Virus record (IMG/VR): IMGVR_UViG_3300037424_001314
Location: 1-55,761 of that record
Direction: 5' to 3' (one strand)
Origin: a virus
Lineage: Duplodnaviria; Caudoviricetes
Length of the DNA: 55,761 bases
Numbering within the stretch: the first letter of the stretch is position 1; every line of letters begins with the position of its first letter. The notes beneath the pieces are model-generated. The model was given only the letters and a program-made list of their open reading frames with translations. It was not told the DNA's origin and did no database searches. Positions 1-55,761 of the stretch are shown here, in pieces. A program made the position numbers and the translations under genes.

Positions 1-123
1 GAAATTCTGAGTAGCCCCCTGGTACGCTATCACGTCACCGGACACTTCGGCGAGCACAGGGAAATTCTGAGTAGCCCCCTGGTACGCTCTCACGTCACCG
101 GCCTTGGCGAGCACAGGGAAATT
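1..123. repeat. Two near-identical ~57-60 bp tandem units encoding the protein repeat
   Basis: gaaattctgagtagccccctggtacgct... at 1 and 61; a third gaaatt begins at 118. Confidence 0.9.
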
Positions 124-237
124 GGCAGAGATATTTTCTGACACAACTAATTTGCCCGCCACTGAAACTAATTTCTGTAGTTTCGGATCATCGGCCTCTT
201 GCTGAGTTCTGATATACAAATCACCATGAATCTTCAT
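1..237 (-). CDS. Repeat protein with ~20-aa LRR/L-domain-like units, truncated by the window start
   Basis: Not in the ORF track. ATG at 237 with GGAGG upstream. Reads MKIHGDLYIR...NFPVLAKAGDVRAYQGATQNFPVLAEVSGDVIAYQGATQNF, open to base 1. Confidence 0.75.
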   Translation of the reverse strand, partial: MKIHGDLYIRTQQEADDPKLQKLVSVAGKLVVSENISANFPVLAKAGDVRAYQGATQNFPVLAEVSGDVIAYQGATQNF

Positions 238-238
238 A

Positions 239-559
239 TCAGTCCTCCACCGGGCGCAGCCCTTCATGGGTCTGTTCGATTTGGCGGACTACGCGGTAGG
301 TGTCTGCATCCAGGGGAGCAATCTTCACTGGGTCGGTGTCTCCGCCTTTCCCGTGGTCCTTATGGAACAATGAGCAGTTACTTCCCGCCACGAGAAACCC
401 GACAGTCTGCCCATCCACACAGGGATAGAATGCCCCTTTGTTGAAACTGTGCGGGTTGCCGCCGCTGCCGGTAAAAAGCACTTTGTTGTCCGATGGGGTG
501 AGCCCTCCGGGAAGGATCGCCCCGCCAATTAACGCTAAGTCTCCATGCCTAATGTTCAT
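239..559 (-). CDS. Conserved-type phage hypothetical protein (RHGD...H...HKDH...YRVVRQ pattern)
   Basis: ORF 239..631; the ATG at 559 (MNIRHGDLAL) avoids overlap with the upstream gene. Confidence 0.65.
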   Translation of the reverse strand: MNIRHGDLALIGGAILPGGLTPSDNKVLFTGSGGNPHSFNKGAFYPCVDGQTVGFLVAGSNCSLFHKDHGKGGDTDPVKIAPLDADTYRVVRQIEQTHEGLRPVED

Positions 560-563
560 TAGT

Positions 564-1067
564 TCAACCTTTCGGGAAAAGCGGTTCTTGTTTCGTCTCT
601 TCGAATTTAATGACCCCGTTTTCTCTGACACCGTAAATGTCGGGGCAGTCTATTTTGACCGGCTTCAGTTTGGGCGGCTCAAACTTGACCGTTACTTCCG
701 TCTTGAGCGTGTCCGGGTGGACCGTAACCGTAGTCGTTTGGCGCCGGATACGCTGGTCTGTCGGGTCTTTGCGTATGTCATCGCAGAGTGCTTGCCAAGT
801 TGTCTCCTGAGCTTCCTTGACCCCGGGTATCTTGTTCAGGTCGAATTCTGAGAGCGCTGTTTGCCCCGGCATTTCCTCTGCCACCCCAAATCCCCTCAAG
901 GATTGAAGCTCGTTGATCTGTCCATTAGGTTCGTTCATTGGTTTTGACTCTCCTTCGTATTCCGCACACGCGGGGCTGTCCTTTGATGTAGCCTCGCCCC
1001 AGGATTTACAGACCCCATCCTTGAGCTTCAGGCGCGTTCCACAGTAGAGTTGCGTTGGTCCGGCCAT
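564..1067 (-). CDS. Hypothetical protein with Cys-containing N-terminus
   Basis: 167-aa ORF with AAGGAG RBS, directly downstream of the array. Confidence 0.7.
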   Translation of the reverse strand: MAGPTQLYCGTRLKLKDGVCKSWGEATSKDSPACAEYEGESKPMNEPNGQINELQSLRGFGVAEEMPGQTALSEFDLNKIPGVKEAQETTWQALCDDIRKDPTDQRIRRQTTTVTVHPDTLKTEVTVKFEPPKLKPVKIDCPDIYGVRENGVIKFEETKQEPLFPKG

Positions 1068-1089
1068 TGTGTTCTCCTTGAATTCTCGT

Positions 1090-1240
1090 CGGCATCTCCC
1101 TGCGCCCGTGGGCTAACCGTTTTGCCCCGACTTCAGAGCGCGAACAACCTCGGCATCTCCCTGCGCCCGTGGGCTAACCTATTCTGCTTTGGCCGCGCCG
1201 TTGCTGGCAATCGGCATCTCCCTGCGCCCGTGGGCTAACC
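1090..1240 (-). CRISPR. Mini CRISPR array: 3 identical 29-nt repeats GGTTAGCCCACGGGCGCAGGGAGATGCCG and 2 unique 32-nt spacers
   Basis: Repeats at 1212-1240, 1151-1179 and 1090-1118, exact 61-nt period. Spacers ATTGCCAGCAACGGCGCGGCCAAAGCAGAATA and AGGTTGTTCGCGCTCTGAAGTCGGGGCAAAAC. Each repeat is followed by A, so 30+31 is also possible. Orientation inferred from the I-E-like 8-nt ...CCG handle. Confidence 0.88.
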
Positions 1241-1373
1241 TCTATGAAATCACGTTGGTTTTTCTTGAAAATGCCTTCCATGTATTAACCCACAGGTTTA
1301 AGAAGGTTGCAGTCAAAGCGTGCCCTAATGAGCTACTTTAGCGACTGCCCACTGTGCCTCAGTGGTTTAATTG
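1241..1373 (-). ncRNA. Putative tracrRNA/omegaRNA-like scaffold or structured leader
   Basis: Stems at 1349-1354/1360-1365, 1309-1314/1343-1348 and 1332-1342. Segments 1285-1296 and 1267-1275 are complementary to the repeat allowing G:U pairs. Confidence 0.55.
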
Positions 1374-2591
1374 TTAACCGAAAGCTCTTGCCTTGATGTT
1401 CATGGCGCTATTGAGCGTCCTATCCTTGACCATCCCGCAGGCAGGACATTCGTAAACGCGAACCTCTAGCGGAATCTCTTTCTGGGCCCCGCACTGGCTA
1501 CAGGTCATAGTTGTTTTGGGAGCGGGAACCTGAATAAACTCTCTCCCGTGATCCTCACATTGAGATTCAAGCCTGAAGTGGAATTGGCGCCAAGCAGCAT
1601 CGTGTATTTTTTTGGGTAGTTTGGGGTAATCTCCACCCTTAGACGCCATCCCCTTAATGTTCAACTTCTCGGCAGCGATACGGTCATATCGAGAAGCGTA
1701 TTCATGAGCAGTCTTGCAGATAAAATCCTGTCGTCTGTTGGCTATCTTCTCGTGTAGGCGAGCAACCTCTAGCCTGCATTGCTCGCGTCGTTTCGATCCC
1801 TTCTGTGCTCTCGACAGTTTCCGTTGTAGGACCCGTAGGCGTTTTTGCTCCTGCTCAAAGAATTTCGGATTCTCAGTCCTGTTCCCCTCTGAATCCATAG
1901 AGAAATGGGTTATTCCTACATCTATCCCCACTGTCTTGTTCGTGGGTTCAAGGGGATGTGTCGGGACGTCTTTGCAACTGAAGACTACAAACCATCTCCC
2001 CGAACGTTCCTTTTTTATTGTGGTGGTGCAAACCTGGAAATTTTCACCGTTTCGAGACGCCTGAGGAACCAGGTTGACGACGCTATTGATGGTAAGGAAT
2101 AACCGCCTGCTATCATACATTTTGAAACGGCCCACGTGATCGACTTCAATGTATTTGCCATTGATTCTCCAGCCAGATGAATTTGGGAATGTAAACGACG
2201 TGTAATATTGGTAACCCCGAAACTTCGGGAACCCAGAGGAGGCCCCCGCTCCAGACTTTGCTCTGCGAAAAAACGCTTTGAATGCTAGATCAAGACGTTT
2301 CAGTACGTCTTTAAGAACCTGAGAGCCCACCAAAGCGTATTCAGGAAATTCTTTCTTGAGTTCTACAAGTTGCTTTGCCTGGTCGTATTCGTTGACACCT
2401 CGTTTGGGCATATAGCCAGGTCCGTACGTTGTAGTGTCAACACAGTCCCGTTTCCCAAAGCCCTTGTTGTACGCATCTATCCTCTGCTCAAGAGCACAGT
2501 TATAGAGCCGCTGACAGAGAGAGAACCATTCGAGTGCTTTTGACTCTGTGTCTTTATTGATCGTGGCCCTGAACTTGAAAGTCCTTCTCAT
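1374..2591 (-). CDS. tnpB: TnpB/Cas12f-like RNA-guided protein with probably inactive RuvC-III
   Basis: IS605 OrfB-type N-terminus (TFKFR...LYNCAL), GFPKFR, RuvC-I GIDVG (D224), RuvC-II AAEKL (E308), zinc finger CSQC/CPAC, RuvC-III DRTLNSAMNI (T392 in place of D). No tnpA nearby. Confidence 0.92.
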   Translation of the reverse strand: MRRTFKFRATINKDTESKALEWFSLCQRLYNCALEQRIDAYNKGFGKRDCVDTTTYGPGYMPKRGVNEYDQAKQLVELKKEFPEYALVGSQVLKDVLKRLDLAFKAFFRRAKSGAGASSGFPKFRGYQYYTSFTFPNSSGWRINGKYIEVDHVGRFKMYDSRRLFLTINSVVNLVPQASRNGENFQVCTTTIKKERSGRWFVVFSCKDVPTHPLEPTNKTVGIDVGITHFSMDSEGNRTENPKFFEQEQKRLRVLQRKLSRAQKGSKRREQCRLEVARLHEKIANRRQDFICKTAHEYASRYDRIAAEKLNIKGMASKGGDYPKLPKKIHDAAWRQFHFRLESQCEDHGREFIQVPAPKTTMTCSQCGAQKEIPLEVRVYECPACGMVKDRTLNSAMNIKARAFG

Positions 2592-2600
2592 GCCTAAACC

Positions 2601-2738
2601 TCATGCCTTGGGGTATCCATATTTTGGCGTTCGGTAGTATTGAAGCTCGCCGCCCTTGTAGCGAAAACCGGCTGGGCACCCGTAGCAGCCGGCAGAATTC
2701 GTGCAGACGAAGCACATCACCTCACCCGAGTCGCCCAT
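2601..2738 (-). CDS. 45-aa Cys-rich hypothetical protein
   Basis: MGDSGEVMCFVCTNSAGCYGCPAGFRY...; AGGTGG RBS; ends 9 nt before the tnpB start. Confidence 0.5.
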   Translation of the reverse strand: MGDSGEVMCFVCTNSAGCYGCPAGFRYKGGELQYYRTPKYGYPKA

Positions 2739-2744
2739 TGCCAC

Positions 2745-2873
2745 CTAAGCTGCTACTAAAGACAAAAATTCCGGTTTTGCGTCCTGATTGAGCAGAGAAG
2801 CCGGAGTCTCCTCGAAATCGTCGGGTCTCTCTTGCTCCATGATTTGAAGCATCTGCATCTGCATTCCAGCCAT
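2745..2873 (-). CDS. 42-aa hypothetical protein
   Basis: MAGMQMQMLQIMEQERPDDF...; ATG overlaps the upstream stop (TAATG). Confidence 0.45.
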   Translation of the reverse strand: MAGMQMQMLQIMEQERPDDFEETPASLLNQDAKPEFLSLVAA

Positions 2874-3151
2874 TATCTCACCGCCTTAAATCTCGGGGGC
2901 CTGCCGGGTAGACGATTGGGCTCAATCTTCTCCCCTTGTTCTGCCACGTCCTCCGTAGCTTCGTGCTCGTGTTGTTTCAGGAAGCGCTCCAGGCTCTCCC
3001 TGTCTATGAGCCACAGGGCATTAACTGTGCCAGGTAGTTTCGAGTAGGTGACAAACCCCTTGGCGCACCATCTTCTCAGTGTATCCGGTGACAGCTTCAG
3101 CTCTTTTGCCACGACTTTCAGAGCCTCGTATTGGGCCATCGTTGACCTCAT
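2873..3151 (-). CDS. MerR-type/excisionase-like HTH DNA-binding protein
   Basis: VAKELKLSPDTLRRWCAKG...WLIDRESLERFL. Confidence 0.8.
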   Translation of the reverse strand: MRSTMAQYEALKVVAKELKLSPDTLRRWCAKGFVTYSKLPGTVNALWLIDRESLERFLKQHEHEATEDVAEQGEKIEPNRLPGRPPRFKAVR

Positions 3152-3370
3152 TCTTTTGCTTTTTGTTTTGATGCTCGGTATTCAGACCGCCGAGCAACGG
3201 GAGGGGGAGTTAATCAAACCTGCAATCAGACACACCAGTCAGGAGGTTGCAGCCCGCTAGGGGGCTGGATAGTTTCTCTCTTGAGTCGTGCCGGATGCCT
3301 GGGGTCACGCTCGTCCGGCGCGAGGATAGGTAAGAAGGAGGTCGTCATGGAGTGCCGCTTATGGGACTCG

Positions 3371-4222
3371 TCAGTTTTCGGTCGGATCTTCTGTTATCAA
3401 TTTTTGCCTAATATGTTTGATGGTTGGTCGCTGAATGTTCTGTAATATTGACGAGGAGAAGTTGCTTTCCCAGGGATCAACTAGGCCGTTGCGAGTTCCT
3501 CTAATTAATTTATTCCGACCATCGTTGCTAGCATCAACGTGTGTCGTAAGGGCTGCTCGTCCAGCCTCGTCGATACTCTTTGTTGAGATAAGCAACTGGA
3601 GGTAGTCTTTGCCACACACAGGGGCCAACAATCTCATGCCGTAGGCAATATGTGTTTGGTTGTCGTCTAATTGCTTACGCCGCCTGCGTTTGCTTGGGTC
3701 GGGGTTGCCAATCAACTTCCCTACGTTGGCATTAACCGAGACGATGCGGAACGTTACAGAGTGAAAATCCGATGGATTCTTCAGCCCAACGTCTCTGAGT
3801 AAATCTCGGGCCGAGGTTTCTTCCGTTACCCCAGAGAGAGAAGATTCGGGATTGAGTTGCTGAATCCCGGTTAAACACTCGCGGATGACCCCGTGGTTGA
3901 AGGCATCCATCATCGACGATTTATCAACAGACCGATACTCTTTGTTGAGCATTCTTTCATAGTGCAGGCGACCAGGATGATCTTTAGAGGCGCCTTTCAC
4001 GAGATCTGCCAACGCGTCATATTTATCCCTATTGTATTCATAAATGTATGGCTTCAGTTCACGCCACTGAGGCGTGAAAAAGGGACTGGGGACGGGGAAG
4101 CCAAAATGTTTGTCTCTACACAGTTTATAAAACCCAAAAAGCCTATCATACAGACCAGTTGTGACCAAGATACGATAGTGTATCAGCCCAACATTAAGCC
4201 CGGCATAACTAACCCCGTTCAT
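3371..4222 (-). CDS. Hypothetical protein coupled to the ParB-like gene
   Basis: ORF 3371..4264; ATG at 4222 follows GGAGG and overlaps the end of the upstream gene. Confidence 0.7.
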   Translation of the reverse strand: MNGVSYAGLNVGLIHYRILVTTGLYDRLFGFYKLCRDKHFGFPVPSPFFTPQWRELKPYIYEYNRDKYDALADLVKGASKDHPGRLHYERMLNKEYRSVDKSSMMDAFNHGVIRECLTGIQQLNPESSLSGVTEETSARDLLRDVGLKNPSDFHSVTFRIVSVNANVGKLIGNPDPSKRRRRKQLDDNQTHIAYGMRLLAPVCGKDYLQLLISTKSIDEAGRAALTTHVDASNDGRNKLIRGTRNGLVDPWESNFSSSILQNIQRPTIKHIRQKLITEDPTEN

Positions 4223-5729
4223 TACCGCCTCCGATAATCCCCCTGCTCTGGAAACTGTTTTCAACCTGTCTCAGTTGGTCTGCTATGCCGCTAAGGACTG
4301 AATAGATTCGCTTAAATTCCGGCTTTTCCATGATGTCCCAATACTGTTTGGCGTTTGCGACTCCGATCATGTGAATGAATTCGTCTCCGAATCTGTTGAA
4401 TACCTTGATCCATCCGTTGATGTCTTGAAGTTGAGCTGACTTCTCTCTCTGGGCATCAATGCGTTTCTTCTCTTCCTCAAGTTCGGTCTGCTTCCTCTTC
4501 AGGTCATCCTTTTGCTTGGCGAGCTGCTGTTTAATGTGGTCAAGCTCCTCACGTTCGCGGGCGATGGTGTCGTAAGCGTCGTTCAGTTCTTCCTCTTGCT
4601 CCGCGTTCTTCTCGGCCTGGATTTCAACACGGAGTTGCTCAGTCATCTCGGCCCGGATCTTTTCGGCCACCTCAAGCTCAACCTGCTCCCGAAGGTTAAC
4701 GATCTGATTTTCTAGGTTGGTTACTTGTCCTTCATAGAGGTTGCGGTCCTCCATGAGTTCCTGAATCTCGCGTTGAAGTTCGGCCTTCTCGTCCCCGGCG
4801 TTCTCGATCTGATTGCGGATTTTGGATATTTCAGCGGTGGCGGCCTTGACCTTCTCTTCGTATTCGGCCTTCAGTTTTTCAGCCTGTTTGGTTGCCTGTT
4901 CTTGAAGCCGCTTGGTCTCGGCCTGAAGCTGTTCCTTCGCTTGTCGGACCTCGGCGTTCTTCTCGTTGAGCTTCTTGTTCCAGTTGATAAGCTCTTGTGC
5001 GGCAATCTCTTTCAGGCGAGCGGCCTGTTGAGCTTCTTTAATGGCGACGCGGCGCTCTGCTGAGTGAGTAGGTAGGTCTTCCTTACTCAATTCCCCGGAG
5101 ACCAGCTTGTCGATGCAGGCCGTCACTTCGGAGTAGTCGTAAACGCGCTCGTTTCCGTTATCTGGGTTGCGAGAGGTTTCAATGCGGAGGGGGAGGAGAA
5201 AACGAATAGCGTCATCCATAGAAACATTATGTTGCAACATAACGTTTTCGATCCCAGGTATAGACCCTACAGCTATACGTCCGAGCACGTCTGTCTGTTG
5301 CTTCAGCCCGAACACTTTCGCAATCTGCTTCCACTCTTTCCCTTCCGCCCTCATCCTCGCGAAGCACACGCACTCAGCTTGCCAGTTGAAGGAGCGCAAC
5401 TTGTTCTCGGAAAGGTTGCGGCCCCATACCCCGTAGTCTGATTGGTCGTAAATGATGATTGCAGGGATATCGGTCCAGTGTTGGGTTGCCTTATTAGATC
5501 GAGCGTCAGACCAAAGCTTTTCATAGGCACGGAGACGCCCGGCGCCCGCGACTACCTCAAACTTGCCTGTATCTCCATTGACATCATGAAGAGGCCGGAC
5601 GGTTATCGGATTGATGAGTCCGAACTCCTTGATATTCGCTGCGAGGGTTGCAACATTCTCTTGCGAATGTGGATTCGGGTTATCAGGATTTGGTCTGATC
5701 TTTTCGATGGGTAGGAGTGTGATTTTCAT
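4209..5729 (-). CDS. ParB/Srx N-terminal domain protein with long coiled coil
   Basis: IRPNPDNPN...IKEFGLINPITVRP...VVAGAGRLRAY...SEN; E/K/Q-rich helical C-terminal half. Confidence 0.85.
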   Translation of the reverse strand: MKITLLPIEKIRPNPDNPNPHSQENVATLAANIKEFGLINPITVRPLHDVNGDTGKFEVVAGAGRLRAYEKLWSDARSNKATQHWTDIPAIIIYDQSDYGVWGRNLSENKLRSFNWQAECVCFARMRAEGKEWKQIAKVFGLKQQTDVLGRIAVGSIPGIENVMLQHNVSMDDAIRFLLPLRIETSRNPDNGNERVYDYSEVTACIDKLVSGELSKEDLPTHSAERRVAIKEAQQAARLKEIAAQELINWNKKLNEKNAEVRQAKEQLQAETKRLQEQATKQAEKLKAEYEEKVKAATAEISKIRNQIENAGDEKAELQREIQELMEDRNLYEGQVTNLENQIVNLREQVELEVAEKIRAEMTEQLRVEIQAEKNAEQEEELNDAYDTIAREREELDHIKQQLAKQKDDLKRKQTELEEEKKRIDAQREKSAQLQDINGWIKVFNRFGDEFIHMIGVANAKQYWDIMEKPEFKRIYSVLSGIADQLRQVENSFQSRGIIGGGNERG

Positions 5730-5741
5730 TATGATGGCTCC

Positions 5742-6557
5742 CTATTGGACGGGGAATGTTTCGGTATTCTGGGCTTTCGGAAGACACTTCGTCGGTAACA
5801 ATCTAAGCGTCTGCTGTACCGTCGGGTTCTCGCCCAGCCACGCCTTGAATGCTTCACGGAGGAACTGATCGTTCTCGGGACAGGGCTCGATAACACAGTC
5901 GGGCATCTTCTTTTGCTTGCGGCGGTCCCTGATGGAGAGCAGTCCCCCGCGGAGAGCGGCGTGTCGTTTTGATGCGTACCAGTCGAACGAGCCACCACTG
6001 TTGAATCTCGGGGGCAGTCGATCCTTGTGGACGAGAACCTTGAGTCTCTGTGTTGGCGTAGGCCAGAAGGAATTGTCGGTCTGAGCGGGAATGAAGGTCT
6101 GGGCTCTCCACTCATCCGTGGCGCTCATGCGCTTCATGAGGTTGTTCAGCATGTTCCCCTGAAGCATGACCGTCTCGTTGAGCTGGTTCAGGATTTGGGT
6201 GAGGACCGGCGAGTTATACTGACCTGTGATCATGACCTCATACAAAACCGTCTCTGCCCAATCTCTAAACTCGCCGGCATGCGGGGCGTCGCTTCTCATG
6301 CAAACCCGGATTACTCCGCGGTGTGACAAAACAACCGTTTTTTGGACGCCGCCAAGCGTCTCCAAAGGGAGCAACCTGAAGTGGCTACCTTCGCGAAGCT
6401 CTCCATTGGCGGTCAATTCGGCAATCAACTTCCGACATGCCCACGCCTTTTTGTACCCAAGTCCAGACGAAAGAGCGTTGGCAGTTATCCATTTCTGTCC
6501 ATCAGCCTCAACGATTCTGAAGTCGGTATTTTGGAATCTCATGGTCAAGGCGTTCAT
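5742..6557 (-). CDS. BRO-N domain antirepressor-like protein
   Basis: FRIVEADGQKWITANALSSGLGY...TLGGVQKTVVLSHRGV...MRSDAPHAGEFRDWAETVL; located just after cro. Confidence 0.85.
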   Translation of the reverse strand: MNALTMRFQNTDFRIVEADGQKWITANALSSGLGYKKAWACRKLIAELTANGELREGSHFRLLPLETLGGVQKTVVLSHRGVIRVCMRSDAPHAGEFRDWAETVLYEVMITGQYNSPVLTQILNQLNETVMLQGNMLNNLMKRMSATDEWRAQTFIPAQTDNSFWPTPTQRLKVLVHKDRLPPRFNSGGSFDWYASKRHAALRGGLLSIRDRRKQKKMPDCVIEPCPENDQFLREAFKAWLGENPTVQQTLRLLPTKCLPKAQNTETFPVQ

Positions 6558-6571
6558 GTTGTCTTCCCCCT

Positions 6572-6820
6572 TTATCCGTTTGAGCATTTCTGCTCGTGTT
6601 CGCGGTCATGGTCGGCCAGGAATTCCTCAAAAAGCACACCGGGCCTCATGTTAAGCCCACAAGCAGCCTTCGCTATAGACAGAGCGTCGGGAATTTGATG
6701 TGTCCAGTTCCTAAGAGTAGTCCGCGCCACCCCTGCCCGAATCGCGACGTCTTTCTCTTTTTCCCCAGGAGCAGCGCTATTCATAACAACATCATAAAAG
6801 GACATACCTAGAGCCCTCAA
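6572..6820 (-). CDS. Cro-like HTH regulator
   Basis: EKDVAIRAGVARTTLRNW helix-turn-helix; divergent from the CI-like gene. Confidence 0.75.
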   Translation of the reverse strand: MRALGMSFYDVVMNSAAPGEKEKDVAIRAGVARTTLRNWTHQIPDALSIAKAACGLNMRPGVLFEEFLADHDREHEQKCSNG

Positions 6821-6827
6821 TTTCTAG

Positions 6828-6935
6828 TTGACAATCCCCCATAATTCCGTATACGGTATAAAGTATCGGAAGCGGGACCTGTGGTTTTTGACTGCGTTTT
6901 GTCCGGTATACCGGATACGTTTTCCGGTGTCAAGG
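6828..6935. promoter_or_regulatory. Lysis/lysogeny switch region with palindromic operators
   Basis: CCGTATACGG (6847-6856) and TCCGGTATACCGGA (6902-6915); TTGACA at 6828 (+) and TTGACA on the minus strand near 6928-6933. Confidence 0.65.
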
Positions 6936-6983
6936 ATATTTTTTGAGCAGGGCGGTCTTATTTTTGATTAGGAGCAATATCAC

Positions 6984-7346
6984 ATGGTTGACAACATTGA
7001 AGACTCTGGTGAATTCATGGCAATAGACCTGGAACGAGGCAAACGGTTAAGAAAACTCATGTCAGACTTGGGACTCCCCGATGCTCAAAACGAAGCCGCA
7101 TTAAAGCTCGGGATAGAAGCAAATCGTCTGAGCGAGGCATTGAATGGTGCAAACATAACGATGAAAAATCTAGCTAAGCTCAACGATAGACTTGAAAAAG
7201 CGGGGGCATCTGGAAGACAAATTTATTGTTGGCAATCTGGACGGGATGTCCCGGACAAAAGAGACTCCCCTACAAACCCTCTTGGGTTAAGAAGGGGGGA
7301 CCCTAAAAAGCGGCCTCCCGAAAAAAGGAAGAAACTGACCCCTTAA
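6984..7346 (+). CDS. CI-like repressor (XRE HTH)
   Basis: GKRLRKLM...QNEAALKLGIEANRLSEALNG; divergent arrangement upstream of the integrase. Confidence 0.75.
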   Translation: MVDNIEDSGEFMAIDLERGKRLRKLMSDLGLPDAQNEAALKLGIEANRLSEALNGANITMKNLAKLNDRLEKAGASGRQIYCWQSGRDVPDKRDSPTNPLGLRRGDPKKRPPEKRKKLTP

Positions 7347-7667
7347 ACCGGGGGGCGCGTGGGGCGGCGCGCTTCCGTAACGGAGTGGCCCGGTGGTTGG
7401 TGCCAATCAGCCTCGGGCTGCTTCTTGCAAGCTCATCAGCGGCTTTCCGATTGTACGGTATAATGCTCGGCGTGCTCAAAGGCAACTTCTCAAGCTTATG
7501 ATTCAATCAACCCACTACCAAAAATGAGAACACCTCTTTTTATCAACAGCTTTCAACGGGACCGATGGACCACACGGTGGATCGTGAGCGCGTTGTCCAT
7601 CTTTTTGGCTCTGGCATTCCTGCTCTTTAACCGGTAAAATAGGAGAAAATACTACAAGGGGGACATT

Positions 7668-8186
7668 ATGAAAACTTGGTTTGTCGCTGTGATGGTTGCG
7701 TGCGCGCTGGTTTGTTCGTCCACTATTCTGGCCGCTCCTCCGACGGCAGACGAGGTGGACGTCATTCTCGATCAGGCACGCGGGATGGCACGCAAGGGCG
7801 ATTTACTGGGAGCAATTACGATATGCAATAAGACCATTCAAACTAAGCCAGACCGTATTTCAGACCTGAAGCTGAAAGATATGATAGTTTTGCTCAAGAA
7901 AGAGAGTGCCAATAGGGGACGACAGGCAGCGGAGCGGGCGGGCAGGGATGCATATAATGCCGAGATGAACAGACCCAGGTCCAAAGAGGAACAACGGAGC
8001 GAAATTGAACAAGCCAAGTTAATCGTCCAAAGCCAGATCAGGAAGATTGAGTCCGACGAAGAAGCCGTCAAGCGCCTGTGGATTACAGATCAAATTCCCG
8101 CTTTTGAATATACGCGCCGCCGGGAGATTTTGAGACAGCAGAAACTTAAACTCCAGGATAACCGGGACAATATCTACAGTCGTTGA
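7668..8186 (+). CDS. Exported protein with signal peptide (lysogeny module)
   Basis: MKTWFVAVMVACALVCSSTILA-APP signal peptide; TPR-like helical segment. Confidence 0.7.
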   Translation: MKTWFVAVMVACALVCSSTILAAPPTADEVDVILDQARGMARKGDLLGAITICNKTIQTKPDRISDLKLKDMIVLLKKESANRGRQAAERAGRDAYNAEMNRPRSKEEQRSEIEQAKLIVQSQIRKIESDEEAVKRLWITDQIPAFEYTRRREILRQQKLKLQDNRDNIYSR

Positions 8187-8192
8187 TTCATT

Positions 8193-9359
8193 ATGCCTAT
8201 CAAGCAGCGGTGCTCTAAATGCCGCCAGTTCGTGACGTACGGAACAAGGATCTGTCCTAATCCTTCGTGTGGGGGGGCGGTCCACAAATCGGTCTATCTC
8301 GTCAAGAAAGTCAGGGGGAGACTCGTAACGCGTAGCCTCGGGATATGCACGCGTTCGGATGCAGAGACCGAACACGCCCGATTTATACTAGAGATCGGAC
8401 GGGGCATAATCTCGGCACCCACGTTCCTGGGAGAACTCCTTGACGGCCATGTAGCGAAGATGTGCGCCGAAAAGAAGGACTACCACCAACGAGCGCGCCT
8501 GTTTTTTGACCGGGCGCTTACTTTTTTCGGGGACGTGGATATTTCACGTATCACGCCTGACCAAGCTCGAAAATTCCAAACATGGTTGATCGCGGGAAGA
8601 AATTCTGAGTCCTACTGTGACAAACACATTGCGATGTGCAAGGCCGCGTGGAATTCGGGGGCGTGGGGCCGGCCGAATCCGTTTGAACAGGTAAAGCTCT
8701 TCAACCCGGATAACACGTTGATTCGGTGGCTCTCTGACGACGAAGAGGCGCGCCTGTTGATCGCGGCAAAAGAGTTACCCAACAAGCCAGGACATAACCA
8801 GGGCGGCATGACGCCGCTCAACCTCCACGAAATCATCTTGATCGCAATTCACACCGGCCTCCGCAAGCAAAATATACTGAAACTTCATGTCGATGAGATC
8901 CACGCGGCATCTCGCATGATCATAGTCAGACAGAAGCGTAACCGGACCCACGTCGCTTACATCAACGAAGCCGTTCAAGGAGCACTCCAGTCTGTGACGC
9001 CGAACGATCAGGGATGGTATTTCCCCAATCCTCTAACGAACAAGCCGTATACGGATATTGTGGGCACCTTTGAAGCAGTCAAGAAGCTGGCGGGGATAAC
9101 AAAACCGTTCCGGTTCCACGACCTCAGACACCACGCAGCGACAAAACTGCTCCGTTTAACTGGGAACCTCCGGCTCGTGCAACTGTTCCTCGGTCACAGC
9201 ACAGCGGCAGTAACAGAGAAGTATGCACATGTTTTAGCTGACGATCAACGCGCGGCTGTTGAGCAGCTTTGTGGCAGGGGGGTGTACAAAAAGGCGTACC
9301 AATTGGGGATTGACGATGCTATCAACCTGTTATCACATGGAGATACGGTTCCTAATTAG
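8193..9359 (+). CDS. int: Tyrosine integrase
   Basis: HTGLR, K, FRFHDLRH, LGH and YAH catalytic motifs; N-terminal CxxC pairs. Confidence 0.95.
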   Translation: MPIKQRCSKCRQFVTYGTRICPNPSCGGAVHKSVYLVKKVRGRLVTRSLGICTRSDAETEHARFILEIGRGIISAPTFLGELLDGHVAKMCAEKKDYHQRARLFFDRALTFFGDVDISRITPDQARKFQTWLIAGRNSESYCDKHIAMCKAAWNSGAWGRPNPFEQVKLFNPDNTLIRWLSDDEEARLLIAAKELPNKPGHNQGGMTPLNLHEIILIAIHTGLRKQNILKLHVDEIHAASRMIIVRQKRNRTHVAYINEAVQGALQSVTPNDQGWYFPNPLTNKPYTDIVGTFEAVKKLAGITKPFRFHDLRHHAATKLLRLTGNLRLVQLFLGHSTAAVTEKYAHVLADDQRAAVEQLCGRGVYKKAYQLGIDDAINLLSHGDTVPN

Positions 9360-9418
9360 GGACTTAAAATCCCTTGGGGCTAGTCCCCGTGACGGTTCGA
9401 GTCCGTCCTCAGGCACCA
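9358..9418 (+). other. attP core: 3' part of tRNA-Leu(UAA)
   Basis: Anticodon arm AGGGA-CTTAAAA-TCCCT, long variable arm, T-arm GACGG-TTCGAGT-CCGTC and ACCA end. The 5' strand and D-arm are absent. Confidence 0.9.
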
Positions 9419-9440
9419 CAAATTATTAGACAATTTAGTC

Positions 9441-9468
9441 AGGGCCACCGGCAAGGTGGTCCTTTTTT
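9441..9468 (+). terminator. Rho-independent terminator
   Basis: AGGGCCACC-GGCAA-GGTGGTCCT followed by a T run. Confidence 0.8.
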
Positions 9469-9770
9469 GTTGGTTTTTGATCAAAACGCGGTGCTGCAAT
9501 CTCAGATATTTACGCAAACTCAAAAAGCGCCGGGAGTACAAAAAGGAGTACCCTGCGGATTGTTTGAACACAAGGTGGCACCCCCCACGCATAAAGTCGG
9601 GACTTGAAACCTTAAAAATTTTTTCGGTCATCATGTTAACCGCCTCGGTTGATTCTCTGATTTTATTATCACTTATTTTGTCTTTCTAAATCATTACCAC
9701 AACATAGCTCGTCTCCTCGCAACAAAATGACACTTTTTAACCTAAAACTAGCTACTTATCCATATTTTTC

Positions 9771-9803
9771 TTGACTAGGATTAACCTTCCGAGTTAATAC
9801 CAT
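9771..9803 (+). promoter_or_regulatory. Putative head/tail operon promoter with a TTAACC-N5-GGTTAA-like box
   Basis: TTGACT-AGGA-TTAACCTTCCGAGTTAA-TACCAT; a second box at 9636-9652. Confidence 0.55.
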
Positions 9804-9849
9804 CCGCAGAGGCCACTGACCTAGCCCGTAATTAGCAAGCCTCGGCGGA

Positions 9850-10629
9850 ATGGAAATGCTGCGAAAGAAGGCCGACGCCCAATTAATTCGGTCCAGCTCA
9901 AGGGAGCTCATTTATTTCCCGATTTATGCCCCCTGGACCGTGGATACCTGGGAGGACGCAATTCTACCAGAGAGTTTGATGCTCACTGCCCATGAGTGGA
10001 TGACCTCCGGGAGGGCTCAAAACGTTGACGTCCAGCATGATGGTATCCAGGCCGACGCCGCAATTTGTGAATCATTCATCAGTATTCCACAAGATCCGAG
10101 GTTCCCGATGCCTGGCACGTGGGCGGGGGCCATGCGGCTGAAAGACCCAGCGCTACAGGCTGGGGTCGAGATGGGCGTCATTAACGGCGTCTCTCTCGAA
10201 ATTGATAGTGACCCGATGCGGGAGGACGGTCTTGCGGTAACGCGGACACGATACCCGACGCTAGTAGCGAACCCGGTATCCGCAAAAGGGTCCACTGAGC
10301 AATCATTTTCCGACGCTATTGAGCCACACGTTCATCCGCTGGGTTTGGAATTCGATGGCCGCACCAGGATCATGCCGACCCTCACCGGCGAGACGATGGG
10401 ACACAAACATGAGGTTTTTCAATCGACCGCCACTGAGATGGCTCAGGGGCATACGCACCCAATTGATTTCTTCAAGCTCGACATTCAATACGTCTCTAAA
10501 TTGCAGCTCGTCAGTTGGATGACAAAACTCTCCGTTATCGCAATTTCGCTTGTCGAGCACGGGGCTAATTGGATGCCCATCACACAATTTAAACGGGCAG
10601 AGGAGGTACTCAGTTGGCCGGGCAAATAG
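9850..10629 (+). CDS. XkdF-like prohead protease
   Basis: YAPWTVDTWED...VDVQHDG...CESFI...GTW...INGVSLE; HxH repeats in the C-terminal part. Confidence 0.8.
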   Translation: MEMLRKKADAQLIRSSSRELIYFPIYAPWTVDTWEDAILPESLMLTAHEWMTSGRAQNVDVQHDGIQADAAICESFISIPQDPRFPMPGTWAGAMRLKDPALQAGVEMGVINGVSLEIDSDPMREDGLAVTRTRYPTLVANPVSAKGSTEQSFSDAIEPHVHPLGLEFDGRTRIMPTLTGETMGHKHEVFQSTATEMAQGHTHPIDFFKLDIQYVSKLQLVSWMTKLSVIAISLVEHGANWMPITQFKRAEEVLSWPGK

Positions 10630-11633
10630 TTCAAGCAATCATTGTGCCTGAAGGCGGGGATATTGAATTACTCAAGGAGCTTTTTGGGGAGGACTTCTCG
10701 AAAATAGAAGGCGCCGAGGTGTCCACTGACGGCACAAGCCAGGTCTATACCCTGGCACAGAAAAGCGATTTCTCGCGGCTCAACGCCCCCGTTCCCATTG
10801 GAGATACAGCAATCAAAGCGATTACCGGAGAACCGCTAGCGGGGAAAGCGGACGCCGTGACTGTAACCATGCCGCTACAGGATACGGCCGCGACCATTAC
10901 ACACGAACGCGAGATCTCATTCGGGGAACTCCTCGACCACGAACTCTATCGATGTTTCGACCTCATTTTCGGAGCCTTCAGCCAAATGATGAGCACCGCA
11001 GACCAGCGGAGACAGATCGTCATGGCCGCGCTCGATGCTCTCAGAGCATTCCTTGAGGTGCTCCTCGCTCAAACAGGCAATCAGCCCGTAGCCGGTAAAG
11101 CAGAAGAGAGGCGTCCTTTTGGCGCAAGCGAGTTCACCGGGCAGACCATTATCGAGCTGCGCAAGATCGAGAAACGGCTGATGCAAAAGCTCGACGGACT
11201 CCCGAAAGAAAATCAAGACAACGGAGGAATAGACATGAACGCAGAGGAAACGACCGCTTTGGTCAAAGAGGTTCTGTGTCCGCTTACAGAAAAAGTGGAT
11301 GCGTTGGCACTCAAATTCGATGAATCGCAGAAGCTCAAGGAACCGGTGATTGATCCGAACGCCGCAACTGTGGACCCCAACGCCGCTAAGACTGAACCGG
11401 TGAGCAAGGACGAGATTGTAGCAGCCTTGAAGGCCGAAATGGCCCCACTCCTGGAGAAGGTCGAGAAACTGGAGACGGCGGTGGCGGATACAGCCAAGAA
11501 AGCCGATGCACTCCAGCACCAGGGCAATCGGGTCCATACGGAGACTGAAGACCCTCGGGCCGTCAAATCCGACGACCCGCGATTGGCTGACCCGTGGAAC
11601 CAGGAAATTTTGAAACGCGCAACTGCCCGATAA
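10614..11633 (+). CDS. Probable capsid scaffolding protein
   Basis: Between protease and capsid; acidic, coiled-coil C-terminus. Confidence 0.6.
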   Translation: MAGQIVQAIIVPEGGDIELLKELFGEDFSKIEGAEVSTDGTSQVYTLAQKSDFSRLNAPVPIGDTAIKAITGEPLAGKADAVTVTMPLQDTAATITHEREISFGELLDHELYRCFDLIFGAFSQMMSTADQRRQIVMAALDALRAFLEVLLAQTGNQPVAGKAEERRPFGASEFTGQTIIELRKIEKRLMQKLDGLPKENQDNGGIDMNAEETTALVKEVLCPLTEKVDALALKFDESQKLKEPVIDPNAATVDPNAAKTEPVSKDEIVAALKAEMAPLLEKVEKLETAVADTAKKADALQHQGNRVHTETEDPRAVKSDDPRLADPWNQEILKRATAR

Positions 11634-11673
11634 CGGGCTTATGAATCAAATTGATTTGGGAGGAATTGATACC

Positions 11674-12648
11674 ATGTCCGCTCCAGGAATAGACAATTCA
11701 AGAAAGTTGTTCAAAGCCGACCTGACCAGCGATTACTTGTCAGGGGGCACATACGGCCGCGGCCTTCTGCCGGAAGCTGTATCCGATTCGTTCATAGTTG
11801 CGATGCAGGCAAAGAGCATCTTTTTGCAGGAAGCCAACGTGCAACGGATGACGTCCATGAAACAGGACATTGATGTTGCAGGATTTGGTTCTCGCGTCCT
11901 TTTTAAGGACGTCGCTGGAGTCGCCCCCACGGACGCACAACGTTCGTCTCTGACCATCTCCAGGAACCAACTTGACGCCGTATGGATGAGGGCTGCCACA
12001 GAGCTGAATTACCATGTCCAAAACGAGAACATCATGAAGCTCGGTATTGGGGCATACGTGAAAAGTCGGCTCGTAGACGAGGTATATCTAGACATAGAGG
12101 AAACGTGCTGGTACGGCGATACCGACTCCGCTGTGGATGGCCTCGACGCTTTTGACGGCATCATCAAAAAAGCCCGAGCCCGAGGCCGAGTCATCGACTC
12201 TACAGACGTCCCCTCGACAATCACAGACGAGCCGTTCCTGAAGGCGTACCTGAGCCTACCCAAGGCGTGGAGGGCCAGAAACAACAAGCCAGACCTTCGT
12301 TTCTACTGCTCCGATGATGTAGAGGCCGTCTACGCGAACTGGTTGACCCACAACAGGAATCTCGCACAGGCCGTCTACTACGACAATGCGGACCCGGGCG
12401 ACAGAATCAAACTACAGGGTGTATTCGTCAAACCGATGGCGATGCTGGCCAACGATGTGATCATCTGCACAAACCGCATGAACATCTGCCCTGGATTCTT
12501 TATTGAGATGTTCCTTGAAGAAAAACACGATCCAGCCCCGGGCACGGACGCCTACTATCTGCGGCTCGCAATGGATGTAGAGTTGGCTCAGGACTCTGGC
12601 ATAGCAATTTTTGAGGGACTCGATCTCGAAATGGAAGGCACCCTGTAA
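11674..12648 (+). CDS. Major capsid protein (HK97 fold, XkdG-like)
   Basis: GLLPEAVSDSFI, DIEETCWYGD, FDGIIKKA, LPKAWR; size and position fit. Confidence 0.88.
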   Translation: MSAPGIDNSRKLFKADLTSDYLSGGTYGRGLLPEAVSDSFIVAMQAKSIFLQEANVQRMTSMKQDIDVAGFGSRVLFKDVAGVAPTDAQRSSLTISRNQLDAVWMRAATELNYHVQNENIMKLGIGAYVKSRLVDEVYLDIEETCWYGDTDSAVDGLDAFDGIIKKARARGRVIDSTDVPSTITDEPFLKAYLSLPKAWRARNNKPDLRFYCSDDVEAVYANWLTHNRNLAQAVYYDNADPGDRIKLQGVFVKPMAMLANDVIICTNRMNICPGFFIEMFLEEKHDPAPGTDAYYLRLAMDVELAQDSGIAIFEGLDLEMEGTL

Positions 12649-12663
12649 GCCGAGAGGGGAACT

Positions 12664-12921
12664 ATGCCGACAATAACCCTCTTGAGGCCCGCGGCGACTT
12701 ACGAGATATGTCTCGGGCCTCAAGAATCCTACAAGTTTTTTCAAGACACCCCGGTTTGCGCGTCTCAGCGGGTAGCCGACGCATGCGCACGAGTCAACGC
12801 AAAACGCTCGGGCAGGCCGGTTTTCAAGATTATGCCTAATAGTGGAGACCCAGACGCTGATGTACTTGAGGCGTTTGGGCTGCAAATGGAGTGGCCATCG
12901 TGGAACTCAACGCAAGAGTAG
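12664..12921 (+). CDS. Small hypothetical protein after the capsid gene
   Basis: GAGGGG RBS; in operon. Confidence 0.55.
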   Translation: MPTITLLRPAATYEICLGPQESYKFFQDTPVCASQRVADACARVNAKRSGRPVFKIMPNSGDPDADVLEAFGLQMEWPSWNSTQE

Positions 12922-13556
12922 GGGGCAAGACCGCAAATAGTTTCGTGACGCTCGCAAGGGCAGACGAGATTATTGCCGCCGGTCCATACCCTACTACTGC
13001 GTGGGATGCCGCTACGGACGCGAAGAAGATTTTTTGTCTGATCTTGGCAGCCCGGTTTATGCGGAGCCGCTATTCGTACAAAGGGTGGCCGGTCCACCTG
13101 AATCAGTCGCTACCGTTTCCACGATACTACACGGAACTACCGGACCAGCCTCACGGGATATTCGCCCCTAGTTATCGTGTGTATGAGTGGACCAGCTTGA
13201 ATATCCTGGGGTTGACGACGGACGAGATTGCGGCAGCAGATGTTATCCCCGAAGAGATCGAGATGGCCCAGTGTTACATCGCTTATGGGGTGATTTTCCG
13301 GGGTCTCGTTGGGGTGACAGACCCGGCACGAGGGCCGCTAGGCAAGAAGCCGCAGGTCAAGGAACTCAACCTATTTGATGGTGGCCTGAAGATAGTTACA
13401 TCGGACAGGCCGTTATCGGTCACAGACAACTCCATGATCGAGCGTGTCATCCGCAGCGAGCATTTTCACATCATTCTGCTGCTTGAGGACTGGATAAGCG
13501 GGGCCAGCATGGGGCCGGGACTTCGCAGTTATGCGCTACTACCGGAGACATTGTAA
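12891..13556 (+). CDS. Head-tail adaptor (DnaT-like phage family)
   Basis: ANSFVTLARAD...W...QSLPFPR...IPEEIEMAQC pattern. Confidence 0.75.
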   Translation: MAIVELNARVGGKTANSFVTLARADEIIAAGPYPTTAWDAATDAKKIFCLILAARFMRSRYSYKGWPVHLNQSLPFPRYYTELPDQPHGIFAPSYRVYEWTSLNILGLTTDEIAAADVIPEEIEMAQCYIAYGVIFRGLVGVTDPARGPLGKKPQVKELNLFDGGLKIVTSDRPLSVTDNSMIERVIRSEHFHIILLLEDWISGASMGPGLRSYALLPETL

Positions 13557-13924
13557 TGCCTCTCAGTGATTTCCAGGACCAAATACTCGAAATAGTAGAG
13601 GATCATTTTTTTGCTGACACCGAGTTGGTGCGAACCGTAACATGGTCGCTCTATAAAGGCCGGTCTACCGCTGCGAGCACGTTCTCCGTGCCTGCCGTCC
13701 ACGGTAAGCACAAAGTCGGTGACGCGGAGATGGAGCACCACGTTGCTGGTCAGCAAGGTGAGCGCATATACTACATTCGGGAGTCTGACTTGCCGTCTGG
13801 GGTTACTTTCGAAGATCTTACGAGAAACGACGTTGTAACCGATGCAGGATCCGATTTCACTGTAGCTGAAATCAACAAATCGCTCGAATTCATAATCAAG
13901 GTTACGTGCTGGGGGCCGAGGTAA
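13556..13924 (+). CDS. Head closure/joining protein
   Basis: Position, size and TAATG coupling. Confidence 0.55.
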   Translation: MPLSDFQDQILEIVEDHFFADTELVRTVTWSLYKGRSTAASTFSVPAVHGKHKVGDAEMEHHVAGQQGERIYYIRESDLPSGVTFEDLTRNDVVTDAGSDFTVAEINKSLEFIIKVTCWGPR

Positions 13925-14421
13925 TGCTCGCCATTAGCTACATAATCCAGAACGCCATAGCGATACAGAGCCTAAACACAGCTCTACCTGGTGGTTCGTG
14001 GGTTGGTGTCCAGGACGTCAGCCGGTTATTCAAAAATGAAGTTCAGTCTGCCACCCCTATCGGCTGGAAATACACAAAGCAGGCTAAGACCAAAAAAGGA
14101 AAGGTCAAGGCCGGGACTGGCAAGTGGAAGCGTAGCGGCGCAGCCCGTGCCGCGTGGAGCATACAAGCTGATTCAGGAGCTCGCGGGATCTCTGTATTCA
14201 ATGAAACTCCATACATGCGGCCTCTTGAAGAGGGGCTCTACCCGGATCCACCGAAAGGCCCGATGCCGAAAGGCGTTCCTTGGACTCCGTGGAGGGTTGA
14301 GGGTGGGTTCTCGAAACAGGCTCCTGGGGGCATTGTGGGACCGATCTTTGCTGATGACGCATTCTGGGATAACGCAATGAACCTCATCATTCAACGCATC
14401 CAAGAGAGGCTACAGGGCTGA
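13924..14421 (+). CDS. HK97 gp10-like tail completion protein
   Basis: ATP...SGAARAAW...NETPYMRPLEEG...SKQAPGG motifs. Confidence 0.75.
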   Translation: MLAISYIIQNAIAIQSLNTALPGGSWVGVQDVSRLFKNEVQSATPIGWKYTKQAKTKKGKVKAGTGKWKRSGAARAAWSIQADSGARGISVFNETPYMRPLEEGLYPDPPKGPMPKGVPWTPWRVEGGFSKQAPGGIVGPIFADDAFWDNAMNLIIQRIQERLQG

Positions 14422-14870
14422 TGGCAGACGAACGCGAAGCCATATTGAGCGAATGGGAAACGGCGCTCTCAGATGTGTCTGATTGTAAAGTCGCTTCCCG
14501 CGATTTCGGCCTCGTGCTGGCCGTCCAGCTTGACGAATTCCCCGCGGCGTTCGTGCTAGACCTCGGCGATACAGTTGATGAACCGGAGATACTGCAACGC
14601 AACAATCTCACAACCATGCAAATCGGCGTTGTAACTGTCCTGAGAGGCTCAACGGCAGCCACAACCGCATCCGAGCATTCGGCGTTCCAGAGAAAAATCC
14701 TGCGCGCCATCTATGAGGCGGTCGCTAGTAGCGACGATGTGACGGGGTTCGCACGAACGGGTCGTTCGCAATTGGCGTTCGATACCCGATTCGGGCCGAA
14801 TGTCGTTTATCAGGGCATGCAATTTGATGTGCAATTCATTGAAGACATCGTTGAGCTGCTTAACGAATAA
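14421..14870 (+). CDS. Probable tail terminator
   Basis: Position before the tail tube gene; DEFPAAFV motif. Confidence 0.6.
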   Translation: MADEREAILSEWETALSDVSDCKVASRDFGLVLAVQLDEFPAAFVLDLGDTVDEPEILQRNNLTTMQIGVVTVLRGSTAATTASEHSAFQRKILRAIYEAVASSDDVTGFARTGRSQLAFDTRFGPNVVYQGMQFDVQFIEDIVELLNE

Positions 14871-14903
14871 TAGAGATCAACAATTGATACGGAGGTAATC
14901 GAT

Positions 14904-15488
14904 ATGGCTTACAGTGTGCAGCAATTAACGTTGGGTGGGGGCATATTTTATCTTGCCCCTCGCAGTGGCGACATAGAACCGGACGTGGGCGGATGGACCG
15001 ACGAGACCGGATCTTTCAATTTAGACTATGGTGATTTCAACGACCTGGGAGCGGTTCCTGACGTCAAGGCGTCGGTAAAGGTCGATGTGGCCGAACACTA
15101 CACGAACCGCGATGGTCCTGACGTGAAAGACGCTCAAGATCCAGTCCAGACGGGTCTCACCTGGAAGATTTCCTGCGACCAACTCAATCAGGACACCCTT
15201 GCGATGTTTTTCCTCGGCGCCAAGAGCGGGGCACGCACGGTCTACCATCTGACTAACCCTATGCAGGAATTCGCGTTGAAAGTCGTTCCCCGGTATACCA
15301 GGGGCGAGAAATGGACCCACCACATGCACAGGGGCGTCCTGAAACCGACCGGCGACGCATCGTTCTTCACCCGCAAGGAATACGGGAAGCTGGATTTTGA
15401 GATTGAGGCGTTGGCCGATTATGCGAACCATTCAAACGATGCGGGCGATAGCGTGTTCGGCTACAGCTCGTTGCCTGAAACCCTGTAA
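14904..15488 (+). CDS. Major tail tube protein
   Basis: LTLGGGIFY...DLG...LKPTGD...FEIEAL; precedes the chaperones and tape measure gene. Confidence 0.8.
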   Translation: MAYSVQQLTLGGGIFYLAPRSGDIEPDVGGWTDETGSFNLDYGDFNDLGAVPDVKASVKVDVAEHYTNRDGPDVKDAQDPVQTGLTWKISCDQLNQDTLAMFFLGAKSGARTVYHLTNPMQEFALKVVPRYTRGEKWTHHMHRGVLKPTGDASFFTRKEYGKLDFEIEALADYANHSNDAGDSVFGYSSLPETL

Positions 15489-15500
15489 TCGAGGTGATTT

Positions 15501-15917
15501 GTGAGTCAAGAAGAACGCTCTGCCGAGAAAAAGGCAAAGGCTTATGCTGCGATTGAGATTGATTGCAATGGCGTGACTGTTGAGGTCCGCCCCATTCCCG
15601 CAGGGAAGCTTATGAAGGCGACAACTTTCCTGTGGGATATTTTCAAGAATATCATCACCGGCGGGACCAACGAGGAATTGATCGAGAAGTGGGGCGATAA
15701 GCTTTTCGATTACCTCAACATGGCCGTTACCGTGCCGGACATCCCGGAGTGGACAGCAGAGGATTTGCCGTCCAACGCGATCGCCCAGGTGATTGACGCA
15801 TTCCTGGAACATACGATCAACCTGGGAAACTGGCGGGCCCGGGTTCGGAAATGGCAAGACCTCTTCGGGGTCAAAGTGGAGACGCCGGATTCGGGTTCAC
15901 AGACCTTGACGACATAA
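15501..15917 (+). CDS. Tail assembly chaperone (gpG-like)
   Basis: Position; carries an in-frame slippery site. Confidence 0.75.
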   Translation: MSQEERSAEKKAKAYAAIEIDCNGVTVEVRPIPAGKLMKATTFLWDIFKNIITGGTNEELIEKWGDKLFDYLNMAVTVPDIPEWTAEDLPSNAIAQVIDAFLEHTINLGNWRARVRKWQDLFGVKVETPDSGSQTLTT

Positions 15918-16129
15918 TCGAAGAACTACAGGTAATACTGATACTTGAAGGCCAAGATTATGATGTGGTCGAGAAATATTCTTTCCAGACGCTATTGCGA
16001 ATTACAGATGGCCTGATAGCCAAGAACAATCCAGACGGAGCGCAGGATCGCAATTGGCAGGAGTGGTCCCCGGAAAACGAGGATGCCACGATGGCCGAGT
16101 ATATGCGCCTCACAACCAAGACAAAATAG
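15824..16129 (+). CDS. Tail assembly chaperone extension (gpGT-like) via -1 frameshift
   Basis: G GGA AAC at 15824-15830; the -1 frame is open into ORF 15851..16129. Confidence 0.8.
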   Translation, partial: GKLAGPGSEMARPLRGQSGDAGFGFTDLDDIIEELQVILILEGQDYDVVEKYSFQTLLRITDGLIAKNNPDGAQDRNWQEWSPENEDATMAEYMRLTTKTK

Positions 16130-16146
16130 TGTAACGGGGCCTGAAC

Positions 16147-19100
16147 ATGGCGACCAACAACAAGCAATTTGAAGTGAAGTTCGTCGTGCAGGCCCTTGAC
16201 CAGGCTGGGGCAGTCCTGACCGCTATCAGGGCGAAACTTGAGGGGTTGGGGCAGTCCGCTCAACAGGTCGGTCAGAAGGCGACTCAGGCCGGTAATCAGA
16301 TCGCTGTGGGTCTACAGCAAGCACAACAAGCCGCGGAACAACTCAGAAACAAAATCGAGAGTGTCGGTCAATCGCTAGTGGGGATGGGAGTATCGCTAGC
16401 CGCGGTTGGCGGAGGCATGCTTGCGCCCGTGGTTCTGGCAACGAAAAGCGCCGGCGACTTTGAACACGCCATGAACAAAGTCCGGGCCGTAGCGAACATG
16501 ACGCCGGAGGACTTCAAGAAAGTTACAGACAGCGTGCGGCAGATGGGGGCTACTACCGTATTCTCGTCTACCCAGGCAGCGGGAGGGCTACTGGAGATTT
16601 CCCGTGCTGGCTACAATGCGACTCAGGCAATGGCGACATTGCCGACAGTTTTACAACTCGCGGCAGCGGAAGAACAGAACGCTGGCGAGGTGGCTGAAGG
16701 TCTGATCAACATCCTGAATGGATTCGGGTTGAAGGCCGAAGACGCGAGCCGGGCCGGCGACGTGCTGAGCCGGACGTCTAACGACACCACTACCAGCATG
16801 CGGGAGCTGACGGAAGCGTTTAAGTTTGTTGGCCCCATCGCATCGACTGTCGGGATGTCTTTGGAACAGACGGCGGCAAGCCTCGGCGTGTTGAGCAATA
16901 ACGGTATCAAGGGCTCTGAAGCTGGAACCGGTCTGCGGAGGATGATAGAAAAACTTTCGGATCCTACCGGCGAAGCCCGGAACGCTCTAGCACGTCTTGG
17001 TGTAGAGATCGCAAAGCAGTCGAACGGGAATGTTGATCTTGCCGCGACCTTTGACAGGCTGCAAAAAGCCGGGCTAACAGCGAAGGATGCCTTTCAGATA
17101 TTCGGGGTCTATGGGGCCACGAGTGCCGTGGTCCTCACGAAGAACCGTGAAGAGATCGAGAAGCTCACAACAGCTAATCAGGCCGCATCTGGGTCTCTCA
17201 AGGAGATGACGAACGTAGCCACGGCTGGCATGAATGCGGCACTGACTCGGCTCTCGAATGCGTTTGACGAGCTGGTTAAGACGTTGGGCACTCCGTTTCT
17301 GGCTGCTGTGAAGGGTGCCGCGGATTGGCTATCTGGTCTAATGAACTGGATTTCAGCAACGGCGAAGGAATGGCCGAAACTCTCTGCTGCCATCGGTTAC
17401 GTCATGGCCGGGCTTGGAGCAATAGGAGTCGTGGCCGGGCTGCTCGTAACGGCTATGGGCGGTCTGTTCATTGCCGTGGCCGCCGTGAGCAAAGGATGGG
17501 CTGCGCTCGGGACAATAAAGCAAACGATACTCGGTCTGTTCCAACGATCTTCCCAAGCAATCCGCGAATCGACAGCGGTCTTGAATGCCAATACCCAGGC
17601 TGTAACCGCGAACGCCTCCGCTCAACAAAAGGCGAGCTTGGTCAGTCGCCAGAATCAGGCCGCCATCGACGCTCTGAATGTACCGTATTCAGGTCGGACT
17701 GGCCGCCAACCTACGGCAGGAGGCGCTCCAGTTGCTACCCCGGGACAGCAACCTGGTAGCGGAGGCGCTCTTGGCTGGAAGATCATGGCCGATGGAGGCG
17801 CCAAGGCTACCGTCGTCATGGCTGGATTGTCTGCTGTCCTGTCCGGTTCCCTGAATCCCGGCATCGGAACGATGGGCGATGCTCTCGCCAATACGGGGAC
17901 CACACTGGGAACCCTTGCCATGAATATCGGGTTCCTCGGGCCTGTTATGGGGACCATCGCAACAGGATTTTCGTCATGGGTCCAGGTTATACCTCAACTC
18001 AGTGAGGCCCTTGCGTTTCTCGCACAGGACACCAAGGATGCATTCAGTTCCTTGCCCGAATCTATCAAAGAGTCGCTGAATGCGATGTTGCCGTTTATTA
18101 ACTACCTTGAAACGATAATAGGTAAAGGGCCATCCACAGCCGGAAGCGCATCTTCCCCCGGAAAGAACGCTGAGCTCGCGGAGTCGTTCATATCCACGGA
18201 ATTTGCCAAAGCTGGGGGCATTGGTTCCGGGGGTATCAATTACAAGAGTATAGTCGCTGAATTCAAGAAAGCCTTCGGCGACAAGGCGCTGACCGCAGAC
18301 CTTGAGAAAGCCCTCAGTCATGCCTACTTCCAGAGTACACAGAGCTTTAAGAAGAACATGGAGCAGGTTGGCAATGAGCTGGCAGCTCAAGGCATTCAAG
18401 GCGGCCCCATCCGAACACTTGACCAGCAAATCGGAGACGTGAAGGCCAAGGCCGATATTGAACTGAAGACTATTGGGGTGACGGCCAAACAAAGACAAGC
18501 CGCCATCAAGCAGGAGGACGAACAAACCAAGGCATCATTGACCGCCTCGATTCAGTCCGAACAACTGCGAGCCGCTGCGATCCAGAACTACGAGATAGGA
18601 TTGTCCGCACGGCGCATACAAATTGCCCAGGATACCTACGCGAAGACCATTAACCTGAAAGAGGCTGAGATTGAGGCGTTGCGGGCGCTCTATACCAAGC
18701 AAGCTAAGGAGGAAGGCGACAAGGCCCAGGAAGCCAATCAGAAGCTCATTGAACTCGATAAGCAACAGACCGAGTTGCGGTTGGTTGAAGGCCAGAAGCT
18801 CACGGATTCCATAAACCAGGAACTCGATAAGCAGCTTGCCAAGCGCACGGAATACGAAAAGAAGATCCAAGATCTTGCTACGCAATCACAGGATGTTCAG
18901 AAGTCCACAGCGGATGCTCTGCGGAATCTTCAGGTAGGGGCCGCGTCGGAATACGACCAGCTCAAAATGAAGCTGTCCGACGCACAAGCGAAGTTGAAGC
19001 AAGCCGCGGACCTGATGCCTACCTTCCCGGAGCGGGCCATGAAGCTCGCACAGGATGCACAACAGGCATTTGCGGGCCTCGGTCAGAATATCGCTGCGTT

Positions 19101-20235
19101 GCAGCAGAACATGAAGACGAGCGCTCAGGCCATTGCGGACGCTCAGCGATCCGTGGCAACGTCGGGATTGACCGGGACAGCGAAGTGGCTTTCTGAAGTC
19201 CAGAACGTTCAGACTACGATACAGAGAGCACGAGAAGCGCAGGCCGCTGGCCAGACAAAAGAGGCGGAAGCTTTTTACAAGCAAGCGCTTGGGCAGGCTC
19301 AGGGCGTTGGGAGTAGCTCGGATGTCAGTAAAGGGCAGGCTCAGGGTACGGCGCAGGAACTCATAAGCACTATCGGGAGTGAACTCCTCGCGGTCAACCA
19401 AGGTCAGGTCGATACAGCGAAACAATATCAGGAACAGGCCACCAAGGGCGTCCAACAGGCTGGGCAATTGCAGCTTGATGGCATCAAGAACCAAATGGAT
19501 GCCACCAAGGCCCTGATCATAGCGCTGGAGAAAAACACAGAAGCATTAACGGGGCAGCGAGATCTAGCAAAGGCCGAAGAATTACTACAGCGGGCAACCA
19601 CCACTGCGGCCGCGGCCCAAACAGGCCCGAATGCCTCCACTTCTCCGCTGGCTGGCGCTCCCACCTTGCTGGGGGCCTTCAGAAGCCCAGAGACTGCGGC
19701 CATAATAGGACCAGCCGATGCCGAGAAGGCTCAGTTTGAAGCGGAGGCCCGTAGGCTCGCAGAGGAACAGACGCGTTTGGGTGGGTCGCGTAATCCCATT
19801 CAAGCCCAAATTGACACAGCGTTTCAACCATCTGATGAATGGAGAAGATCAAATTCCCCCGACAGCGCCACGATGCTTCGATATGATTATGAAGATAAGC
19901 AGAGGATGGCTACGGACCCGACAAAAGAACGTGCGGGCCTATTGCAACGCGCTTACGACGCAGCCAATGCGAGGAAACAAGAAATCGAGGGGAACATAGC
20001 CGGGGCTGCACAAGGACGGCTTGATGCATATCAGGGAAGCAAAACGAGCGAAACCCAGGCAGGAGCATCTCCAATTGAGCAGGGCGCTACCAAGATTGAC
20101 GAAGCGGCTACCAAACACATGGTGGTAGCAGATAAGCTGCTCGTCTTCGCTGACAAGCTGGCAAACATCAAAGAGAATATCACGATCCTAATACAGGACA
20201 GCACGGGAACGTTACAGACATGGAGTAACGTATGA
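16147..20235 (+). CDS. Tail tape measure protein (TP901-like core)
   Basis: 1362 aa, Ala/Gln-rich; FEHAMNKVRAV...TVFSSTQAA...GIKGSEAGTGLR. Confidence 0.95.
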   Translation: MATNNKQFEVKFVVQALDQAGAVLTAIRAKLEGLGQSAQQVGQKATQAGNQIAVGLQQAQQAAEQLRNKIESVGQSLVGMGVSLAAVGGGMLAPVVLATKSAGDFEHAMNKVRAVANMTPEDFKKVTDSVRQMGATTVFSSTQAAGGLLEISRAGYNATQAMATLPTVLQLAAAEEQNAGEVAEGLINILNGFGLKAEDASRAGDVLSRTSNDTTTSMRELTEAFKFVGPIASTVGMSLEQTAASLGVLSNNGIKGSEAGTGLRRMIEKLSDPTGEARNALARLGVEIAKQSNGNVDLAATFDRLQKAGLTAKDAFQIFGVYGATSAVVLTKNREEIEKLTTANQAASGSLKEMTNVATAGMNAALTRLSNAFDELVKTLGTPFLAAVKGAADWLSGLMNWISATAKEWPKLSAAIGYVMAGLGAIGVVAGLLVTAMGGLFIAVAAVSKGWAALGTIKQTILGLFQRSSQAIRESTAVLNANTQAVTANASAQQKASLVSRQNQAAIDALNVPYSGRTGRQPTAGGAPVATPGQQPGSGGALGWKIMADGGAKATVVMAGLSAVLSGSLNPGIGTMGDALANTGTTLGTLAMNIGFLGPVMGTIATGFSSWVQVIPQLSEALAFLAQDTKDAFSSLPESIKESLNAMLPFINYLETIIGKGPSTAGSASSPGKNAELAESFISTEFAKAGGIGSGGINYKSIVAEFKKAFGDKALTADLEKALSHAYFQSTQSFKKNMEQVGNELAAQGIQGGPIRTLDQQIGDVKAKADIELKTIGVTAKQRQAAIKQEDEQTKASLTASIQSEQLRAAAIQNYEIGLSARRIQIAQDTYAKTINLKEAEIEALRALYTKQAKEEGDKAQEANQKLIELDKQQTELRLVEGQKLTDSINQELDKQLAKRTEYEKKIQDLATQSQDVQKSTADALRNLQVGAASEYDQLKMKLSDAQAKLKQAADLMPTFPERAMKLAQDAQQAFAGLGQNIAALQQNMKTSAQAIADAQRSVATSGLTGTAKWLSEVQNVQTTIQRAREAQAAGQTKEAEAFYKQALGQAQGVGSSSDVSKGQAQGTAQELISTIGSELLAVNQGQVDTAKQYQEQATKGVQQAGQLQLDGIKNQMDATKALIIALEKNTEALTGQRDLAKAEELLQRATTTAAAAQTGPNASTSPLAGAPTLLGAFRSPETAAIIGPADAEKAQFEAEARRLAEEQTRLGGSRNPIQAQIDTAFQPSDEWRRSNSPDSATMLRYDYEDKQRMATDPTKERAGLLQRAYDAANARKQEIEGNIAGAAQGRLDAYQGSKTSETQAGASPIEQGATKIDEAATKHMVVADKLLVFADKLANIKENITILIQDSTGTLQTWSNV

Positions 20236-20636
20236 GCACCCCCTGCACAATAGGAAGCGTAACATTCACCTACCCGCTGATACGTGTCAACCCTGACGAT
20301 CCTGTGATTCTCGGTAGCGACGTTCGTACCAAAGACGGCAACATGGTGTCTCTCGAATACGAGTCGCCTGTGCAAGACATGGTAGAGAAGCTCATTTTCG
20401 ATTGGGAACCGTGGAGTAACGTGGCGAGCCTCAAGGCTATGTGCAAATCAGGGGGAAGTTATTCAGCAAATTTAGGGGATGGCTCCGTTACTGTTCGTTT
20501 TGCACGAGCTAATGGTGTGACAAACGTGAAACATTCCTATTTAAATAACGACAAGCGCGCTCTGCATCCACAGGTTCATAGTAAAAGACAGGATCGCTGG
20601 ACCGGAGAGCTAAACCTGATTATAGAGGCTCCCTAA
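20232..20636 (+). CDS. Probable distal tail protein
   Basis: Directly after the tape measure gene with ATGA overlap. Confidence 0.55.
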   Translation: MSTPCTIGSVTFTYPLIRVNPDDPVILGSDVRTKDGNMVSLEYESPVQDMVEKLIFDWEPWSNVASLKAMCKSGGSYSANLGDGSVTVRFARANGVTNVKHSYLNNDKRALHPQVHSKRQDRWTGELNLIIEAP

Positions 20637-22660
20637 TGGGTGCTATCCCTGGATTCAAAGTCGAAGTGTTGCGGAACGATAGCCCCGTTCGCGTGAAATC
20701 CGGTTCCCTCACCTGGGAGCATGGCAAGGCTGCGCGATCATGGGATCTGACGTTCGCTGAACCGATAAACGTATCAGTCGATGATCTGTGGGACATCTCT
20801 CTCGGGTTCGCGGGGAACCTATGGCCGAAGGTGACAGACGGGACAGCACTGAAAAGCTCGATCAGTGACGGAGTGAACCAAGCGACGACTCAGATTTCCT
20901 CGGATGGTGGGTTCGATGTTGTTCAGGACATACTGAACTATGCGGTCCCGCAAACCTACTGCTTTATTAACTCGGATTGGTTATCGGACGTTGACCCCAC
21001 GGCCCGCATTGTTGACGGCGTGGTCCTGGGTAACGGTACCTCGGGAACCAGACTTTTCCACCCGCGGTTACCCGGCAAGGACATTGAAGACGAAAACATT
21101 AAGTGCATCATGGGGCCGCGGACACATCACGACATTGGCCGGTATTTAGCAAACCTCGTGGGGTTTGATTTCGTGTGCAACACCCCAGACATTGACCTCG
21201 TAGACACCTTCACCGTGCCCAGTGGAACTATTTGGTGGGAGGCTATCAAGGCGAATTTCGCGATCTGGCAACCGACTTTTCAGATCATTCCCGCAAAAGA
21301 CGCGTCCAGCCGCCCCACGATCTACGTACTGGACGTAGAGGGGGATGACGCAAGCATCGAGACCTTACAGACGATGACGCTGAGCAACGCTACAATCGTA
21401 TCTGTGAGCACGTCTGACGACCGGAGTCGGAAGATCGTTGATCATCTGATTGTGATGGGGCGCAACTTTAGGAACAGAACCAATCAATGGGACAAGCCGG
21501 ACATGGCTCTCGTCAAGCTCACTCCCGTGGAGATGTCTGTTGACGAGACTGTGACTTCTTCGATCTCCTATCTGTCGTCAGCGGCTCAGGCGGCAAAAAA
21601 TCTAGGGGAGATGGAGGTCTATAGCAATACTTTCGGGGCAGGCGTCTTGCAATACCTCCCAGAGCGTGCGGACCGGCAAGAGATTTCGATAGGCTATCAT
21701 GTCGAGCGTGGCGCAAAAGGTGAGCGCTGGATTCCAATCACCCAGACAGTTAGCGTCTTTGGAACGGCCGGAAACGAGCTGTCCCGGGTGGTCACAGCAT
21801 ACAAGTATTCTAAGAGCAAACAGATTTTGGAGACGTATGTCAATGAATACGGGCGTGTCTGGTTTTTCAAAAAAAACGGGAGCGATTTTACGTTTGAAGC
21901 GCAGTGGATGTGGACCAAACAGAAGGCCACGTTCCAGGACATTTTCAAAAATGCCCCCGATCTCTCCATGACTCGCGAGGTGATTCACGAGGTCATCGTG
22001 TGCGACAAAATTCAAGAAGCTTATGTGGATCCTAAGCGACTGAGCGACATTATCCGTAACAACTCATCCCGAGACATGATCGACAAAGATTATCAATACC
22101 TGTTAACCTGTTTGACAGCCCAGCGGTGGACAGAAATCAGCAGGTCGGACCCGTATACACTCATCAAGCGCGATTGGGAATTTGACACGCTCTCTGGTAG
22201 CTCTAAGTTTCAAGACCAGATACTCGAAACTCCGATCAAGGACAAGAAGGCTTCTGGCAAGAGCAAAGATGATGTTTTTAGGCGGGAATATTTCAAAGTC
22301 GGCGCCGGGAAGTTCATCAATGGGATACGCTGCTATCATCCTGCGCAGACGGTGAAACATGACGATATAGACAGCGAGACAATCTGCGAACAGATCAGGG
22401 ACCGAGTTTTCAACCGGACCGCAGAAGGCGTCTCTCCGCGCAACCTCCAAATTACCGTCAAGACCCCTGTTCCTATTCCGATCGAGACAATGGCGATGCG
22501 GGTGATTCTCCCCGATTCGCCCTGGACGGTCAACGGAACGGTCGTCACTATTCCGGGGGGAACCTATTACCTGAAGCGCGTTCAGGAGTCGTTTTCGTTT
22601 GAGGATGGCGGCGAACTGAAATACGATCAAACGCTAACCCTCGTAGAGAGCTTGTCATAA
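20636..22660 (+). CDS. Probable tail hub/tip protein
   Basis: 674 aa, beta-rich; position in the tail module. Confidence 0.55.
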   Translation: MGAIPGFKVEVLRNDSPVRVKSGSLTWEHGKAARSWDLTFAEPINVSVDDLWDISLGFAGNLWPKVTDGTALKSSISDGVNQATTQISSDGGFDVVQDILNYAVPQTYCFINSDWLSDVDPTARIVDGVVLGNGTSGTRLFHPRLPGKDIEDENIKCIMGPRTHHDIGRYLANLVGFDFVCNTPDIDLVDTFTVPSGTIWWEAIKANFAIWQPTFQIIPAKDASSRPTIYVLDVEGDDASIETLQTMTLSNATIVSVSTSDDRSRKIVDHLIVMGRNFRNRTNQWDKPDMALVKLTPVEMSVDETVTSSISYLSSAAQAAKNLGEMEVYSNTFGAGVLQYLPERADRQEISIGYHVERGAKGERWIPITQTVSVFGTAGNELSRVVTAYKYSKSKQILETYVNEYGRVWFFKKNGSDFTFEAQWMWTKQKATFQDIFKNAPDLSMTREVIHEVIVCDKIQEAYVDPKRLSDIIRNNSSRDMIDKDYQYLLTCLTAQRWTEISRSDPYTLIKRDWEFDTLSGSSKFQDQILETPIKDKKASGKSKDDVFRREYFKVGAGKFINGIRCYHPAQTVKHDDIDSETICEQIRDRVFNRTAEGVSPRNLQITVKTPVPIPIETMAMRVILPDSPWTVNGTVVTIPGGTYYLKRVQESFSFEDGGELKYDQTLTLVESLS

Positions 22661-23784
22661 TGGCTGATTTTGAACTCTATACATCAGACGACGAACTCTT
22701 GACTTCTCTGAGTCTTGGCACGCTATTTGCCGGGACAACCCCGTCGGCTCGCGAGCTGAAAATCAAAAACGTCAGTGGATCGACAATCACGTCTTGTAGA
22801 ATTGTCTGTTCAAACCGAGTCTACCAGGAAGAGGCCGGACCGTTTGCGGCTGAATCTCAGGACGGCGAGGTCAACCCGGTTGCGGACGATGACGCTACAG
22901 GTAGCGCGATCACGTTCACCGCGGGCGCCGGAGCTGGACAGGTCAATCTGCTCATTGACGGTGTTGGCCCCGATGTTATTGACGAGGCTGGCGCCACAAT
23001 CTACAGCGCAACGGATCTTGAAGCGGACGGGTCTACGCTCTACAGGGTGGCCGATTCAGACCCTCTGCAAGGGTTTGCCTTCGCTTTGAATGCGGACGTC
23101 ACAGCGGCGAGCACAGGCACGCTGCATTCGTCTGACGGCGGAGACTGCACCAGGCTAGTCGATAGCGCTGGCGTGGAGGAATTCGGGCCTGATGGGATAA
23201 TAGCAACGGAGACAGGGCAGACGGCCGGAACGGTGTTGAACAATGGTGAGGTTGAATTCGATTTACAGATTGACGCGTCGCTTGCAAAAAATGCCTCATT
23301 GAATCCGAGATCTTTCTCTCTGCGCGTCGTGGGTCTAAAGGGCGCTGCTGAGACAGTGACGGAGTTTCTAGGTTCGTTTTTATTGGTCAGGTATAACTCT
23401 CAATACCTGGTGTGGAGGATTTACCTAACACAACCGAGTTATGCGGCCCCCCACTATGACGTTGACGCTACAGAGAGCGCAGACGGAGCGTATATTGAAG
23501 ATCCTGACGACCCCGGCTATTACATCCTAGACACGCGCCAGCATTACACGGCAACTGGGGTTCCGGATGACGACGGAGCGTACATTGAAGACCCCCTGAA
23601 CCCAGGAATCTACATCCTCGATCCAGACACGCATTATGATGTTGTCACAACGGCGAACGAGGCAGGCGAATACATTGTTGACGATGCGCGTCCGTGGTCT
23701 GTTTTGCGGGACACTGGGGGGGGTGAAGGTAATTATGATAGTTGGAAGGACATTTTAGCCGAAAACGGCGTGGTGATTGCCTAA
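22660..23784 (+). CDS. Acidic virion protein with 30-aa C-terminal repeats
   Basis: DGAYIEDPxxPGxYILD twice plus a degenerate third copy. Confidence 0.6.
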   Translation: MADFELYTSDDELLTSLSLGTLFAGTTPSARELKIKNVSGSTITSCRIVCSNRVYQEEAGPFAAESQDGEVNPVADDDATGSAITFTAGAGAGQVNLLIDGVGPDVIDEAGATIYSATDLEADGSTLYRVADSDPLQGFAFALNADVTAASTGTLHSSDGGDCTRLVDSAGVEEFGPDGIIATETGQTAGTVLNNGEVEFDLQIDASLAKNASLNPRSFSLRVVGLKGAAETVTEFLGSFLLVRYNSQYLVWRIYLTQPSYAAPHYDVDATESADGAYIEDPDDPGYYILDTRQHYTATGVPDDDGAYIEDPLNPGIYILDPDTHYDVVTTANEAGEYIVDDARPWSVLRDTGGGEGNYDSWKDILAENGVVIA

Positions 23785-24206
23785 TGTATTGGCTTTACGG
23801 CGCAAATAAGGTTGCTTCTCCGAACGTCCCCGCGTACACGGCAGGAACGACGTTGGACTATACACTGACTCTTGTTGCTGAGACGGGGGACGGGCTCACG
23901 AACGCGTATCTTGCGGTATTGCAACCGGCTCACGCGGGCTTGATCCAGGCGAAGCGCCACACCGACGCGACATACCAGAATATCGAAATGATTGGATACC
24001 CGGTCTGCTGGCTGAATACCATCCCAGACGGCACGTCGGTTGCGATCGACTTCAGAATTTCCTTGCCTTTGGGAACGCCGGACGGTCTTTATGCCCCTGC
24101 GGTTGTGGTGGCCTATGGCGACGACGTTGAACCGCCGAACCCCTACTACGGCGGGACGGACACGAGATACTATGGCAGCGATCGACCTGACTATTATGGA
24201 GACTAA
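23784..24206 (+). CDS. Hypothetical tail protein
   Basis: TAATG coupling; in operon. Confidence 0.55.
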   Translation: MYWLYGANKVASPNVPAYTAGTTLDYTLTLVAETGDGLTNAYLAVLQPAHAGLIQAKRHTDATYQNIEMIGYPVCWLNTIPDGTSVAIDFRISLPLGTPDGLYAPAVVVAYGDDVEPPNPYYGGTDTRYYGSDRPDYYGD

Positions 24207-24209
24207 ATT

Positions 24210-26393
24210 ATGCCGACAATCTCCTCACCTACATACGTTTCAGGAACTGAGTTCACCAAGGCCGGGAACCAGACTGCGATTCTGAAGGCTCGCGTTCAGG
24301 TGCTTGCCCTGCAAGGGGTTGACGGGAGCGCTGAGTCTGAGATCTTGTCAGCAAGTTATTCAGCGGGTCCGAATCTAACAACTTGCATACTCACCGATTC
24401 GATTTTGACTGCGAACCTGGCCACAATCGAGACGGGGTTCACTGACCCGGCGTCTCTATGCGGACACGACCACCCCGAGATACCGGCTTCTGTGTTGACG
24501 AGCGGCGACATAACCGTGCTTGATGGTATTCCGGGGTTGACTGGCGTGCTCATTGGCAAAAACACGGTGGCGCCAGAGGCGGTTGCGGCAGACGCGGCGT
24601 GCGAGTATCTGAGGCGGAATGTTGCGAATTCGGCTTATGAGTTCGAATCCCTCCAATTCCTACGGACCGGGACTGCTGGGGAGACGCTCGCACAATACAA
24701 TGTGGTTTACACGAAAACGACAGACTCGGGGAAATGCTGGAAAGCGCAAGCGGACGGTACAGAAGAGGAGCGGGACGCCTGGGGGATGGTCCTTGAAAGC
24801 GGTGGTATCGCTGCTGCGGGGACAGGCGCAATCCTCCATACCGGATTCGTCACGAACGGATCGTGGACATGGACGCCCGGAGCGAAACTGTATCTTTCGG
24901 ATACTGCCGGGGGACTGACCGAGACAGAACCTACGAACGCTGTTGTCCTTGCTCATGCTGTAACGGCGACGACTATTCTGTTCATTCCTGGTACGGGTGG
25001 CGGAAGTGCCTCAAGTGGAACCTCTATCAAGCATGTCACGACGGATGCCGCCCTGGCAGCTCTAACGAGTGTAGGTGAGCCATTACATACTGTCGGAACT
25101 GTTGCCGGGTGGGGACAAGCACGTGCATCAAGTGGTCCAGGATCATCTTCTAATGCTCAAGGATCATGCGGTATTGTTGAGTCCATCAGCGGGAATGATG
25201 TCACGATCGTCACGTGTGGCGAGATAACCGGGCTGTCTGGATTTACAGCGGCAACGCTGTATTACATTTCTCCGGACATCTATGGCGCTCTGGTGACAGC
25301 AGATCCTAGAATAACAAACCCGCAAGCGGAGAGCCGACCGATATTGTACGCGCTGACGACGACAACCGGGATAGTCATTCAATCCAGGGAGATTCAAAAC
25401 CCTCTCGTTACTCCAGCACGCTACGCGACCGCCTCCAGAGGCAACAATTTCTACAAGACAGGCAATACGACGTTCTTTGTCCCCTGGGACTACTACTACT
25501 ATGATTCTGCGGATAGTGCTTTGCGGTGGGATTGCACGCCCGGAGAGATTGACGTTGCAAACGCATATGTTGCGGCGACTACCGGTGGAATTCTCGGCGG
25601 CAAGATTGCAAACTCCTGGTATTCCGTGTGGCTGGTCTCGGGTGCTAGCGCATCTTATGATGTGATGCTCTTGCCGCTCGTCCGCATCAAAACGATTGCG
25701 TTTTCTACAGACACGACTATCACACTCGCGGATCACGATACAGGAGCGAGTGAAGAAAACGGTTTTCTGACGGCTACCGGCGCCTGGGATGGGTTCCTGT
25801 TGACGAAGCCGGACTTTAGTGTGGGTTACAATTTGGATGTTTCAACTTCAGGTTCTCCGGACACACTCGTCTTTACTGGGGTTGACGTTACGGACTTGGG
25901 GGCTGTAGGGGATTTTCTGCTACTGAAGCCCGCCCAAGACATCGAACCTCTCTACCTCGGAATCCTCCGTATTGACGGGTCCGGGAATATCCGAAATTTT
26001 CTCAAAGACGGACAAAGCTACACGTTCCCTGGAGTGACGGTGGCAGGGGTGACGCACGCTACCACCGAAGGCAACACGTCGCTAGTGACCGCGATTTCGC
26101 CGTTTGCCAAGAGCGTTTCCGGCTATACCATAGCTAACAGCGGGGCGAATTCATCGGATCGAGTATCCGCCGAGCTGTTCTGGGGGACGAGCGGAACTGA
26201 CGTATTTCAGGAAAATGGAGCGGGGCAACAGGCTGTTGGCGCCTACATGCAAGACAAAAGTCCTTTCTTCAAAATGCCGGTATCCGTGGGGTGTTTGGTC
26301 CGCAACCTCTTTCGTTATTGGAGCGGCGCAACCGGCTACGCTGCTGACACTGGGGATTTTGTAATCAACGGGTTTGAGGACAGCCTGATCTAA
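24210..26393 (+). CDS. Tail fibre-like protein
   Basis: G/T/S/A-rich; duplicated GAKLYLSDTAG / ATLYYISPDIYG modules. Confidence 0.65.
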   Translation: MPTISSPTYVSGTEFTKAGNQTAILKARVQVLALQGVDGSAESEILSASYSAGPNLTTCILTDSILTANLATIETGFTDPASLCGHDHPEIPASVLTSGDITVLDGIPGLTGVLIGKNTVAPEAVAADAACEYLRRNVANSAYEFESLQFLRTGTAGETLAQYNVVYTKTTDSGKCWKAQADGTEEERDAWGMVLESGGIAAAGTGAILHTGFVTNGSWTWTPGAKLYLSDTAGGLTETEPTNAVVLAHAVTATTILFIPGTGGGSASSGTSIKHVTTDAALAALTSVGEPLHTVGTVAGWGQARASSGPGSSSNAQGSCGIVESISGNDVTIVTCGEITGLSGFTAATLYYISPDIYGALVTADPRITNPQAESRPILYALTTTTGIVIQSREIQNPLVTPARYATASRGNNFYKTGNTTFFVPWDYYYYDSADSALRWDCTPGEIDVANAYVAATTGGILGGKIANSWYSVWLVSGASASYDVMLLPLVRIKTIAFSTDTTITLADHDTGASEENGFLTATGAWDGFLLTKPDFSVGYNLDVSTSGSPDTLVFTGVDVTDLGAVGDFLLLKPAQDIEPLYLGILRIDGSGNIRNFLKDGQSYTFPGVTVAGVTHATTEGNTSLVTAISPFAKSVSGYTIANSGANSSDRVSAELFWGTSGTDVFQENGAGQQAVGAYMQDKSPFFKMPVSVGCLVRNLFRYWSGATGYAADTGDFVINGFEDSLI

Positions 26394-29020
26394 TGTCTAA
26401 ACTCGACATAACGATCAACCTCAAGGGCAAGAAGAAAGCTACTGAAGCCGCCAAATCGCCTGAAGTTTGGCCGACAATGATTCAGTCGGACGATCCGTTC
26501 CTTGCTCCCACAACATTTGAGTTTTTCGATGCTCTGACTACTCCGGTGGATCTTGTAGCGACGGGCCTAACCACGCAATCGTTATCAGTCTCGGGCAACT
26601 ATGAAGATCTTGTGGCTTGGCAAGCTCCTACTAGAGTGGAGTATGAGGAATACAATGAAACGACCGCTGAGTGGGATACAAAACACGCGATTGTGCTGAC
26701 GAGTTATCCTGAGTTTACTTCAGAGAATCTAACGATCATACATTTTGAAGAGGACCTTCCAGCGGCTGCGGAACACATTAAAGGTGTCCGGTTGTGGAGA
26801 GATTGTGCAGGTCTGTCGGGTGATTTGGTCAATGTAAACTCAACGACGGCTGATTTTGATACGTCCTTAACCTGGCTGCTTAAGGGCCGAGCCTCTGAGG
26901 TAACCATTGATTGCTACACAAATGAAAGTTCTCTAATACCCCAGACCACTATCGAGAGCGAATTTTCCACGACTGATATGGTAAAGCTCCTAGATAGAAA
27001 ACCTCTTGGTAAGATCCAGGATGACGGTGCTTATGCCGGTCGTGACGACAATGATCGGTGGTTTCTTGGAGCTGGTTTTTATGACATATTGATGCACCTG
27101 AAACGAGCAGCAGATTCCACAGACGATAACCACAGGCTCACCTGTAGTCCGGATTTAATTCATGAATCGGAGACGTCTTGGAGGCCAAAAGCTACGACAG
27201 AGGGCCTTAATTTCAAATCATCATCATTATTAGGATCATTTGATATTGCCGTAACCGAACTTGGATCGGGAACTATGGGGCATTACTGGTATCCATATGT
27301 CTATTCACATGAGGGTGGAAATATCGTTTTTCACTCAAAATACAGAAACGATCTACTTCATACAAATGTTCGCATAAACGGAACGGATACGAGTGTACCT
27401 GCTGGCATATTCTACAGTCCATTCGATACGGCTGACAAGACGGTATTCAAAGTCACAACAGCTCCGCAATACACGGCTGAGGAATACATGGGCCATGTTG
27501 TTTCGTCAGGGAAAAAACACCAAGTTCTTTTGAAAGCCCGTACAGTGGCTTATTACAACCGCAGTCGCGATACTGTCGCGAGTGGGTCAGATGTAGCGGC
27601 CTACACTGGATCTTTTCCAAATGGATGCGATTACTGTGATCCGATGCCTACGTGCCCGGAACAATGGGCCTGTGCCGGATTTTTTCATGGGGCGGTGGCG
27701 GCTGTCCAGGGGCAGGGTTCACCTTTCTCCACCTCCCTAGATCTTAGCGCGACATCATCAGGATGCTGCACGCCGGGTGCTTGCACACCAGAAGAGCTGT
27801 GTTTCGATTGCATCGCTACTGAGACTTGGGAAGTCAATTATACGATCATCGAAAATCATCACAAGTTCGGCTTGTGGTATGACAGGCTCCCTAACAATTT
27901 TCAGCGGGTTTTTCTTGAGACTTTCTATTCAGGTAATGCGTCTAGAGATGTGGAATTGCAATTATCCGATGTTGTATGGGGAAGCTATCCGTATAGAGCC
28001 TACTATGTGAGCGATTTAAGTAAGAATCACTTAGCCGTGTCGTGGGCAGAAGCACCGTGCGGACTAAACAATCTACATCTGTTGAGCACTGCCGGGTATA
28101 TTAGATCAGATCCGACTTTGACTAATGCAAAGGCATCTATGGTAGGTGCATACTCCGTTGAGGTTACGAGTTGGAACACACAGCAAGGTCTGAAAATTGG
28201 GAGAACATGGCCTTCTGATCTAATACCAATGGCCTCACGATTCATTGAACAGAAAATAATGGGTGTTCCGGCCACTCATGGTTCAAAGATCCCAACGGTC
28301 CGATCATCGGCCTTTTGGACCAATCACAATCTCCCATCATTTGACGCAGGGCACAATTATTCAAAATGGGACAACATCCCATGCGGCACAGCGCTAGTTC
28401 CCGATAAGGCTGGAGCGCTTGTTGGCATAATTGTTCAGGGTTCTAGGGTTTTCTATGTGTGGAGACGGGAGGATGAAGAATTTACAATGGATAACATTCC
28501 CCTTGATCCGGTTCCCCTAGGTTATGAAGAATATGATGGGCACATTCAATCATTCGAGTCGATCAATGATGGGGGCGGTGTCCATCCGTGGGAAAATCTC
28601 GATACAGGGGGTCCGACAAGCGAGTCCATATCAACGTTAGGGGGTTCCTGTGCCGACATTCAAGAGTTTGAGTTGATAGATCAGTTTAGCAACGAAGACG
28701 GGGTAGGGGCTATTAAATTACGCAAATTGACCCATTTTGGCAGGGGGGTTAGTTATGTGGCAACTGGCGAGCATTTTATCCGTAATGACGCTCCCGGCAA
28801 TGATACTCCTGTTACGTGCACGAATGCTCTCCTTGATTATTATGCTCCTGAAGCATCAACAAGGGGGCAGTTCGAATTACCAGCTCCTGTTTATGTAATG
28901 ACGAGCCATGAAGCCATTTTACGGCCAGGATCAGTCTATTCAGAAGATTGGTACGCCCCCTGCCGTAGAGTGCAGCGGAATAACTACGGTTACGTTAGTC
29001 CACCAGTCTGTTTACGATAG
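26393..29020 (+). CDS. Large tail-associated protein with central Cys cluster
   Basis: 875 aa; CDYCDPMPTCPEQWAC and GCCTPGACTPEELCFDC. Confidence 0.55.
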   Translation: MSKLDITINLKGKKKATEAAKSPEVWPTMIQSDDPFLAPTTFEFFDALTTPVDLVATGLTTQSLSVSGNYEDLVAWQAPTRVEYEEYNETTAEWDTKHAIVLTSYPEFTSENLTIIHFEEDLPAAAEHIKGVRLWRDCAGLSGDLVNVNSTTADFDTSLTWLLKGRASEVTIDCYTNESSLIPQTTIESEFSTTDMVKLLDRKPLGKIQDDGAYAGRDDNDRWFLGAGFYDILMHLKRAADSTDDNHRLTCSPDLIHESETSWRPKATTEGLNFKSSSLLGSFDIAVTELGSGTMGHYWYPYVYSHEGGNIVFHSKYRNDLLHTNVRINGTDTSVPAGIFYSPFDTADKTVFKVTTAPQYTAEEYMGHVVSSGKKHQVLLKARTVAYYNRSRDTVASGSDVAAYTGSFPNGCDYCDPMPTCPEQWACAGFFHGAVAAVQGQGSPFSTSLDLSATSSGCCTPGACTPEELCFDCIATETWEVNYTIIENHHKFGLWYDRLPNNFQRVFLETFYSGNASRDVELQLSDVVWGSYPYRAYYVSDLSKNHLAVSWAEAPCGLNNLHLLSTAGYIRSDPTLTNAKASMVGAYSVEVTSWNTQQGLKIGRTWPSDLIPMASRFIEQKIMGVPATHGSKIPTVRSSAFWTNHNLPSFDAGHNYSKWDNIPCGTALVPDKAGALVGIIVQGSRVFYVWRREDEEFTMDNIPLDPVPLGYEEYDGHIQSFESINDGGGVHPWENLDTGGPTSESISTLGGSCADIQEFELIDQFSNEDGVGAIKLRKLTHFGRGVSYVATGEHFIRNDAPGNDTPVTCTNALLDYYAPEASTRGQFELPAPVYVMTSHEAILRPGSVYSEDWYAPCRRVQRNNYGYVSPPVCLR

Positions 29021-29029
29021 GAGGTTCAT

Positions 29030-29356
29030 TTGTCAGAGACGATGACAAAAGTTAAAGCGGAATACCTTGATATTGCTCTTGAGCTGCTTCGCAGAATCGG
29101 CCTTGGTCTGGATATTTGTGGATCAACCGGCAAAATCACTATTGTGACAGACAATTACGAACTGAACGCGTCTGGATCTGTAACGAAATTGCCGAGCCTT
29201 CAGATGAGAGGGCAAGGAAATCAGTTTGAAGTACTGGCCGACGGGGTTGATATTTCACATCACCTGGCTTCAGTAACCGCTACAGCCGCTCACGGTCAAC
29301 CGCCTACAATTCACTGTCGGCTTGCTCCGATAGCGTGGAACCTGAATGTAGATTAG
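29030..29356 (+). CDS. Hypothetical protein
   Basis: GGAGG RBS with TTG start. Confidence 0.55.
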   Translation: MSETMTKVKAEYLDIALELLRRIGLGLDICGSTGKITIVTDNYELNASGSVTKLPSLQMRGQGNQFEVLADGVDISHHLASVTATAAHGQPPTIHCRLAPIAWNLNVD

Positions 29357-29420
29357 TGGCTTTATGCCTATTTTTTTAACCACCCGGTTAACCAACAGGT
29401 GAATTAATGAAATGTTTTCC

Positions 29421-29449
29421 TTGACATTAACCGCGGCGGTTAATATAAG
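29421..29449 (+). promoter_or_regulatory. Sigma70 promoter whose 17-nt spacer is a palindromic box
   Basis: TTGACA-TTAACCGCGGCGGTTAA-TATAAG; further half-site pairs at 29376-29403. Confidence 0.8.
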
Positions 29450-29477
29450 GCTTACACATTGATAGGAGGATGACTCC

Positions 29478-29903
29478 ATGCCCACGTACCGCAATACTGA
29501 CACGGACCCCCGATTATTCCCACGGGTGAGCACGCCAATCCCAGCCGGTTCCGACACTCCAGCGGTCCCCGGATATATATGGCCAGTCCCGAAGTATTTT
29601 GAGCTGGTCTCTGACGAACCAAAGCGCCCCACCCCGTGGGTTGAGTTGGCCGACGACCTCATAGCAAACCTCGAAACTCTGACGTCCCTCGCACAGTATG
29701 CCCAAATCAAAGTGGTCAACCAATCTGGGGCAGACCTCTCGATTGTTCCGAATGGGGATACAGATAACCCCATGAAGGTTATCACAGGCTCTGTCGAATT
29801 CATCACAATCGGAGTTTCCGCCCTCGGCATGAAGGACATCAACAGCCTCACATTCTCTGGTAGCGGGACGTCTGGCAATGTCTCCGTCTATGGGCTGAAA
29901 TAA
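29478..29903 (+). CDS. Hypothetical virion protein
   Basis: AGGAGG RBS. Confidence 0.65.
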   Translation: MPTYRNTDTDPRLFPRVSTPIPAGSDTPAVPGYIWPVPKYFELVSDEPKRPTPWVELADDLIANLETLTSLAQYAQIKVVNQSGADLSIVPNGDTDNPMKVITGSVEFITIGVSALGMKDINSLTFSGSGTSGNVSVYGLK

Positions 29904-29913
29904 GGGGGCTGGC

Positions 29914-31098
29914 ATGGCAAGAATAAGTGGTGTCATTATACCGGGAACCTCCGCAGGGCAGGAAACACTCCAGAACCTCATGTTCCCCAGCAACTACTAT
30001 GCTGCAAGCGGGAACTGGGCAGCGAAAACGGTCAGTGTGGCGGCAGACCGGTATAAATTCCTTGCCCCTGACTATGAGGCGCTGAAAATCAATAGCGGCA
30101 TGTATGGTAGGACTGGCTCGTTGATTCCTGATTTGAGTCAGGCCGCAACGTGGGATACGCTAGTCGGGACGGATGGCACGGTCGCAGCAAATCGAGCGGG
30201 CAAGGACATCTATGTCTACCACTGCGAACCCACATCCGGCCTAGCCCCTGTCGTGCTGGTCTCCTTCAATGCTTCTGCCCCCTCTGGCTACACAGTAGCA
30301 AATAGCAGGTTGATTGCTAGCGCTCACTGCCTCTGTGTAGCGGTGAACCACCAAACAACCTTGACGGCATGGGCGGCCAATACCGCCATTGCGTTGGGGT
30401 GCACTCGCAAATCCACCGTTTGGAACGGCAAAATCATTCGATGCACTACGGCTGGAACAACTCACGCGACAACAGAACCGGAAGTTGCCGCCGCCGTAGT
30501 GGGGTCAACCATAACGGATGGTACTGTAACATGGCTCGTTGAGCAACACGCCCTAGAGGGTTATGTTGCTGGCGATATTCTGCCTGCCAGTGTTGGTAGT
30601 ATCCATACGTGGCCCGACTTCATAACGCCGTCCGGCATGGTGTTTGTCCCTAGTGTAGGCTGGGTGGATATATACCTCCCCAGCGGTCTGCAAACGAGCC
30701 CTGTCTCCGTTTACGGGGGCACGGTGCTTCATAATCAGACATTTTATCATGCCCAAAAAAATTTAAATACCGTCTACAAGCGTCCCTGGACTATGGGCGA
30801 ATTTATGGCGGCGGCGTATGGTAGCAATGCCTCTGTTTTGAATGGTGGAGTAGATCCGTTGACGGCGGGTGGACGTGTGGATGCTTATGGACGCCGGGCC
30901 GTGTCGTCCTGGGGCGTAGAGGAGGCGTGTGGGTCACATCACCAATGGGCTGAAAACGTAAGCGGCGCATCTATCTATTTGGTGGGTGGGGCCTCAAATG
31001 ATGCTAACGCAGGGCCCTTGTATTTTACCGCTGCCGGTTCTACATCTTCAACTACAACGATAACCTATCGTGGGTGCGCATCACGTAAAAGCGGTTGA
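29914..31098 (+). CDS. Receptor-binding protein with C-type lectin (Mtd/FGE-like) C-terminus
   Basis: WVDIYLPS...EFMAAAYGS...SSWGVEEACG...QW...GG...YRG pattern. Confidence 0.7.
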   Translation: MARISGVIIPGTSAGQETLQNLMFPSNYYAASGNWAAKTVSVAADRYKFLAPDYEALKINSGMYGRTGSLIPDLSQAATWDTLVGTDGTVAANRAGKDIYVYHCEPTSGLAPVVLVSFNASAPSGYTVANSRLIASAHCLCVAVNHQTTLTAWAANTAIALGCTRKSTVWNGKIIRCTTAGTTHATTEPEVAAAVVGSTITDGTVTWLVEQHALEGYVAGDILPASVGSIHTWPDFITPSGMVFVPSVGWVDIYLPSGLQTSPVSVYGGTVLHNQTFYHAQKNLNTVYKRPWTMGEFMAAAYGSNASVLNGGVDPLTAGGRVDAYGRRAVSSWGVEEACGSHHQWAENVSGASIYLVGGASNDANAGPLYFTAAGSTSSTTTITYRGCASRKSG

Positions 31099-31127
31099 CT
31101 GAGCACAGTTCATTCAGAGGATGAATA

Positions 31128-32189
31128 TTGGCCAATACTATAATAAATGTCCGTGACTACGGAGCAGTAGGTAACGGATCACACGACGACACGCAAAACA
31201 TCAACGATGCGTTGGCTGCTGTTCCTGCCAATGGTGGAACGATATATTTCCCTGATTCTGTTTATGTGGTCACGGGGTCGCTGAATATCTCTCGTCACGG
31301 GACACGAATTGTAGGGGCCGGAGATTATGCAACAGTTTTCTCGTTCAACCCATCTTCACCAGGACTACCGTTATTCGATTTCACAAAAACGGGCGAAGTG
31401 CTTTATCACTGTGGAATCAAAAACGTAAAGTTCCAAGGTTTAGGGTCTTACCAAAAGATCGGGATACTGGCCACCGACACGAGTGAACTTTCTATTAGTG
31501 ACCTTTCAATGGCTGCATGGACCGGTAATTCTAGTATAGGAATCCAACTTCGTGGCCGAGAACTGACAACTATACGGAGAACAACCGTTTTTGCTGACAG
31601 ACCAATTTCGATTGAGAATAACCCCAACAGCACAATTGATTGCGATCATCTACACATGCAGGACATGTATCTCGTTCCCCTCGTTTCCACAGAATCCTGT
31701 GTCCACATCGAGCCCAACATCAATGTGACCAACCTGACCATTGATGGCACAAGCGCTTTCTGCCTTGGTAAACATGGGATCTATTGGGACGACACCGAAG
31801 CTCCCATAGGAACTAGTCTGCACATGAGCCTGAGAAACATTCGCAGGGAACAAACCCAAGACGCTGAAGGATATACGATTTTTATCAATCATTACGTTCA
31901 GAATATATTGTGTGAAAATATCGGAGCCGACAATCAGGCTAAGGGTTTCTATTTTCGTAATTGCAGGCACGTGACGTTACAGAACTGCTTCTATGATGGA
32001 ACTACCCAAACAACGGAAGCGCCCGAGGGCCTGAACCTAGACGAGTCGTGTCAATCCATCAGCTTGCAAAATTGTTTCTGGCAAAAGACCTCAACACGGT
32101 CAATCGGGAACCTGGAGAGTGTATCGAGCACTAGAAAGAACACCTCCCAGCAATTCCCAGCCAATGAATTTCTTGATGTAGCGGTGTAG
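31128..32189 (+). CDS. Pectate-lyase-like beta-helix protein (tailspike/depolymerase-like)
   Basis: INVRDYGAVGNGSHDDT...GGTIYFP; parallel beta-helix repeats. Confidence 0.85.
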   Translation: MANTIINVRDYGAVGNGSHDDTQNINDALAAVPANGGTIYFPDSVYVVTGSLNISRHGTRIVGAGDYATVFSFNPSSPGLPLFDFTKTGEVLYHCGIKNVKFQGLGSYQKIGILATDTSELSISDLSMAAWTGNSSIGIQLRGRELTTIRRTTVFADRPISIENNPNSTIDCDHLHMQDMYLVPLVSTESCVHIEPNINVTNLTIDGTSAFCLGKHGIYWDDTEAPIGTSLHMSLRNIRREQTQDAEGYTIFINHYVQNILCENIGADNQAKGFYFRNCRHVTLQNCFYDGTTQTTEAPEGLNLDESCQSISLQNCFWQKTSTRSIGNLESVSSTRKNTSQQFPANEFLDVAV

Positions 32190-32264
32190 CGGTGAACTAA
32201 TGCCCGACAAAACCCAGGAACAGGCTATCATGGAAATATTTCTTACAAAAATGGACGTGCTTAA

Positions 32265-32729
32265 TTGTTTGACCTCATCTCCTTCATAGAATCGCATTCG
32301 GTGACAGCCACACTTGCGGTCCTGTTTGGGCTAGGGATGGCGTACCTCGCCGGTCGCGAGATACGGGATATTTGGAAGCAGCACAACACAGTGCTCGGAT
32401 CTGTGATGCGGCAGGAAGAATCTATTAAGGACGAGGCGGACACGGTCATTTATCGCAAAGAGCTTCTGTTACGCTTGGCCCAACTACAAGAGATTGTCAC
32501 AGCATTACAAGATAACGCAACCACTCATTATTCCGATGTTGAACGGCTCGCCAGTGATGAGCATTGGAAGAATTGTCAGGTCGATAAGTGTCCGAACATG
32601 CCGAATATCATATCAAATTTGAAGCAGAACAACGAACGGCTTACCGAAATCATCGAGGGTTTGCGCGGTTTGACGATCGAGATTATCGCTACACTGCGGA
32701 CTTTGAGAACGAACGGGCACGCTCAATAG
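32265..32729 (+). CDS. Membrane-anchored protein, possibly lysis-related
   Basis: One N-terminal transmembrane segment followed by coiled coil. Confidence 0.55.
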   Translation: MFDLISFIESHSVTATLAVLFGLGMAYLAGREIRDIWKQHNTVLGSVMRQEESIKDEADTVIYRKELLLRLAQLQEIVTALQDNATTHYSDVERLASDEHWKNCQVDKCPNMPNIISNLKQNNERLTEIIEGLRGLTIEIIATLRTLRTNGHAQ

Positions 32730-32739
32730 GAACCTGAAC

Positions 32740-32940
32740 ATGGCGCTGCTACCGGCCATACAGCACGAATGCACTATCTCTGAAACAATCACACAGGAAC
32801 ACGATGACAGAGTATTCCGTGCGGTGATAGAAAATCCGCTTATGTCGCCTGTAGTGGCCTCGCTGAATGCAATTACTGACATGTTGCGCACGGAAAGAGA
32901 ATTGTTTATCGGAGGTGAAATCCAATGCATGACGAAGTAA
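32740..32940 (+). CDS. Small hypothetical protein
   Basis: Fills the operon gap; AGGA RBS. Confidence 0.4.
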   Translation: MALLPAIQHECTISETITQEHDDRVFRAVIENPLMSPVVASLNAITDMLRTERELFIGGEIQCMTK

Positions 32941-33263
32941 TCAACCACGAAGCTCCACAATGCGAAATTGAGGAAAAAGCAATAGATAAGCAACTCGCCA
33001 AGGGCATCTGGGGTGGGTTGCTGCTTATCGCGATCATGTCCGTAATCAGCCCGTCAGTCTACGCAAAAGGCGGGGACACCTATGGTTTTTTGCGAACCGT
33101 CTTTGAGACTGGAGGCCCGGAAATCATCAAGGCTGTGGTCGGTCTCGGTGTGTGGTTTATTCTTGAATACGGCCTCAAGGGATGTTGGACCCGGAGAATT
33201 TACGATGCGGAATACGGCCCTACGATTATTTTTGCTGTTTTTCTGTATTGCGTGCTGCGGTAG
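32925..33263 (+). CDS. Holin-like membrane protein
   Basis: Three hydrophobic segments; GGAGGT RBS; adjacent to the lysin. Confidence 0.55.
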   Translation: MHDEVINHEAPQCEIEEKAIDKQLAKGIWGGLLLIAIMSVISPSVYAKGGDTYGFLRTVFETGGPEIIKAVVGLGVWFILEYGLKGCWTRRIYDAEYGPTIIFAVFLYCVLR

Positions 33264-33744
33264 TTCCTGGGCGATGAGCCCAGAATATCAGGCCGCTTTC
33301 CAGAACGGGCTACGCAGCATTTTCGACAAACACCCGCGATATAAGCTCGGCGGAAATCTTGAGGACGGCGAAACAGATTGTGCTGAACTCATGAGAGAGG
33401 CCGCAAAAAAAGGCAGGCTCCCTGGCGTCAGCAACAAACGACTTCAAGCATGGCAGATTTACCGAGGGTACGGCGGCTTTGCGAACAATCCGGTCAAACA
33501 GTGGTTGCGAGGAGACAATGACAAAGGCGACTTGCTTTTTCAGCACCTCAAAAACGGCCTTGAGCGCCCCGATGGTGTTAACCATGTTCTCGCAGTAGTC
33601 GAGTGGAACGGGATTTATTACGTGATCCACGCTTCAAGCTCCAGGAACGGGGTCGTCATGATCCCGTTTGCAGAATGGATGGAGCAGGGGGTGGCAGGCG
33701 TGAAAGACGGGTACCGACGTATGACGATAGGGGACGGCAAGTAG
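33205..33744 (+). CDS. NlpC/P60 peptidoglycan hydrolase with signal peptide (endolysin candidate)
   Basis: YKLGG...DCAEL...GDLLF...NHV...IHASSS; N-terminus MRNTALRLFLLFFCIACCGSSWA. Confidence 0.8.
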   Translation: MRNTALRLFLLFFCIACCGSSWAMSPEYQAAFQNGLRSIFDKHPRYKLGGNLEDGETDCAELMREAAKKGRLPGVSNKRLQAWQIYRGYGGFANNPVKQWLRGDNDKGDLLFQHLKNGLERPDGVNHVLAVVEWNGIYYVIHASSSRNGVVMIPFAEWMEQGVAGVKDGYRRMTIGDGK

Positions 33745-33773
33745 TTTGAAAATGACCAGAGAGCCCATCCTTA

Positions 33774-35042
33774 ATGAGGAAATTATGTATGGCTAGGCTC
33801 TGCATACTTACCAACTTCGATTCCTGGAATGACGCGTACAGCCTGACACACGTTGTGCGTGAGCAAGCTCGCTGTTTGGTTCGGCATGGGCATCAGGTGA
33901 CGGTGTTCGTGCGCGAGGATTGCACTCCACACAATGCAGGGTGCTCGCAGTTCGCATGTCTGCCGGCATTCACGCCAGCGCTCTACCGATCCATTGCAGA
34001 CCTTACAGATGCACATAAAAACATCGCAGAGAAGACCTCTACGCTACTCGTCAGCAACCTTGAACATTACGACGCAGTGTTTACCCACGATTGGATACTA
34101 ACCGGCCCCAATTTGCCTTACGCTGAAGCTCTACGCATGTCCTGTGACGCTCTGAGGGGTAAGCCGTTTCTTCATTGGGTGCACTCGGAATACCGAGGGG
34201 GAAAAGACTGGTGTTTGTTGAAACGCTACGGCAATGGACATCGCATCATATACCCAAACAGAATTGACAAGCATTTCGTCGGGGAAGCGTTTGGCTCTGA
34301 TTCTGATGCAGTGCGGAGTATTCCTCACGTCAAGGATCTCAGGAATTATTTCGATTTCGCTCCCTTGACACGCCAGATCATTGATGCTCTGCCCGGCTTG
34401 ATGCAGGCTGATTTCGTGCAGGTCTACCCCGTTGCTGCCGACAGGCTGGACAGCAAGGGGCTACGCGACCTCATTCTCGTCTTCAAGATGCTCAAACAAA
34501 GGGATGCAACTGTATGCCTATTGATTGTCGATTCGTGGACTGGAAAGTCCTCAAAGCAGGATATCTCAAAATACCAACGCCTCGCAGAATCAAACGGCCT
34601 GACCAGCCAAGAAATAGCTTTTTCGAGCACCCTTATGAACCGATTGCTTCCGGACGGCCTCCTTAGCCGGATAATCCGGGAGTTGCAACAATGCAGCAAT
34701 GTATTTGTGAACCCAACACGCGGGGAGACGTTCGGCCTCTGCCTACCGGAAGCTGGATTGGCAGGCGGCGTGCTCCCCGTGTTGAACGCAAGTCTCCCCA
34801 TGATGTTTGAGGTATCCGGCATGTGCGGCCTGGCGTTTGAATTTGGCTCGCAACATAGGCACTTCAAACCAGCTAACGAACGTGAATACTTCCAGCGCAT
34901 CGCAAGTCACATAGTCGCTTGCGCAAGCAAAGACGACTGCTGGCGTTATCGAACATTCGTGCGGCAGAACCTCAACATGGACGCTGTTTATCAGAAATTC
35001 TACGAACCGATCCTGACGGAAGCAATGGACCTATGGGTATGA
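33774..35042 (+). CDS. Glycosyltransferase, GT-B (GT4-like)
   Basis: LVRHGHQVTV, FTHD, KG, NVFVNPTRGETFGLCLPEA. Confidence 0.88.
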   Translation: MRKLCMARLCILTNFDSWNDAYSLTHVVREQARCLVRHGHQVTVFVREDCTPHNAGCSQFACLPAFTPALYRSIADLTDAHKNIAEKTSTLLVSNLEHYDAVFTHDWILTGPNLPYAEALRMSCDALRGKPFLHWVHSEYRGGKDWCLLKRYGNGHRIIYPNRIDKHFVGEAFGSDSDAVRSIPHVKDLRNYFDFAPLTRQIIDALPGLMQADFVQVYPVAADRLDSKGLRDLILVFKMLKQRDATVCLLIVDSWTGKSSKQDISKYQRLAESNGLTSQEIAFSSTLMNRLLPDGLLSRIIRELQQCSNVFVNPTRGETFGLCLPEAGLAGGVLPVLNASLPMMFEVSGMCGLAFEFGSQHRHFKPANEREYFQRIASHIVACASKDDCWRYRTFVRQNLNMDAVYQKFYEPILTEAMDLWV

Positions 35043-35043
35043 G

Positions 35044-35934
35044 ATGCTAAAAATCCTCGTTTCTCAGCACGATCACTACAACTACATGGACGCCGGCCTT
35101 ATCCAAGGCCTTCAAAATCTCGGGCATGAGGTCTGGGATGTATTTGGCTACCGAGCGAACTACCTGGATCCACAAGGCGAGCGACCACGCTTTGAGGAAT
35201 TCGAGCTTATCATTGATTTTGTCAATGGCGTCCACACGACAGAGGCCCCGCGGGGAGCGAAGCGTATCTTCGTTTGGGGTGAAGACGATCAAGCTGGACT
35301 AGACAAGGTTTTTGCTCAGGGCTATGACCATGTATTCGTCCGCGATCATATCCTCGGCTCGCCCGGCATCCCGATCAATTTTGGAATCGAGGACCGTTAC
35401 TACTGTGCTACGTCCAACGGCATCAAACCCCTGAAGGGCCGGACGATTGACGTTTGTTTCCTCGGCTCACTATGGGCGCACAGATTGCCGTTGGTCAAAA
35501 AGCTGAAACAAGACTTCGGCCACCTCAATCTGATGCTCGGCCCGCGGCGATTCAATACAACGGACGACACATGGTCCAGGTGGACAAAGTCCTGGTGCGC
35601 GCATGATCCGCAGTATTTTGAAACACTCGCCGATAGCAAGATTTGTCTCAGCTTTAAGGGGGCGGGACCGGATACGGCACGAACGTGGGAATGCCTAGCG
35701 AGCGGGGCAGTCCCTATAATCGAGACGATGGGCCTCATCGACATAGTTAGGCCAACTCCGGGCGGTGTCCGATGGTTTTTTGGATACGACCAATTACGGG
35801 AGGCCATCACGGAGACGCTGGCCCGGCTACATTCTGACACCACATACGTAGACGATCACTGGAAATGGAATCAGGAGAATCATTCAACCACAGCTCGTGC
35901 TCGATACGTCCTCAACCAGTGTGGCCTAGCATGA
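35044..35934 (+). CDS. Glycosyltransferase, GT-B (CgeB-like)
   Basis: IDVCFLGS...R...LADSKICLSFKG...RTWECLASGA. Confidence 0.8.
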   Translation: MLKILVSQHDHYNYMDAGLIQGLQNLGHEVWDVFGYRANYLDPQGERPRFEEFELIIDFVNGVHTTEAPRGAKRIFVWGEDDQAGLDKVFAQGYDHVFVRDHILGSPGIPINFGIEDRYYCATSNGIKPLKGRTIDVCFLGSLWAHRLPLVKKLKQDFGHLNLMLGPRRFNTTDDTWSRWTKSWCAHDPQYFETLADSKICLSFKGAGPDTARTWECLASGAVPIIETMGLIDIVRPTPGGVRWFFGYDQLREAITETLARLHSDTTYVDDHWKWNQENHSTTARARYVLNQCGLA

Positions 35935-36458
35935 CAGAATTTATCAAGGGCAGATACACCTACGATGACCCCAAGATATTGTGGGGAGAATACGGCGACG
36001 CCAAAGCTTCTGCCGGCGCTTTCTGCTCAATCTCGAATACGGTGACAATTTATCTGGGGGGCAATCACCGGACCGACTGGATCTCTACATTCCCCTTCAT
36101 GGCGTGGCCCGACAAATTCCCTACCGCCGCGGGCATCGAGGGGCATCCGGCGAGTAATGGCGATGTGGTTATCGGCAATGATGTCTGGATAGGTAACAAC
36201 GTCGTGATCATGTCCGGCAGTGTAATCGAGGACGGTTGCGTGATAGGGGCACACAGTGTGGTTGCGGGGAGAATCCCGGCCTACTCTGTTGCCGTCGGCA
36301 ATCCAGCCCGAGTGGTCAGGAAGAGGTTTACTGAGGAGCAAATTACAGACTTGCTCACGATCAGGTGGTGGGACTGGCCTATCGAAAAGATCATGAAAAA
36401 TATTCCGCTTTTGCTGAATCCCGACATTAGTCGTTTCATAGAGGCGCACAAACCATGA
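35931..36458 (+). CDS. Hexapeptide-repeat O-acetyltransferase (CatB/Vat-like fold)
   Basis: GNHRTDWISTFPF...IGNDVWIG...GNPARVVRKRF...WWDW. Confidence 0.9.
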   Translation: MTEFIKGRYTYDDPKILWGEYGDAKASAGAFCSISNTVTIYLGGNHRTDWISTFPFMAWPDKFPTAAGIEGHPASNGDVVIGNDVWIGNNVVIMSGSVIEDGCVIGAHSVVAGRIPAYSVAVGNPARVVRKRFTEEQITDLLTIRWWDWPIEKIMKNIPLLLNPDISRFIEAHKP

Positions 36459-37180
36459 CTAGCCTGGATGCAGTAATCCCGGTCCGCAACAACGTTCGAT
36501 ATACCGCGGGGATCCTACATCACATCGTGGCCTGCGAGGTCAAGCCCCGGAAGCTCTATGTTTTTGACAACGGTAGCACTGACGAGACACCCTCAGTTTG
36601 CCGGGACTTCGCAAAGCAGTTGCCCTGCATGGAGTATGTCCGACGTGAGGACAATATCGGGGTCAACCCAGCATGGAACCACGTCTTTGAGACGAGCGAC
36701 GCCGACCACATTGCCGTCCTGAACAACGATCTGGTTATCAATCACGGGTTTTTCGAGAAGATCCTCCAGACTGTGGAGCGATACCCGGATTGCGGGATAA
36801 CGCAACCCTTTGACGTTCCTAGCCCTGATCATGTCCATGCCGGGCCATCACAACTCCAGGTCTCTGTCGTTAAACGGAAGATGATTGGGTATGCTTTCAC
36901 TGTGAGCCGGCGGCTACTGGAAATTTCGGGGCCGATACCGGAGTCGCTCGTGATCTATTGCGGAGACCAATTACTATTTGACATTGCTCAAGAAGAGCAG
37001 TTGCCCGTGCTCCTAATGAGACATAACCGAATTTTCCATTACGGATCACGGACATGCAGCCTGTTCAAGACGTTCCCGAAGTTTTTCCCTATAGAGATGA
37101 AAGAATTTCAAAGGCTTACCAAGGAACGCTGCAAAGCAAAAAACAAGTCGCTTCCCTGGAATGCAATTGCATGGAGCTAA
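36455..37180 (+). CDS. Glycosyltransferase family 2
   Basis: VIPVRN, DNGSTD, NIGVNPAWN, LNND, YCGD. Confidence 0.9.
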   Translation: MTSLDAVIPVRNNVRYTAGILHHIVACEVKPRKLYVFDNGSTDETPSVCRDFAKQLPCMEYVRREDNIGVNPAWNHVFETSDADHIAVLNNDLVINHGFFEKILQTVERYPDCGITQPFDVPSPDHVHAGPSQLQVSVVKRKMIGYAFTVSRRLLEISGPIPESLVIYCGDQLLFDIAQEEQLPVLLMRHNRIFHYGSRTCSLFKTFPKFFPIEMKEFQRLTKERCKAKNKSLPWNAIAWS

Positions 37181-38120
37181 GGAGATAATTGTGAAGGTCA
37201 TTCGACTGGCATTAACTGAGGCTGGCGTTTCAGAGAAGAAGATTGCCCAGGATGCTATGGGGGGCGCAGAGCGCTTTATGCTCATGTGGGAACGTTACCT
37301 CCAGAAGGCCGGCTACGCTACCTCCCGGTGGCCTGAACCTCCGATGGGCGAATACGCGTTGTGTCTGCATGCGAACCGCATAGACCCTCGCGTCAAGGCG
37401 ACGAAACATTTGTTGTGGGGTGGCGGCTGGGAAATCGGGGAGAATATAGGCCAGCGGATAGATAAGGCCATCGTGCTTACCGAGTATATGCGAGATTTCC
37501 TCAGAGACAGACTGAACTGGTCTGCCGAGAATTGCGAGGTTATCCCTGCTCCATTCGATCATGAGATCCTGAAGTATAGATCAAACGATTTTGTCCGGCG
37601 CCGGATTGTCAGCAACAGCAATCCAAGCCGGTTTTTTGACCACGTGGTAACCGTCGCGAACCTCCTGGAAAAGAGAGGAATTGATTTCGACTGGCACTTC
37701 TGCGGTGGAAGCAAGCTGTATTGTCCGGAATTCCCTGAGCGGTTTTCATTCGAGGGGATTCATCCGAAATTGCATTATAGGGGGCTCCTGTCCAGGCACG
37801 ACATGATCGGGATGCTCACCAGCGGGCATGTCCTAGCGTATCCATCCTTTGATGATATTACCTGGGAGACTCAGGGCGTGGCGTTCCTCGAAGCCGCGGC
37901 GCTTGGCCTGCCCGTTGTGTTGACCAAAAAAGCACCGTTTACTGAAGTGATGCCAGAAGCATGGTTTTGCGAATCCGCAGAGGAAATGGCAGACACGATC
38001 ATCGCCCTGTTTGAACAGAAAGAGCGGGTGACCTACCCCGAAATCATGCGGTACGACAGCGACATAGTATTCGAGCGATTGGTGAACGTTGTTCGCGACA
38101 TGATTGGCGAGCCGGAATAA
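37161..38120 (+). CDS. Glycosyltransferase, GT-B (GT4-like)
   Basis: MGGAE...YPS...ETQGVAFLEAAALGLPVV. Confidence 0.88.
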   Translation: MQLHGAKEIIVKVIRLALTEAGVSEKKIAQDAMGGAERFMLMWERYLQKAGYATSRWPEPPMGEYALCLHANRIDPRVKATKHLLWGGGWEIGENIGQRIDKAIVLTEYMRDFLRDRLNWSAENCEVIPAPFDHEILKYRSNDFVRRRIVSNSNPSRFFDHVVTVANLLEKRGIDFDWHFCGGSKLYCPEFPERFSFEGIHPKLHYRGLLSRHDMIGMLTSGHVLAYPSFDDITWETQGVAFLEAAALGLPVVLTKKAPFTEVMPEAWFCESAEEMADTIIALFEQKERVTYPEIMRYDSDIVFERLVNVVRDMIGEPE

Positions 38121-38866
38121 TGCAAGTTCGCGTAGTGATCAATAACCGTGACAGGCTTTCTCCGTTACGCAAGCTCCTTGAATGGTTGTGGGAGGCCGGG
38201 CAACACGAGATTATCATACTCGACAATGCGAGTTCGTATGTTCCTCTCCTCGAATACTATCGCACGATTCAGCGGAAAGGGGTTCGCGTCATCAATTTGC
38301 GTGCAAACCTGGGGCCGCGCTCTTTGTGGAAGCAACGAGATAAAAGCCTCTTGCAAGCCCCGTTCGTTCTCACGGATTCTGATTGTGTGCCAGCAGCGGA
38401 ATGTCCCCTGGACCTCATTGATTTTCTGGCGAATGTAGGCAAGGAATTCGAGGGGCACTATCAATCACAATGGGGTCATCCAGCACCGCTGTTGAAGGTG
38501 GGGCCGGCGTTCAAACTATCTAACATCCCAGATACATACAAACTGAAACCGTGGGTGTTGAAATGGGAGCGACATTTGGGATGCGAAGGGCCGGGCCGGG
38601 AAACGCTTAACGGAGTCGAAATCTATGATGCGGCAATCGATACCGCATTCGCTTTGTATCTCAGAGGAGACAGCCCCGGGTACGAAGCCATCCGCGTCGG
38701 TTGGCCGTTCCTGCTTGACCATCTCGATTGGCATGTTGACTCCGCAAACCCAAGCACGGAACAACAGTATTACGAGCAGCATGCAAAAAAGGGCGGCGGT
38801 TTCCATAACTGGGGCCTCAAGTCCTGTTACAGCAACGCAGTAAACGCTTATTGTAAGGAGAATTGA
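38120..38866 (+). CDS. Glycosyltransferase, GT-A (GT2-like)
   Basis: INNRDR, IILDNAS, NLG, TDSD, IDTAFALY. Confidence 0.8.
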   Translation: MQVRVVINNRDRLSPLRKLLEWLWEAGQHEIIILDNASSYVPLLEYYRTIQRKGVRVINLRANLGPRSLWKQRDKSLLQAPFVLTDSDCVPAAECPLDLIDFLANVGKEFEGHYQSQWGHPAPLLKVGPAFKLSNIPDTYKLKPWVLKWERHLGCEGPGRETLNGVEIYDAAIDTAFALYLRGDSPGYEAIRVGWPFLLDHLDWHVDSANPSTEQQYYEQHAKKGGGFHNWGLKSCYSNAVNAYCKEN

Positions 38867-38870
38867 TAGA

Positions 38871-39464
38871 ATGCGACCAACAGTTGCGATGCATTATAGG
38901 GACGTCCCCGGATCAGTTGACATGGCGTCCTATGCTCCGTTTTACCAAGAGATCGTTCGGAAAATCGCTCTACAGAACGAGACGGAGGGGCAAACTACCC
39001 ATATCGTGGAGGCTGGCGTGCGTTACGGATGCTCAGCCCGCATCATTGAAGAGGTTATGAAGGATTTAGAAGACTGGCATTTGGACCTGATCGATCCGTT
39101 CCCGAGGCCGTCCGCCACGATTTTGGCGCAACAAAACCAGCACATCACGTTTCATCCGTGTGCGGCAGAAGAGGTTGCGCCACTGTTTGAGGATGGATCC
39201 ATTGATCTACTACACATTGACGTGGACACTGACAACACACATCCCTATAAGCTCACCAGGGACGTATTTGACGCATTTTTGCCAAAGCTCAGGCCCTCTG
39301 CCCAGATCATTTTTCATGATGCTACAGATGCCTTTCCTGGTGTCCTGAGCGTAATTGGCGAGTTGATTGCAACCGGCGAATGGAAGGTCACTCATTGCGC
39401 ACCGGTTCACATCGGCCCCTATGCCCCTATAGCAGCCCCAGCACACGTGACAAGGATTATCTAG
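38871..39464 (+). CDS. Class I SAM-dependent methyltransferase
   Basis: IVEAGVRYGCS, LIDPF, IDLLHID, IFHD. Confidence 0.85.
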   Translation: MRPTVAMHYRDVPGSVDMASYAPFYQEIVRKIALQNETEGQTTHIVEAGVRYGCSARIIEEVMKDLEDWHLDLIDPFPRPSATILAQQNQHITFHPCAAEEVAPLFEDGSIDLLHIDVDTDNTHPYKLTRDVFDAFLPKLRPSAQIIFHDATDAFPGVLSVIGELIATGEWKVTHCAPVHIGPYAPIAAPAHVTRII

Positions 39465-39466
39465 AC

Positions 39467-40183
39467 ATGGGAATATCGGTTGTCATGCCGGTCATCAGTG
39501 ACCGGTTCATCGGATCTCTGCTGTCAGACATCGCTGGAAACGATAGTATTCCGAATGAAATCGTCGTGATTGATAACAGCGGAATGCGCATTGCTGAGCA
39601 CGTTGTCGGCGGGTTCCCCACGTTACCAATTCGGTATTTACCCCAAGAGTTGAATCTGGGTGTCAACGCTAGCTGGAATCTGGGGCTGGAGGCAACGCGG
39701 TCGAGTCTGGTTTCTATCCTGAATGACGATTTAGTTCTGCCCACCTCGTTTTTCAGGATTGTCGCTCAGACGTTTGAGAATCATGGTGAAGTTGGGTTTG
39801 TTGTCCCATCCACGTTTTTCCCTGAGATCATGAACGGCAAGCCTGGATCATGGCCTGTCTGCAATCCAGGAGACATTTACGAGCAACCGATAGCATTAAT
39901 TCCAGAATTGCAACCGCTCCCAGCTCGCCAAGGCTGGGCGTTTACCGTGCGTCGCGAAGCAGTTGAGCCGATACCGCACGGGTGCTTCACGTTTTTCGGG
40001 GACGACTGGTTTTGGCAATGCTCACAAAGGAAAGGCTACCGGGCCGTCACAATTACGAATTGCCAGATCTACCACTACGTAGGGGTGTCGATGGATCTTG
40101 AGATCCGGAAGCGGTTGAAGCTCCCCTCTCTACAAGAAGATCAACGGGCATGGGCAAAAATCAGAAGGATTCGACATGGGTAG
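39467..40183 (+). CDS. Glycosyltransferase family 2
   Basis: ISVVMPV, VIDNS, NLGVNASWNLG, LNDD, GWAF, FFGDD; resembles 36455..37180. Confidence 0.88.
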   Translation: MGISVVMPVISDRFIGSLLSDIAGNDSIPNEIVVIDNSGMRIAEHVVGGFPTLPIRYLPQELNLGVNASWNLGLEATRSSLVSILNDDLVLPTSFFRIVAQTFENHGEVGFVVPSTFFPEIMNGKPGSWPVCNPGDIYEQPIALIPELQPLPARQGWAFTVRREAVEPIPHGCFTFFGDDWFWQCSQRKGYRAVTITNCQIYHYVGVSMDLEIRKRLKLPSLQEDQRAWAKIRRIRHG

Positions 40184-40373
40184 CAAGGAATTCCTCATCC
40201 ACGATGGAGCGCTCTACGTCCGCGGAGGTGGCTACGAGCCAAGCTTTTCGCCACTCGGAACGCCAATGGACAAAAGCTATTCGGTTTACATGAGGCCGGC
40301 GACGCTTGATGAAGTGCGCGAATACCAAGAATTGCGGCGATCGAACGAGGAGAAATCCAATTGGACGGATTGA
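40176..40373 (+). CDS. Small hypothetical protein
   Basis: Overlap-coupled to both neighbours. Confidence 0.5.
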   Translation: MGSKEFLIHDGALYVRGGGYEPSFSPLGTPMDKSYSVYMRPATLDEVREYQELRRSNEEKSNWTD

Positions 40374-41077
40374 CACGATACGAATGCGAAATGCTTGTGG
40401 CTCTGTTGACGAAGGACAAGGGTGCGCCTCCAGTCTGGGAGCATAGTTCGTTGTTGAGATGCCACGAGGCTGGGCTAGTAGATGAGAAAGGGGTTTGTTT
40501 GACGCGGGACGGCCGGCGCAAAGCGGGACGCGTTCAGGAGGTATCCGCCATGCTTTACGGGGGCGCTCCACTGGAGCTCCCCCGTACCGACGTCGCGAGC
40601 AATTTGCCTCCCTGCCCCTGGTTCCGGTCTCGATTCGTCAACGACAATTACTGCACGTATGGTCCGCACGTGCTCTTCGCCGGCAAGGTTCCCGAGGGAC
40701 TGGTGGTCCAGAGTTGCTCCTGTGACGATACAAGACTCCGGGCCATCAACAGGATAGTTGCTGCTGCTGTCAAAAAAGGCGGAGACCTACTGAAAATGGA
40801 GCCCTATGCTCTACAGCAGATGCATATTCGAGGACTCGAAACGGTGTGCTTGCGCCGATGGGTGGGTGGCGCACGGTCCGGTGTTGTTCGCATTCAAGCG
40901 CGTTACTACTACCACATAATCGCTACATGGCCAGGCGCAACATTCTGGCATTCAGGCAAGCGTGACGCCACTCCCATCTATGTGAAAGGGATTGAGCCGC
41001 GCGGGCTTGGCAATGGTTTTGTTGCTGCGGTTTTGCCTGTTGATGCGAGAAATTGGGATGTTCCCGTAATTGATTGA
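40361..41077 (+). CDS. Hypothetical protein
   Basis: 238-aa ORF with GAGGAG RBS. Confidence 0.6.
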   Translation: MDGLTRYECEMLVALLTKDKGAPPVWEHSSLLRCHEAGLVDEKGVCLTRDGRRKAGRVQEVSAMLYGGAPLELPRTDVASNLPPCPWFRSRFVNDNYCTYGPHVLFAGKVPEGLVVQSCSCDDTRLRAINRIVAAAVKKGGDLLKMEPYALQQMHIRGLETVCLRRWVGGARSGVVRIQARYYYHIIATWPGATFWHSGKRDATPIYVKGIEPRGLGNGFVAAVLPVDARNWDVPVID

Positions 41078-41103
41078 GATGTCCAGGTTTGAATTGTTGA
41101 GGT

Positions 41104-42957
41104 GTGGTTATGTCGAAACATCAGTCCTCCCAGATAAAGGAATTGAAAGCGCAGGTCAAGGAGCTGGGTGCCCTGTTCCAGTCCCGCGCCGATACAGGCT
41201 ATTACGATGAAGGGCAACGGCGAGACCCTCGACTGCTGAGCAACAAAGCTGAGGCCGTTGGGCTACTCGCACGCAAGGGATCCGAAGAGGATGACGATAT
41301 ATTCGGTGAAGCATATGGGCAATATCCCGACCTCATAGAGCCACCATTCCCCTTCCCTTGGCTGTGGAGAACGTTCCAACAATGTGACACATTACATCTG
41401 TGTTGCCGGGCTATGGTGAGCAATATCGAAAACCCGGCAGACCTCGCATATCTCGGCCCCAAGAAACAGAAAAACGAGGATCTCACACAGAGTCAGCGTA
41501 TCACGCTGAATGATTTTTTCAGCCGCATCAACGAGAAGCAAAGCCTCGTGAGCCTGCGCAGGAAGCTCGGCCTCGATAGGCAAGTCACAAAAAATGGCTT
41601 CCTGGAGGTAATCAGGAACAGCCAACTAGAGCAGGGCGAGAATGGTAGCTACCTCGTGAGCCCCCGTCCCGAACGACTGTATTATATCCCGTCAACATAT
41701 ATGCGAGTAACGAAACTCGATCAAACGCTCGTAGATGTTGATGTAACAATCCCGAGACAGGGGCAGCTCAGGAAGATCACGATCCAGCGACAATTTCGGC
41801 GCTTTGCCCGCATCAATCCTGTGACGCAGAAACTCACGTGGTTCAAGGAATTCGGAGACCCTCGCACGCTGGATGCAGGTACAGGAGAGTTTGGGCCTAC
41901 AAGCAACCCGGCCTCGGAAATTTGGTGGTTCAGGGACAACTATGCCGGGTTCATTTACGGAATTCCAGAATGGCTAAGCGTCATCTGGGATATAGGTGGC
42001 AGATACCAGGCCATGTGGTTAGGATTCGATCACGTGGACCAAGGGGCCTTGCCGCCAGTGGCTCTTGCTACTGACGGCGAATTCACCCCAGCTACGAAAC
42101 AGCAGCTTAACAACCTGTTTAAAGAAACAAGAGATCCGGCTTATTATAACCGGCCGGTCTACATAGAACTCAAGAAAGACCCACTCCTCGACATCGACGC
42201 TGACGGATCTGGCAAAACCAATAAAATTCAACTCCTCAAACTCCGTGATCCTAATTATGAGGACTACTTTTTTGAGAAGTACCGCATTTCCACAGAAGAG
42301 GCTATTCGCCGAATTTTCAGGCTTCCCCCCGTGCTCACAGGGGTAGCCGGTAATGACACATATGCCAGTGCGTATACCAGCATGGAGGTTGCAGAATCCC
42401 AGGTGTTCGGCCCCGCCCGGCAGGAGTTTGACGAGAAGATCACTACAGAATTGATACAAAATGAATTCGGTATCTACAATTGGGCACTCCGGACGCGACA
42501 GTCAAAAATAGGTGATAAAGAAACATTCTATCGTGCGGTTGGGGCGCTCAGCCGGGCCGGAGCACTCACGATCAATGACATTCGCGAGCTTGCTAACCAA
42601 TTACTTGGAACCGACTTTGCCCCGTTTGAAGGCGACCTCTACAACGAACCATCTACCCTCACAACAACGCTCGCCGGCAACGGCCTAGTTTCCTATGAGA
42701 AGACTGGGGACAATCCCGACGATCCTGGTCGATTGGTGTTCATCTCTGCAATGGCTGAGGCGTCACAGGTAGCAGGGGAACAATTCAAATCGGTCGCTAG
42801 TGGCAAAGTCAAGAAAGAGGATGTCTCTGAGTTGGCCAAGGCGCTTGCTATGGACATCATTAAGAATCTTACAGGTATACAGGAATCATACAAACCACCG
42901 ACTGAGACTGAAATTGAATTTGAGCTGCTACCAACGGGGAGTGAAGGCGGGCTCTAA
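41104..42957 (+). CDS. Portal protein (PBSX-like)
   Basis: LIEPP, NGFLEVIRN, YYIPSTYMR, FKEFGD, YGIPEW, IFRLPPVLTG, LTINDIRE. Confidence 0.9.
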   Translation: MVMSKHQSSQIKELKAQVKELGALFQSRADTGYYDEGQRRDPRLLSNKAEAVGLLARKGSEEDDDIFGEAYGQYPDLIEPPFPFPWLWRTFQQCDTLHLCCRAMVSNIENPADLAYLGPKKQKNEDLTQSQRITLNDFFSRINEKQSLVSLRRKLGLDRQVTKNGFLEVIRNSQLEQGENGSYLVSPRPERLYYIPSTYMRVTKLDQTLVDVDVTIPRQGQLRKITIQRQFRRFARINPVTQKLTWFKEFGDPRTLDAGTGEFGPTSNPASEIWWFRDNYAGFIYGIPEWLSVIWDIGGRYQAMWLGFDHVDQGALPPVALATDGEFTPATKQQLNNLFKETRDPAYYNRPVYIELKKDPLLDIDADGSGKTNKIQLLKLRDPNYEDYFFEKYRISTEEAIRRIFRLPPVLTGVAGNDTYASAYTSMEVAESQVFGPARQEFDEKITTELIQNEFGIYNWALRTRQSKIGDKETFYRAVGALSRAGALTINDIRELANQLLGTDFAPFEGDLYNEPSTLTTTLAGNGLVSYEKTGDNPDDPGRLVFISAMAEASQVAGEQFKSVASGKVKKEDVSELAKALAMDIIKNLTGIQESYKPPTETEIEFELLPTGSEGGL

Positions 42958-42963
42958 GCCATC

Positions 42964-44727
42964 ATGATACAGATCCCACTCACCAGAGCGTTACAACATT
43001 CTCTTGGCAGGTTCAAGGCCGCTATTCCCACGGATTGGTGGACGGATTCGCGCCAATTGAATGCGCTCTTGCAGGGGTCGTGGAATAGCGTATCACAGGA
43101 TTTCCTGCTCGGCTTGGAGGCTGGGCTCCGGAACCGAGACCTTGGCCAAATGGAGGGCCTGCTCGCCACTGTCGAGAGCCTCGGTCCTAAAATGTCGGGC
43201 ATCGTGGGTGATAGGGCAGAGGCAATATTTGAGTCTCTCCAAAATAAAGCCACTGCTGCGTGGACGAATCACGGGCAAGATATCCTTGCAATCAAACGGA
43301 TTGCGCAATTCGATGGTGATTACCAGAAATTCTTGACCAGTGTCCATTCTGAACAGGTGAAGCGTTTTACAGAAGCGAACCCCGGCCGCATCCTACACCC
43401 TGAACTTGAACGGCAAATATCCTATCTGCGGGACAACAATAATATCCGGTTCGTTGACCTCGACACGATGGCCGCAAAGCTTGAACGGATCGTGAAGCAG
43501 GAGCCTTACTGGCAGGGCCTGTCGGATGTGCAGATAAGTCGCTTGTGGCATGCAGACGGTATCCTGATGGCTCACGAGAATAACATTGCCGACGGCGCGA
43601 TAATCGGCCCTGACGACAAGAAAACCTGCCCAGTCTGTCAGCGGATGCTCGGAACCCATGTTCGCATCGAGCAAGCCCGAGAAAAAATCATCCGAGACAT
43701 CGGCCTACTAGATCCTGATGCCTATGCAAGAGCCTGGCGGTTCCCGCGGATTCAAGACATTGATAACATGTCACCAAAGGCCCGGGCTGATAAAGGATAC
43801 CTCGCTCCGTTCCACAACAGATGCAGGCATAGCGTCGCGTGGACCACGAGCAAAAGCGTCGTTACGTCCAAGCCGGTAACTACTCCCGCAGAAAAGCCTG
43901 GGTATCGGCTCCGCAAAGGTTACGTCGGTATCCACTACCCTGAGCAGTTCGCATCCAAGGCCGACGCTGCACGGTGGGTCCGGCTGAACGTGGCGGATAA
44001 GCTATTACTCGATAAGGAAGTGAATCTTGACTTCGTGAACGCAGCTCTTGGGCACCTACGCATTGTCAATCAGGTAGCGCCCCTAAGATCTCCCCTCACC
44101 TCTCTACAGGTCACAGAGCTACCGACAAACACGAATGGTCGTTTCATTGTGCGATCATCAGGGAAGACGGAGCTTCAACTCAACAAAGCCCGTGAAATCG
44201 AGTTTATGTCGGTTGCTGAGCGACAGGCAAGGGCTGTCAATGCGCTCACACAAGATATTGATGCGTGGCGCGGCATGAGGGAAACTTTGCCGGGCATGAG
44301 TGACCAGATCGAGCAAACCCTCAAGATCAAAGAGACTGCGCTCAAAAAGATCCAATCCAGTCCACCAAGTAGACCAGAGGTTACATTCTCTGTGTCGTCC
44401 TCGATCTCTGATTCTCCGGCCGGCGGCACGATGGTCCACGAGTATGGGCACGCTTGGCATTACCAGTACGATGATAAGGTCCGTAAGCAATTTGGGATCC
44501 GATACTACAAAGACCGCGGCTCTAAGTTCGAAAATGAACTAATCGCAAAATACCGGGTGAGCGAATACGCCAAGACGAACTGGGAAGAGTGTTTCGCAGA
44601 GAATTTCTCTCTCTATTTTCATGGAGAGGTTAAGCGGATGCACGCCGACATGGTGAAATTCTTTGACGCGATGTTCCCGCGGCTGAGGTTCGGGCAGCGT
44701 CTCACACCTGAGATCTACGAGGCATAA
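42964..44727 (+). CDS. MuF/SPP1 gp7-like minor head protein fused to a zinc metallopeptidase domain
   Basis: DKKTCPVC...PFHNRCRH (MuF); HEYGH...SEYAKTNWEECFAE (zincin-like). Confidence 0.85.
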   Translation: MIQIPLTRALQHSLGRFKAAIPTDWWTDSRQLNALLQGSWNSVSQDFLLGLEAGLRNRDLGQMEGLLATVESLGPKMSGIVGDRAEAIFESLQNKATAAWTNHGQDILAIKRIAQFDGDYQKFLTSVHSEQVKRFTEANPGRILHPELERQISYLRDNNNIRFVDLDTMAAKLERIVKQEPYWQGLSDVQISRLWHADGILMAHENNIADGAIIGPDDKKTCPVCQRMLGTHVRIEQAREKIIRDIGLLDPDAYARAWRFPRIQDIDNMSPKARADKGYLAPFHNRCRHSVAWTTSKSVVTSKPVTTPAEKPGYRLRKGYVGIHYPEQFASKADAARWVRLNVADKLLLDKEVNLDFVNAALGHLRIVNQVAPLRSPLTSLQVTELPTNTNGRFIVRSSGKTELQLNKAREIEFMSVAERQARAVNALTQDIDAWRGMRETLPGMSDQIEQTLKIKETALKKIQSSPPSRPEVTFSVSSSISDSPAGGTMVHEYGHAWHYQYDDKVRKQFGIRYYKDRGSKFENELIAKYRVSEYAKTNWEECFAENFSLYFHGEVKRMHADMVKFFDAMFPRLRFGQRLTPEIYEA

Positions 44728-44732
44728 ACGTT

Positions 44733-45002
44733 ATGGCTGACGACCAAATAATTATCGAACCGACAGACGACCCTGCCCCTGTTGATTCTGATGAGTGGGA
44801 GAACGACATAGGCCGTATCAAGATCGTGGACGTAGAGCCCGATTGTGCAACGTGCGTTCACCAAGTCGGTTATGAGTGGGGCAAATGCGCAGCGTTCCCG
44901 AACGGGATACCCGATGCGATTTTAACCGGTGAGGCGAGCCACGTCGATCCGTGGCCAGACGGCGAAGAATTGCCCGTTCAGTATTCAAGGAGATTCGCGT
45001 GA
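44733..45002 (+). CDS. Small acidic Cys protein, candidate MuF partner or immunity protein
   Basis: CATCVH...CAAFPNGIPDAIL...H. Confidence 0.65.
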   Translation: MADDQIIIEPTDDPAPVDSDEWENDIGRIKIVDVEPDCATCVHQVGYEWGKCAAFPNGIPDAILTGEASHVDPWPDGEELPVQYSRRFA

Positions 45003-45916
45003 GGTATAACAAACTCGACAAAGCCGAATTTCTCCAGTTCCGCAAGGCTCACACGCAGGTTGAGGTTGCGCGTCATTATGGAATCAGCGAGCGATCGGTC
45101 CGTGACTGGGAGAAGAAACTGGAGGGCGTTGTGGTTGAGGACAAACCCGAGCCCGCCATAGCGTTCCCGGCCAATGCTGATCATCAGTGTCTCGTCGGTA
45201 AGCTCACTGTTTACGCGGAAAAATGTCTGGTGATAGGGGATTGTGAAATACCGGACCACTCGATCCAGATGTTTGAAAATATCGTGACAATCGGCCGGCG
45301 TTTTGCGATTGAAGACCTAATCATCAACGGAGATTTCCTGGCCCTCGATAGTTGTTCTAACTGGCCGAAGGTGGCTGTTGATTTCATACAATTCCGGCAG
45401 GAACTCAAAGCCGCAAAAATGGCGCTCAAGGTGTTCCTGCAAACGTTCAAGCGCATTACATGGATTACAGGCAATCACGAGCGCAGGCTGGCCTATAAAT
45501 TCGATGGGCAACTCAATATCGGGGATTTCATTGGAGACATAGAAAATGTGCGATTCTCGGAATACACCTCCTGTATTTTGAAATCAGGGGGCCGCGAGGC
45601 ATACATTACGCATCAGAAAAATTATTCACAGATACCACTGTCAGTCCCCCGAAAATTGATTCAGGCCCGGCACATGGATATTCTGTGCGCACACAATCAC
45701 CACCTGGCGCTAGGGTATGATCCGTCCGGACAGTATTGGCTCGCAGAAGGCGGTTACTGCCGGGACCGGACGCGGACGGTTTACAAAGAGATAAATACTA
45801 CCACGCACCCGGAATGGAATCCGGGATTCGTTATGATTCAAAACGGGATGCCTTACCTCATAGACCAGAACAACCTTGATTTTTGGATGAGTGTCAAATC
45901 GGGGATGGGCGCATGA
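44999..45916 (+). CDS. HTH plus calcineurin-like metallophosphoesterase
   Basis: TQVEVARHYGISERSVRDW; GD, NGD, GNHE, TH and AHNH motifs. GTG start at 44999 is inferred. Confidence 0.85.
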   Translation: MRYNKLDKAEFLQFRKAHTQVEVARHYGISERSVRDWEKKLEGVVVEDKPEPAIAFPANADHQCLVGKLTVYAEKCLVIGDCEIPDHSIQMFENIVTIGRRFAIEDLIINGDFLALDSCSNWPKVAVDFIQFRQELKAAKMALKVFLQTFKRITWITGNHERRLAYKFDGQLNIGDFIGDIENVRFSEYTSCILKSGGREAYITHQKNYSQIPLSVPRKLIQARHMDILCAHNHHLALGYDPSGQYWLAEGGYCRDRTRTVYKEINTTTHPEWNPGFVMIQNGMPYLIDQNNLDFWMSVKSGMGA

Positions 45917-46281
45917 CGAACACACAATGGTTGCGAGAACGTTTGATGGAGCGGGTAATGAACGGCACTCCAATAGGGGACAAAACCGAATCCCTCGAAG
46001 AACTGCGCCGGACGGAATGGTCCTCGATATTCGAATCTCTCATGAAGAATCGGCTACTCGTGGGCAGGTTCAGGTATGGCCGTATGGACGATGAGAGTAA
46101 AGGGGATTATGACCACATCGGGAGCATCCGAAAACGGCTGGATCTCTATGTAAAATCAGGTAACAAAGAGCATCTCGTGGACATAGCGAATTTATGCCTC
46201 GTTGAGTTTGTGCATTGCAAGCATCCGGACGCCCATTTTGATGCGCAGGACGACAGCGAGCACTGCAAGAGAATTGGGTAG
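45913..46281 (+). CDS. Hypothetical protein, possible all-alpha nucleotide pyrophosphatase
   Basis: GRFRYG...EHLVDIANLCLVEF; weak resemblance only. Confidence 0.5.
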   Translation: MTNTQWLRERLMERVMNGTPIGDKTESLEELRRTEWSSIFESLMKNRLLVGRFRYGRMDDESKGDYDHIGSIRKRLDLYVKSGNKEHLVDIANLCLVEFVHCKHPDAHFDAQDDSEHCKRIG

Positions 46282-46285
46282 GGGG

Positions 46286-46777
46286 TCAAGCTCTCCGTTG
46301 AGCCTTCCCTATCCCCTCAAAGACTTTAGCGTGCTCTCGTAACCACTTCTTGAGCAGGCTCTCCGTCGTTCGTGCTCCGATCTGTCGGTTTCCGACAAAC
46401 CAGATGGGCAGGTTGTAGCGGATTGAGAAGGCTGTCAGAGTCTCAAAGACTGACGTCGGGTTCACTTTCGACACGGCGTGGCCATAGTTGCCGGCCGCAA
46501 TCTCATCAAGCCGTCCCTCGATCACTAGGTGGAAGCACGACAAGGCTCTCCCCCGTGCCAGCTCCTTTTCAAAGCGTTCGCGCCCGGTCGTGATTGAGCC
46601 CAAGAAATCGGCAAGCGATTTTCTCTCGATAGCGATCAGGTGTTCGGCGCCAAGGATCGAATAATCTCCAGTAGGGAGCCCCTGGATGAGGCAAGGTGAC
46701 TCGAATAGATCTTGGTAGCCTAGTTGTTCCCTTGAATCCTGCACAAGCACTGCGTCGATTACAGGGCCGAATTTCAT
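46286..46777 (-). CDS. ERCC4/XPF-type nuclease
   Basis: DSREQ...LPTGDY...IERKSLADF...RF..E...LVIEG. Confidence 0.9.
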   Translation of the reverse strand: MKFGPVIDAVLVQDSREQLGYQDLFESPCLIQGLPTGDYSILGAEHLIAIERKSLADFLGSITTGRERFEKELARGRALSCFHLVIEGRLDEIAAGNYGHAVSKVNPTSVFETLTAFSIRYNLPIWFVGNRQIGARTTESLLKKWLREHAKVFEGIGKAQRRA

Positions 46778-46944
46778 CTTAATCCCAGATAGACGGCCCA
46801 CGCCAGGAGCAGCGGGAACACCCCGAATACACAGGTACGAGTGAGCAGGCAGTTCAACCCGCTCTTGGGGAACCATCCTTTGATGATCACTGTCAGCAGC
46901 GTAATGGGCGCTGCGATGAAATAGACTATGATCTCAGTTGTCAT
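46774..46944 (-). CDS. Small two-TM membrane protein
   Basis: GAGGAGG RBS; two hydrophobic segments; ATGA overlap. Confidence 0.55.
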   Translation of the reverse strand: MTTEIIVYFIAAPITLLTVIIKGWFPKSGLNCLLTRTCVFGVFPLLLAWAVYLGLR

Positions 46945-46957
46945 GCGTCGTTCCTCC

Positions 46958-49063
46958 TCACCATATGCGGCGTCCGCCCATTCCTTGATGGTTACCGGCC
47001 GACCCGCTCCGCATTTCGCCATGATCCTGCTGGCCCGTCTCTTCCGCCTCGTCGGGCTCCACCCGCCGCATACGGCCCTGAAGACGCTTCAATAAGGACA
47101 CAGCTCCTGCCGCGGAATCTGCGCAATCTTTCGAGCCATTCCCTGGATGCTCGATCTTAAGCTTGCCCCGCTCGGTTTCGCGCCTCAATTCCCGAGTTTC
47201 TTTAATCAATATCGAATGTGGCGGAATCAGTATCCTGCCATCTCGGATCGAGTGCCTATATTCGAAATAGCCTACCGGTGTGCGGTCCATTGATGCTTGG
47301 CCACACGCAATTCCGGCATTACGCCAAGTTTGGAGCATGTATTCCCAGGTTATCCAGTCAATAGATCCCCAAGAGACATCGATGTATCGTTTCAGTTCAA
47401 TTGGTAGGTCGGCAAGCATAATCATGTCAATTATGTCGCCAGGGGCCGCTAAAATCTGTAGCACCCCATCTAGACAATATGCCGGCATTTCGACATTTTC
47501 AACGCTCCTGACTTCCTCCGTTTTTTTGTCATAATAGAATCCTTTTTTTACAAGAACTCGGTCAATGATCCTTGCAAACGTCAGCCCGGCTGCGTCTTTT
47601 CTTCCCAGAGACGTATCGAGATGGAATGCAAATTTGAAATCGCCCTCCACATTGATTTGTTGGATGTAATCCATGTCGAACAGCTCGTGCCAGGGCATAT
47701 CTTTCCGCAGGACAACACTTTCTGTCCGGAACAGAGAACGCCCTCCGGTGCGTGCAATGAATTTGTCTTGCGCCGCTTGAATTTCTTTGGGGTAGGGAAT
47801 GAATCTCCCTGTTGCTGTGCTAGGGACACCCCCAAAATCCTTCAATGCCTGCTCAAGATCATCCTCAAAATCCTTCCGATGGGACTCCGGAACCCTGATA
47901 ACGTTGAGCCATTCGCCGCACCAGTCGTCGTCCACCAAGTTACACGGTTCCTCACTGTAGTCATCCTGCCATTGTTCGGCATCCTCAATTCTTTGGAGTA
48001 TTCGTGCCGGCCGATAGTCGGTTGCCTTTTCTACATAAAATCGTTCCTGCCCCTCGTATTCGTGGGGTTTCGCTCCCCACAAGGAGTGCTCAATTACCAA
48101 AATCATCGGGTCTGTTTTTGCTTCTCGGGTTTTACGGTCCGTGAAGTCGCCTAAATAACGGCGGGCTGAGTCAATAATGATTCTGCCAAGGAAACCACCA
48201 GCCTCGATGAGCGACTTGAATCTGCCCACCACCCGGTTGCGGAATGCCCGGAATACTTCCTGCCCAATATCCATAACGTCTTTATCAGACTGATCTAGCA
48301 TCACGCTGTTGCGCAGGACTTTCATTTCATTGATCTCTGTGATAACTCCGCCAACTACATTTTTGCTTACGATCGAGTTGATAGAGCCGGTAATGGGCTT
48401 TACCGTTATCGAGTTGGGGAACCCCATTTCAGCATCTTTTTTCTTGTTCCGTTGAAAATTCTTCTGAAAATATGGGCTGTTATCTATCGCACGGAGCATG
48501 CGCATGTAGATAGCATCCTCTGCGGTTTCCCTCTTAAACGACTGAATTATAATGAATATCTCGTCACTAGGAATCATGTGCAATTCGAGCTGCGGATTCC
48601 AGAGGATAGACAGGAGATACAGGGTATAGCTCGTAGATATTGCAGCGGTAGTGCTTTTGAACGTCCCTTGTGCGCCGGTGAGTAACACCTCAAGGGGAGT
48701 TGGTTGCACATGCCATATTTTCCATAGATCTTCGCGTTCAGACGGGAATAACGGGGTGCCAATATTGTAGATTTTCCGCGACTCCGCAAACTCAAGTACA
48801 TCGACAATCGTGTCAGATTTGTAGCCGCGGCGCTGCTCAAGAAATGCGGCGTCCCTTTCTGCTATAGCCTGCTGGAGGTTATTGAGTAGCCCGAGAAACT
48901 GATCAAGCCGGATCTGTTCCGTGAGATCCTGCGGGAGGCTCTGGAGATACGCTTCCACCAGTCGGATGTCCGACGGGCTCACCCCCGATTCCCTCCCCAA
49001 GTTCCACCACATCTCCAGTGCCTGACTCAGGCTCACAAACTGGTTTGTATAGTCCTGTTGCAT
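46958..49063 (-). CDS. terL: Terminase large subunit
   Basis: Walker A GAQGTFKST, Walker B-like GGVITEINE, nuclease HLDTS...KDAAG and HPGNGSKDCADS. Confidence 0.88.
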   Translation of the reverse strand: MQQDYTNQFVSLSQALEMWWNLGRESGVSPSDIRLVEAYLQSLPQDLTEQIRLDQFLGLLNNLQQAIAERDAAFLEQRRGYKSDTIVDVLEFAESRKIYNIGTPLFPSEREDLWKIWHVQPTPLEVLLTGAQGTFKSTTAAISTSYTLYLLSILWNPQLELHMIPSDEIFIIIQSFKRETAEDAIYMRMLRAIDNSPYFQKNFQRNKKKDAEMGFPNSITVKPITGSINSIVSKNVVGGVITEINEMKVLRNSVMLDQSDKDVMDIGQEVFRAFRNRVVGRFKSLIEAGGFLGRIIIDSARRYLGDFTDRKTREAKTDPMILVIEHSLWGAKPHEYEGQERFYVEKATDYRPARILQRIEDAEQWQDDYSEEPCNLVDDDWCGEWLNVIRVPESHRKDFEDDLEQALKDFGGVPSTATGRFIPYPKEIQAAQDKFIARTGGRSLFRTESVVLRKDMPWHELFDMDYIQQINVEGDFKFAFHLDTSLGRKDAAGLTFARIIDRVLVKKGFYYDKKTEEVRSVENVEMPAYCLDGVLQILAAPGDIIDMIMLADLPIELKRYIDVSWGSIDWITWEYMLQTWRNAGIACGQASMDRTPVGYFEYRHSIRDGRILIPPHSILIKETRELRRETERGKLKIEHPGNGSKDCADSAAGAVSLLKRLQGRMRRVEPDEAEETGQQDHGEMRSGSAGNHQGMGGRRIW

Positions 49064-49775
49064 CCCGTGTCGTTTCTAATTGCGGTTGACGCGTTCCCAT
49101 TGTGGTCATTGCGTTGGCGAATTTGCCAAGTGCGGCGCCGAGTGTATCGCGATTGTCTACCCCCTGCTGCACGACCATTTGGAGGTTCTCAATTTGTATG
49201 CGGCCCCGGTAGTCGTCCGAAGTCCCGTCTCCTAGAATTTTGAGTAGTTTCAACAATTCGATAATTTGTGTGAATGTGCCCTGGAGCGAATTGGCGATTT
49301 TGGAGACATCACTGGCGTCGGAATATTGGTTCTCAAGTATTGTGTCCAGTTTCCGTTCCAATTTATCTGCAAGTCCGATCATCCGCCGGAGCGGGTCGTA
49401 TCGTTTTCTTAGATCAGATTGGATTTGTTGCTCGCGCTGATTGAGCTGCTGCCCCTCTTCGTGCTTGCCCGCCGCGATGCCTTTCCAGGGCTTGACTTTG
49501 CGTTCACCTATCCGCCCGAAAAGCCGCTTGCCTACGCGGCCAATGGCATTCCGGATGACCATTTCTTTCGGGTCCGACAGGACGCCCCAGCTCATGACAA
49601 TGTGAGCCATGCGAATGTATGCGCCCTTATCTTGCACAGAGTAGAGGTTGCGGAGGGTCGTATAGAATTCCAGAACACGCTCGTCATCCAGGGCTTTGAG
49701 TTGACACTCTCCAATTGCCTCGCGAGTTATTGAGAGAACTTCTTCTGTACGTTCAGGGGTTGGGGGTTTAGGCAT
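48903..49775 (-). CDS. Probable terminase small subunit
   Basis: Helical protein immediately upstream of and overlapping terL. Confidence 0.5.
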   Translation of the reverse strand: MPKPPTPERTEEVLSITREAIGECQLKALDDERVLEFYTTLRNLYSVQDKGAYIRMAHIVMSWGVLSDPKEMVIRNAIGRVGKRLFGRIGERKVKPWKGIAAGKHEEGQQLNQREQQIQSDLRKRYDPLRRMIGLADKLERKLDTILENQYSDASDVSKIANSLQGTFTQIIELLKLLKILGDGTSDDYRGRIQIENLQMVVQQGVDNRDTLGAALGKFANAMTTMGTRQPQLETTRDATGLYKPVCEPESGTGDVVELGEGIGGEPVGHPTGGSVSPEPPAGSHGTDPA

Positions 49776-50008
49776 TAGAACACAAGCCCTTCCATGTCCA
49801 CACAATCGGAATATCTGAAAATGACACCACAACCGAGGCACATAAATTGAGGGTCGTCATCCTCACGGCATTCTCTGGGGGGTCGTCGGGAGGCAACACT
49901 GACGGTGTTCTCACATGAGCAGAACGGGCAATCGGGATTATGCAGTTTCATTGTCGTTGATGAATTCAGAATCATCGAGATTCTCAAAAACGCTTTCCGG
50001 CAGCTCAA
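49775..50008 (-). CDS. Small zinc-ribbon protein
   Basis: CPFC...CLGC; the real start is probably MKLHNPDC. Confidence 0.55.
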   Translation of the reverse strand: MSCRKAFLRISMILNSSTTMKLHNPDCPFCSCENTVSVASRRPPRECREDDDPQFMCLGCGVIFRYSDCVDMEGLVF

Positions 50009-50102
50009 GAATTTCGTTCGTTTTTTCGGGAGAAAACCCAGCGTCTATCAGGTCACAATACGTGACCAAGCTTTCCTCTGTGAGCATCACGAGTTCTCGC
50101 AT
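49938..50102 (-). CDS. Small acidic hypothetical protein
   Basis: GAGGAG RBS before MRELVMLTEE. Confidence 0.5.
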   Translation of the reverse strand: MRELVMLTEESLVTYCDLIDAGFSPEKTNEILELPESVFENLDDSEFINDNETA

Positions 50103-50264
50103 GGCGTCTCTATCTCCTCGTCCAAAATGAACTCCACGACCCCTCCGCATTCCGGGCACCGGGCGTGTTGGCATTTGCACCACGATGGCACTGGTTTAAA
50201 GTCGGGGTCCTCGCCGGTCCACGCGCACTCTATGCATTGAAAATTGTCCTTGTTCATGAGTTTG

Positions 50265-50483
50265 TTACCCTAATATCGTCTGCCATCCGGTCAATTTGAG
50301 GTTCGGCAAGTCATCTTGCGGCCCTTCACAACAGATAGCCCTGGACGGCACAGAACTTGGCATCCACGCCGGGCAATCCCCAAATTCAATTTCACCGTAT
50401 TCGTTCACCCCCACGGGCCGCTCGAAATCCATGTAATCAAAGTCGTAACAATGTTTGTGGTGCGTTCCGTAAAAGAAGGGCAT
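50265..50483 (-). CDS. Small hypothetical protein
   Basis: GGAGG RBS. Confidence 0.5.
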   Translation of the reverse strand: MPFFYGTHHKHCYDFDYMDFERPVGVNEYGEIEFGDCPAWMPSSVPSRAICCEGPQDDLPNLKLTGWQTILG

Positions 50484-50504
50484 GTAATGCCTCCGAGAGA
50501 AATC

Positions 50505-50861
50505 TTACCCGCGCAACCCAACTGCATCTGCGAATTTCCCGTGTCTGTAATGCGATTTGGCCCCGTTGTGTGCTGACGATGTGCAGCGAATGACTCGAAA
50601 CAAAACTTCAATGGTGTCCGGAATCTTCGTGAGGACAGGGTTTCCGTCGCCGTCTACATGATCGTTTCCGTCAGCATGTTGTAGTTGAACCACACACCAA
50701 TCAACGACACGAAAACCCGAGGGCATAGCAACCAAGTCGTCACGATTGAGAATGAGCGGACGATCGAGCGGTAACATGAATTTCTCACCATCCGGCAAAC
50801 TCAGAGGGACCGACGTAATCTCCAGCTCTTGGGAGTGAATTTTTTGAAATTGGGTTCTCAC
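50505..50861 (-). CDS. Hypothetical protein
   Basis: GAGG RBS with GTG start. Confidence 0.5.
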   Translation of the reverse strand: MRTQFQKIHSQELEITSVPLSLPDGEKFMLPLDRPLILNRDDLVAMPSGFRVVDWCVVQLQHADGNDHVDGDGNPVLTKIPDTIEVLFRVIRCTSSAHNGAKSHYRHGKFADAVGLRG

Positions 50862-51027
50862 GCTGAAACCTCTTCTGATTTAATTTGGGGCCGCCGGGCT
50901 GGGATCGAACCGCCGTTCCCTCTGCGGGTGCCTGGGTAGGTGCTCGCTCCGGCGAACGAAGTCCGCAGCCATGTAGCACAACGAGTGCCCCGACAAGCGC
51001 GGCGCCAATCCAAATTTTTCGCAACAT
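50785..51027 (-). CDS. Possible lipoprotein
   Basis: MLRKIWIGAALVGALVVLHG-C lipobox-like signal. Confidence 0.5.
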   Translation of the reverse strand: MLRKIWIGAALVGALVVLHGCGLRSPERAPTQAPAEGTAVRSQPGGPKLNQKRFQRENPISKNSLPRAGDYVGPSEFAGW

Positions 51028-51028
51028 G

Positions 51029-51448
51029 CTAATTCTCGTTTCTCAAAAAGAAATACGTCAACGGAATAGCCGACAGAAAATTGAACATGTCTGCCGCTGA
51101 TTTCCAGTAGTCTCCGCACCAGGTTATTCCCATTTTCTGGGGGCCCGCTACGCCGATTAGATACGCGAACGGGAAAACCATCAGGACGTTCCAAAAAACG
51201 ATCAGTGCCCACGCTGCGAGCGCCACGGTTAGGTCCACCGGTTTTTCGTCACCGCCACCCCGGAAAAGTCCAGCGATAATTAATCCGCCCGGCGGTGCGT
51301 AGACAGAGCCGATTTGCTTGAATAGTTCCGCGATGTCTGTCTGCAAATACCAGAAGCCCCACGCTACAAGCACGAGCCCGCAATTTAGGGCGAAGAACCC
51401 AAGATAGGTCCAGAAAATCAAATTGCGGGTTGATGCCGTTGTGAGCAT
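51029..51448 (-). CDS. Four-TM membrane protein
   Basis: Four hydrophobic segments. Confidence 0.7.
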   Translation of the reverse strand: MLTTASTRNLIFWTYLGFFALNCGLVLVAWGFWYLQTDIAELFKQIGSVYAPPGGLIIAGLFRGGGDEKPVDLTVALAAWALIVFWNVLMVFPFAYLIGVAGPQKMGITWCGDYWKSAADMFNFLSAIPLTYFFLRNEN

Positions 51449-51473
51449 GTCAGGCCAGCCCCCACTTCATTGT

Positions 51474-51980
51474 TTACCTCGCGGGAACTGTGATGATTGT
51501 CTTTTTCCCTGTGCTCACGATCGAGACATGCCCCTGTTGGAACGGCACACAGATTGCGAGCTCGCCTTTTTCGTTGTCAATCTGTATCCCGGTGTCAAAA
51601 TTCGCGTTGTGGCCTGGCGAGAATGCGCTTGGGCTCGTGATGTCCACCGGCGGAGCGGTAGGGGGGGTGTCCTGCACGGCGGGCAATTCCCCTGCACTGT
51701 CTGGCGTCACTTCGGGCTGAATCACGCTGTTCGGTTCGTCACTCATTGGCTGAGTCTCCTTTTGAGTTGGTAATTCGTTCGCCTCTGTGATGCTTCCCCA
51801 GATCACGGGCTCGCCGATGGGAGGCTGTACGACGATTTTCGTGTCAGGGTCCTGTGTCTGTATTTGAGGGTCGCTACTCTCGTCGCTCGCCACCGTGGGC
51901 ATCTCGTCAGGGGCATCCACCGGCGCTTCTGTCATCAATTCTTCTGTGTCGGCCATGCTGATTTCCTTCCTTCCGAACAT
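51474..51980 (-). CDS. Acidic Pro-rich hypothetical protein
   Basis: First gene after the 52.2-kb promoter. Confidence 0.6.
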   Translation of the reverse strand: MFGRKEISMADTEELMTEAPVDAPDEMPTVASDESSDPQIQTQDPDTKIVVQPPIGEPVIWGSITEANELPTQKETQPMSDEPNSVIQPEVTPDSAGELPAVQDTPPTAPPVDITSPSAFSPGHNANFDTGIQIDNEKGELAICVPFQQGHVSIVSTGKKTIITVPAR

Positions 51981-52191
51981 CTATTACCTCGCTTGTCGTC
52001 GGACTCTCCAGGCGGGGCTCGATCCGACAGGATCACGCGGGAGAGGGTTGGCGAGGTGGGGGGCGGGGCAGCACCCGGTATGCAGGTCGATTAGTGAGGC
52101 CCCGCCTGTTAAAGCCCGTTTGGGTGCTGGGTAGGTTTCAAATCGTGCGGTCATGCGTTAACTCTGTTGCTTCATAATGATCGTTGGGGGA

Positions 52192-52220
52192 GTTATATTA
52201 ACCGCGTAGGTTAATGTCAA
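52192..52220 (-). promoter_or_regulatory. Sigma70 promoter with palindromic spacer, driving the terminase operon
   Basis: TTGACA-TTAACCTACGCGGTTAA-TATAAC on the minus strand; near copy of 29421-29449. Confidence 0.8.
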
Positions 52221-52303
52221 GGATTAAGTTAAACAATTTGGATGGTGGCGTTGGCGTGGATATTGCAAGAAAAATGAGTAAAATTCGAGGGGAAGGAGGC
52301 TTT

Positions 52304-52462
52304 ATGATCACAACCATTTTGGCGATTCTTGTTGGCATGACCATAGGGTTTGTGTTGGCCACACTATGCCCGCTTGACCGACACGCTATACTCGTCTGGT
52401 TCTGGCTGGATCGGGTAGGAAAGCGCATTGAACGTTTGGGACACAAGAGGGGTCGTAAATGA
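52304..52462 (+). CDS. Small membrane protein
   Basis: AGGAGG RBS before MITTILAILVG. Confidence 0.55.
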   Translation: MITTILAILVGMTIGFVLATLCPLDRHAILVWFWLDRVGKRIERLGHKRGRK

Positions 52463-52683
52463 AGCGCTGTAAGATCTATTTCACAGGGATGAGCGGCGAG
52501 GTCTACACGGACACGATTGACGGGGACCACATCGCCGCAGAGCGCTATGTGCGGGACAATTTCTTGCATGGCATGTTCCACGGGACTAAACCAAGCGAAT
52601 TTGACGGTGCCCGCATCTGGGAGATAACCCCCGGCGCCGTCGAGAGCGTGTGTATCGAGGAATTCGAGGAGGAAGAGAGTTGA
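52459..52683 (+). CDS. Small hypothetical protein
   Basis: ATGA overlap; GAGG RBS. Confidence 0.55.
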   Translation: MKRCKIYFTGMSGEVYTDTIDGDHIAAERYVRDNFLHGMFHGTKPSEFDGARIWEITPGAVESVCIEEFEEEES

Positions 52684-53387
52684 GGAATCCTCGCAAAGCC
52701 AAAGATGTTGTTTCCACAAAGGACATTGTACGTAAAATCAGATCTTTACCGTTAAATTTAGCTGGGAAAATCATTGGAGATTTTCAATATCTCGAAAAGC
52801 GACCGAAGCCGTCTTTAGTCGCTGGAGATTTTGTGTGGATATGCCGCTGTATTAAGTGCGGAGAGATTACGCGCATAGATCGGTGGGAATTTATTTTTGG
52901 CATCCCGGGTCGATGTTTCAGTTGTATGCCTAAAAGAAAAAGGTGCGATGCTAAGAATGGCAGCAAGTCTCCCGAATATCAATGTTGGACTGCTATGAAA
53001 CAGCGTTGTCAGAACCCCAAAGACGACGCTTGGCCAAGATATGGCGGCAGGGGAATTACTGTCTGCGAAGCCTGGAATAGTTTTGAGCAGTTCGTTAAAG
53101 ATATGGGAAGTCGGCCAACAATGGATCATAGTGTTGAACGGGTTAACAACAATCTAGGATATTTCCCAGGAAATTGTAAATGGGCGACGAGGAAGGAACA
53201 GGGCAGAAATACTCGTCATAACAGGATTATACTGATTGGGTTTAGAGCTATGCCTATTTCTGCTTGGGCAGAACGACTCGGTATAAATTACGGCACCCTT
53301 TTTTCACGGATTAAACGATGGGGGATAACGCCAGCCCTTACTAAGCCAGTCAGGACGTATTCACGCGAGAAAGGGGAGTCCACATGA
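52650..53387 (+). CDS. Phage HNH-type (homing) endonuclease
   Basis: W..MKQRC.NP....RYGGRGITVC..W..F..F..DMG.RP...SVER.NN..GY.PGNCKWAT..EQ..N. Confidence 0.88.
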   Translation: MYRGIRGGRELRNPRKAKDVVSTKDIVRKIRSLPLNLAGKIIGDFQYLEKRPKPSLVAGDFVWICRCIKCGEITRIDRWEFIFGIPGRCFSCMPKRKRCDAKNGSKSPEYQCWTAMKQRCQNPKDDAWPRYGGRGITVCEAWNSFEQFVKDMGSRPTMDHSVERVNNNLGYFPGNCKWATRKEQGRNTRHNRIILIGFRAMPISAWAERLGINYGTLFSRIKRWGITPALTKPVRTYSREKGEST

Positions 53388-53617
53388 AACGTGCAACACT
53401 CATCAAAGAACTGCGCCGCGTAGCTGACGACATGGAGATCAGGCGGTCATATCCTGGGAAGAACAAGCCAAGCACGATCATACTGAAAATTTATTCTGCT
53501 CGCATCCCAGCTAAACTCATAGAAGAATTCCAGAAATTGCCTGGCGCGCAGAACCATAACCTTGAGCGCGCTATGCGGCTGTTCCTACTCGCCCACGGGG
53601 TAGATACATGCGAATAA
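53384..53617 (+). CDS. Small DNA-binding protein, ribbon-helix-helix-like
   Basis: YSARIPAKLIEEF...LERAMRLFL. Confidence 0.55.
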   Translation: MKRATLIKELRRVADDMEIRRSYPGKNKPSTIILKIYSARIPAKLIEEFQKLPGAQNHNLERAMRLFLLAHGVDTCE

Positions 53618-53807
53618 AATGATCAACCAGCTTTCAGACTGGATAGAAATTGCACACAGGCGCTTCTCTGTTACATCCCTGATATTCTTCCTAAAGTTGG
53701 GTTTTGGGTCAAATAGCCCCAAAATAGGGTGCGAAAGTTTTGATCATCATGGTTTTTGGGCTGTCATTATCTCTAATCCTTTCGCTGATATATCAGAGTA
53801 GAGGTTC

Positions 53808-53823
53808 TGGCACGCTTCTAGCA
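53808..53823 (+). promoter_or_regulatory. Sigma54 (-24/-12) promoter
   Basis: TGGCACG-CTTC-TAGCA with exact GG-N10-GC spacing; one mismatch to TGGCACGN4TTGCW. Confidence 0.7.
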
Positions 53824-53833
53824 TATATATTAG

Positions 53834-54351
53834 GTCAACACAGACGAAACGGCAAACGGCCTGCCGAGACACAAAATCGAGCCGACGGAACGGACCGGGA
53901 GACCGGTGGCCAAAGCAGTAAAATTCTGCATCCCCCAAAGCGGCGGCGAGGCAATCGACTGAAGACCCGAGCGCAGGGGGGCAACGAAACCGAACAACGC
54001 CGGTTGAGACGCCGGCCATAACATGACAGCAAGTGCAAGCCTCCCCGTGGCGCTGTCGGGTAACGCCAATTGCACACGGCCTTTGCGAGGTTGGGCCGTA
54101 ACCAACGATAGGGTCTGGGATACCTTACTCATCCGGTTACGCCGACGTTAACCTAAAACCGCAGTCGGGAGGGGGCCACAACTCAGAGTGGTGTCGGGTC
54201 GGTCCTGAACCAAGGTGGGGTGAAATTCCCCACCAATCAGGGCATGCTCCTATCAGGAAGCCTCCACGCGGCGGGAGCGGGTAACGCTAATTCCTGGAAT
54301 CTTCGGACTCGGGACCGGAACACCAACCCGAGCAGGAACGCCTGAGAAAGG
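53834..54351 (+). ncRNA. Putative large structured non-coding RNA (~520 nt)
   Basis: No credible ORF; more than 12 hairpins plus long-range complementarities; starts at the predicted sigma54 start site. Confidence 0.6.
54304..54351 (+). repeat. 48-bp direct repeat, copy 1 (two hairpins plus RBS)
   Basis: 47/48 identical to 55684-55731. Confidence 0.9.
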
Positions 54352-54353
54352 GA

Positions 54354-54806
54354 ATGATGAAACACACGCCAGTCGTAACTCCGTCTGAGATGCAAGGGAT
54401 GATCCCTGAACTTCCAATGGAAATTCTTTCTCCTGACACCGAATGGGAGGCTCGACTCCTGTGGAGTTCAGCACTTTCAGAGCTTCCAGTTCTCACCACA
54501 ACCGGGCTCGTTCATCATCAATTCAAACTTGGAGGAACATGGCACGAGGTTTTGGAGACAGGGAAAGTCAAAGCAGTCTTGTCGTGCGATTCTTTGGGAA
54601 TCAGAACCAACGCCCTGGACATTCAAACCCCCAGAGACGTTGTAGTTGAGGGGGAATTCATCCTCATAGATGGAGATCTACAGATCCGATGGGGAATTAT
54701 CCATAATCACCCACGGATTATTCTTAAATCTCATGCTTCGGGCATGGCGTTTGTTGGGGCCTACGGTGCTCATGCAGTTCAGTTCATGGCCGAAATCGAG
54801 GCATAG
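54354..54806 (+). CDS. Hypothetical protein
   Basis: 150 aa; RBS lies at the end of the repeat. Confidence 0.65.
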   Translation: MMKHTPVVTPSEMQGMIPELPMEILSPDTEWEARLLWSSALSELPVLTTTGLVHHQFKLGGTWHEVLETGKVKAVLSCDSLGIRTNALDIQTPRDVVVEGEFILIDGDLQIRWGIIHNHPRIILKSHASGMAFVGAYGAHAVQFMAEIEA

Positions 54807-54873
54807 CAATCACCAGACACCCGGAACCTGGTCATCAATGCCGGGCGCAATCCGATGCGGAGAGGAAAAGAGA

Positions 54874-55741
54874 ATGGCAAAATACGACATTACCTATTCA
54901 TGTGGACACGACGACCAGATCGCACTATTTGGTCCCACGAGAGATCGAGAGCGCAAGATTGAATGGTACGAATCTAAGGGGATGTGCGGGGAGTGCTATA
55001 AGAAACATCTCCAGGAACAGCGAGAACTCGCAAGCAAAGAAGCCGCCGATAAAGCGCACACTGCGGGGCTCCCCCCTCTCGCCGGCACGGAGAAGCAAAT
55101 CGCTTGGGCGGAAATAATAAGGGCAGAGAAATTGACAGCACTCAGAGATATCGAGCGCTTCCAGGATGACGTGTTGCCCGAAGAGGAGCCGCTATTTGAA
55201 GCGCTTCAGGCAATGTCTAGGCGAGTTCAGGCAATTTCCTGTGCAAAATGGTGGATTGATAATCGCGAGAGAAGTTTTCGCATCTATAATCTATGTCGTG
55301 AATTAGGGGTTAATCTAGCTAAAATAGCAGGTCAAGCCCCCCCCTCCCGGGGTACTTGCTGCCATTGATGCCGCGTTTCGTGAACATCAACCTATAGAGG
55401 CCCAACAATCTGAGGATAGGGTGTCTGAGATTGAAGCTCTTGCAGAAGCAACGATCCGGCCCGAACAGCCAAAAACCGAAACCGTCGCGGAGATCCGAGT
55501 CCTTGATAATGCGGTAGAGATTCTTTTCCCAGAGCGGAGAGAGGACTTTAGAGAGCTGGTGCGCTTCAAGCTTGGTTACACATGGACTGAGCCCTGCTGG
55601 AAACGTGAGCTGAAAAGTGTCAACGGTTCTCCAGCTGACAGGGCTGCTGAGGCTCACCTATGGGTGCTAAAATCCAGATTCTCCGGACTCGGGACCGGAA
55701 CAACAACCCGAGCAGGAACGCCTGAGAAAGGAACACGATGA
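54874..55741 (+). pseudogene. Phage hypothetical protein split by a frameshift in a C8 tract
   Basis: MAKYDITYSCGH...LAGTEKQIAWA...WWIDNR; deleting one C at 55337-55344 fuses it in frame with ORF 55421..55741. Confidence 0.6.
55684..55731 (+). repeat. 48-bp direct repeat, copy 2
   Basis: Followed by ATG at 55738 of an ORF cut by the window end. Confidence 0.9.
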
Positions 55742-55761
55742 AGACAACAGAATGTAGGGCG

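What the first reader, a model, noticed from the sequence alone, without database searches (positions are those of the whole stretch)
1241..1373. Tracr/omegaRNA-like segment with two anti-repeat patches and a possible pseudoknot
Seen on the minus-strand RNA: CCUGUGGGUUAA (1296-1285) pairs 12/12 (two G:U) with repeat UUAGCCCACGGG. GGCAUUUUC (1275-1267) pairs 9/9 (two G:U) with repeat GGAGAUGCC. The hairpin CCACUG-AGGCA-CAGUGG has a loop able to pair with UGCC next to the spacer. The order of the two patches fits clamping the repeat halves on both sides of a spacer rather than one whole repeat. Inference: a split omegaRNA acting as tracrRNA with unusual topology. Caveat: 1285-1301 also resembles this phage's TTAACC-N5-GGTTAA box and forms its own hairpin.
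Basis: partly seen in the sequence, partly recalled or inferred. Interest (0 to 1): 0.75.

Follow-up and report, generated by a model that had tools for sequence, protein, structure and literature searches.

The report
Guide-RNA scaffold of a phage TnpB mini-array
The segment is the conserved, folded guide-RNA scaffold that sits between a small transposon-derived RNA-guided protein (TnpB) and a three-repeat CRISPR-like array in a temperate phage; it is a real but fairly ordinary example of a recently described kind of system, and the protein lacks one of its three cutting residues.

Summary
On the minus strand, 1373..1242 lies between the stop of a 405-aa TnpB gene (2591..1374) and three identical 31-nt repeats spaced 61 nt apart (1241..1089).

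The segment is homologous to the region downstream of tnpB in four related loci (about 55-68% protein identity). It keeps two hairpins, an anti-repeat and a pseudoknot through compensatory changes.

The "clamp" topology is not needed. The stem-1 loop GGCA pairs with the guide-adjacent UGCC in 5 of 5 loci and switches to GGUC:GACC in one. This is the same kind of pseudoknot as in the solved ISDra2 TnpB omega-RNA.

Relatives carry one, 2+1 or four-plus repeats, so the repeat is the 3' end of an omega-RNA that was duplicated into an array (TranC / type V-U-like).

The protein has Thr where ISDra2 has its third RuvC Asp (D361), so it probably binds DNA without cutting it. I found no RNA data and no spacer target.

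The parts
1374..2591 (-). tnpB-like gene, 405 aa (P0001). RuvC residues are D224, E308 and T392; the Thr stands where ISDra2 TnpB has D361. The zinc-finger cysteines are kept.
   Evidence: NF040570 guided_TnpB, 2.8e-80; residue-level alignment to 8bf8
1242..1373 (-). Omega-RNA-derived scaffold (tracr-like region), contiguous with the first repeat
   Evidence: Homologous to the region downstream of tnpB in L052, L053, L054 and L034. Covariance model R1 finds only these five among 53 sources. No Rfam match.
1349..1365 (-). Stem 1: a 6-bp hairpin. Loop AGGCA (1359..1355) pairs through GGCA with UGCC of the repeat (1216..1213) to form the pseudoknot.
   Evidence: 5 of 6 stem pairs show changes on both sides. 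Pseudoknot: 20/20 cells paired, and 2 of 4 pairs compensatory.
1309..1348 (-). Stem 2: a long interrupted hairpin
   Evidence: 15 pairs, 100% of cells paired, 5 pairs with changes on both sides
1300..1305 (-). Anti-repeat part AR0 (CUUCUU). It pairs with AGGGAG of the repeat (1223..1218).
   Evidence: Helix 66-70/150-154: 96% of cells paired, 2 of 5 pairs compensatory.
1284..1296 (-). It forms 13 bp with the repeat's 5' part (1239..1227), and overlaps one copy of the phage's TTAACC-N5-GGTTAA box.
   Evidence: P = 0.0016; -19.8 kcal/mol; forms in trans with repeat 2
1242..1283 (-). Linker between the anti-repeat and the first repeat.
   Evidence: Patch 2 against the repeat's 3' end: 21 of 25 cells paired, compensatory in L052, broken in L053 and L054
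1089..1241 (-). Three-repeat CRISPR-like array. Repeats: 1241..1211, 1180..1150, 1119..1089. Spacers: 1210..1181 and 1149..1120.
1059..1088 (-). Sequence after the last repeat, which would be a third 'guide'. It covers the ribosome-binding site and start codon of the next ORF (1067..564).
   Evidence: read directly from the sequence

Best explanation
Window 1373..1242 (minus strand) encodes the scaffold of an omega-RNA-type guide RNA for the TnpB protein encoded just upstream.

**Architecture, 5' to 3'.**
- Stem 1, with a 5-nt loop.
- Stem 2.
- A two-part colinear anti-repeat (AR0, AR1).
- A linker of about 42 nt.
- The first repeat, then a 30-nt guide.

**Folding.** The repeat folds back on AR1 and AR0. 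Its last bases before the guide (UGCC) pair with the stem-1 loop to form an H-type pseudoknot stacked on stem 1, as in ISDra2 TnpB omega-RNA. Because the repeat-plus-guide unit has been duplicated (three copies here), the same scaffold can pair in trans with the downstream units. In that mode it works as a tracrRNA.

**What the system is.** It is a TnpB-to-CRISPR intermediate (TranC / type V-U-like) carried next to the integrase of a temperate tailed phage. The effector lacks the third RuvC aspartate, so it most likely binds its DNA targets without cutting them, acting as a TldR-like or dCas12-like repressor.

**Shown:** homology, structure, covariation and the residue change.

**Inferred:** trans use, RNA processing and binding without cleavage.
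For: 1. **Protein.** TnpB identity: NF040570 at 2.8e-80, and ISDra2 TnpB (8bf8) at 9.5e-34.
2. **Homologous loci.** Four related loci have an alignable region downstream of tnpB, at 81% mean column identity.
3. **Covariation.** On the nested structure plus the loop pseudoknot, 97.2% of 179 cells pair. 15 of 36 pairs show changes on both sides. 0 of 500 shuffles reach the observed value on four of five measures (10 of 500 on the fifth). Versions slid by 1-3 columns give 36-44% paired.
4. **Pseudoknot.** GGCA:UGCC in four loci and GGUC:GACC in L052. In ISDra2, nt -5 to -3 pair with the stem-1 loop and stack on stem 1 (PMC10097598, passages read).
5. **Trans pairing is favourable.** The scaffold plus the repeat-2/spacer-2 unit gives -65.4 kcal/mol, against -33.3 and -20.0 for each alone, and the AR0+AR1 duplex forms.
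6. **Repeat number varies within the clade.** One in L034 and L054, 2+1 in L053, three here, and four plus a truncated fifth in L052. In every locus the first copy is fused to the scaffold.
7. **Dedicated repeats.** In genomes G001 and G002 the repeats occur only at the TnpB loci. G001's resident 89-repeat array has an unrelated 32-nt repeat.
8. **RuvC.** D224 and E308 align with ISDra2 D191 and E278, and T392 aligns with D361. Among the query and its 120 best hits, the triad reads DED in 106. All 8 non-DED members of the 10-tip clade (DET x6, QGT, SRG) lack the third Asp, P0004 alone keeps DED, and P0010 lacks the column.
9. **Phage context.** Integrase, tape-measure and portal genes are present. 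No Cas1 or Y1 TnpA was found in the window.
Against: - There are only five sequences, and L053, L054 and L034 are close to each other. That leaves about three independent lineages, and the pseudoknot covariation rests on L052 alone.
- The structure was derived from the same sequences, which favours it in the slid-partner control.
- A rival partner for the same UGCC (patch 2) also covaries in L052.
- There is no RNA evidence of any transcript or of processing.
- No protospacer was found for any spacer, so the array's function is not shown.
- The TldR authors warn that a single RuvC substitution can be misleading, because a catalytic residue can sit at another position; they required two or more mutations.
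- Two junction contigs in run X1, which may be the source sample, lack tnpB and part of the scaffold. The module is therefore dispensable for at least part of the phage population.
Confidence: 0.72

Rival explanations
1. Patch 1 pairs with the 5' half of the repeat downstream of a spacer, and patch 2 pairs with the 3' half of the repeat upstream of it. The tracr then brackets a spacer instead of pairing with one whole repeat.
For: Both patches are complementary to the repeat. Their 5'-to-3' order is permuted relative to a single colinear duplex. Patch 2 covaries with the repeat's 3' end in L052.
Against: - AR0 (1305..1300) supplies the colinear partner for the middle of the repeat and covaries.
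- MFE and cofold predictions use AR0+AR1 with one repeat.
- Patch 2 is complementary in L034, which has a single repeat.
- Patch 2 is broken in L053, which has adjacent repeats.
- Bracketing would bury the guide in a loop.
Confidence: 0.06
2. The architecture is the same, but the guide-adjacent AUGCC pairs with patch 2 in the linker (GGCAU, 1275..1271) rather than with the stem-1 loop, or alternates between the two. Patch 2 could hold the RNA in a pre-assembly or inactive state.
For: Patch 2 carries the same AGGCA motif as the loop, and changes to AGGUC together with the loop and the repeat end in L052. The 9-bp duplex is more stable than the 4-bp loop helix (-10.5 against -4.2 kcal/mol). The ISDra2 paper likewise notes a nearer predicted partner that is not the one used in the structure.
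Against: Patch 2 is broken in L053 and L054 (4 of 25 cells unpaired), whereas the loop pairing holds in 5 of 5 loci. The full 9-bp version competes with the covarying AR0 helix. On its own it is at chance level.
Confidence: 0.2
3. Decaying relic. This is a dead IS200/IS605-type element whose right end was duplicated by chance, so the RNA and protein no longer do anything.
For: The third RuvC Asp is lost. The L054 copy is frameshifted. No TnpA and no targets were found. Deletion variants lacking tnpB exist in run X1.
Against: - The ORF is intact, with its zinc-finger cysteines and 119 other positions invariant across 9 clade proteins (123 invariant columns).
- Thr is kept at the mutated position in 7 of 9.
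- RNA helices are kept through compensatory changes.
- The repeats are perfectly or near-perfectly identical within each locus.
Confidence: 0.1
4. 1285-1301 is primarily a protein-binding operator (the phage's TTAACC-N5-GGTTAA palindrome), and its complementarity to the repeat is incidental.
For: The box is over-represented: 8 matches against 1.03 expected. 1285-1301 matches it with one mismatch.
Against: The bacterial relatives keep an anti-repeat at the same position with different sequence and no such box, matched to their own repeats. A 13-bp match to the adjacent repeat has P = 0.0016. The two roles are not exclusive.
Confidence: 0.08

Closest known systems
ISDra2 TnpB omega-RNA (Deinococcus radiodurans; PDB 8bf8, 8exa, 8h1j)
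   Same: - It is encoded right after tnpB on the same strand, with the guide at the 3' end.
- A 5' hairpin loop forms the pseudoknot with the bases just before the guide.
- A crRNA-like strand folds back on a tracr-like strand, making a 'natural sgRNA' (PMC10097598).
- ISDra2 TnpB is the best natural solved-structure match to the protein.
   Different: - No sequence similarity between the RNAs, and no Rfam match.
- The stem-1 loop here is 5 nt, against about 19 nt in ISDra2.
- The tetraloop of ISDra2 is replaced by a linker of about 42 nt.
- The repeat-plus-guide unit is present three times.
- No TnpA and no recognisable transposon ends.
- The third catalytic Asp is Thr.
TranC (transposon-CRISPR intermediates; Jin et al., Cell 2025, doi 10.1016/j.cell.2025.09.004) and the type V-U groups of Altae-Tran et al. 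2023 (PMC10691335)
   Same: - A TnpB-sized effector with a short downstream CRISPR array and no other cas genes.
- An array that plausibly arose by duplication of an omega-RNA segment.
- A tracr-like scaffold between the gene and the array.
- A phage-borne example (CauTranC9) is in print (bioRxiv 10.64898/2026.03.27.714800).
   Different: - Described TranCs are active nucleases; this protein lacks a RuvC Asp.
- Repeats here are 29-31 nt, against the 32-38 nt reported for clades 3, 9, 11 and 20.
- The solved LaTranC matches only weakly (4.6e-12, C-terminal part only).
- I did not see the Jin et al. paper itself, only a review passage and its reference entry. I saw no clade lists, so membership of a numbered clade is unknown.
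TldR (TnpB-like nuclease-dead repressors) and array-associated dCas12f
   Same: - A TnpB-family protein with a degraded RuvC triad, an adjacent guide RNA and a temperate-phage location, like fliC-associated TldR.
- The clade shows progressive loss (DET, QGT, SRG).
- Nuclease-dead Cas12f homologues next to CRISPR arrays are reported (PMC13472631).
   Different: - Only one of the three residues is changed here, and there is no C-terminal truncation.
- There are several guides in an array rather than one.
- No promoter target was found.
- 'Array' has 0 occurrences in PMC13622181. The single occurrence of 'CRISPR array' in the TldR preprint concerns Cas1.
Cas12f (type V-F) tracrRNA:crRNA
   Same: Tracr between the effector gene and the array, and a conserved pseudoknot core shared with TnpB (PMC10097598, Extended Data Fig. 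7 legend).
   Different: The protein matches Cas12f only weakly (2.4e-6). Cas12f has enlarged REC/WED domains according to the text read. That the Cas12f repeat pairs with two separate tracr regions is my recollection and was not checked.

Membership tests
TnpB omega-RNA (OMEGA system) | Non-coding RNA encoded at or after the 3' end of tnpB on the same strand, with a variable guide at its 3' end | tested here: met
   The same layout holds in four relatives.
TnpB omega-RNA (OMEGA system) | Pseudoknot between the bases just 5' of the guide and the loop of the 5' hairpin | tested here: met
   Sequence and covariation only: 20/20 cells paired, 2 of 4 pairs compensatory. Reference architecture from PMC10097598. 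There is no structural or probing data.
TnpB omega-RNA (OMEGA system) | Lies within an IS200/IS605 or IS607 element with LE/RE ends and, often, TnpA | tested here: not met
   No Y1 transposase (PF01797) in the window, and no ends recognised. The record is about 46% complete, so a TnpA elsewhere in the phage is not excluded.
TranC / type V-U CRISPR-like | TnpB-like effector (about 300-600 aa) with an adjacent CRISPR array | tested here: met
   405 aa. Three repeats spaced 61 nt apart. Size range taken from 10.1101/2025.09.28.678669.
TranC / type V-U CRISPR-like | Guide RNA functionally split into a separate tracrRNA and crRNA | not testable with these tools
   No RNA run listed. Trans pairing is only predicted.
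TranC / type V-U CRISPR-like | RNA-guided DNA cleavage with an intact RuvC D-E-D triad | tested here: not met
   T392 stands at the ISDra2 D361 position. The relative L052/P0004 keeps D-E-D.
TldR | Conserved inactivating RuvC mutations in a TnpB homologue | tested here: inconclusive
   One of three residues is changed here, and all three are changed in clade members P0007 and P0009. The defining study required two or more changes.
TldR | Guide complementary to a promoter region of a target gene | tested here: not met
   No match for the window's spacers in the window, the fetched loci, viral contigs, GenBank phages or 401 genomes of the relatives' phylum. The host genome is unknown.
Type I-E-style CRISPR array hijacking host Cas (considered) | Repeat shared with a resident host array and its cas genes | tested here: not met
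   In G001 and G002 the repeat occurs only beside tnpB. G001's cas1-linked array has an unrelated repeat. The 29+32 = 61-nt geometry resembles type I-E only from recollection.

The most novel reading that the evidence does not exclude
A temperate phage carries a multi-guide, non-cutting TnpB: a TldR-like repressor whose single omega-RNA has begun to split into a tracr-like scaffold plus an array. One small protein could then silence several host or rival-phage genes during lysogeny.

The relative L053 gives a hint of the logic. Its first spacer encodes the prepilin motif GFTLIELMV and matches the neighbouring pilin-like gene at 30 of 36 nt, with mismatches near the guide's 5' end. This recalls how fliC-type TldR spares the phage's own flagellin copy.
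Probability: 0.3. Interest if true: 0.72.

Novelty: new member of a known kind. Interest (0 to 1): 0.48.

Why it matters
The small clade catches array birth in progress. Within proteins about 55-68% identical to P0001, the same omega-RNA 3' segment occurs once, 2+1 times, three times and four-plus times, and the first copy is always still fused to the scaffold. That is the intermediate state proposed for the origin of type V CRISPR arrays.

If the Asp-to-Thr effector really binds without cutting, the locus would link two known routes of TnpB domestication, arrays (TranC/Cas12) and repression (TldR), in a temperate phage. It would also offer a 405-aa programmable multi-guide DNA binder.

The RNA result is also a compact test case for the conserved TnpB/Cas12 pseudoknot, here reduced to a 5-nt loop.

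Tried and rejected
- **Rfam.** An E-value scan of 1-6000 gave no match.
- **More homologues.**
  - Viral contigs by protein, by alignment, by exact repeat and by a degenerate scaffold pattern: nothing.
  - The order of G001 (70 genomes): only G001 and G002.
  - Model R1 on 53 sources: only the five known loci, plus one antisense hit at E = 0.24.
L004 stops inside the gene.
- **Protospacers.**
  - Window spacers against the window, viral contigs as 20-mers and GenBank phages (only chance hits at E = 10).
  - Window spacer 1 (24 nt) against 401 genomes of G001's phylum: 4 hits with 3 mismatches, against 2 for the reversed control.
  - All relatives' spacers against the window and every fetched locus: self-matches apart from one 3-mismatch hit of L053 spacer 1 in L062, the same G001 place as.
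  - Two L052 spacers against viral contigs: nothing.
  - L053 spacer 1 in G001 and G002: itself, plus one 3-mismatch hit.
- **Expression.** No RNA holder is listed.
- **Promoter and terminator scan** of 500-3300: at chance level.
- **Adaptation and transposition genes.** No Cas1 or TnpA in the window.
- **Host type I-E array hijack:** rejected.
- **Other.** Earlier findings were not open. I made no structure prediction, because the tools return no coordinates with which to inspect the active site.

Full report
**What is there.** The window is an IMG/VR virus record of 55,761 bases, estimated about 46% complete. PHROG matches to an integrase (8193-9359), a tape-measure protein (16147-20235) and a portal protein (41104-42957) show a temperate tailed phage.

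On the minus strand, ORF 2591..1374 encodes a 405-aa protein. It matches Pfam OrfB_IS605 and the Cas12f1-like TNB domain, and NCBIfam NF040570 "RNA-guided endonuclease TnpB family" at 2.8e-80. Its best solved natural relative is ISDra2 TnpB at 9.5e-34.

Directly downstream on the same strand come 132 non-coding bases (1373..1242). After them come three 31-nt repeats at 61-nt spacing, 97-100% identical, separated by two 30-nt spacers. The finding's coordinates are exactly this non-coding gap.

**The observation.**
- Patch 1 extends to 13 contiguous pairs (1296..1284 with repeat positions 3-15). A run that long appeared in 0.16% of 5000 dinucleotide-preserving shuffles.
- Patch 2 (1275..1267) gives 9 pairs. 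A best run of 9 or more occurs in 18% of shuffles, so by itself it is not remarkable.
- The 172-nt stretch from the stop codon to just past the first repeat folds at -54.8 kcal/mol, better than all 200 shuffles (z = -3.3).

**Homologues.**
- The protein search gave a small group at 50-62% identity (P0002-P0009), and then a mass of ordinary TnpBs at 40-47%.
- In a FastTree of the query and its 120 best hits, P0001-P0010 form one clade with support 0.89.
- DNA was obtainable for four related loci: L052, L053 and L054 from two delta-proteobacterial MAGs, and L034 from a metagenome.
- All four have a region downstream of tnpB that aligns with window 1370..1209 at 81% mean column identity.
- A covariance model built from the five sequences finds only those five among 53 sources.
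- Rfam has no match, and a degenerate core pattern has no hit in viral contigs.

**Structure.** RNAalifold and the single-sequence MFE agree on the following elements.
- Stem 1: 6 bp with a 5-nt loop.
- Stem 2: a long interrupted hairpin.
- A long-range duplex in which two adjacent patches pair with one whole repeat across a 3x3 internal loop. AR0 (1305..1300) pairs with the repeat's AGGGAG, and AR1 (1296..1284) pairs with the repeat's 5' part.

With AR0 the anti-repeat is colinear with the repeat, so no unusual topology is needed.

I counted pairs on the five-sequence alignment for the nested structure plus a pseudoknot between the stem-1 loop (GGCA) and the UGCC that precedes the guide.
- 97.2% of 179 cells pair.
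- 15 of 36 pairs have changes on both sides.
- 0 of 500 shuffles reach the observed value on four of five measures, and 10 of 500 on the fifth.
- Sliding the 3' partners by 1-3 columns drops pairing to 36-44%.
- The pseudoknot helix pairs in 20 of 20 cells. In L052 both variable positions change together, from GGCA:UGCC to GGUC:GACC.

This is the same kind of contact as in ISDra2 omega-RNA. There, nucleotides -5 to -3 pair with the stem-1 loop and the pseudoknot stacks on stem 1, "rather than with the predicted" nearer partner (PMC10097598, section on omega-RNA architecture, read as passages). With one unpaired base 5' of the loop helix and none 3' of it, the geometry fits an H-type pseudoknot stacked on stem 1. 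That last point is my inference.

**Patch 2.** It also switches to AGGUC in L052. It pairs with the repeat's 3' end in the window, L052 and L034, but is broken in L053 and L054: 21 of 25 cells pair.
- Its full 9-bp form competes with the covarying AR0 helix.
- It is complementary in L034, which has only one repeat. This argues against clamping two repeats around a spacer.

I keep it as an unresolved alternative partner for the guide-adjacent bases.

**The limits of this evidence.**
- There are five sequences, three of them close to each other.
- The pseudoknot covariation comes from one lineage.
- The structure was derived from the same alignment on which it was counted.

**The array and its origin.** Repeat number differs between the loci.
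- One in L034, and one in L054, whose gene is frameshifted.
- Two adjacent plus one degenerate copy in L053.
- Three in the window.
- Four plus a truncated fifth in L052.

In every locus the first copy is fused to the scaffold through a conserved linker. So the "repeat" is the 3' end of an omega-RNA, and the arrays arose by duplicating that segment together with its guide. This is the route proposed by Altae-Tran et al. (PMC10691335, passages). It underlies the TranC concept, which I know only from a review passage and its reference entry and from two preprints; I did not see the Cell paper itself.

Cofolding predicts that the scaffold can pair in trans with the second repeat-spacer unit. The dimer gives -65.4 kcal/mol, against -33.3 and -20.0 for the two RNAs alone, and it uses AR0+AR1. 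Whether a separate tracrRNA exists is unknown, because no RNA run is listed.

The arrays are dedicated to the TnpB.
- In G001 and G002 the repeats occur only next to tnpB.
- G001's cas1-linked array of 89 repeats has an unrelated 32-nt repeat.
- The window has no Cas1 and no Y1 TnpA.

**The protein's active site.** In the phmmer alignment to ISDra2 TnpB, D224 and E308 align with D191 and E278, and T392 aligns with D361. The catalytic triad is named in PMC10097598.

Among the query and its 120 best hits the triad reads as follows.

| Triad | Count |
|---|---|
| DED | 106 |
| DET | 6 |
| DEP | 4 |
| QGT | 1 |
| SRG | 1 |
| DEK | 1 |
| VED | 1 |
| column missing | 1 |

All six DET proteins, plus QGT and SRG, belong to the query's clade. 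Only P0004, which resembles the L052 protein, keeps DED there. L053 has Ala at the third position.

The zinc-finger cysteines and 119 other positions are invariant across the nine clade proteins (123 invariant columns). This speaks for a protein under selection that no longer cuts DNA by the canonical mechanism.

The TldR paper states that mutating any of the three residues abolishes nuclease activity. It also warns that single substitutions can be spurious, because a catalytic residue may sit at another position. The placement of P0004 inside the clade is weakly supported (0.48), so the order of array gain and Asp loss cannot be read from the tree.

**Targets.** None found. The searches were:
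- The window's spacers against the window, viral contigs and GenBank phages.
- Window spacer 1 (24 nt) against 401 genomes of the relatives' phylum, where 4 hits compared with 2 for the control.
- All the relatives' spacers against all sequence held, which gave self-matches apart from one 3-mismatch hit of L053 spacer 1 at the G001 place.
- Two L052 spacers against viral contigs.

One lead comes from a relative. L053's first spacer encodes GFTLIELMVAVV, the prepilin N-terminal motif. It matches the N-terminus of a pilin-like ORF about 1 kb downstream (PF07963, 4.7e-10) at 30 of 36 nt. No better match exists in that MAG.

The TTAACC-N5-GGTTAA box is a real over-represented motif: 8 matches against 1.03 expected, and 1285-1301 is one of them. 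The bacterial relatives keep an anti-repeat at this position without the box. Pairing with the repeat is therefore the conserved property, though a second role as a protein site in this phage is not excluded.

**Comparison and verdict.**
- *What it works like.* An ISDra2-type omega-RNA whose crRNA-like end has been multiplied, which makes it a tracr-like scaffold for a mini-array.
- *What it belongs to.* It meets the layout criteria of TranC / type V-U systems, but fails the intact-nuclease criterion. It meets the TldR criterion of RuvC decay only in part. Nuclease-dead Cas12f homologues beside CRISPR arrays are already in print (PMC13472631), and so is a phage-borne TranC.
- *Rating.* I rate it a new member of a known kind.
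- *The bolder reading.* It could be a phage multi-guide repressor. That is not excluded and would be more interesting.

Noticed in passing
window 1319|2714 and 1241|5669: Contigs of run X1, which may be the source sample, include two junction pieces that skip parts of the window.
- One joins 1319 to 2714 (depth 6.2). It removes tnpB, stem 1 and half of stem 2, between imperfect 12-nt direct repeats at 1308-1319 and 2702-2713.
- The other joins 1241 to 5669 (depth 5). The joint is exactly at the repeat/linker boundary on one side and inside the ParB-like ORF on the other.

The main path has depth 10-15. So part of the phage population lacks the TnpB module.
   Followed up: partly
L053:5265-5296 and L053:5764-6420 (-): The first spacer of a relative's array encodes the prepilin motif GFTLIELMVAVV. 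It matches the neighbouring pilin-like gene (PF07963) at 30 of 36 nt. This may be a TldR-like arrangement in which the guide targets a gene while the element's own copy is spared.
   Followed up: partly
window 9636, 9781, 26867, 29375, 29427, 44857, 52198 (and 1285): The palindromic box TTAACC-N5-GGTTAA occurs 8 times with up to 2 mismatches, against 1.03 expected. It is probably an operator for a phage regulator. Positions relative to genes were not examined.
   Followed up: no
window 1-120: A tandem direct repeat of about 60 nt lies at the very start of the record: two near-identical copies beginning at 1 and 61, with a third beginning at about 117. It lies inside an open-ended minus-strand ORF.
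   Followed up: no
window 2601-2744 (-): A 47-aa cysteine-rich ORF lies immediately upstream of tnpB and has no Pfam match. The 1319|2714 junction would truncate it after 8 codons.
   Followed up: no
window 1059-1088 (-): The sequence after the last repeat, a would-be third guide, covers the ribosome-binding site and start codon of the next ORF (1067..564; 167 aa, no family match).
   Followed up: no
L054 (G002:C16:87366-88467): The second tnpB copy in genome G002 is split into two open frames of 219 and 236 aa, probably by a frameshift. It has a single repeat, yet keeps the scaffold at 172 bits against model R1.
   Followed up: partly
L072 (G001:C18) about 11200-17100: Genome G001 carries a large CRISPR array of 89 copies of a 32-nt repeat next to a cas1 gene. 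It is unrelated to the TnpB-linked repeat.
   Followed up: partly
window arrays and L052, L053: All the multi-repeat arrays in the clade have a 61-nt period (about 29 nt of repeat plus 32 nt of spacer). I recall this as the period of type I-E arrays. Whether the spacers were added by a host adaptation complex acting in trans is open.
   Followed up: no

Follow-up and report, generated by a model that had tools for sequence, protein, structure and literature searches.

Introduction

TnpB-derived TldR proteins are among the closest described relatives of the locus analysed here, and two groups of them have been published, the prophage-encoded fliC_P-associated TldRs and the oppF-associated ones; in the fliC_P-tldR pairs, the phage copy is reported to escape through changes in the TAM and in the seed. 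According to the same report, mutation of any residue of the D-E-D triad abolishes TnpB nuclease activity, and its authors left out single-residue changes because these are often spurious and because the catalytic residue can take an alternate position (10.1101/2023.11.30.569447). A census of TnpB and Cas12 proteins describes six branches in which the RuvC-III motif is altered, with His in place of Asp in the largest of them, and argues that a conserved RuvC-III replacement may keep nuclease activity; it also covers the gradual inactivation of Cas12m and inactivated TnpBs with omegaRNA arrays (PMC10691335). Guides of dCas12f proteins near CRISPR arrays, in turn, are described as matching efflux promoters (PMC13472631).

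Here we analyse a TnpB-like gene from a linear IMG/VR virus record of 55,761 bases (the window, from here on), which has a CheckV completeness estimate of 46. The protein has a Thr at the RuvC-III Asp position, and a structured RNA and a short repeat-spacer array lie directly downstream of its gene.

Comparison with described systems

The locus resembles the TldRs in the TnpB size of the protein, its degraded RuvC triad, the lack of TnpA, the adjacent scaffold with a 3' guide and the carriage by a temperate phage. It differs from them in its guides, since the published TldRs have a single guide of 9–16 nt whereas here the 3' segment of the scaffold is present three times, with two 30-nt spacers. 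The TldR screen also required changes in two or more triad residues, whereas one of three is changed here (10.1101/2023.11.30.569447). Further differences are that the zinc finger and the C-terminus of our query are intact, that its spacers have no promoter match in the collections searched, and that its lineage is separate, with a single cluster at 50% identity among 1.84 billion representatives.

Likeness to TranC and other type V-U systems lies in the TnpB-sized effector, the short downstream array, the anti-repeat between gene and array and the lack of adaptation genes; LaTranC is also among the fold matches of the query, and some TranC systems are reported to be phage-borne (10.64898/2026.03.27.714800). 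The TranCs described, however, are active nucleases with repeats of 32–38 bp and a median of 4.5–5 repeats per array (10.64898/2026.03.27.714800), whereas here the RuvC-III Asp is a Thr, the repeat has 31 nt and there are three repeats, the first of them fused to the scaffold. In sequence, the query is nearer to ISDra2 TnpB (E 9.5e-34) than to LaTranC (E 4.6e-12).

The dCas12f proteins are likewise inactivated type V effectors near arrays, with guides that sometimes match promoters, suggesting repression, but they belong to the Cas12f branch and lose the RuvC part by C-terminal truncation (PMC13472631), whereas the query belongs to the TnpB branch, is of full length and carries a point substitution. 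It is no member of the Cas12m family either, as the Cas12m chains in the PDB (577–614 aa) match only its residues 275–403, with E-values of 2.8e-07 to 1.7e-05. ISDra2 TnpB is its best match in fold and sequence, and both share the domain order and a guide RNA at the 3' end of the gene; unlike in ISDra2 TnpB, there is no TnpA on the record, the RuvC-III Asp is replaced and an array takes the place of the single flank-derived guide. Also in contrast to TnpB transposons, the neighbours of the gene are phage regulatory genes, and in contrast to Cas12k and CAST elements, no TniQ match was found on the 55.7-kb record, although this last test is weak because the control genomes yielded sub-threshold matches only.

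Our literature searches returned no paper on a nuclease-dead TranC-type system, although supplementary tables of the census or the TldR dataset may list the clade. The locus combines published features in a lineage that we did not find described, and the novelty granted to it in the preliminary description was overstated, given that phage-encoded TldRs and nuclease-dead Cas12f proteins beside CRISPR arrays have already been published.

Results

The gene is part of the lysogeny region of a tailed temperate phage

The host element is a tailed phage that a tyrosine integrase at 8193–9359 (plus strand; Pfam and PHROGs) marks as temperate, and the record also carries genes for a Bro-N antirepressor, a ParB-like protein, a prohead protease, a virion protein, a tape measure protein and a portal protein. 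The TnpB-like gene (1374–2591, minus strand) lies within the lysogeny region, 5.6 kb from the integrase, and directly upstream of it is an HTH_17/excisionase-like regulator (2873–3151, minus strand; Pfam and PHROGs). Neither Y1 TnpA (Y1_Tnp) nor Cas1 had any match on the 55.7-kb record, and the five nearest ORFs (239–631, 564–1067, 2873–3151, 3371–4264 and 4209–5729) showed no sigma-factor or transposase match in Pfam or PHROGs.

Gene, scaffold and array share their orientation with the next ORF (564–1067, minus strand), whose start codon is located 21 nt past the third repeat. A promoter and terminator scan detected no minus-strand terminator-like site in 500–3300, and the sole promoter-like site, inside spacer 1, did not exceed the shuffles (one found, 1.8 expected). 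Rfam and tRNA scans of the whole window gave no match, and no RNA records carrying 1000–2700 were listed. In a short contig from the probable source sample, position 1315 is joined to 2710, skipping 1316–2709 and with it the TnpB-like gene, so the gene may be dispensable. A scaffold duplication upstream of the gene was looked for as a cause of this joint, and none was found.

A TnpB-family protein with Thr at the RuvC-III position

The ORF of 405 codons plus stop encodes a TnpB-family protein, as indicated by NCBIfam guided_TnpB (NF040570; 270.5 bits against a cut-off of 100) and by the Pfam models OrfB_IS605 (PF01385; 93.6) and Cas12f1-like_TNB (PF07282; 64.2), both above their cut-offs. Models for the named subtypes Cas12f2 and C2c8 stayed below theirs (NF038192, 107 against 350; NF049972, 35 against 450), and the PADLOC Cas12f/Cas14c models matched at 5.5e-58, in a library that has no cut-offs. 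From an alignment of 67 rows, AlphaFold2 gave a model with a mean pLDDT of 91.9 and a pTM of 0.85, and the top fold matches of this model in the PDB were ISDra2 TnpB (8h1j, 8exa) and ISFba1 TnpB (8iaz), followed by Cas12f, LaTranC, Fanzor2 and Cas12m.

In a phmmer comparison with PDB chains, residues 383–403 of the query (PACGMVKDRTLNSAMNIKARA) align on residues 352–372 of ISDra2 TnpB, and Thr392 therefore falls on Asp361. We take D191, E278 and D361 to be the catalytic residues of ISDra2 TnpB, with D361 as that of RuvC-III. The other two acids of the query, which align with those of RuvC-I and RuvC-II, are retained: Asp224 in GIDVG/GIDVGIT (codon 1920–1922, minus strand) and Glu308 in AAEKL/AAEKLN (codon 1668–1670, minus strand; both coordinates counted from the ORF start). 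The triad is thus D224, E308 and T392, and D-E-D is not intact. The CxxC...CxxC zinc finger (C364, C367, C382 and C385; 1437–1502, minus strand) is also complete, its four Cys being invariant in the 67-row alignment, and the protein ends shortly after the altered motif, in ...CPACGMVKDRTLNSAMNIKARAFG before the stop. The Thr codon, ACG at 1416–1418 (minus strand), is not an assembly slip, because a 151-nt contig from the soil metagenome of a second study (X2, record 9) spans 1282–1432 with no differing letter; a sequencing error as the source of the Thr was rejected for the same reason. The substitution, the two retained acids, the zinc finger, the genuine codon and the intact ORF had all been reported in the preliminary description, and each of these statements held.

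The Thr is conserved in a small and rare clade

At E ≤ 0.001, a homolog search of 5.8 billion protein clusters gave 4,810 hits, with the top 120 of these listed. We aligned the triad in 121 sequences, namely the query, 119 of these 120 hits (the fragment P0009 was dropped) and the protein of a related locus, L054. The canonical D-E-D was present in 106 of them, D-E-T in six (the query, P0001, P0002, P0004, P0005 and P0007) and D-E-P in four, while Q-G-T (P0006), S-R-G (P0008), D-E-A (L054), D-E-K and V-E-D each occurred once. All seven Thr sequences among the 121 are the query and its six nearest homologs, so that Thr occupies the position in 7/7 of the immediate group (query, P0001, P0002, P0004, P0005, P0006 and P0007), with 52–62% identity to the query. 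An alignment of homologs had been proposed as the way to evaluate conservation of the Thr, together with the opposite outcome of close homologs that all keep Asp beside a decaying copy; instead, the six nearest homologs have Thr, and Asp is found in P0003. The idea of a single decayed copy was accordingly rejected, as the homologs carry the same Thr, and Thr392 is more than a product of chance.

In a maximum-likelihood tree of 30 rows, including 28 of the best 120 hits picked to span the list, three Thr subclades and P0003, which has Asp and a full D-E-D, form a 9-row clade (support 97/96), within which the tree leaves the order among the Thr subclades and P0003 undecided. P0008, with Gly, branches just outside this clade (96/95), L054, with Ala, is nested beside P0005 and P0006, and the Pro group makes up a separate clade (99/94), sister to one canonical protein. 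The Thr persists over end branches of 0.06–0.48 changes per column, and its distribution on the tree indicates that the substitution was inherited and kept.

Mean column identity in the Thr clade is 55%. Across 17 rows there is no variation at R391, N394, A396, N398 or the four zinc-finger Cys, and D224 and E308 are retained in seven of eight Thr/Ala-clade sequences. The invariant Arg, Asn, Ala and Cys positions and the confident model (pLDDT 91.9) indicate that the protein itself is under constraint. The Q-G-T of P0006 and the S-R-G of P0008 fit a stepwise decay of a site that may no longer be needed, and a conserved fold with conserved flanks around a degrading triad is the pattern of a protein retained for a role other than RuvC catalysis. 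We also looked for a relocated carboxylate among the acidic positions that do not vary within the Thr/Ala clade and that P0003 lacks, and found none: the sole such position is D208, which represents a one-residue shift and no new site residue, because 94 of the 106 canonical proteins have Asp at 207.

The clade is rare. Among 1.84 billion representatives at 50% identity it corresponds to one cluster (P0002, 686 bits), the next match scoring 451 bits, and 134 of the best 150 representatives have D-E-D. Searching the 5.8-billion-cluster collection with a profile brought in no further clade member, and viral contigs yielded no relative by single protein, by alignment A2 or by the exact repeat. 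One copy of the family, L055, is broken by a frameshift and two TAA stops.

A structured guide-RNA scaffold leads into a three-repeat array

Directly downstream of the gene there are three 31-nt direct repeats with a 61-nt period and two unique 30-nt spacers, all on the minus strand: repeat 1 at 1211–1241, spacer 1 at 1181–1210, repeat 2 at 1150–1180, spacer 2 at 1120–1149 and repeat 3, 97% identical to the reference copy, at 1089–1119. Three repeats with two spacers are the smallest set that qualifies as an array. An omegaRNA- or tracr-like scaffold (1242–1373, minus strand), identified from conservation, covariation and folding, separates repeat 1 from the stop codon and has an anti-repeat at about 1285–1306. 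Scaffold and array were missed in the preliminary description, and they make RNA-guided action concrete.

The stretch of ca. 170 nt that begins at the stop codon and includes repeat 1 is conserved in four further loci (L035, L053, L054 and L055). RNAalifold on the five loci gave 46 consensus pairs; compensatory changes occur in 14 of these, against 0–4 in controls with slid partners, and 93% of the cells pair against 32–49% in these controls. For four of five measures, none of 500 shuffles reached the observed value, and further pair types were reached by 31 of 500. The scaffold of the window folds on its own at −58.3 kcal/mol (z = −4.09). Helices 4 and 5, which include compensatory pairs, pair the repeat with the upstream anti-repeat, which makes the repeat the 3' end of an omegaRNA-like scaffold. 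The anti-repeat is fused in cis to repeat 1, with which it pairs; the first unit is thus a naturally fused guide RNA, whose last segment is duplicated in units 2 and 3.

Arrays with a 61-nt period also adjoin the relatives L053, which has Asp and an intact triad, and L054, which has Ala. L053 has four identical repeats and is chromosomal, beside lactate-utilisation genes, and no cas genes were found among three ORFs tested in the 5 kb upstream of it; L054 has two repeats and a degenerate third, and L035 and L055 have a single unit each. Among 52 loci (L005–L056), repeats directly downstream of the gene occur in L053 and L054 only, while L018, L024, L050 and L056 share 14-mers elsewhere in the locus.

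Searches for targets, and a guide with a pilin motif

That the protein might act against rival phages or host genes, as proposed in the preliminary description, received no support from our searches, which returned no target for either spacer in the collections covered. In the window, both spacers gave self-matches only at up to three mismatches, their 24-mers gave nothing at up to seven, and their 16-mers at up to three gave a single 3-mismatch match (37605–37620), against about 0.4 expected by our own estimate. No exact 20-mer of either spacer was found in IMG/VR, and blastn against the INPHARED phages had best E-values of 3 and 0.9. At up to three mismatches, the spacer 1 30-mer was found in 0 of 70 genomes from the order of G001 and a 26-mer of spacer 2 in 0 of 401 genomes sampled from its phylum; a 20-mer of spacer 1 had two 3-mismatch matches in G001 and G002, which is near chance. 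Two L053 spacers were not found in IMG/VR either, and the L054 guides gave, in G002 and G001, self-matches plus one 3-mismatch match. Because half of the phage is missing, we regard the missing protospacer as a gap and not as counter-evidence.

The first guide of L054, the spacer after its repeat 1 (6265–6296), encodes FTLIELMVAV, the N-terminal motif of type IV pilins. About 470 nt downstream of this spacer there is a convergent pilin-like gene (N_methyl, E 4.7e-10), whose coding sequence has 5 mismatches to the guide over 32 positions, two of which fall among the first five. A perfect target is absent from the MAG of L054, and near matches with two to three mismatches occur at ten other places in 8 of the 69 other genomes of the order, against none for a reversed control. 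This pairing of a pilin-motif guide with a neighbouring pilin-like gene resembles that of fliC_P with tldR, an analogy that may hold for the family and carries no evidence on the window's own targets.

Discussion

The protein is most likely a domesticated TnpB-type protein of a temperate tailed phage that binds DNA under RNA guidance and cuts it not at all or very poorly. In the mechanism that we propose, it would bind the structured scaffold RNA encoded directly downstream, the first 16–20 nt of each 30-nt spacer would pair with DNA next to a TAM, and a stable R-loop would hinder transcription or replication of the target in a CRISPRi-like manner. The scaffold, fused to repeat 1 and guide 1, would work like an omegaRNA or a natural single-guide RNA, whereas repeats 2 and 3, as copies of its last 31 nt, could pair in trans with the scaffold anti-repeat, as a crRNA does with a tracrRNA, and so may supply a second guide.

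The probable non-cutting binder of the preliminary description stands in part. The conserved Thr, the Ala and Gly variants, the loss of all three triad residues in P0006 and P0008, and the scaffold with its array argue for it, and loss of cutting is also supported by the published effect of mutating any D-E-D residue (10.1101/2023.11.30.569447); against it, the census argues that some conserved RuvC-III substitutions stay active (PMC10691335). A change in one of three catalytic residues also counts against a pure binder, as residual or altered activity may remain. The protein could thus still be a nuclease, with the Thr in a rearranged or altered RuvC site of the 'RIIIr' type that cuts slowly, nicks, uses another metal or processes its own RNA, and the array would then serve a miniature type V or TranC-like interference against competing elements. 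Several observations agree with such activity: D224 and E308 are kept in seven of eight clade members, the sister P0003/L053 combines an intact triad with a 4-repeat array, and phage-borne TranCs with antiphage spacers have been published (10.64898/2026.03.27.714800), besides the view in the census that a replacement which is specific and conserved points to retained activity (PMC10691335). However, Thr, Ala (L054) and Gly (P0008) all occur at the position, P0006 and P0008 have lost the entire triad, and the sequence comparison revealed no new invariant carboxylate. A Thr hydroxyl is, moreover, a poor stand-in for a metal-binding carboxylate. Weighing the cautions in the literature, namely that a catalytic residue can take an alternate position and that altered RuvC-III motifs may stay active, we assign a probability of about 0.6 to a nuclease-deficient, multi-guide RNA-guided DNA binder or repressor with TldR-like features and features like those of TranC and type V-U systems, and we consider a residual or altered nuclease unlikely.

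Instead of repression, binding might also serve to bring in a partner, as in Cas12k and Tn7-like transposition or with dCas12f and a sigma factor, and might so direct integration, excision or activation of the phage. The position of the gene in the lysogeny region, just downstream of the excisionase-like HTH gene and 5.6 kb from the integrase, would suit a recruiter of this sort, and nuclease-dead type V recruiters have already been described (PMC13472631, PMC10691335). But the record has no TniQ match, weak as that test is, the five nearest ORFs match neither sigma factors nor transposases in Pfam or PHROGs, and the neighbours of L053 and L054 differ from those of the query, so that the three loci share no partner gene; we hold this explanation to be very unlikely. 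A decaying, functionless TnpB or TranC remnant, drifting to loss with its array as a relic, seems to us just as improbable. Such a fate would agree with the frameshift and two TAA stops of L055, with the contig from the probable source sample that skips 1316–2709 and with the lack of targets in the collections searched, but it accords poorly with an intact ORF, with 55% mean column identity and invariant Cys, Arg and Asn motifs in the clade, with compensatory changes in the RNA and with the same Thr over end branches of 0.06–0.48 changes per column.

A wider proposal, which we offer tentatively and consider possible but improbable, is that the lineage, which temperate phages and further mobile elements of sediment and soil bacteria may carry, is midway in two transitions: a single omegaRNA would be turning into a CRISPR-type array as its last 31 nt are duplicated, and a nuclease into a pure binder. 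Such a TnpB-sized protein with several guides would be a natural CRISPRi module for silencing competitors or for reprogramming surface structures of the host, as the pilin-motif guide of L054 might do. Should a copy of the repeat with different flanks exist in the source metagenome, it would point to spacer turnover without Cas1-Cas2.

The value of these observations is incremental, because the general principle is already published. Pili are a receptor commonly used by phages, and the pilin-motif guide of L054 may extend the flagellin theme published for TldR and fliC_P to another surface appendage. Provided that the protein binds DNA and does not cut it, the phage would carry a 405-aa, naturally multiplexed RNA-guided repressor, and the locus would be a rare snapshot of a TnpB omegaRNA turning into a repeat-spacer array. 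Because the clade holds an intact member (L053), single changes to Thr or Ala and the degraded P0006 and P0008, it lends itself to a stepwise study of the loss of cleavage within one family; it would offer a compact series from cutter to binder together with a nascent array.

Replacements of the RuvC-III residue and an intact sister

In neighbouring TnpB lineages, the RuvC-III Asp has been replaced independently by Pro (proteins P0013, P0015, P0043 and P0056), Lys (P0054, P0183, P0192, P0309 and P0314) or His (P0255), with the other Asp and the Glu of the triad kept, among the best matches listed. The sister locus L053, situated on a bacterial chromosome, encodes a protein of 388 aa whose triad is intact (motif DRDLNAALNI). 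Its scaffold and array (L053:6168-6560, in G001:C60) comprise a scaffold as in the window and four identical 29-nt repeats with a period of 61 nt. The adjoining genes are of the FAD-oxidase, Fe-S (CCG) and lactate-permease types; three ORFs lying within 5 kb upstream of the L053 gene were compared with cas families and none matched, and neither of two L053 spacers had an exact match in IMG/VR.

Other features of the window

The only sigma-70-like site in window positions 500-3300 coincides with spacer 1 (1181-1210, minus strand; TTGCCA-18-CAGAAT, 9 of 12 matches), and it is not above chance, as shuffles of this region predicted 1.8 sites against the one found. An ORF running off the start of the window (1-267, minus strand) contains a near-repeated peptide, …NFPVLAKAGDVRAYQGATQNFPVLAEVSGDVIAYQGATQNF.

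Variants in the probable source metagenome

A 59-nt contig of X1, the probable source metagenome, with depth 5, consists of repeat 1 (window 1212-1241) followed by 29 other letters where the scaffold would be expected; a copy of the repeat therefore adjoins a different sequence, which might represent either a variant of the array or a second array. The depth of the repeat-only contig was 37, versus 10-15 for the flanks.

Another X1 contig, of 56 nt and depth 6.2, joins window position 1315 to 2710, thus omitting 1316-2709, that is, the entire TnpB-like gene and the first ca. 58 nt of the scaffold. Depth was 10 for the gene-bearing contig and 12-15 for the flanks. There may be a phage sub-population lacking the gene and retaining the array, although the evidence is weak because this single short contig is its sole basis.

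A pilin-motif guide beside the Ala variant

The MAG carrying L054, the locus of the Ala variant, holds a second family copy, L055 (G002:C16:87366-88470), which is disrupted by one frameshift and two TAA stops and still reads DRTQNSSLNI at RuvC-III. A further pilin-type N-terminus occurs at C16:96490, ca. 8 kb from L055.

Translated, the first spacer of L054 (guide; L054:6265-6296) reads FTLIELMVAV, the motif of type IV pilins, and a pilin-like gene (P0121; L054:6764-7420, minus strand) lies ca. 470 nt away. The guide differs from this gene's own sequence at 5 of 32 positions, and no perfect target of it was found in the MAG. By analogy, the guide and the pilin-like gene resemble the fliC_P-tldR pairing published for phages, with pili instead.

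What the first reader, a model, noticed from the sequence alone, without database searches (positions are those of the whole stretch)
53808..54351. Sigma54-type promoter driving a ~520-nt densely structured non-coding RNA
Seen: a -24/-12 promoter, then a region with no credible ORF and many stems. Examples: ACCGG-GAGA-CCGGT (53894-53907), GTGCAA/TTGCAC (54033-38/54070-75), GTAACC/GGTTAC (54098-103/54135-40), and GGTGGGG-TGAAATT-CCCCACC (54214-54234) with a T-loop-like loop. Long-range pairs GACCCGA/TCGGGTC (53964-70/54194-200) and CCTCCC/GGGAGG (54040-45/54167-72) are possible, and CGGGTAACGC occurs twice. Known: phages carry large ornate RNAs such as GOLLD and ROOL. I cannot assign this one to a family. 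Inference: a possibly new large ncRNA class, under a promoter type needing a host activator.
Basis: partly seen in the sequence, partly recalled or inferred. Interest (0 to 1): 0.75.

Follow-up and report, generated by a model that had tools for sequence, protein, structure and literature searches.

The report
Two self-cleaving ribozymes in phage leader
The supposed single large structured RNA is better read as a non-coding phage leader that carries two small HDV-like self-cutting RNA elements, a known kind of ribozyme, which would chop the transcript into three pieces just before a gene.

Summary
The 524-nt stretch as a whole folds no better than shuffles (z -0.88), matches no Rfam family at gathering score, and has no relative in any collection searched.

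Two of the quoted features, the GTGCAA/TTGCAC pair and the twice-occurring CGGGTAACGC, belong to two P4-less ("minimal") HDV-like self-cleaving ribozymes. Rz1 is 54025-54075 and Rz2 is 54246-54297, both on the + strand.

- Their shared core pattern occurs twice in the window and 0 times in 100 shuffles.
- The same pattern retrieved 42 loci elsewhere.
- In 35 distinct copies, the unconstrained helices P1 and P2 show double compensatory changes at 11 of 12 pairs.

In other loci these ribozymes sit behind a hairpin. They lie in front of an SD-start or, in 3 loci, directly in front of a ROOL RNA.

Here the predicted cuts at 54024|54025 and 54245|54246 would give three products:
- a U-poor 5' piece;
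- a 221-nt ribozyme-headed RNA;
- the mRNA of gene 54354.

The sigma54-like motif is real as sequence but statistically unproven. Verdict: new members of a known ribozyme kind, not a new large ncRNA class. No cleavage or transcript data were available.

The parts
53808..53823 (+). sigma54-like -24/-12 motif TGGCACG-N4-TAGCA (candidate promoter, unproven)
   Evidence: One mismatch to TGGCAC-N5-TTGCW. The window has 3 such matches against 1.84 expected. It lies in the AT-rich stretch just before the composition switch at about 53833. No sigma54 or activator domain was found in the window.
53834..54024 (+). U-poor 5' leader piece (8% T), which would end at the Rz1 cut with a 2',3'-cyclic phosphate
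   Evidence: Composition. It is the lowest-T stretch of the whole window. Fold z is -1.83. There is no coding signal and no homolog.
53999..54016 (+). hairpin GCCGG / CCGGC, ending 8 nt before the Rz1 cut site
   Evidence: Sequence. Folds of the 40 nt upstream. The same hairpin-then-ribozyme layout is seen in 25 of 38 contexts.
54025..54075 (+). Rz1, a minimal HDV-like ribozyme. Predicted cut T54024|G54025. P1 54025-30/54052-57. P2 54033-38/54070-75. P3 54039-41/54049-51. L3 54042-48. P1.1 G54058-59 with C54043-44. Candidate catalytic C54066.
   Evidence: Weak Rfam HDV hits. Core pattern. Descriptor scans. Covariation. Model R2, built without window copies, scores it 68.1 bits, E 4.6e-18.
54076..54245 (+). 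170-nt inter-ribozyme non-coding RNA. With Rz1 attached it would be a 221-nt product, 54025-54245.
   Evidence: Fold z is -2.62, with 2 of 200 shuffles as stable. All three frames have stops and there is no SD-start. No homolog in the fetched loci. No tRNA. No Rfam hit at E <= 10 apart from the ribozyme cores.
54202..54243 (+). extended hairpin (GTCCTGA...TCAGGGC enclosing GGTGGGG-TGAAATT-CCCCACC), ending 2 nt before the Rz2 cut site
   Evidence: MFE and centroid structures.
54246..54297 (+). Rz2, a minimal HDV-like ribozyme. Predicted cut T54245|G54246. P1 54246-51/54273-78. P2 54253-59/54291-97. P3 54260-62/54270-72. L3 54263-69. P1.1 G54279-80 with C54264-65. Candidate catalytic C54287.
   Evidence: Model R2 scores it 59.1 bits, E 2e-15.
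54298..54353 (+). 56-nt leader with two small hairpins (CTCGGG...CCCGAG and CAGG-AACG-CCTG) and the SD GAGAAAGG before ATG 54354
   Evidence: Direct repeat D1. Alignment. Fold. 9% T.
54354..54806 (+). first gene behind the ribozymes (150 aa, no family assigned)
   Evidence: ORF. Codon-usage score +0.156 in frame. No Pfam or PHROG hit. No relative in IMG/VR.
55666..55731 (+). second copy of the leader, before ATG 55738. It keeps the GCTAA plus P2-3'-like start but lacks the ribozyme core.
   Evidence: Repeat at 88% over 66 nt. Alignment. No ribozyme hit there.

Best explanation
The non-coding stretch is the long leader of a rightward operon of a tailed phage. It contains two tandem P4-less (minimal) HDV-like self-cleaving ribozymes.

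Inferred from the family's known chemistry: each ribozyme folds into the nested double pseudoknot as it is transcribed and cuts at its own 5' edge, at 54024|54025 and 54245|54246. The upstream RNA is left with a 2',3'-cyclic phosphate just behind a hairpin. The downstream RNA is left with a 5'-OH and the compact ribozyme as its 5' cap.

The transcript would thus be split into three products:
1. A U-poor 5' piece.
2. A 221-nt ribozyme-headed, hairpin-ended non-coding RNA.
3. The mRNA of gene 54354, beginning with Rz2 plus a 56-nt leader.

The likely purpose (inferred) is host-RNase-independent separation and end-protection of transcript units. This would uncouple the downstream message from the leader.

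Shown here: sequence and fold membership, covariation, and the recurrent genomic context. Not shown: cleavage itself, the transcript, and its start.
For: Weak but position-specific independent hits.
- Rfam HDV models hit exactly these two places: RF00094 19.4 bits, RF02682 19.1 and 17.2 bits.

Shared core and non-random occurrence.
- Both copies share GCCTCCNCGNGGC-N6-GGGTAACGC. This occurs twice in the window and 0 times in 100 shuffles with up to 3 mismatches.

Compensatory changes between the two window copies.
- P1 is GACAGC/GCTGTC in one and GCTCCT/GGGAGC in the other.
- P2 is GTGCAA/TTGCAC in one and CAGGAA/TTCCTG in the other.
- Both are preceded by CAT|.

Relatives elsewhere.
- The pattern found 1 IMG/VR locus, 37 metagenome loci and 4 genome loci.
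- In 35 distinct copies, 92.9% of cells pair, against 36-45% when partners are slid.
- 5 of 6 P1 pairs and 6 of 6 P2 pairs show changes on both sides.
- The first P1 pair is G-U in 17 copies and G-C in 15.
- P1's 5' strand and P2 lay outside the search pattern, and P1's 3' strand fell on its unspecified N6 positions.

Model and scan results.
- A model built from the 33 non-window copies scores the window copies at 68.1 and 59.1 bits. The next best window hit scores 9.4 bits.
- A looser descriptor gave 0 hits in shuffled loci.

Context in 38 distinct contexts.
- The upstream 40 nt are more stable than controls, -10.9 against -7.0 kcal/mol, Wilcoxon p 7.7e-5, n = 37.
- 25 of 38 have a hairpin of at least 5 bp ending 8 nt or less before the cut.
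- 22 of 38 have an SD-start within 120 nt.
- Multi-copy loci bracket small genes one by one.

The window fits this layout, with a hairpin before each cut and an SD-ATG 56 nt after Rz2.

The literature describes minimal drzs lacking P4 in Caudoviricetes, and many non-tRNA copies in non-coding regions, sense to the nearest ORF (PMC10879173, Introduction and Results read).
Against: - Neither copy reaches an Rfam gathering score: 19.4 against 50, and 19.1/17.2 against 44. There were none at gathering score at all.
- P3, L3, P1.1 and the candidate catalytic C are invariant in the alignment only because the search pattern fixed them. Their conservation is by construction.
- 3 of 41 pattern matches had no 6-bp P1 by my parse, and 5-6 of the 35 aligned copies are unpaired at most P2 positions.
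- No RNA data exist for this phage.
- No relative of this particular locus was found, so nothing outside the two ribozymes can be tested by covariation.
- Plain MFE folding does not show the ribozyme fold, because pseudoknots are not modelled, and it offers competing pairings.
- A 5'-OH end can mark RNA for RNase J1 decay in some hosts (recalled). The stabilising role is therefore an inference, and the host is unknown.
Confidence: 0.8

Rival explanations
1. The point of the pair of ribozymes is the RNA between them. Rz1 and Rz2 together release a discrete 221-nt non-coding RNA (54025-54245) that acts on its own, as a phage small RNA or, after ligation of its 5'-OH and cyclic-phosphate ends, as a circle. 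This does not exclude the best explanation. It adds a product with its own function.
For: - The 170-nt body is more stable than shuffles: z -2.62, with 2 of 200 shuffles as stable.
- It has no SD-start, and all frames contain stops.
- It ends in a long hairpin 2 nt before the second cut.
- The same ribozyme class directly heads full-length ROOL RNAs in L063, L065 and L070. This shows that phages do place these ribozymes in front of non-coding RNAs.
Against: - No homolog of the body was found in any fetched locus, so there is no covariation to test.
- No Rfam hit.
- No antisense target of 15 nt or more in the window.
- In other tandem loci the bracketed unit is usually a small gene, so this cassette could be a decayed one.
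- The ends are not paired with each other in the predicted fold.
Confidence: 0.2
2. One reading: one ~520-nt ornate RNA of a new class, comparable to GOLLD or ROOL, driven by a sigma54 promoter.
For: - A long non-coding stretch containing many local stems.
- A sigma54-like motif 26 nt before a sharp composition switch.
- The sub-pieces fold somewhat better than shuffles, z -1.83 and -2.62.
Against: - The whole-region fold has z -0.88.
- No Rfam match in the window at gathering score and none to ROOL or GOLLD in 53300-55761 at E <= 10, although the ROOL model readily found 3 ROOLs in other loci.
- Two internal self-cleaving ribozymes would cut it into three pieces.
- Both proposed long-range pairs either span a cut site or use the ribozyme core.
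- No homologs were found.
Confidence: 0.05
3. Part of the stretch is protein-coding. Candidates are the minus-strand ORF 53747-54019 (90 aa, present in the protein collection as this contig's own gene call) or 53830-54132 (100 aa), or the plus-strand ORF 53740-54021 (93 aa, with a hydrophobic N-terminus and a basic tail).
For: - The ORFs exist.
- The 90-aa one is in the protein collection as the window's own protein.
- The plus-strand ORF stops 3 nt before the Rz1 cut.
- The minus-strand ORFs score about +0.05 bits/codon in frame.
Against: - No PHROG hit for any of the 8 overlapping ORFs.
- No homolog for 53740-54021.
- Only itself for 53747-54019.
- Only 2 weak multi-stretch hits, to 949- and 1391-aa proteins, for 53830-54132.
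- With 8% T, a stop-free frame is expected: 2816 of 5000 shuffles have one.
- The T-poor part scores -0.25 bits/codon in frame.
- The 100-aa minus-strand ORF would run antisense through Rz1.
Confidence: 0.07
4. The ribozymes are inactive relics. They would be sequence copies spread by duplication, with no present cleavage or role.
For: - The leader repeat at 55666-55731 keeps only the 3' edge of a ribozyme and has lost the core. Decay of such units therefore does happen in this phage.
Against: - Both copies keep every core position and perfect 6-bp P1 and P2 helices despite different helix sequences. Drift would not preserve this.
Confidence: 0.08

Closest known systems
Minimal HDV-like ribozymes / theta ribozymes of Caudoviricetes phages (Kienbeck et al. 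2024, PMC10879173; the 2014 metagenomic drz-Mtgn work is known to me only through that paper's citation)
   Same: - Nested double pseudoknot with P1, P2, P3 and P1.1.
- No P4 domain.
- C followed by NAA in J4/2.
- Found in a tailed-phage genome, in a non-coding region, sense to the neighbouring genes.
- The paper reports 526 non-tRNA copies of unknown function in annotated databases.
   Different: - No tRNA lies at either cut site. The named subgroup function, tRNA 3' processing, does not apply.
- The run holding the window's DNA is labelled a sediment metagenome, whereas over 80% of the published copies come from gut phages.
- Here two copies bracket a 170-nt non-coding RNA.
- I could not compare with the published descriptor or lists, because supplements are closed.
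HDV ribozyme and drz-Fpra-1 (Rfam RF00094, RF02682)
   Same: - The core is almost letter for letter the model consensus around P3/L3 (GCCUCC.CG.GGCG), as printed.
- G at +1, and a G-U or G-C first pair.
   Different: - P4 (34 model positions) is replaced by about 4 nt.
- Scores are far below gathering.
Hammerhead and twister ribozymes proposed to process bacterial and phage polycistronic transcripts (review PMC6765202, passages read)
   Same: - Same proposed job: cutting operon transcripts into units with different stability or translation.
- Same tendency to occur near phage genes and near each other. Twister-P5 and Hammerhead_II occur in the same loci as this ribozyme class.
   Different: - A different fold and a different cut geometry. 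HDV-like ribozymes stay wholly on the downstream product.
ROOL and GOLLD large ornate phage RNAs
   Same: - Phage-borne non-coding RNA near other small RNAs.
- In L063, L065 and L070 a ribozyme of the window's class sits 10-15 nt before a full ROOL.
   Different: - The window has no ROOL or GOLLD match at gathering score, nor at E <= 10 in 53300-55761.
- The unit between the ribozymes is 170 nt, not about 580 nt.
- It has no known relatives.
Synthetic ribozyme insulators such as RiboJ (recalled from memory, no call)
   Same: - A self-cleaving ribozyme plus hairpin placed between promoter or leader and the RBS, to give a defined 5' end that is independent of upstream sequence.
   Different: - These are engineered, hammerhead-based and leave a different end structure.
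- This is an analogy for function only.

Membership tests
HDV-like (delta-like) self-cleaving ribozymes | P1 and P2 helices forming a nested double pseudoknot, supported by covariation | tested here: met
   Both window copies have 6-bp P1 and 6-7-bp P2 helices. In 35 copies, 11 of 12 P1/P2 pairs have double changes. 92.9% of cells pair, against 36-45% when partners are slid.
HDV-like (delta-like) self-cleaving ribozymes | 3-bp P3 with an L3 whose two Cs pair with two Gs after P1 (P1.1) | tested here: met
   GCC/GGC, with L3 TCCCCGT and TCCACGC, and GG at 54058-59 and 54279-80. These positions are invariant in all 35 copies, but the search pattern fixed them, so there is no covariation evidence.
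HDV-like (delta-like) self-cleaving ribozymes | G at +1 closing P1 with U or C; the cut lies immediately 5' of it | tested here: met
   G54025 and G54246. The first pair is G-U in 17, G-C in 15, A-U in 2 and other in 1, out of 35 copies. The cut position itself is inferred, not measured.
HDV-like (delta-like) self-cleaving ribozymes | catalytic cytosine at the first position of J4/2 | tested here: inconclusive
   C54066 and C54287 sit in the sequence C-N-A-A immediately before the P2 3' strand. Their conservation is by construction of the pattern, and their catalytic role was not assayed.
HDV-like (delta-like) self-cleaving ribozymes | P4 helix | tested here: not met
   Only GTAACG lies between P1.1 and the candidate catalytic C. 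This is the defining trait of the 'minimal' subclass, which lacks P4 (PMC10879173, Introduction). It therefore narrows the membership and does not exclude it.
HDV-like (delta-like) self-cleaving ribozymes | score at or above the Rfam gathering threshold (RF00094, RF02682) | tested here: not met
   19.4 against 50 bits; 19.1 and 17.2 against 44 bits. 0 hits at gathering.
HDV-like (delta-like) self-cleaving ribozymes | Mg2+-dependent self-scission, abolished by C-to-U at the catalytic C | not testable with these tools
   This needs in vitro transcription assays.
Theta ribozymes, tRNA-associated subgroup | cut site within 5 nt of a tRNA 3' end | tested here: not met
   ARAGORN finds 0 tRNAs in the window and 0 in 53600-54399 at a relaxed threshold.
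Theta ribozymes (motif) | match to the published RNArobo descriptor | not testable with these tools
   The descriptor is in a figure and in Supplementary Fig. 6. Supplements are closed.
ROOL / GOLLD large ornate RNAs | match to the family covariance model | tested here: not met
   No hit in the window at gathering and none at E <= 10 in 53300-55761. The same ROOL model scored 298-312 bits in L063, L065 and L070.
sigma54-dependent promoter | -24 GG and -12 GC elements with fixed spacing | tested here: met
   TGGCACGCTTCTAGCA at 53808-53823, one mismatch.
sigma54-dependent promoter | occurrence beyond chance; an activator (bEBP) and its upstream sites; a mapped start | tested here: inconclusive
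   3 matches against 1.84 expected. No Sigma54_activat or Sigma54_DBD domain in the window, which CheckV rates 46% complete. The host is unknown and there are no RNA data.

The most novel reading that the evidence does not exclude
Rz1 and Rz2 work as a pair to excise a discrete ~221-nt RNA (54025-54245). It would have a ribozyme-folded 5'-OH end and a hairpin-protected 2',3'-cyclic-phosphate end.

This would be a ribozyme-delimited phage non-coding RNA of a so far unknown family. Its ends would make it a substrate for end-joining into a circle.

It would parallel the way the same ribozyme class heads ROOL RNAs in other phages. It would mean that minimal HDV-like ribozymes are a general phage device for cutting out non-coding RNAs as well as messages.
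Probability: 0.15. Interest if true: 0.7.

Novelty: new member of a known kind. Interest (0 to 1): 0.42.

Why it matters
The published survey leaves the function of minimal HDV-like ribozymes that are not next to tRNAs open (PMC10879173, Results).

This locus and the 42 related loci fetched here show a recurrent layout: gene stop or RNA end, then a hairpin, then the cut site and ribozyme, then an SD-start or a ROOL RNA. That layout suggests a simple, testable role. The phage would cut its own long transcripts into end-protected units without host RNases.

If confirmed, this would explain many orphan ribozymes. It would give a defined 5' end for ROOL RNAs. It would also offer compact natural insulator parts.

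For this window specifically, the result replaces a claim of a new large RNA class with two assignable ribozymes plus one small orphan RNA.

Tried and rejected
Searches that came back empty
- Rfam at gathering score on the whole window: 0 hits.
- blastn of 53600-54400 against the phage collection: no match.
- Relatives of the 150-aa and 77-aa neighbouring proteins in IMG/VR: none.
- 50 loci with relatives of the next gene (phrog_16123-like): 0 of 50 carry the ribozyme, and none resembles the leader.
- Leader hairpin pattern in IMG/VR: 0 hits.
- Sequencing runs: one DNA run listed and no RNA holder listed.

Ideas tested and dropped
- tRNA or tRNA-like reading of the T-loop-like hairpin: ARAGORN found 0, also at a relaxed threshold. 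The mitochondrial mode gave 17 calls on both strands of 800 nt, which I treat as noise.
- Antisense targets of the two non-coding pieces inside the window: nothing longer than 14 nt.
- A third ribozyme before the second leader copy: none.
- A sigma70-type promoter on the + strand in 53600-54353: none listed.
- Coding readings of overlapping ORFs.
- A 17-nt ROOL 5' motif scan in IMG/VR: 20 loci returned, of which only L100 holds a ROOL start. I treat the other 19 as chance matches.

Literature
- Literature searches and the passages read turned up no description of a hairpin-ribozyme-SD layout, and none of an HDV-like ribozyme in front of ROOL.
- The supplementary lists of PMC10879173 were not visible to me and may contain relatives.
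Full report
**Setting.** The window is a linear virus record of 55,761 bases that CheckV rates 46% complete. It encodes a tape measure protein, a portal-like protein, an integrase and a TnpB-like transposase, so it is a tailed phage. Around the finding the genes run rightward:
- an HNH endonuclease, 52650-53387 (PHROG 3377, E 2e-46);
- a 77-aa ORF, 53384-53617;
- possibly a 60-aa ORF, 53619-53801, with a weak coding signal of +0.05 bits/codon in frame against about -0.5 out of frame;
- a gap up to ATG 54354;
- a 150-aa gene with no assigned family, then a phrog_16123-like gene.

**The observation.** As a whole the region is not unusually structured. The + strand of 53830-54353 folds at -194.5 kcal/mol against -188.3 for shuffles, z -0.88, and 19 of 100 shuffles fold as well. 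The minus strand gives z -0.36. Rfam finds nothing at gathering score in the whole window. The -24/-12 motif is a one-mismatch match with correct spacing, but three such matches occur in the window against 1.84 expected.

**What is there.** A permissive Rfam scan gave weak hits of HDV ribozyme models at exactly two places, 54022-54090 and 54246-54297 (17-19 bits, E 1.7-9.4). Read against the HDV fold, both places fit completely. In order they have:
- CAU, then the cut site, then G;
- a 6-bp P1;
- one or two linker bases;
- a 6-7-bp P2 5' strand;
- P3 GCC/GGC around L3 UCCNCGN;
- the P1 3' strand;
- GG for P1.1;
- a short GUAACG in place of P4;
- C-N-A-A;
- the P2 3' strand.

The two copies share the core but differ in P1 (GACAGC/GCTGTC against GCTCCT/GGGAGC) and in P2 (GTGCAA/TTGCAC against CAGGAA/TTCCTG). 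The twice-occurring CGGGTAACGC is the end of P1 plus P1.1 plus the P4 substitute. The core pattern occurs twice in the window and never in 100 shuffles even with three mismatches.

**Relatives and covariation.** The same pattern found 1 locus in IMG/VR, 37 in metagenome contigs and 4 in 185,579 species genomes. I aligned the 35 distinct copies found in the window, in the IMG/VR locus and in the metagenome loci, including those my parser could not fit.
- The named structure pairs in 92.9% of cells, against 36-45% when partners are slid by 1-3 columns.
- 5 of 6 P1 pairs and all 6 P2 pairs show changes on both sides.
- The first P1 pair is G-U in 17 copies and G-C in 15.

The caveat is that P3, L3, P1.1 and the candidate catalytic C were fixed by the search pattern, so their invariance says nothing. 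P1's 5' strand and P2 lay outside the pattern, and P1's 3' strand fell on its unspecified N6 positions. A covariance model built only from the 33 non-window copies scores the window copies at 68.1 and 59.1 bits (E 4.6e-18 and 2e-15). Its next best window hit scores 9.4 bits. A looser hand-written descriptor gave no hit in shuffled loci. I conclude that these are two minimal (P4-less) HDV-like ribozymes. This is the class described in Caudoviricetes phages by Kienbeck et al. 2024 (PMC10879173; Introduction, Results, Discussion and one Methods section read). Cleavage itself was not and could not be tested here.

**Context of the class.** Counts are over 38 distinct contexts. Three further pattern matches (L064, L077, L093) were dropped because no 6-bp P1 was found.
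- The 40 nt before the cut fold more stably than control windows further upstream: -10.9 against -7.0 kcal/mol, Wilcoxon p 7.7e-5, n = 37.
- 25 of 38 have a hairpin of at least 5 bp ending 8 nt or less before the cut.
- 22 of 38 have an SD-like word and a start codon within 120 nt downstream.
- In an earlier count on 35 contexts, an upstream open frame of 50 or more codons stops within 50 nt of the cut in 20 of 35.

Loci with several copies bracket small genes one after another, in the order stop, hairpin, cut, ribozyme, SD, ATG. L084 has three copies, and L085 and L087 have two each. In L084 the stretch between the second and third copy holds only a three-codon ORF behind a strong SD.

The same set of 40 loci also holds Twister-P5 and type II hammerhead ribozymes, many tRNAs and a tmRNA. 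In L063, L065 and L070 a full-length ROOL RNA (298-312 bits) starts 10-15 nt after the ribozyme on the same strand. That is 3 of the 3 ROOLs found. L100 shows a P4-bearing HDV-like ribozyme before a ROOL start cut off by the locus end. These ROOLs resemble each other, so they may represent few independent lineages.

**How the window's locus most likely works.** Each ribozyme is preceded by a hairpin. GCCGG/CCGGC (53999-54016) ends 8 nt before the first cut. An extended hairpin (54202-54243) ends 2 nt before the second cut. From the known chemistry of the family (inferred here), cleavage leaves a 2',3'-cyclic phosphate on the upstream RNA and a 5'-OH on the downstream RNA, which keeps the whole ribozyme. 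A transcript through the region would therefore give three products:
1. A 5' piece ending at 54024.
2. A 221-nt RNA, 54025-54245, made of Rz1 plus a 170-nt body.
3. The message of gene 54354, headed by Rz2 and a 56-nt leader with two small hairpins and the SD.

The leader recurs at 55666-55731 before the next start codon. The repeat is 88% identical over 66 nt, and nearly identical over its last 50 nt or so. It begins inside the 3' edge of the ribozyme, but that second copy has lost the ribozyme core. I read the ribozymes as devices that separate and end-protect transcript units without host nucleases. The review literature has suggested this idea for hammerhead and twister ribozymes but has not settled it (PMC6765202, passages read).

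**The pieces that remain unexplained.**
- *The 5' piece.* The stretch 53834-54024 has only 8% T and is the most T-poor part of the whole window. The switch from 41% GC and 33% T happens at about 53833, which is where a sigma54 start would fall. The T-poverty makes stop-free frames likely: 2816 of 5000 shuffles have one. The piece also has no coding signal, at -0.25 bits/codon in frame.
- *The 170-nt body.* It folds better than shuffles, z -2.62. It has stops in all frames and no tRNA. It has no relative among the fetched loci. A six-codon ORF (GTG 54187) lies 11-14 nt behind GGGAGGGGG, which I regard as weak.
- *Overlapping ORFs.* None has support. There are no PHROG hits. There is no homolog for 53740-54021. 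The minus-strand 90-aa ORF is in the protein collection only as this contig's own call. The 100-aa minus-strand ORF gives two weak multi-stretch hits to proteins of 949 and 1391 aa.

**The promoter.** The motif is well placed but statistically ordinary. No sigma54 or activator domain is encoded in the half-genome at hand. The host is unknown, and no run on record as RNA was listed among the holders. I put the sigma54 reading at about 0.3. Read-through from the upstream genes, or another promoter in the AT-rich 53680-53833, are alternatives. The consensus scan listed no sigma70-like site on the + strand there.

**Comparison and novelty.** The two elements are new members of a known kind. They are not tRNA-associated theta ribozymes, since that defining adjacency was tested and not met. 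Compared with what I could read, three things are new:
- the tandem arrangement around a short orphan RNA;
- the hairpin-ribozyme-SD layout as a general context;
- the ribozyme in front of ROOL.

Literature searches and the passages read did not show any of these in print. The claim of a new large ncRNA class is not supported.

Noticed in passing
window 1089-1241 and 1374-2591 (-): Three 31-nt direct repeats with a 61-nt period, that is, two unique spacers of about 30 nt. On the minus strand they lie 133-285 nt downstream of a 405-aa TnpB-like protein (Pfam OrfB_IS605 1.3e-26, Cas12f1-like TNB 1.3e-17). This looks like a mini CRISPR-like array beside a TnpB in a phage. The array has no match in the phage collection, and the repeat has no notable fold.
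   Followed up: partly
L063:737-1394(-), L065:880-1546(-), L070:45-706(-), L100 near 1-210(-): A minimal HDV-like ribozyme of the window's class lies 10-15 nt upstream of a full-length ROOL RNA (298-312 bits) in 3 of the 3 ROOL loci found. A P4-bearing HDV-like ribozyme precedes a fourth ROOL, which is truncated. The papers searched do not mention this.
   Followed up: partly
window 53829-54060: The most T-poor stretch of the + strand in the whole window: 6.7% T in 120 nt against a mean of 23%. It begins sharply at about 53833. The 56-nt leader 54298-54353 is also 9% T. Cause unknown.
   Followed up: partly
window 54286-54351 and 55666-55731: A leader module is repeated before two successive start codons. 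It has two hairpins plus the SD GAGAAAGG. The second copy retains only the 3' edge of a ribozyme. It could be a binding site for a translational regulator.
   Followed up: partly
window 1-120: A 60-nt tandem repeat, two copies at 98% identity, at the very start of the contig. It is cut off by the contig end.
   Followed up: no
L005 about 2225-2290(-), and L072, L089, L057: Other ribozyme classes occur in the same phage fragments. These are a hammerhead-like CTGATGAG...CGAAAC motif seen by eye in L005 (not reported by Rfam there), Twister-P5 in L072 and L089 (twice), and Hammerhead_II in L057. L005 also repeats a GTCCGAATAATGGAC hairpin before several genes.
   Followed up: partly
ribozyme cores, e.g. 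window 54040-54044 and 54261-54265: The conserved P3/L3 core contains CCUCC, the anti-Shine-Dalgarno word. A possible link between ribozyme folding and SD exposure was not tested.
   Followed up: no
window 53619-53801: A 60-aa ORF directly after the 77-aa gene shows a weak coding-like codon signal: +0.05 in frame against about -0.5 out of frame. It has no Pfam or PHROG hit. If real, the non-coding leader starts at about 53802, just before the sigma54-like motif.
   Followed up: partly
window 54874-55368 and 55421-55741: The phrog_16123-like gene matches only positions 2-142 of a 368-position profile. The next ORF is conserved at DNA level next to homologs of that gene in L017, L010/L011 and L024. 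The two ORFs may be parts of one longer gene in relatives.
   Followed up: no
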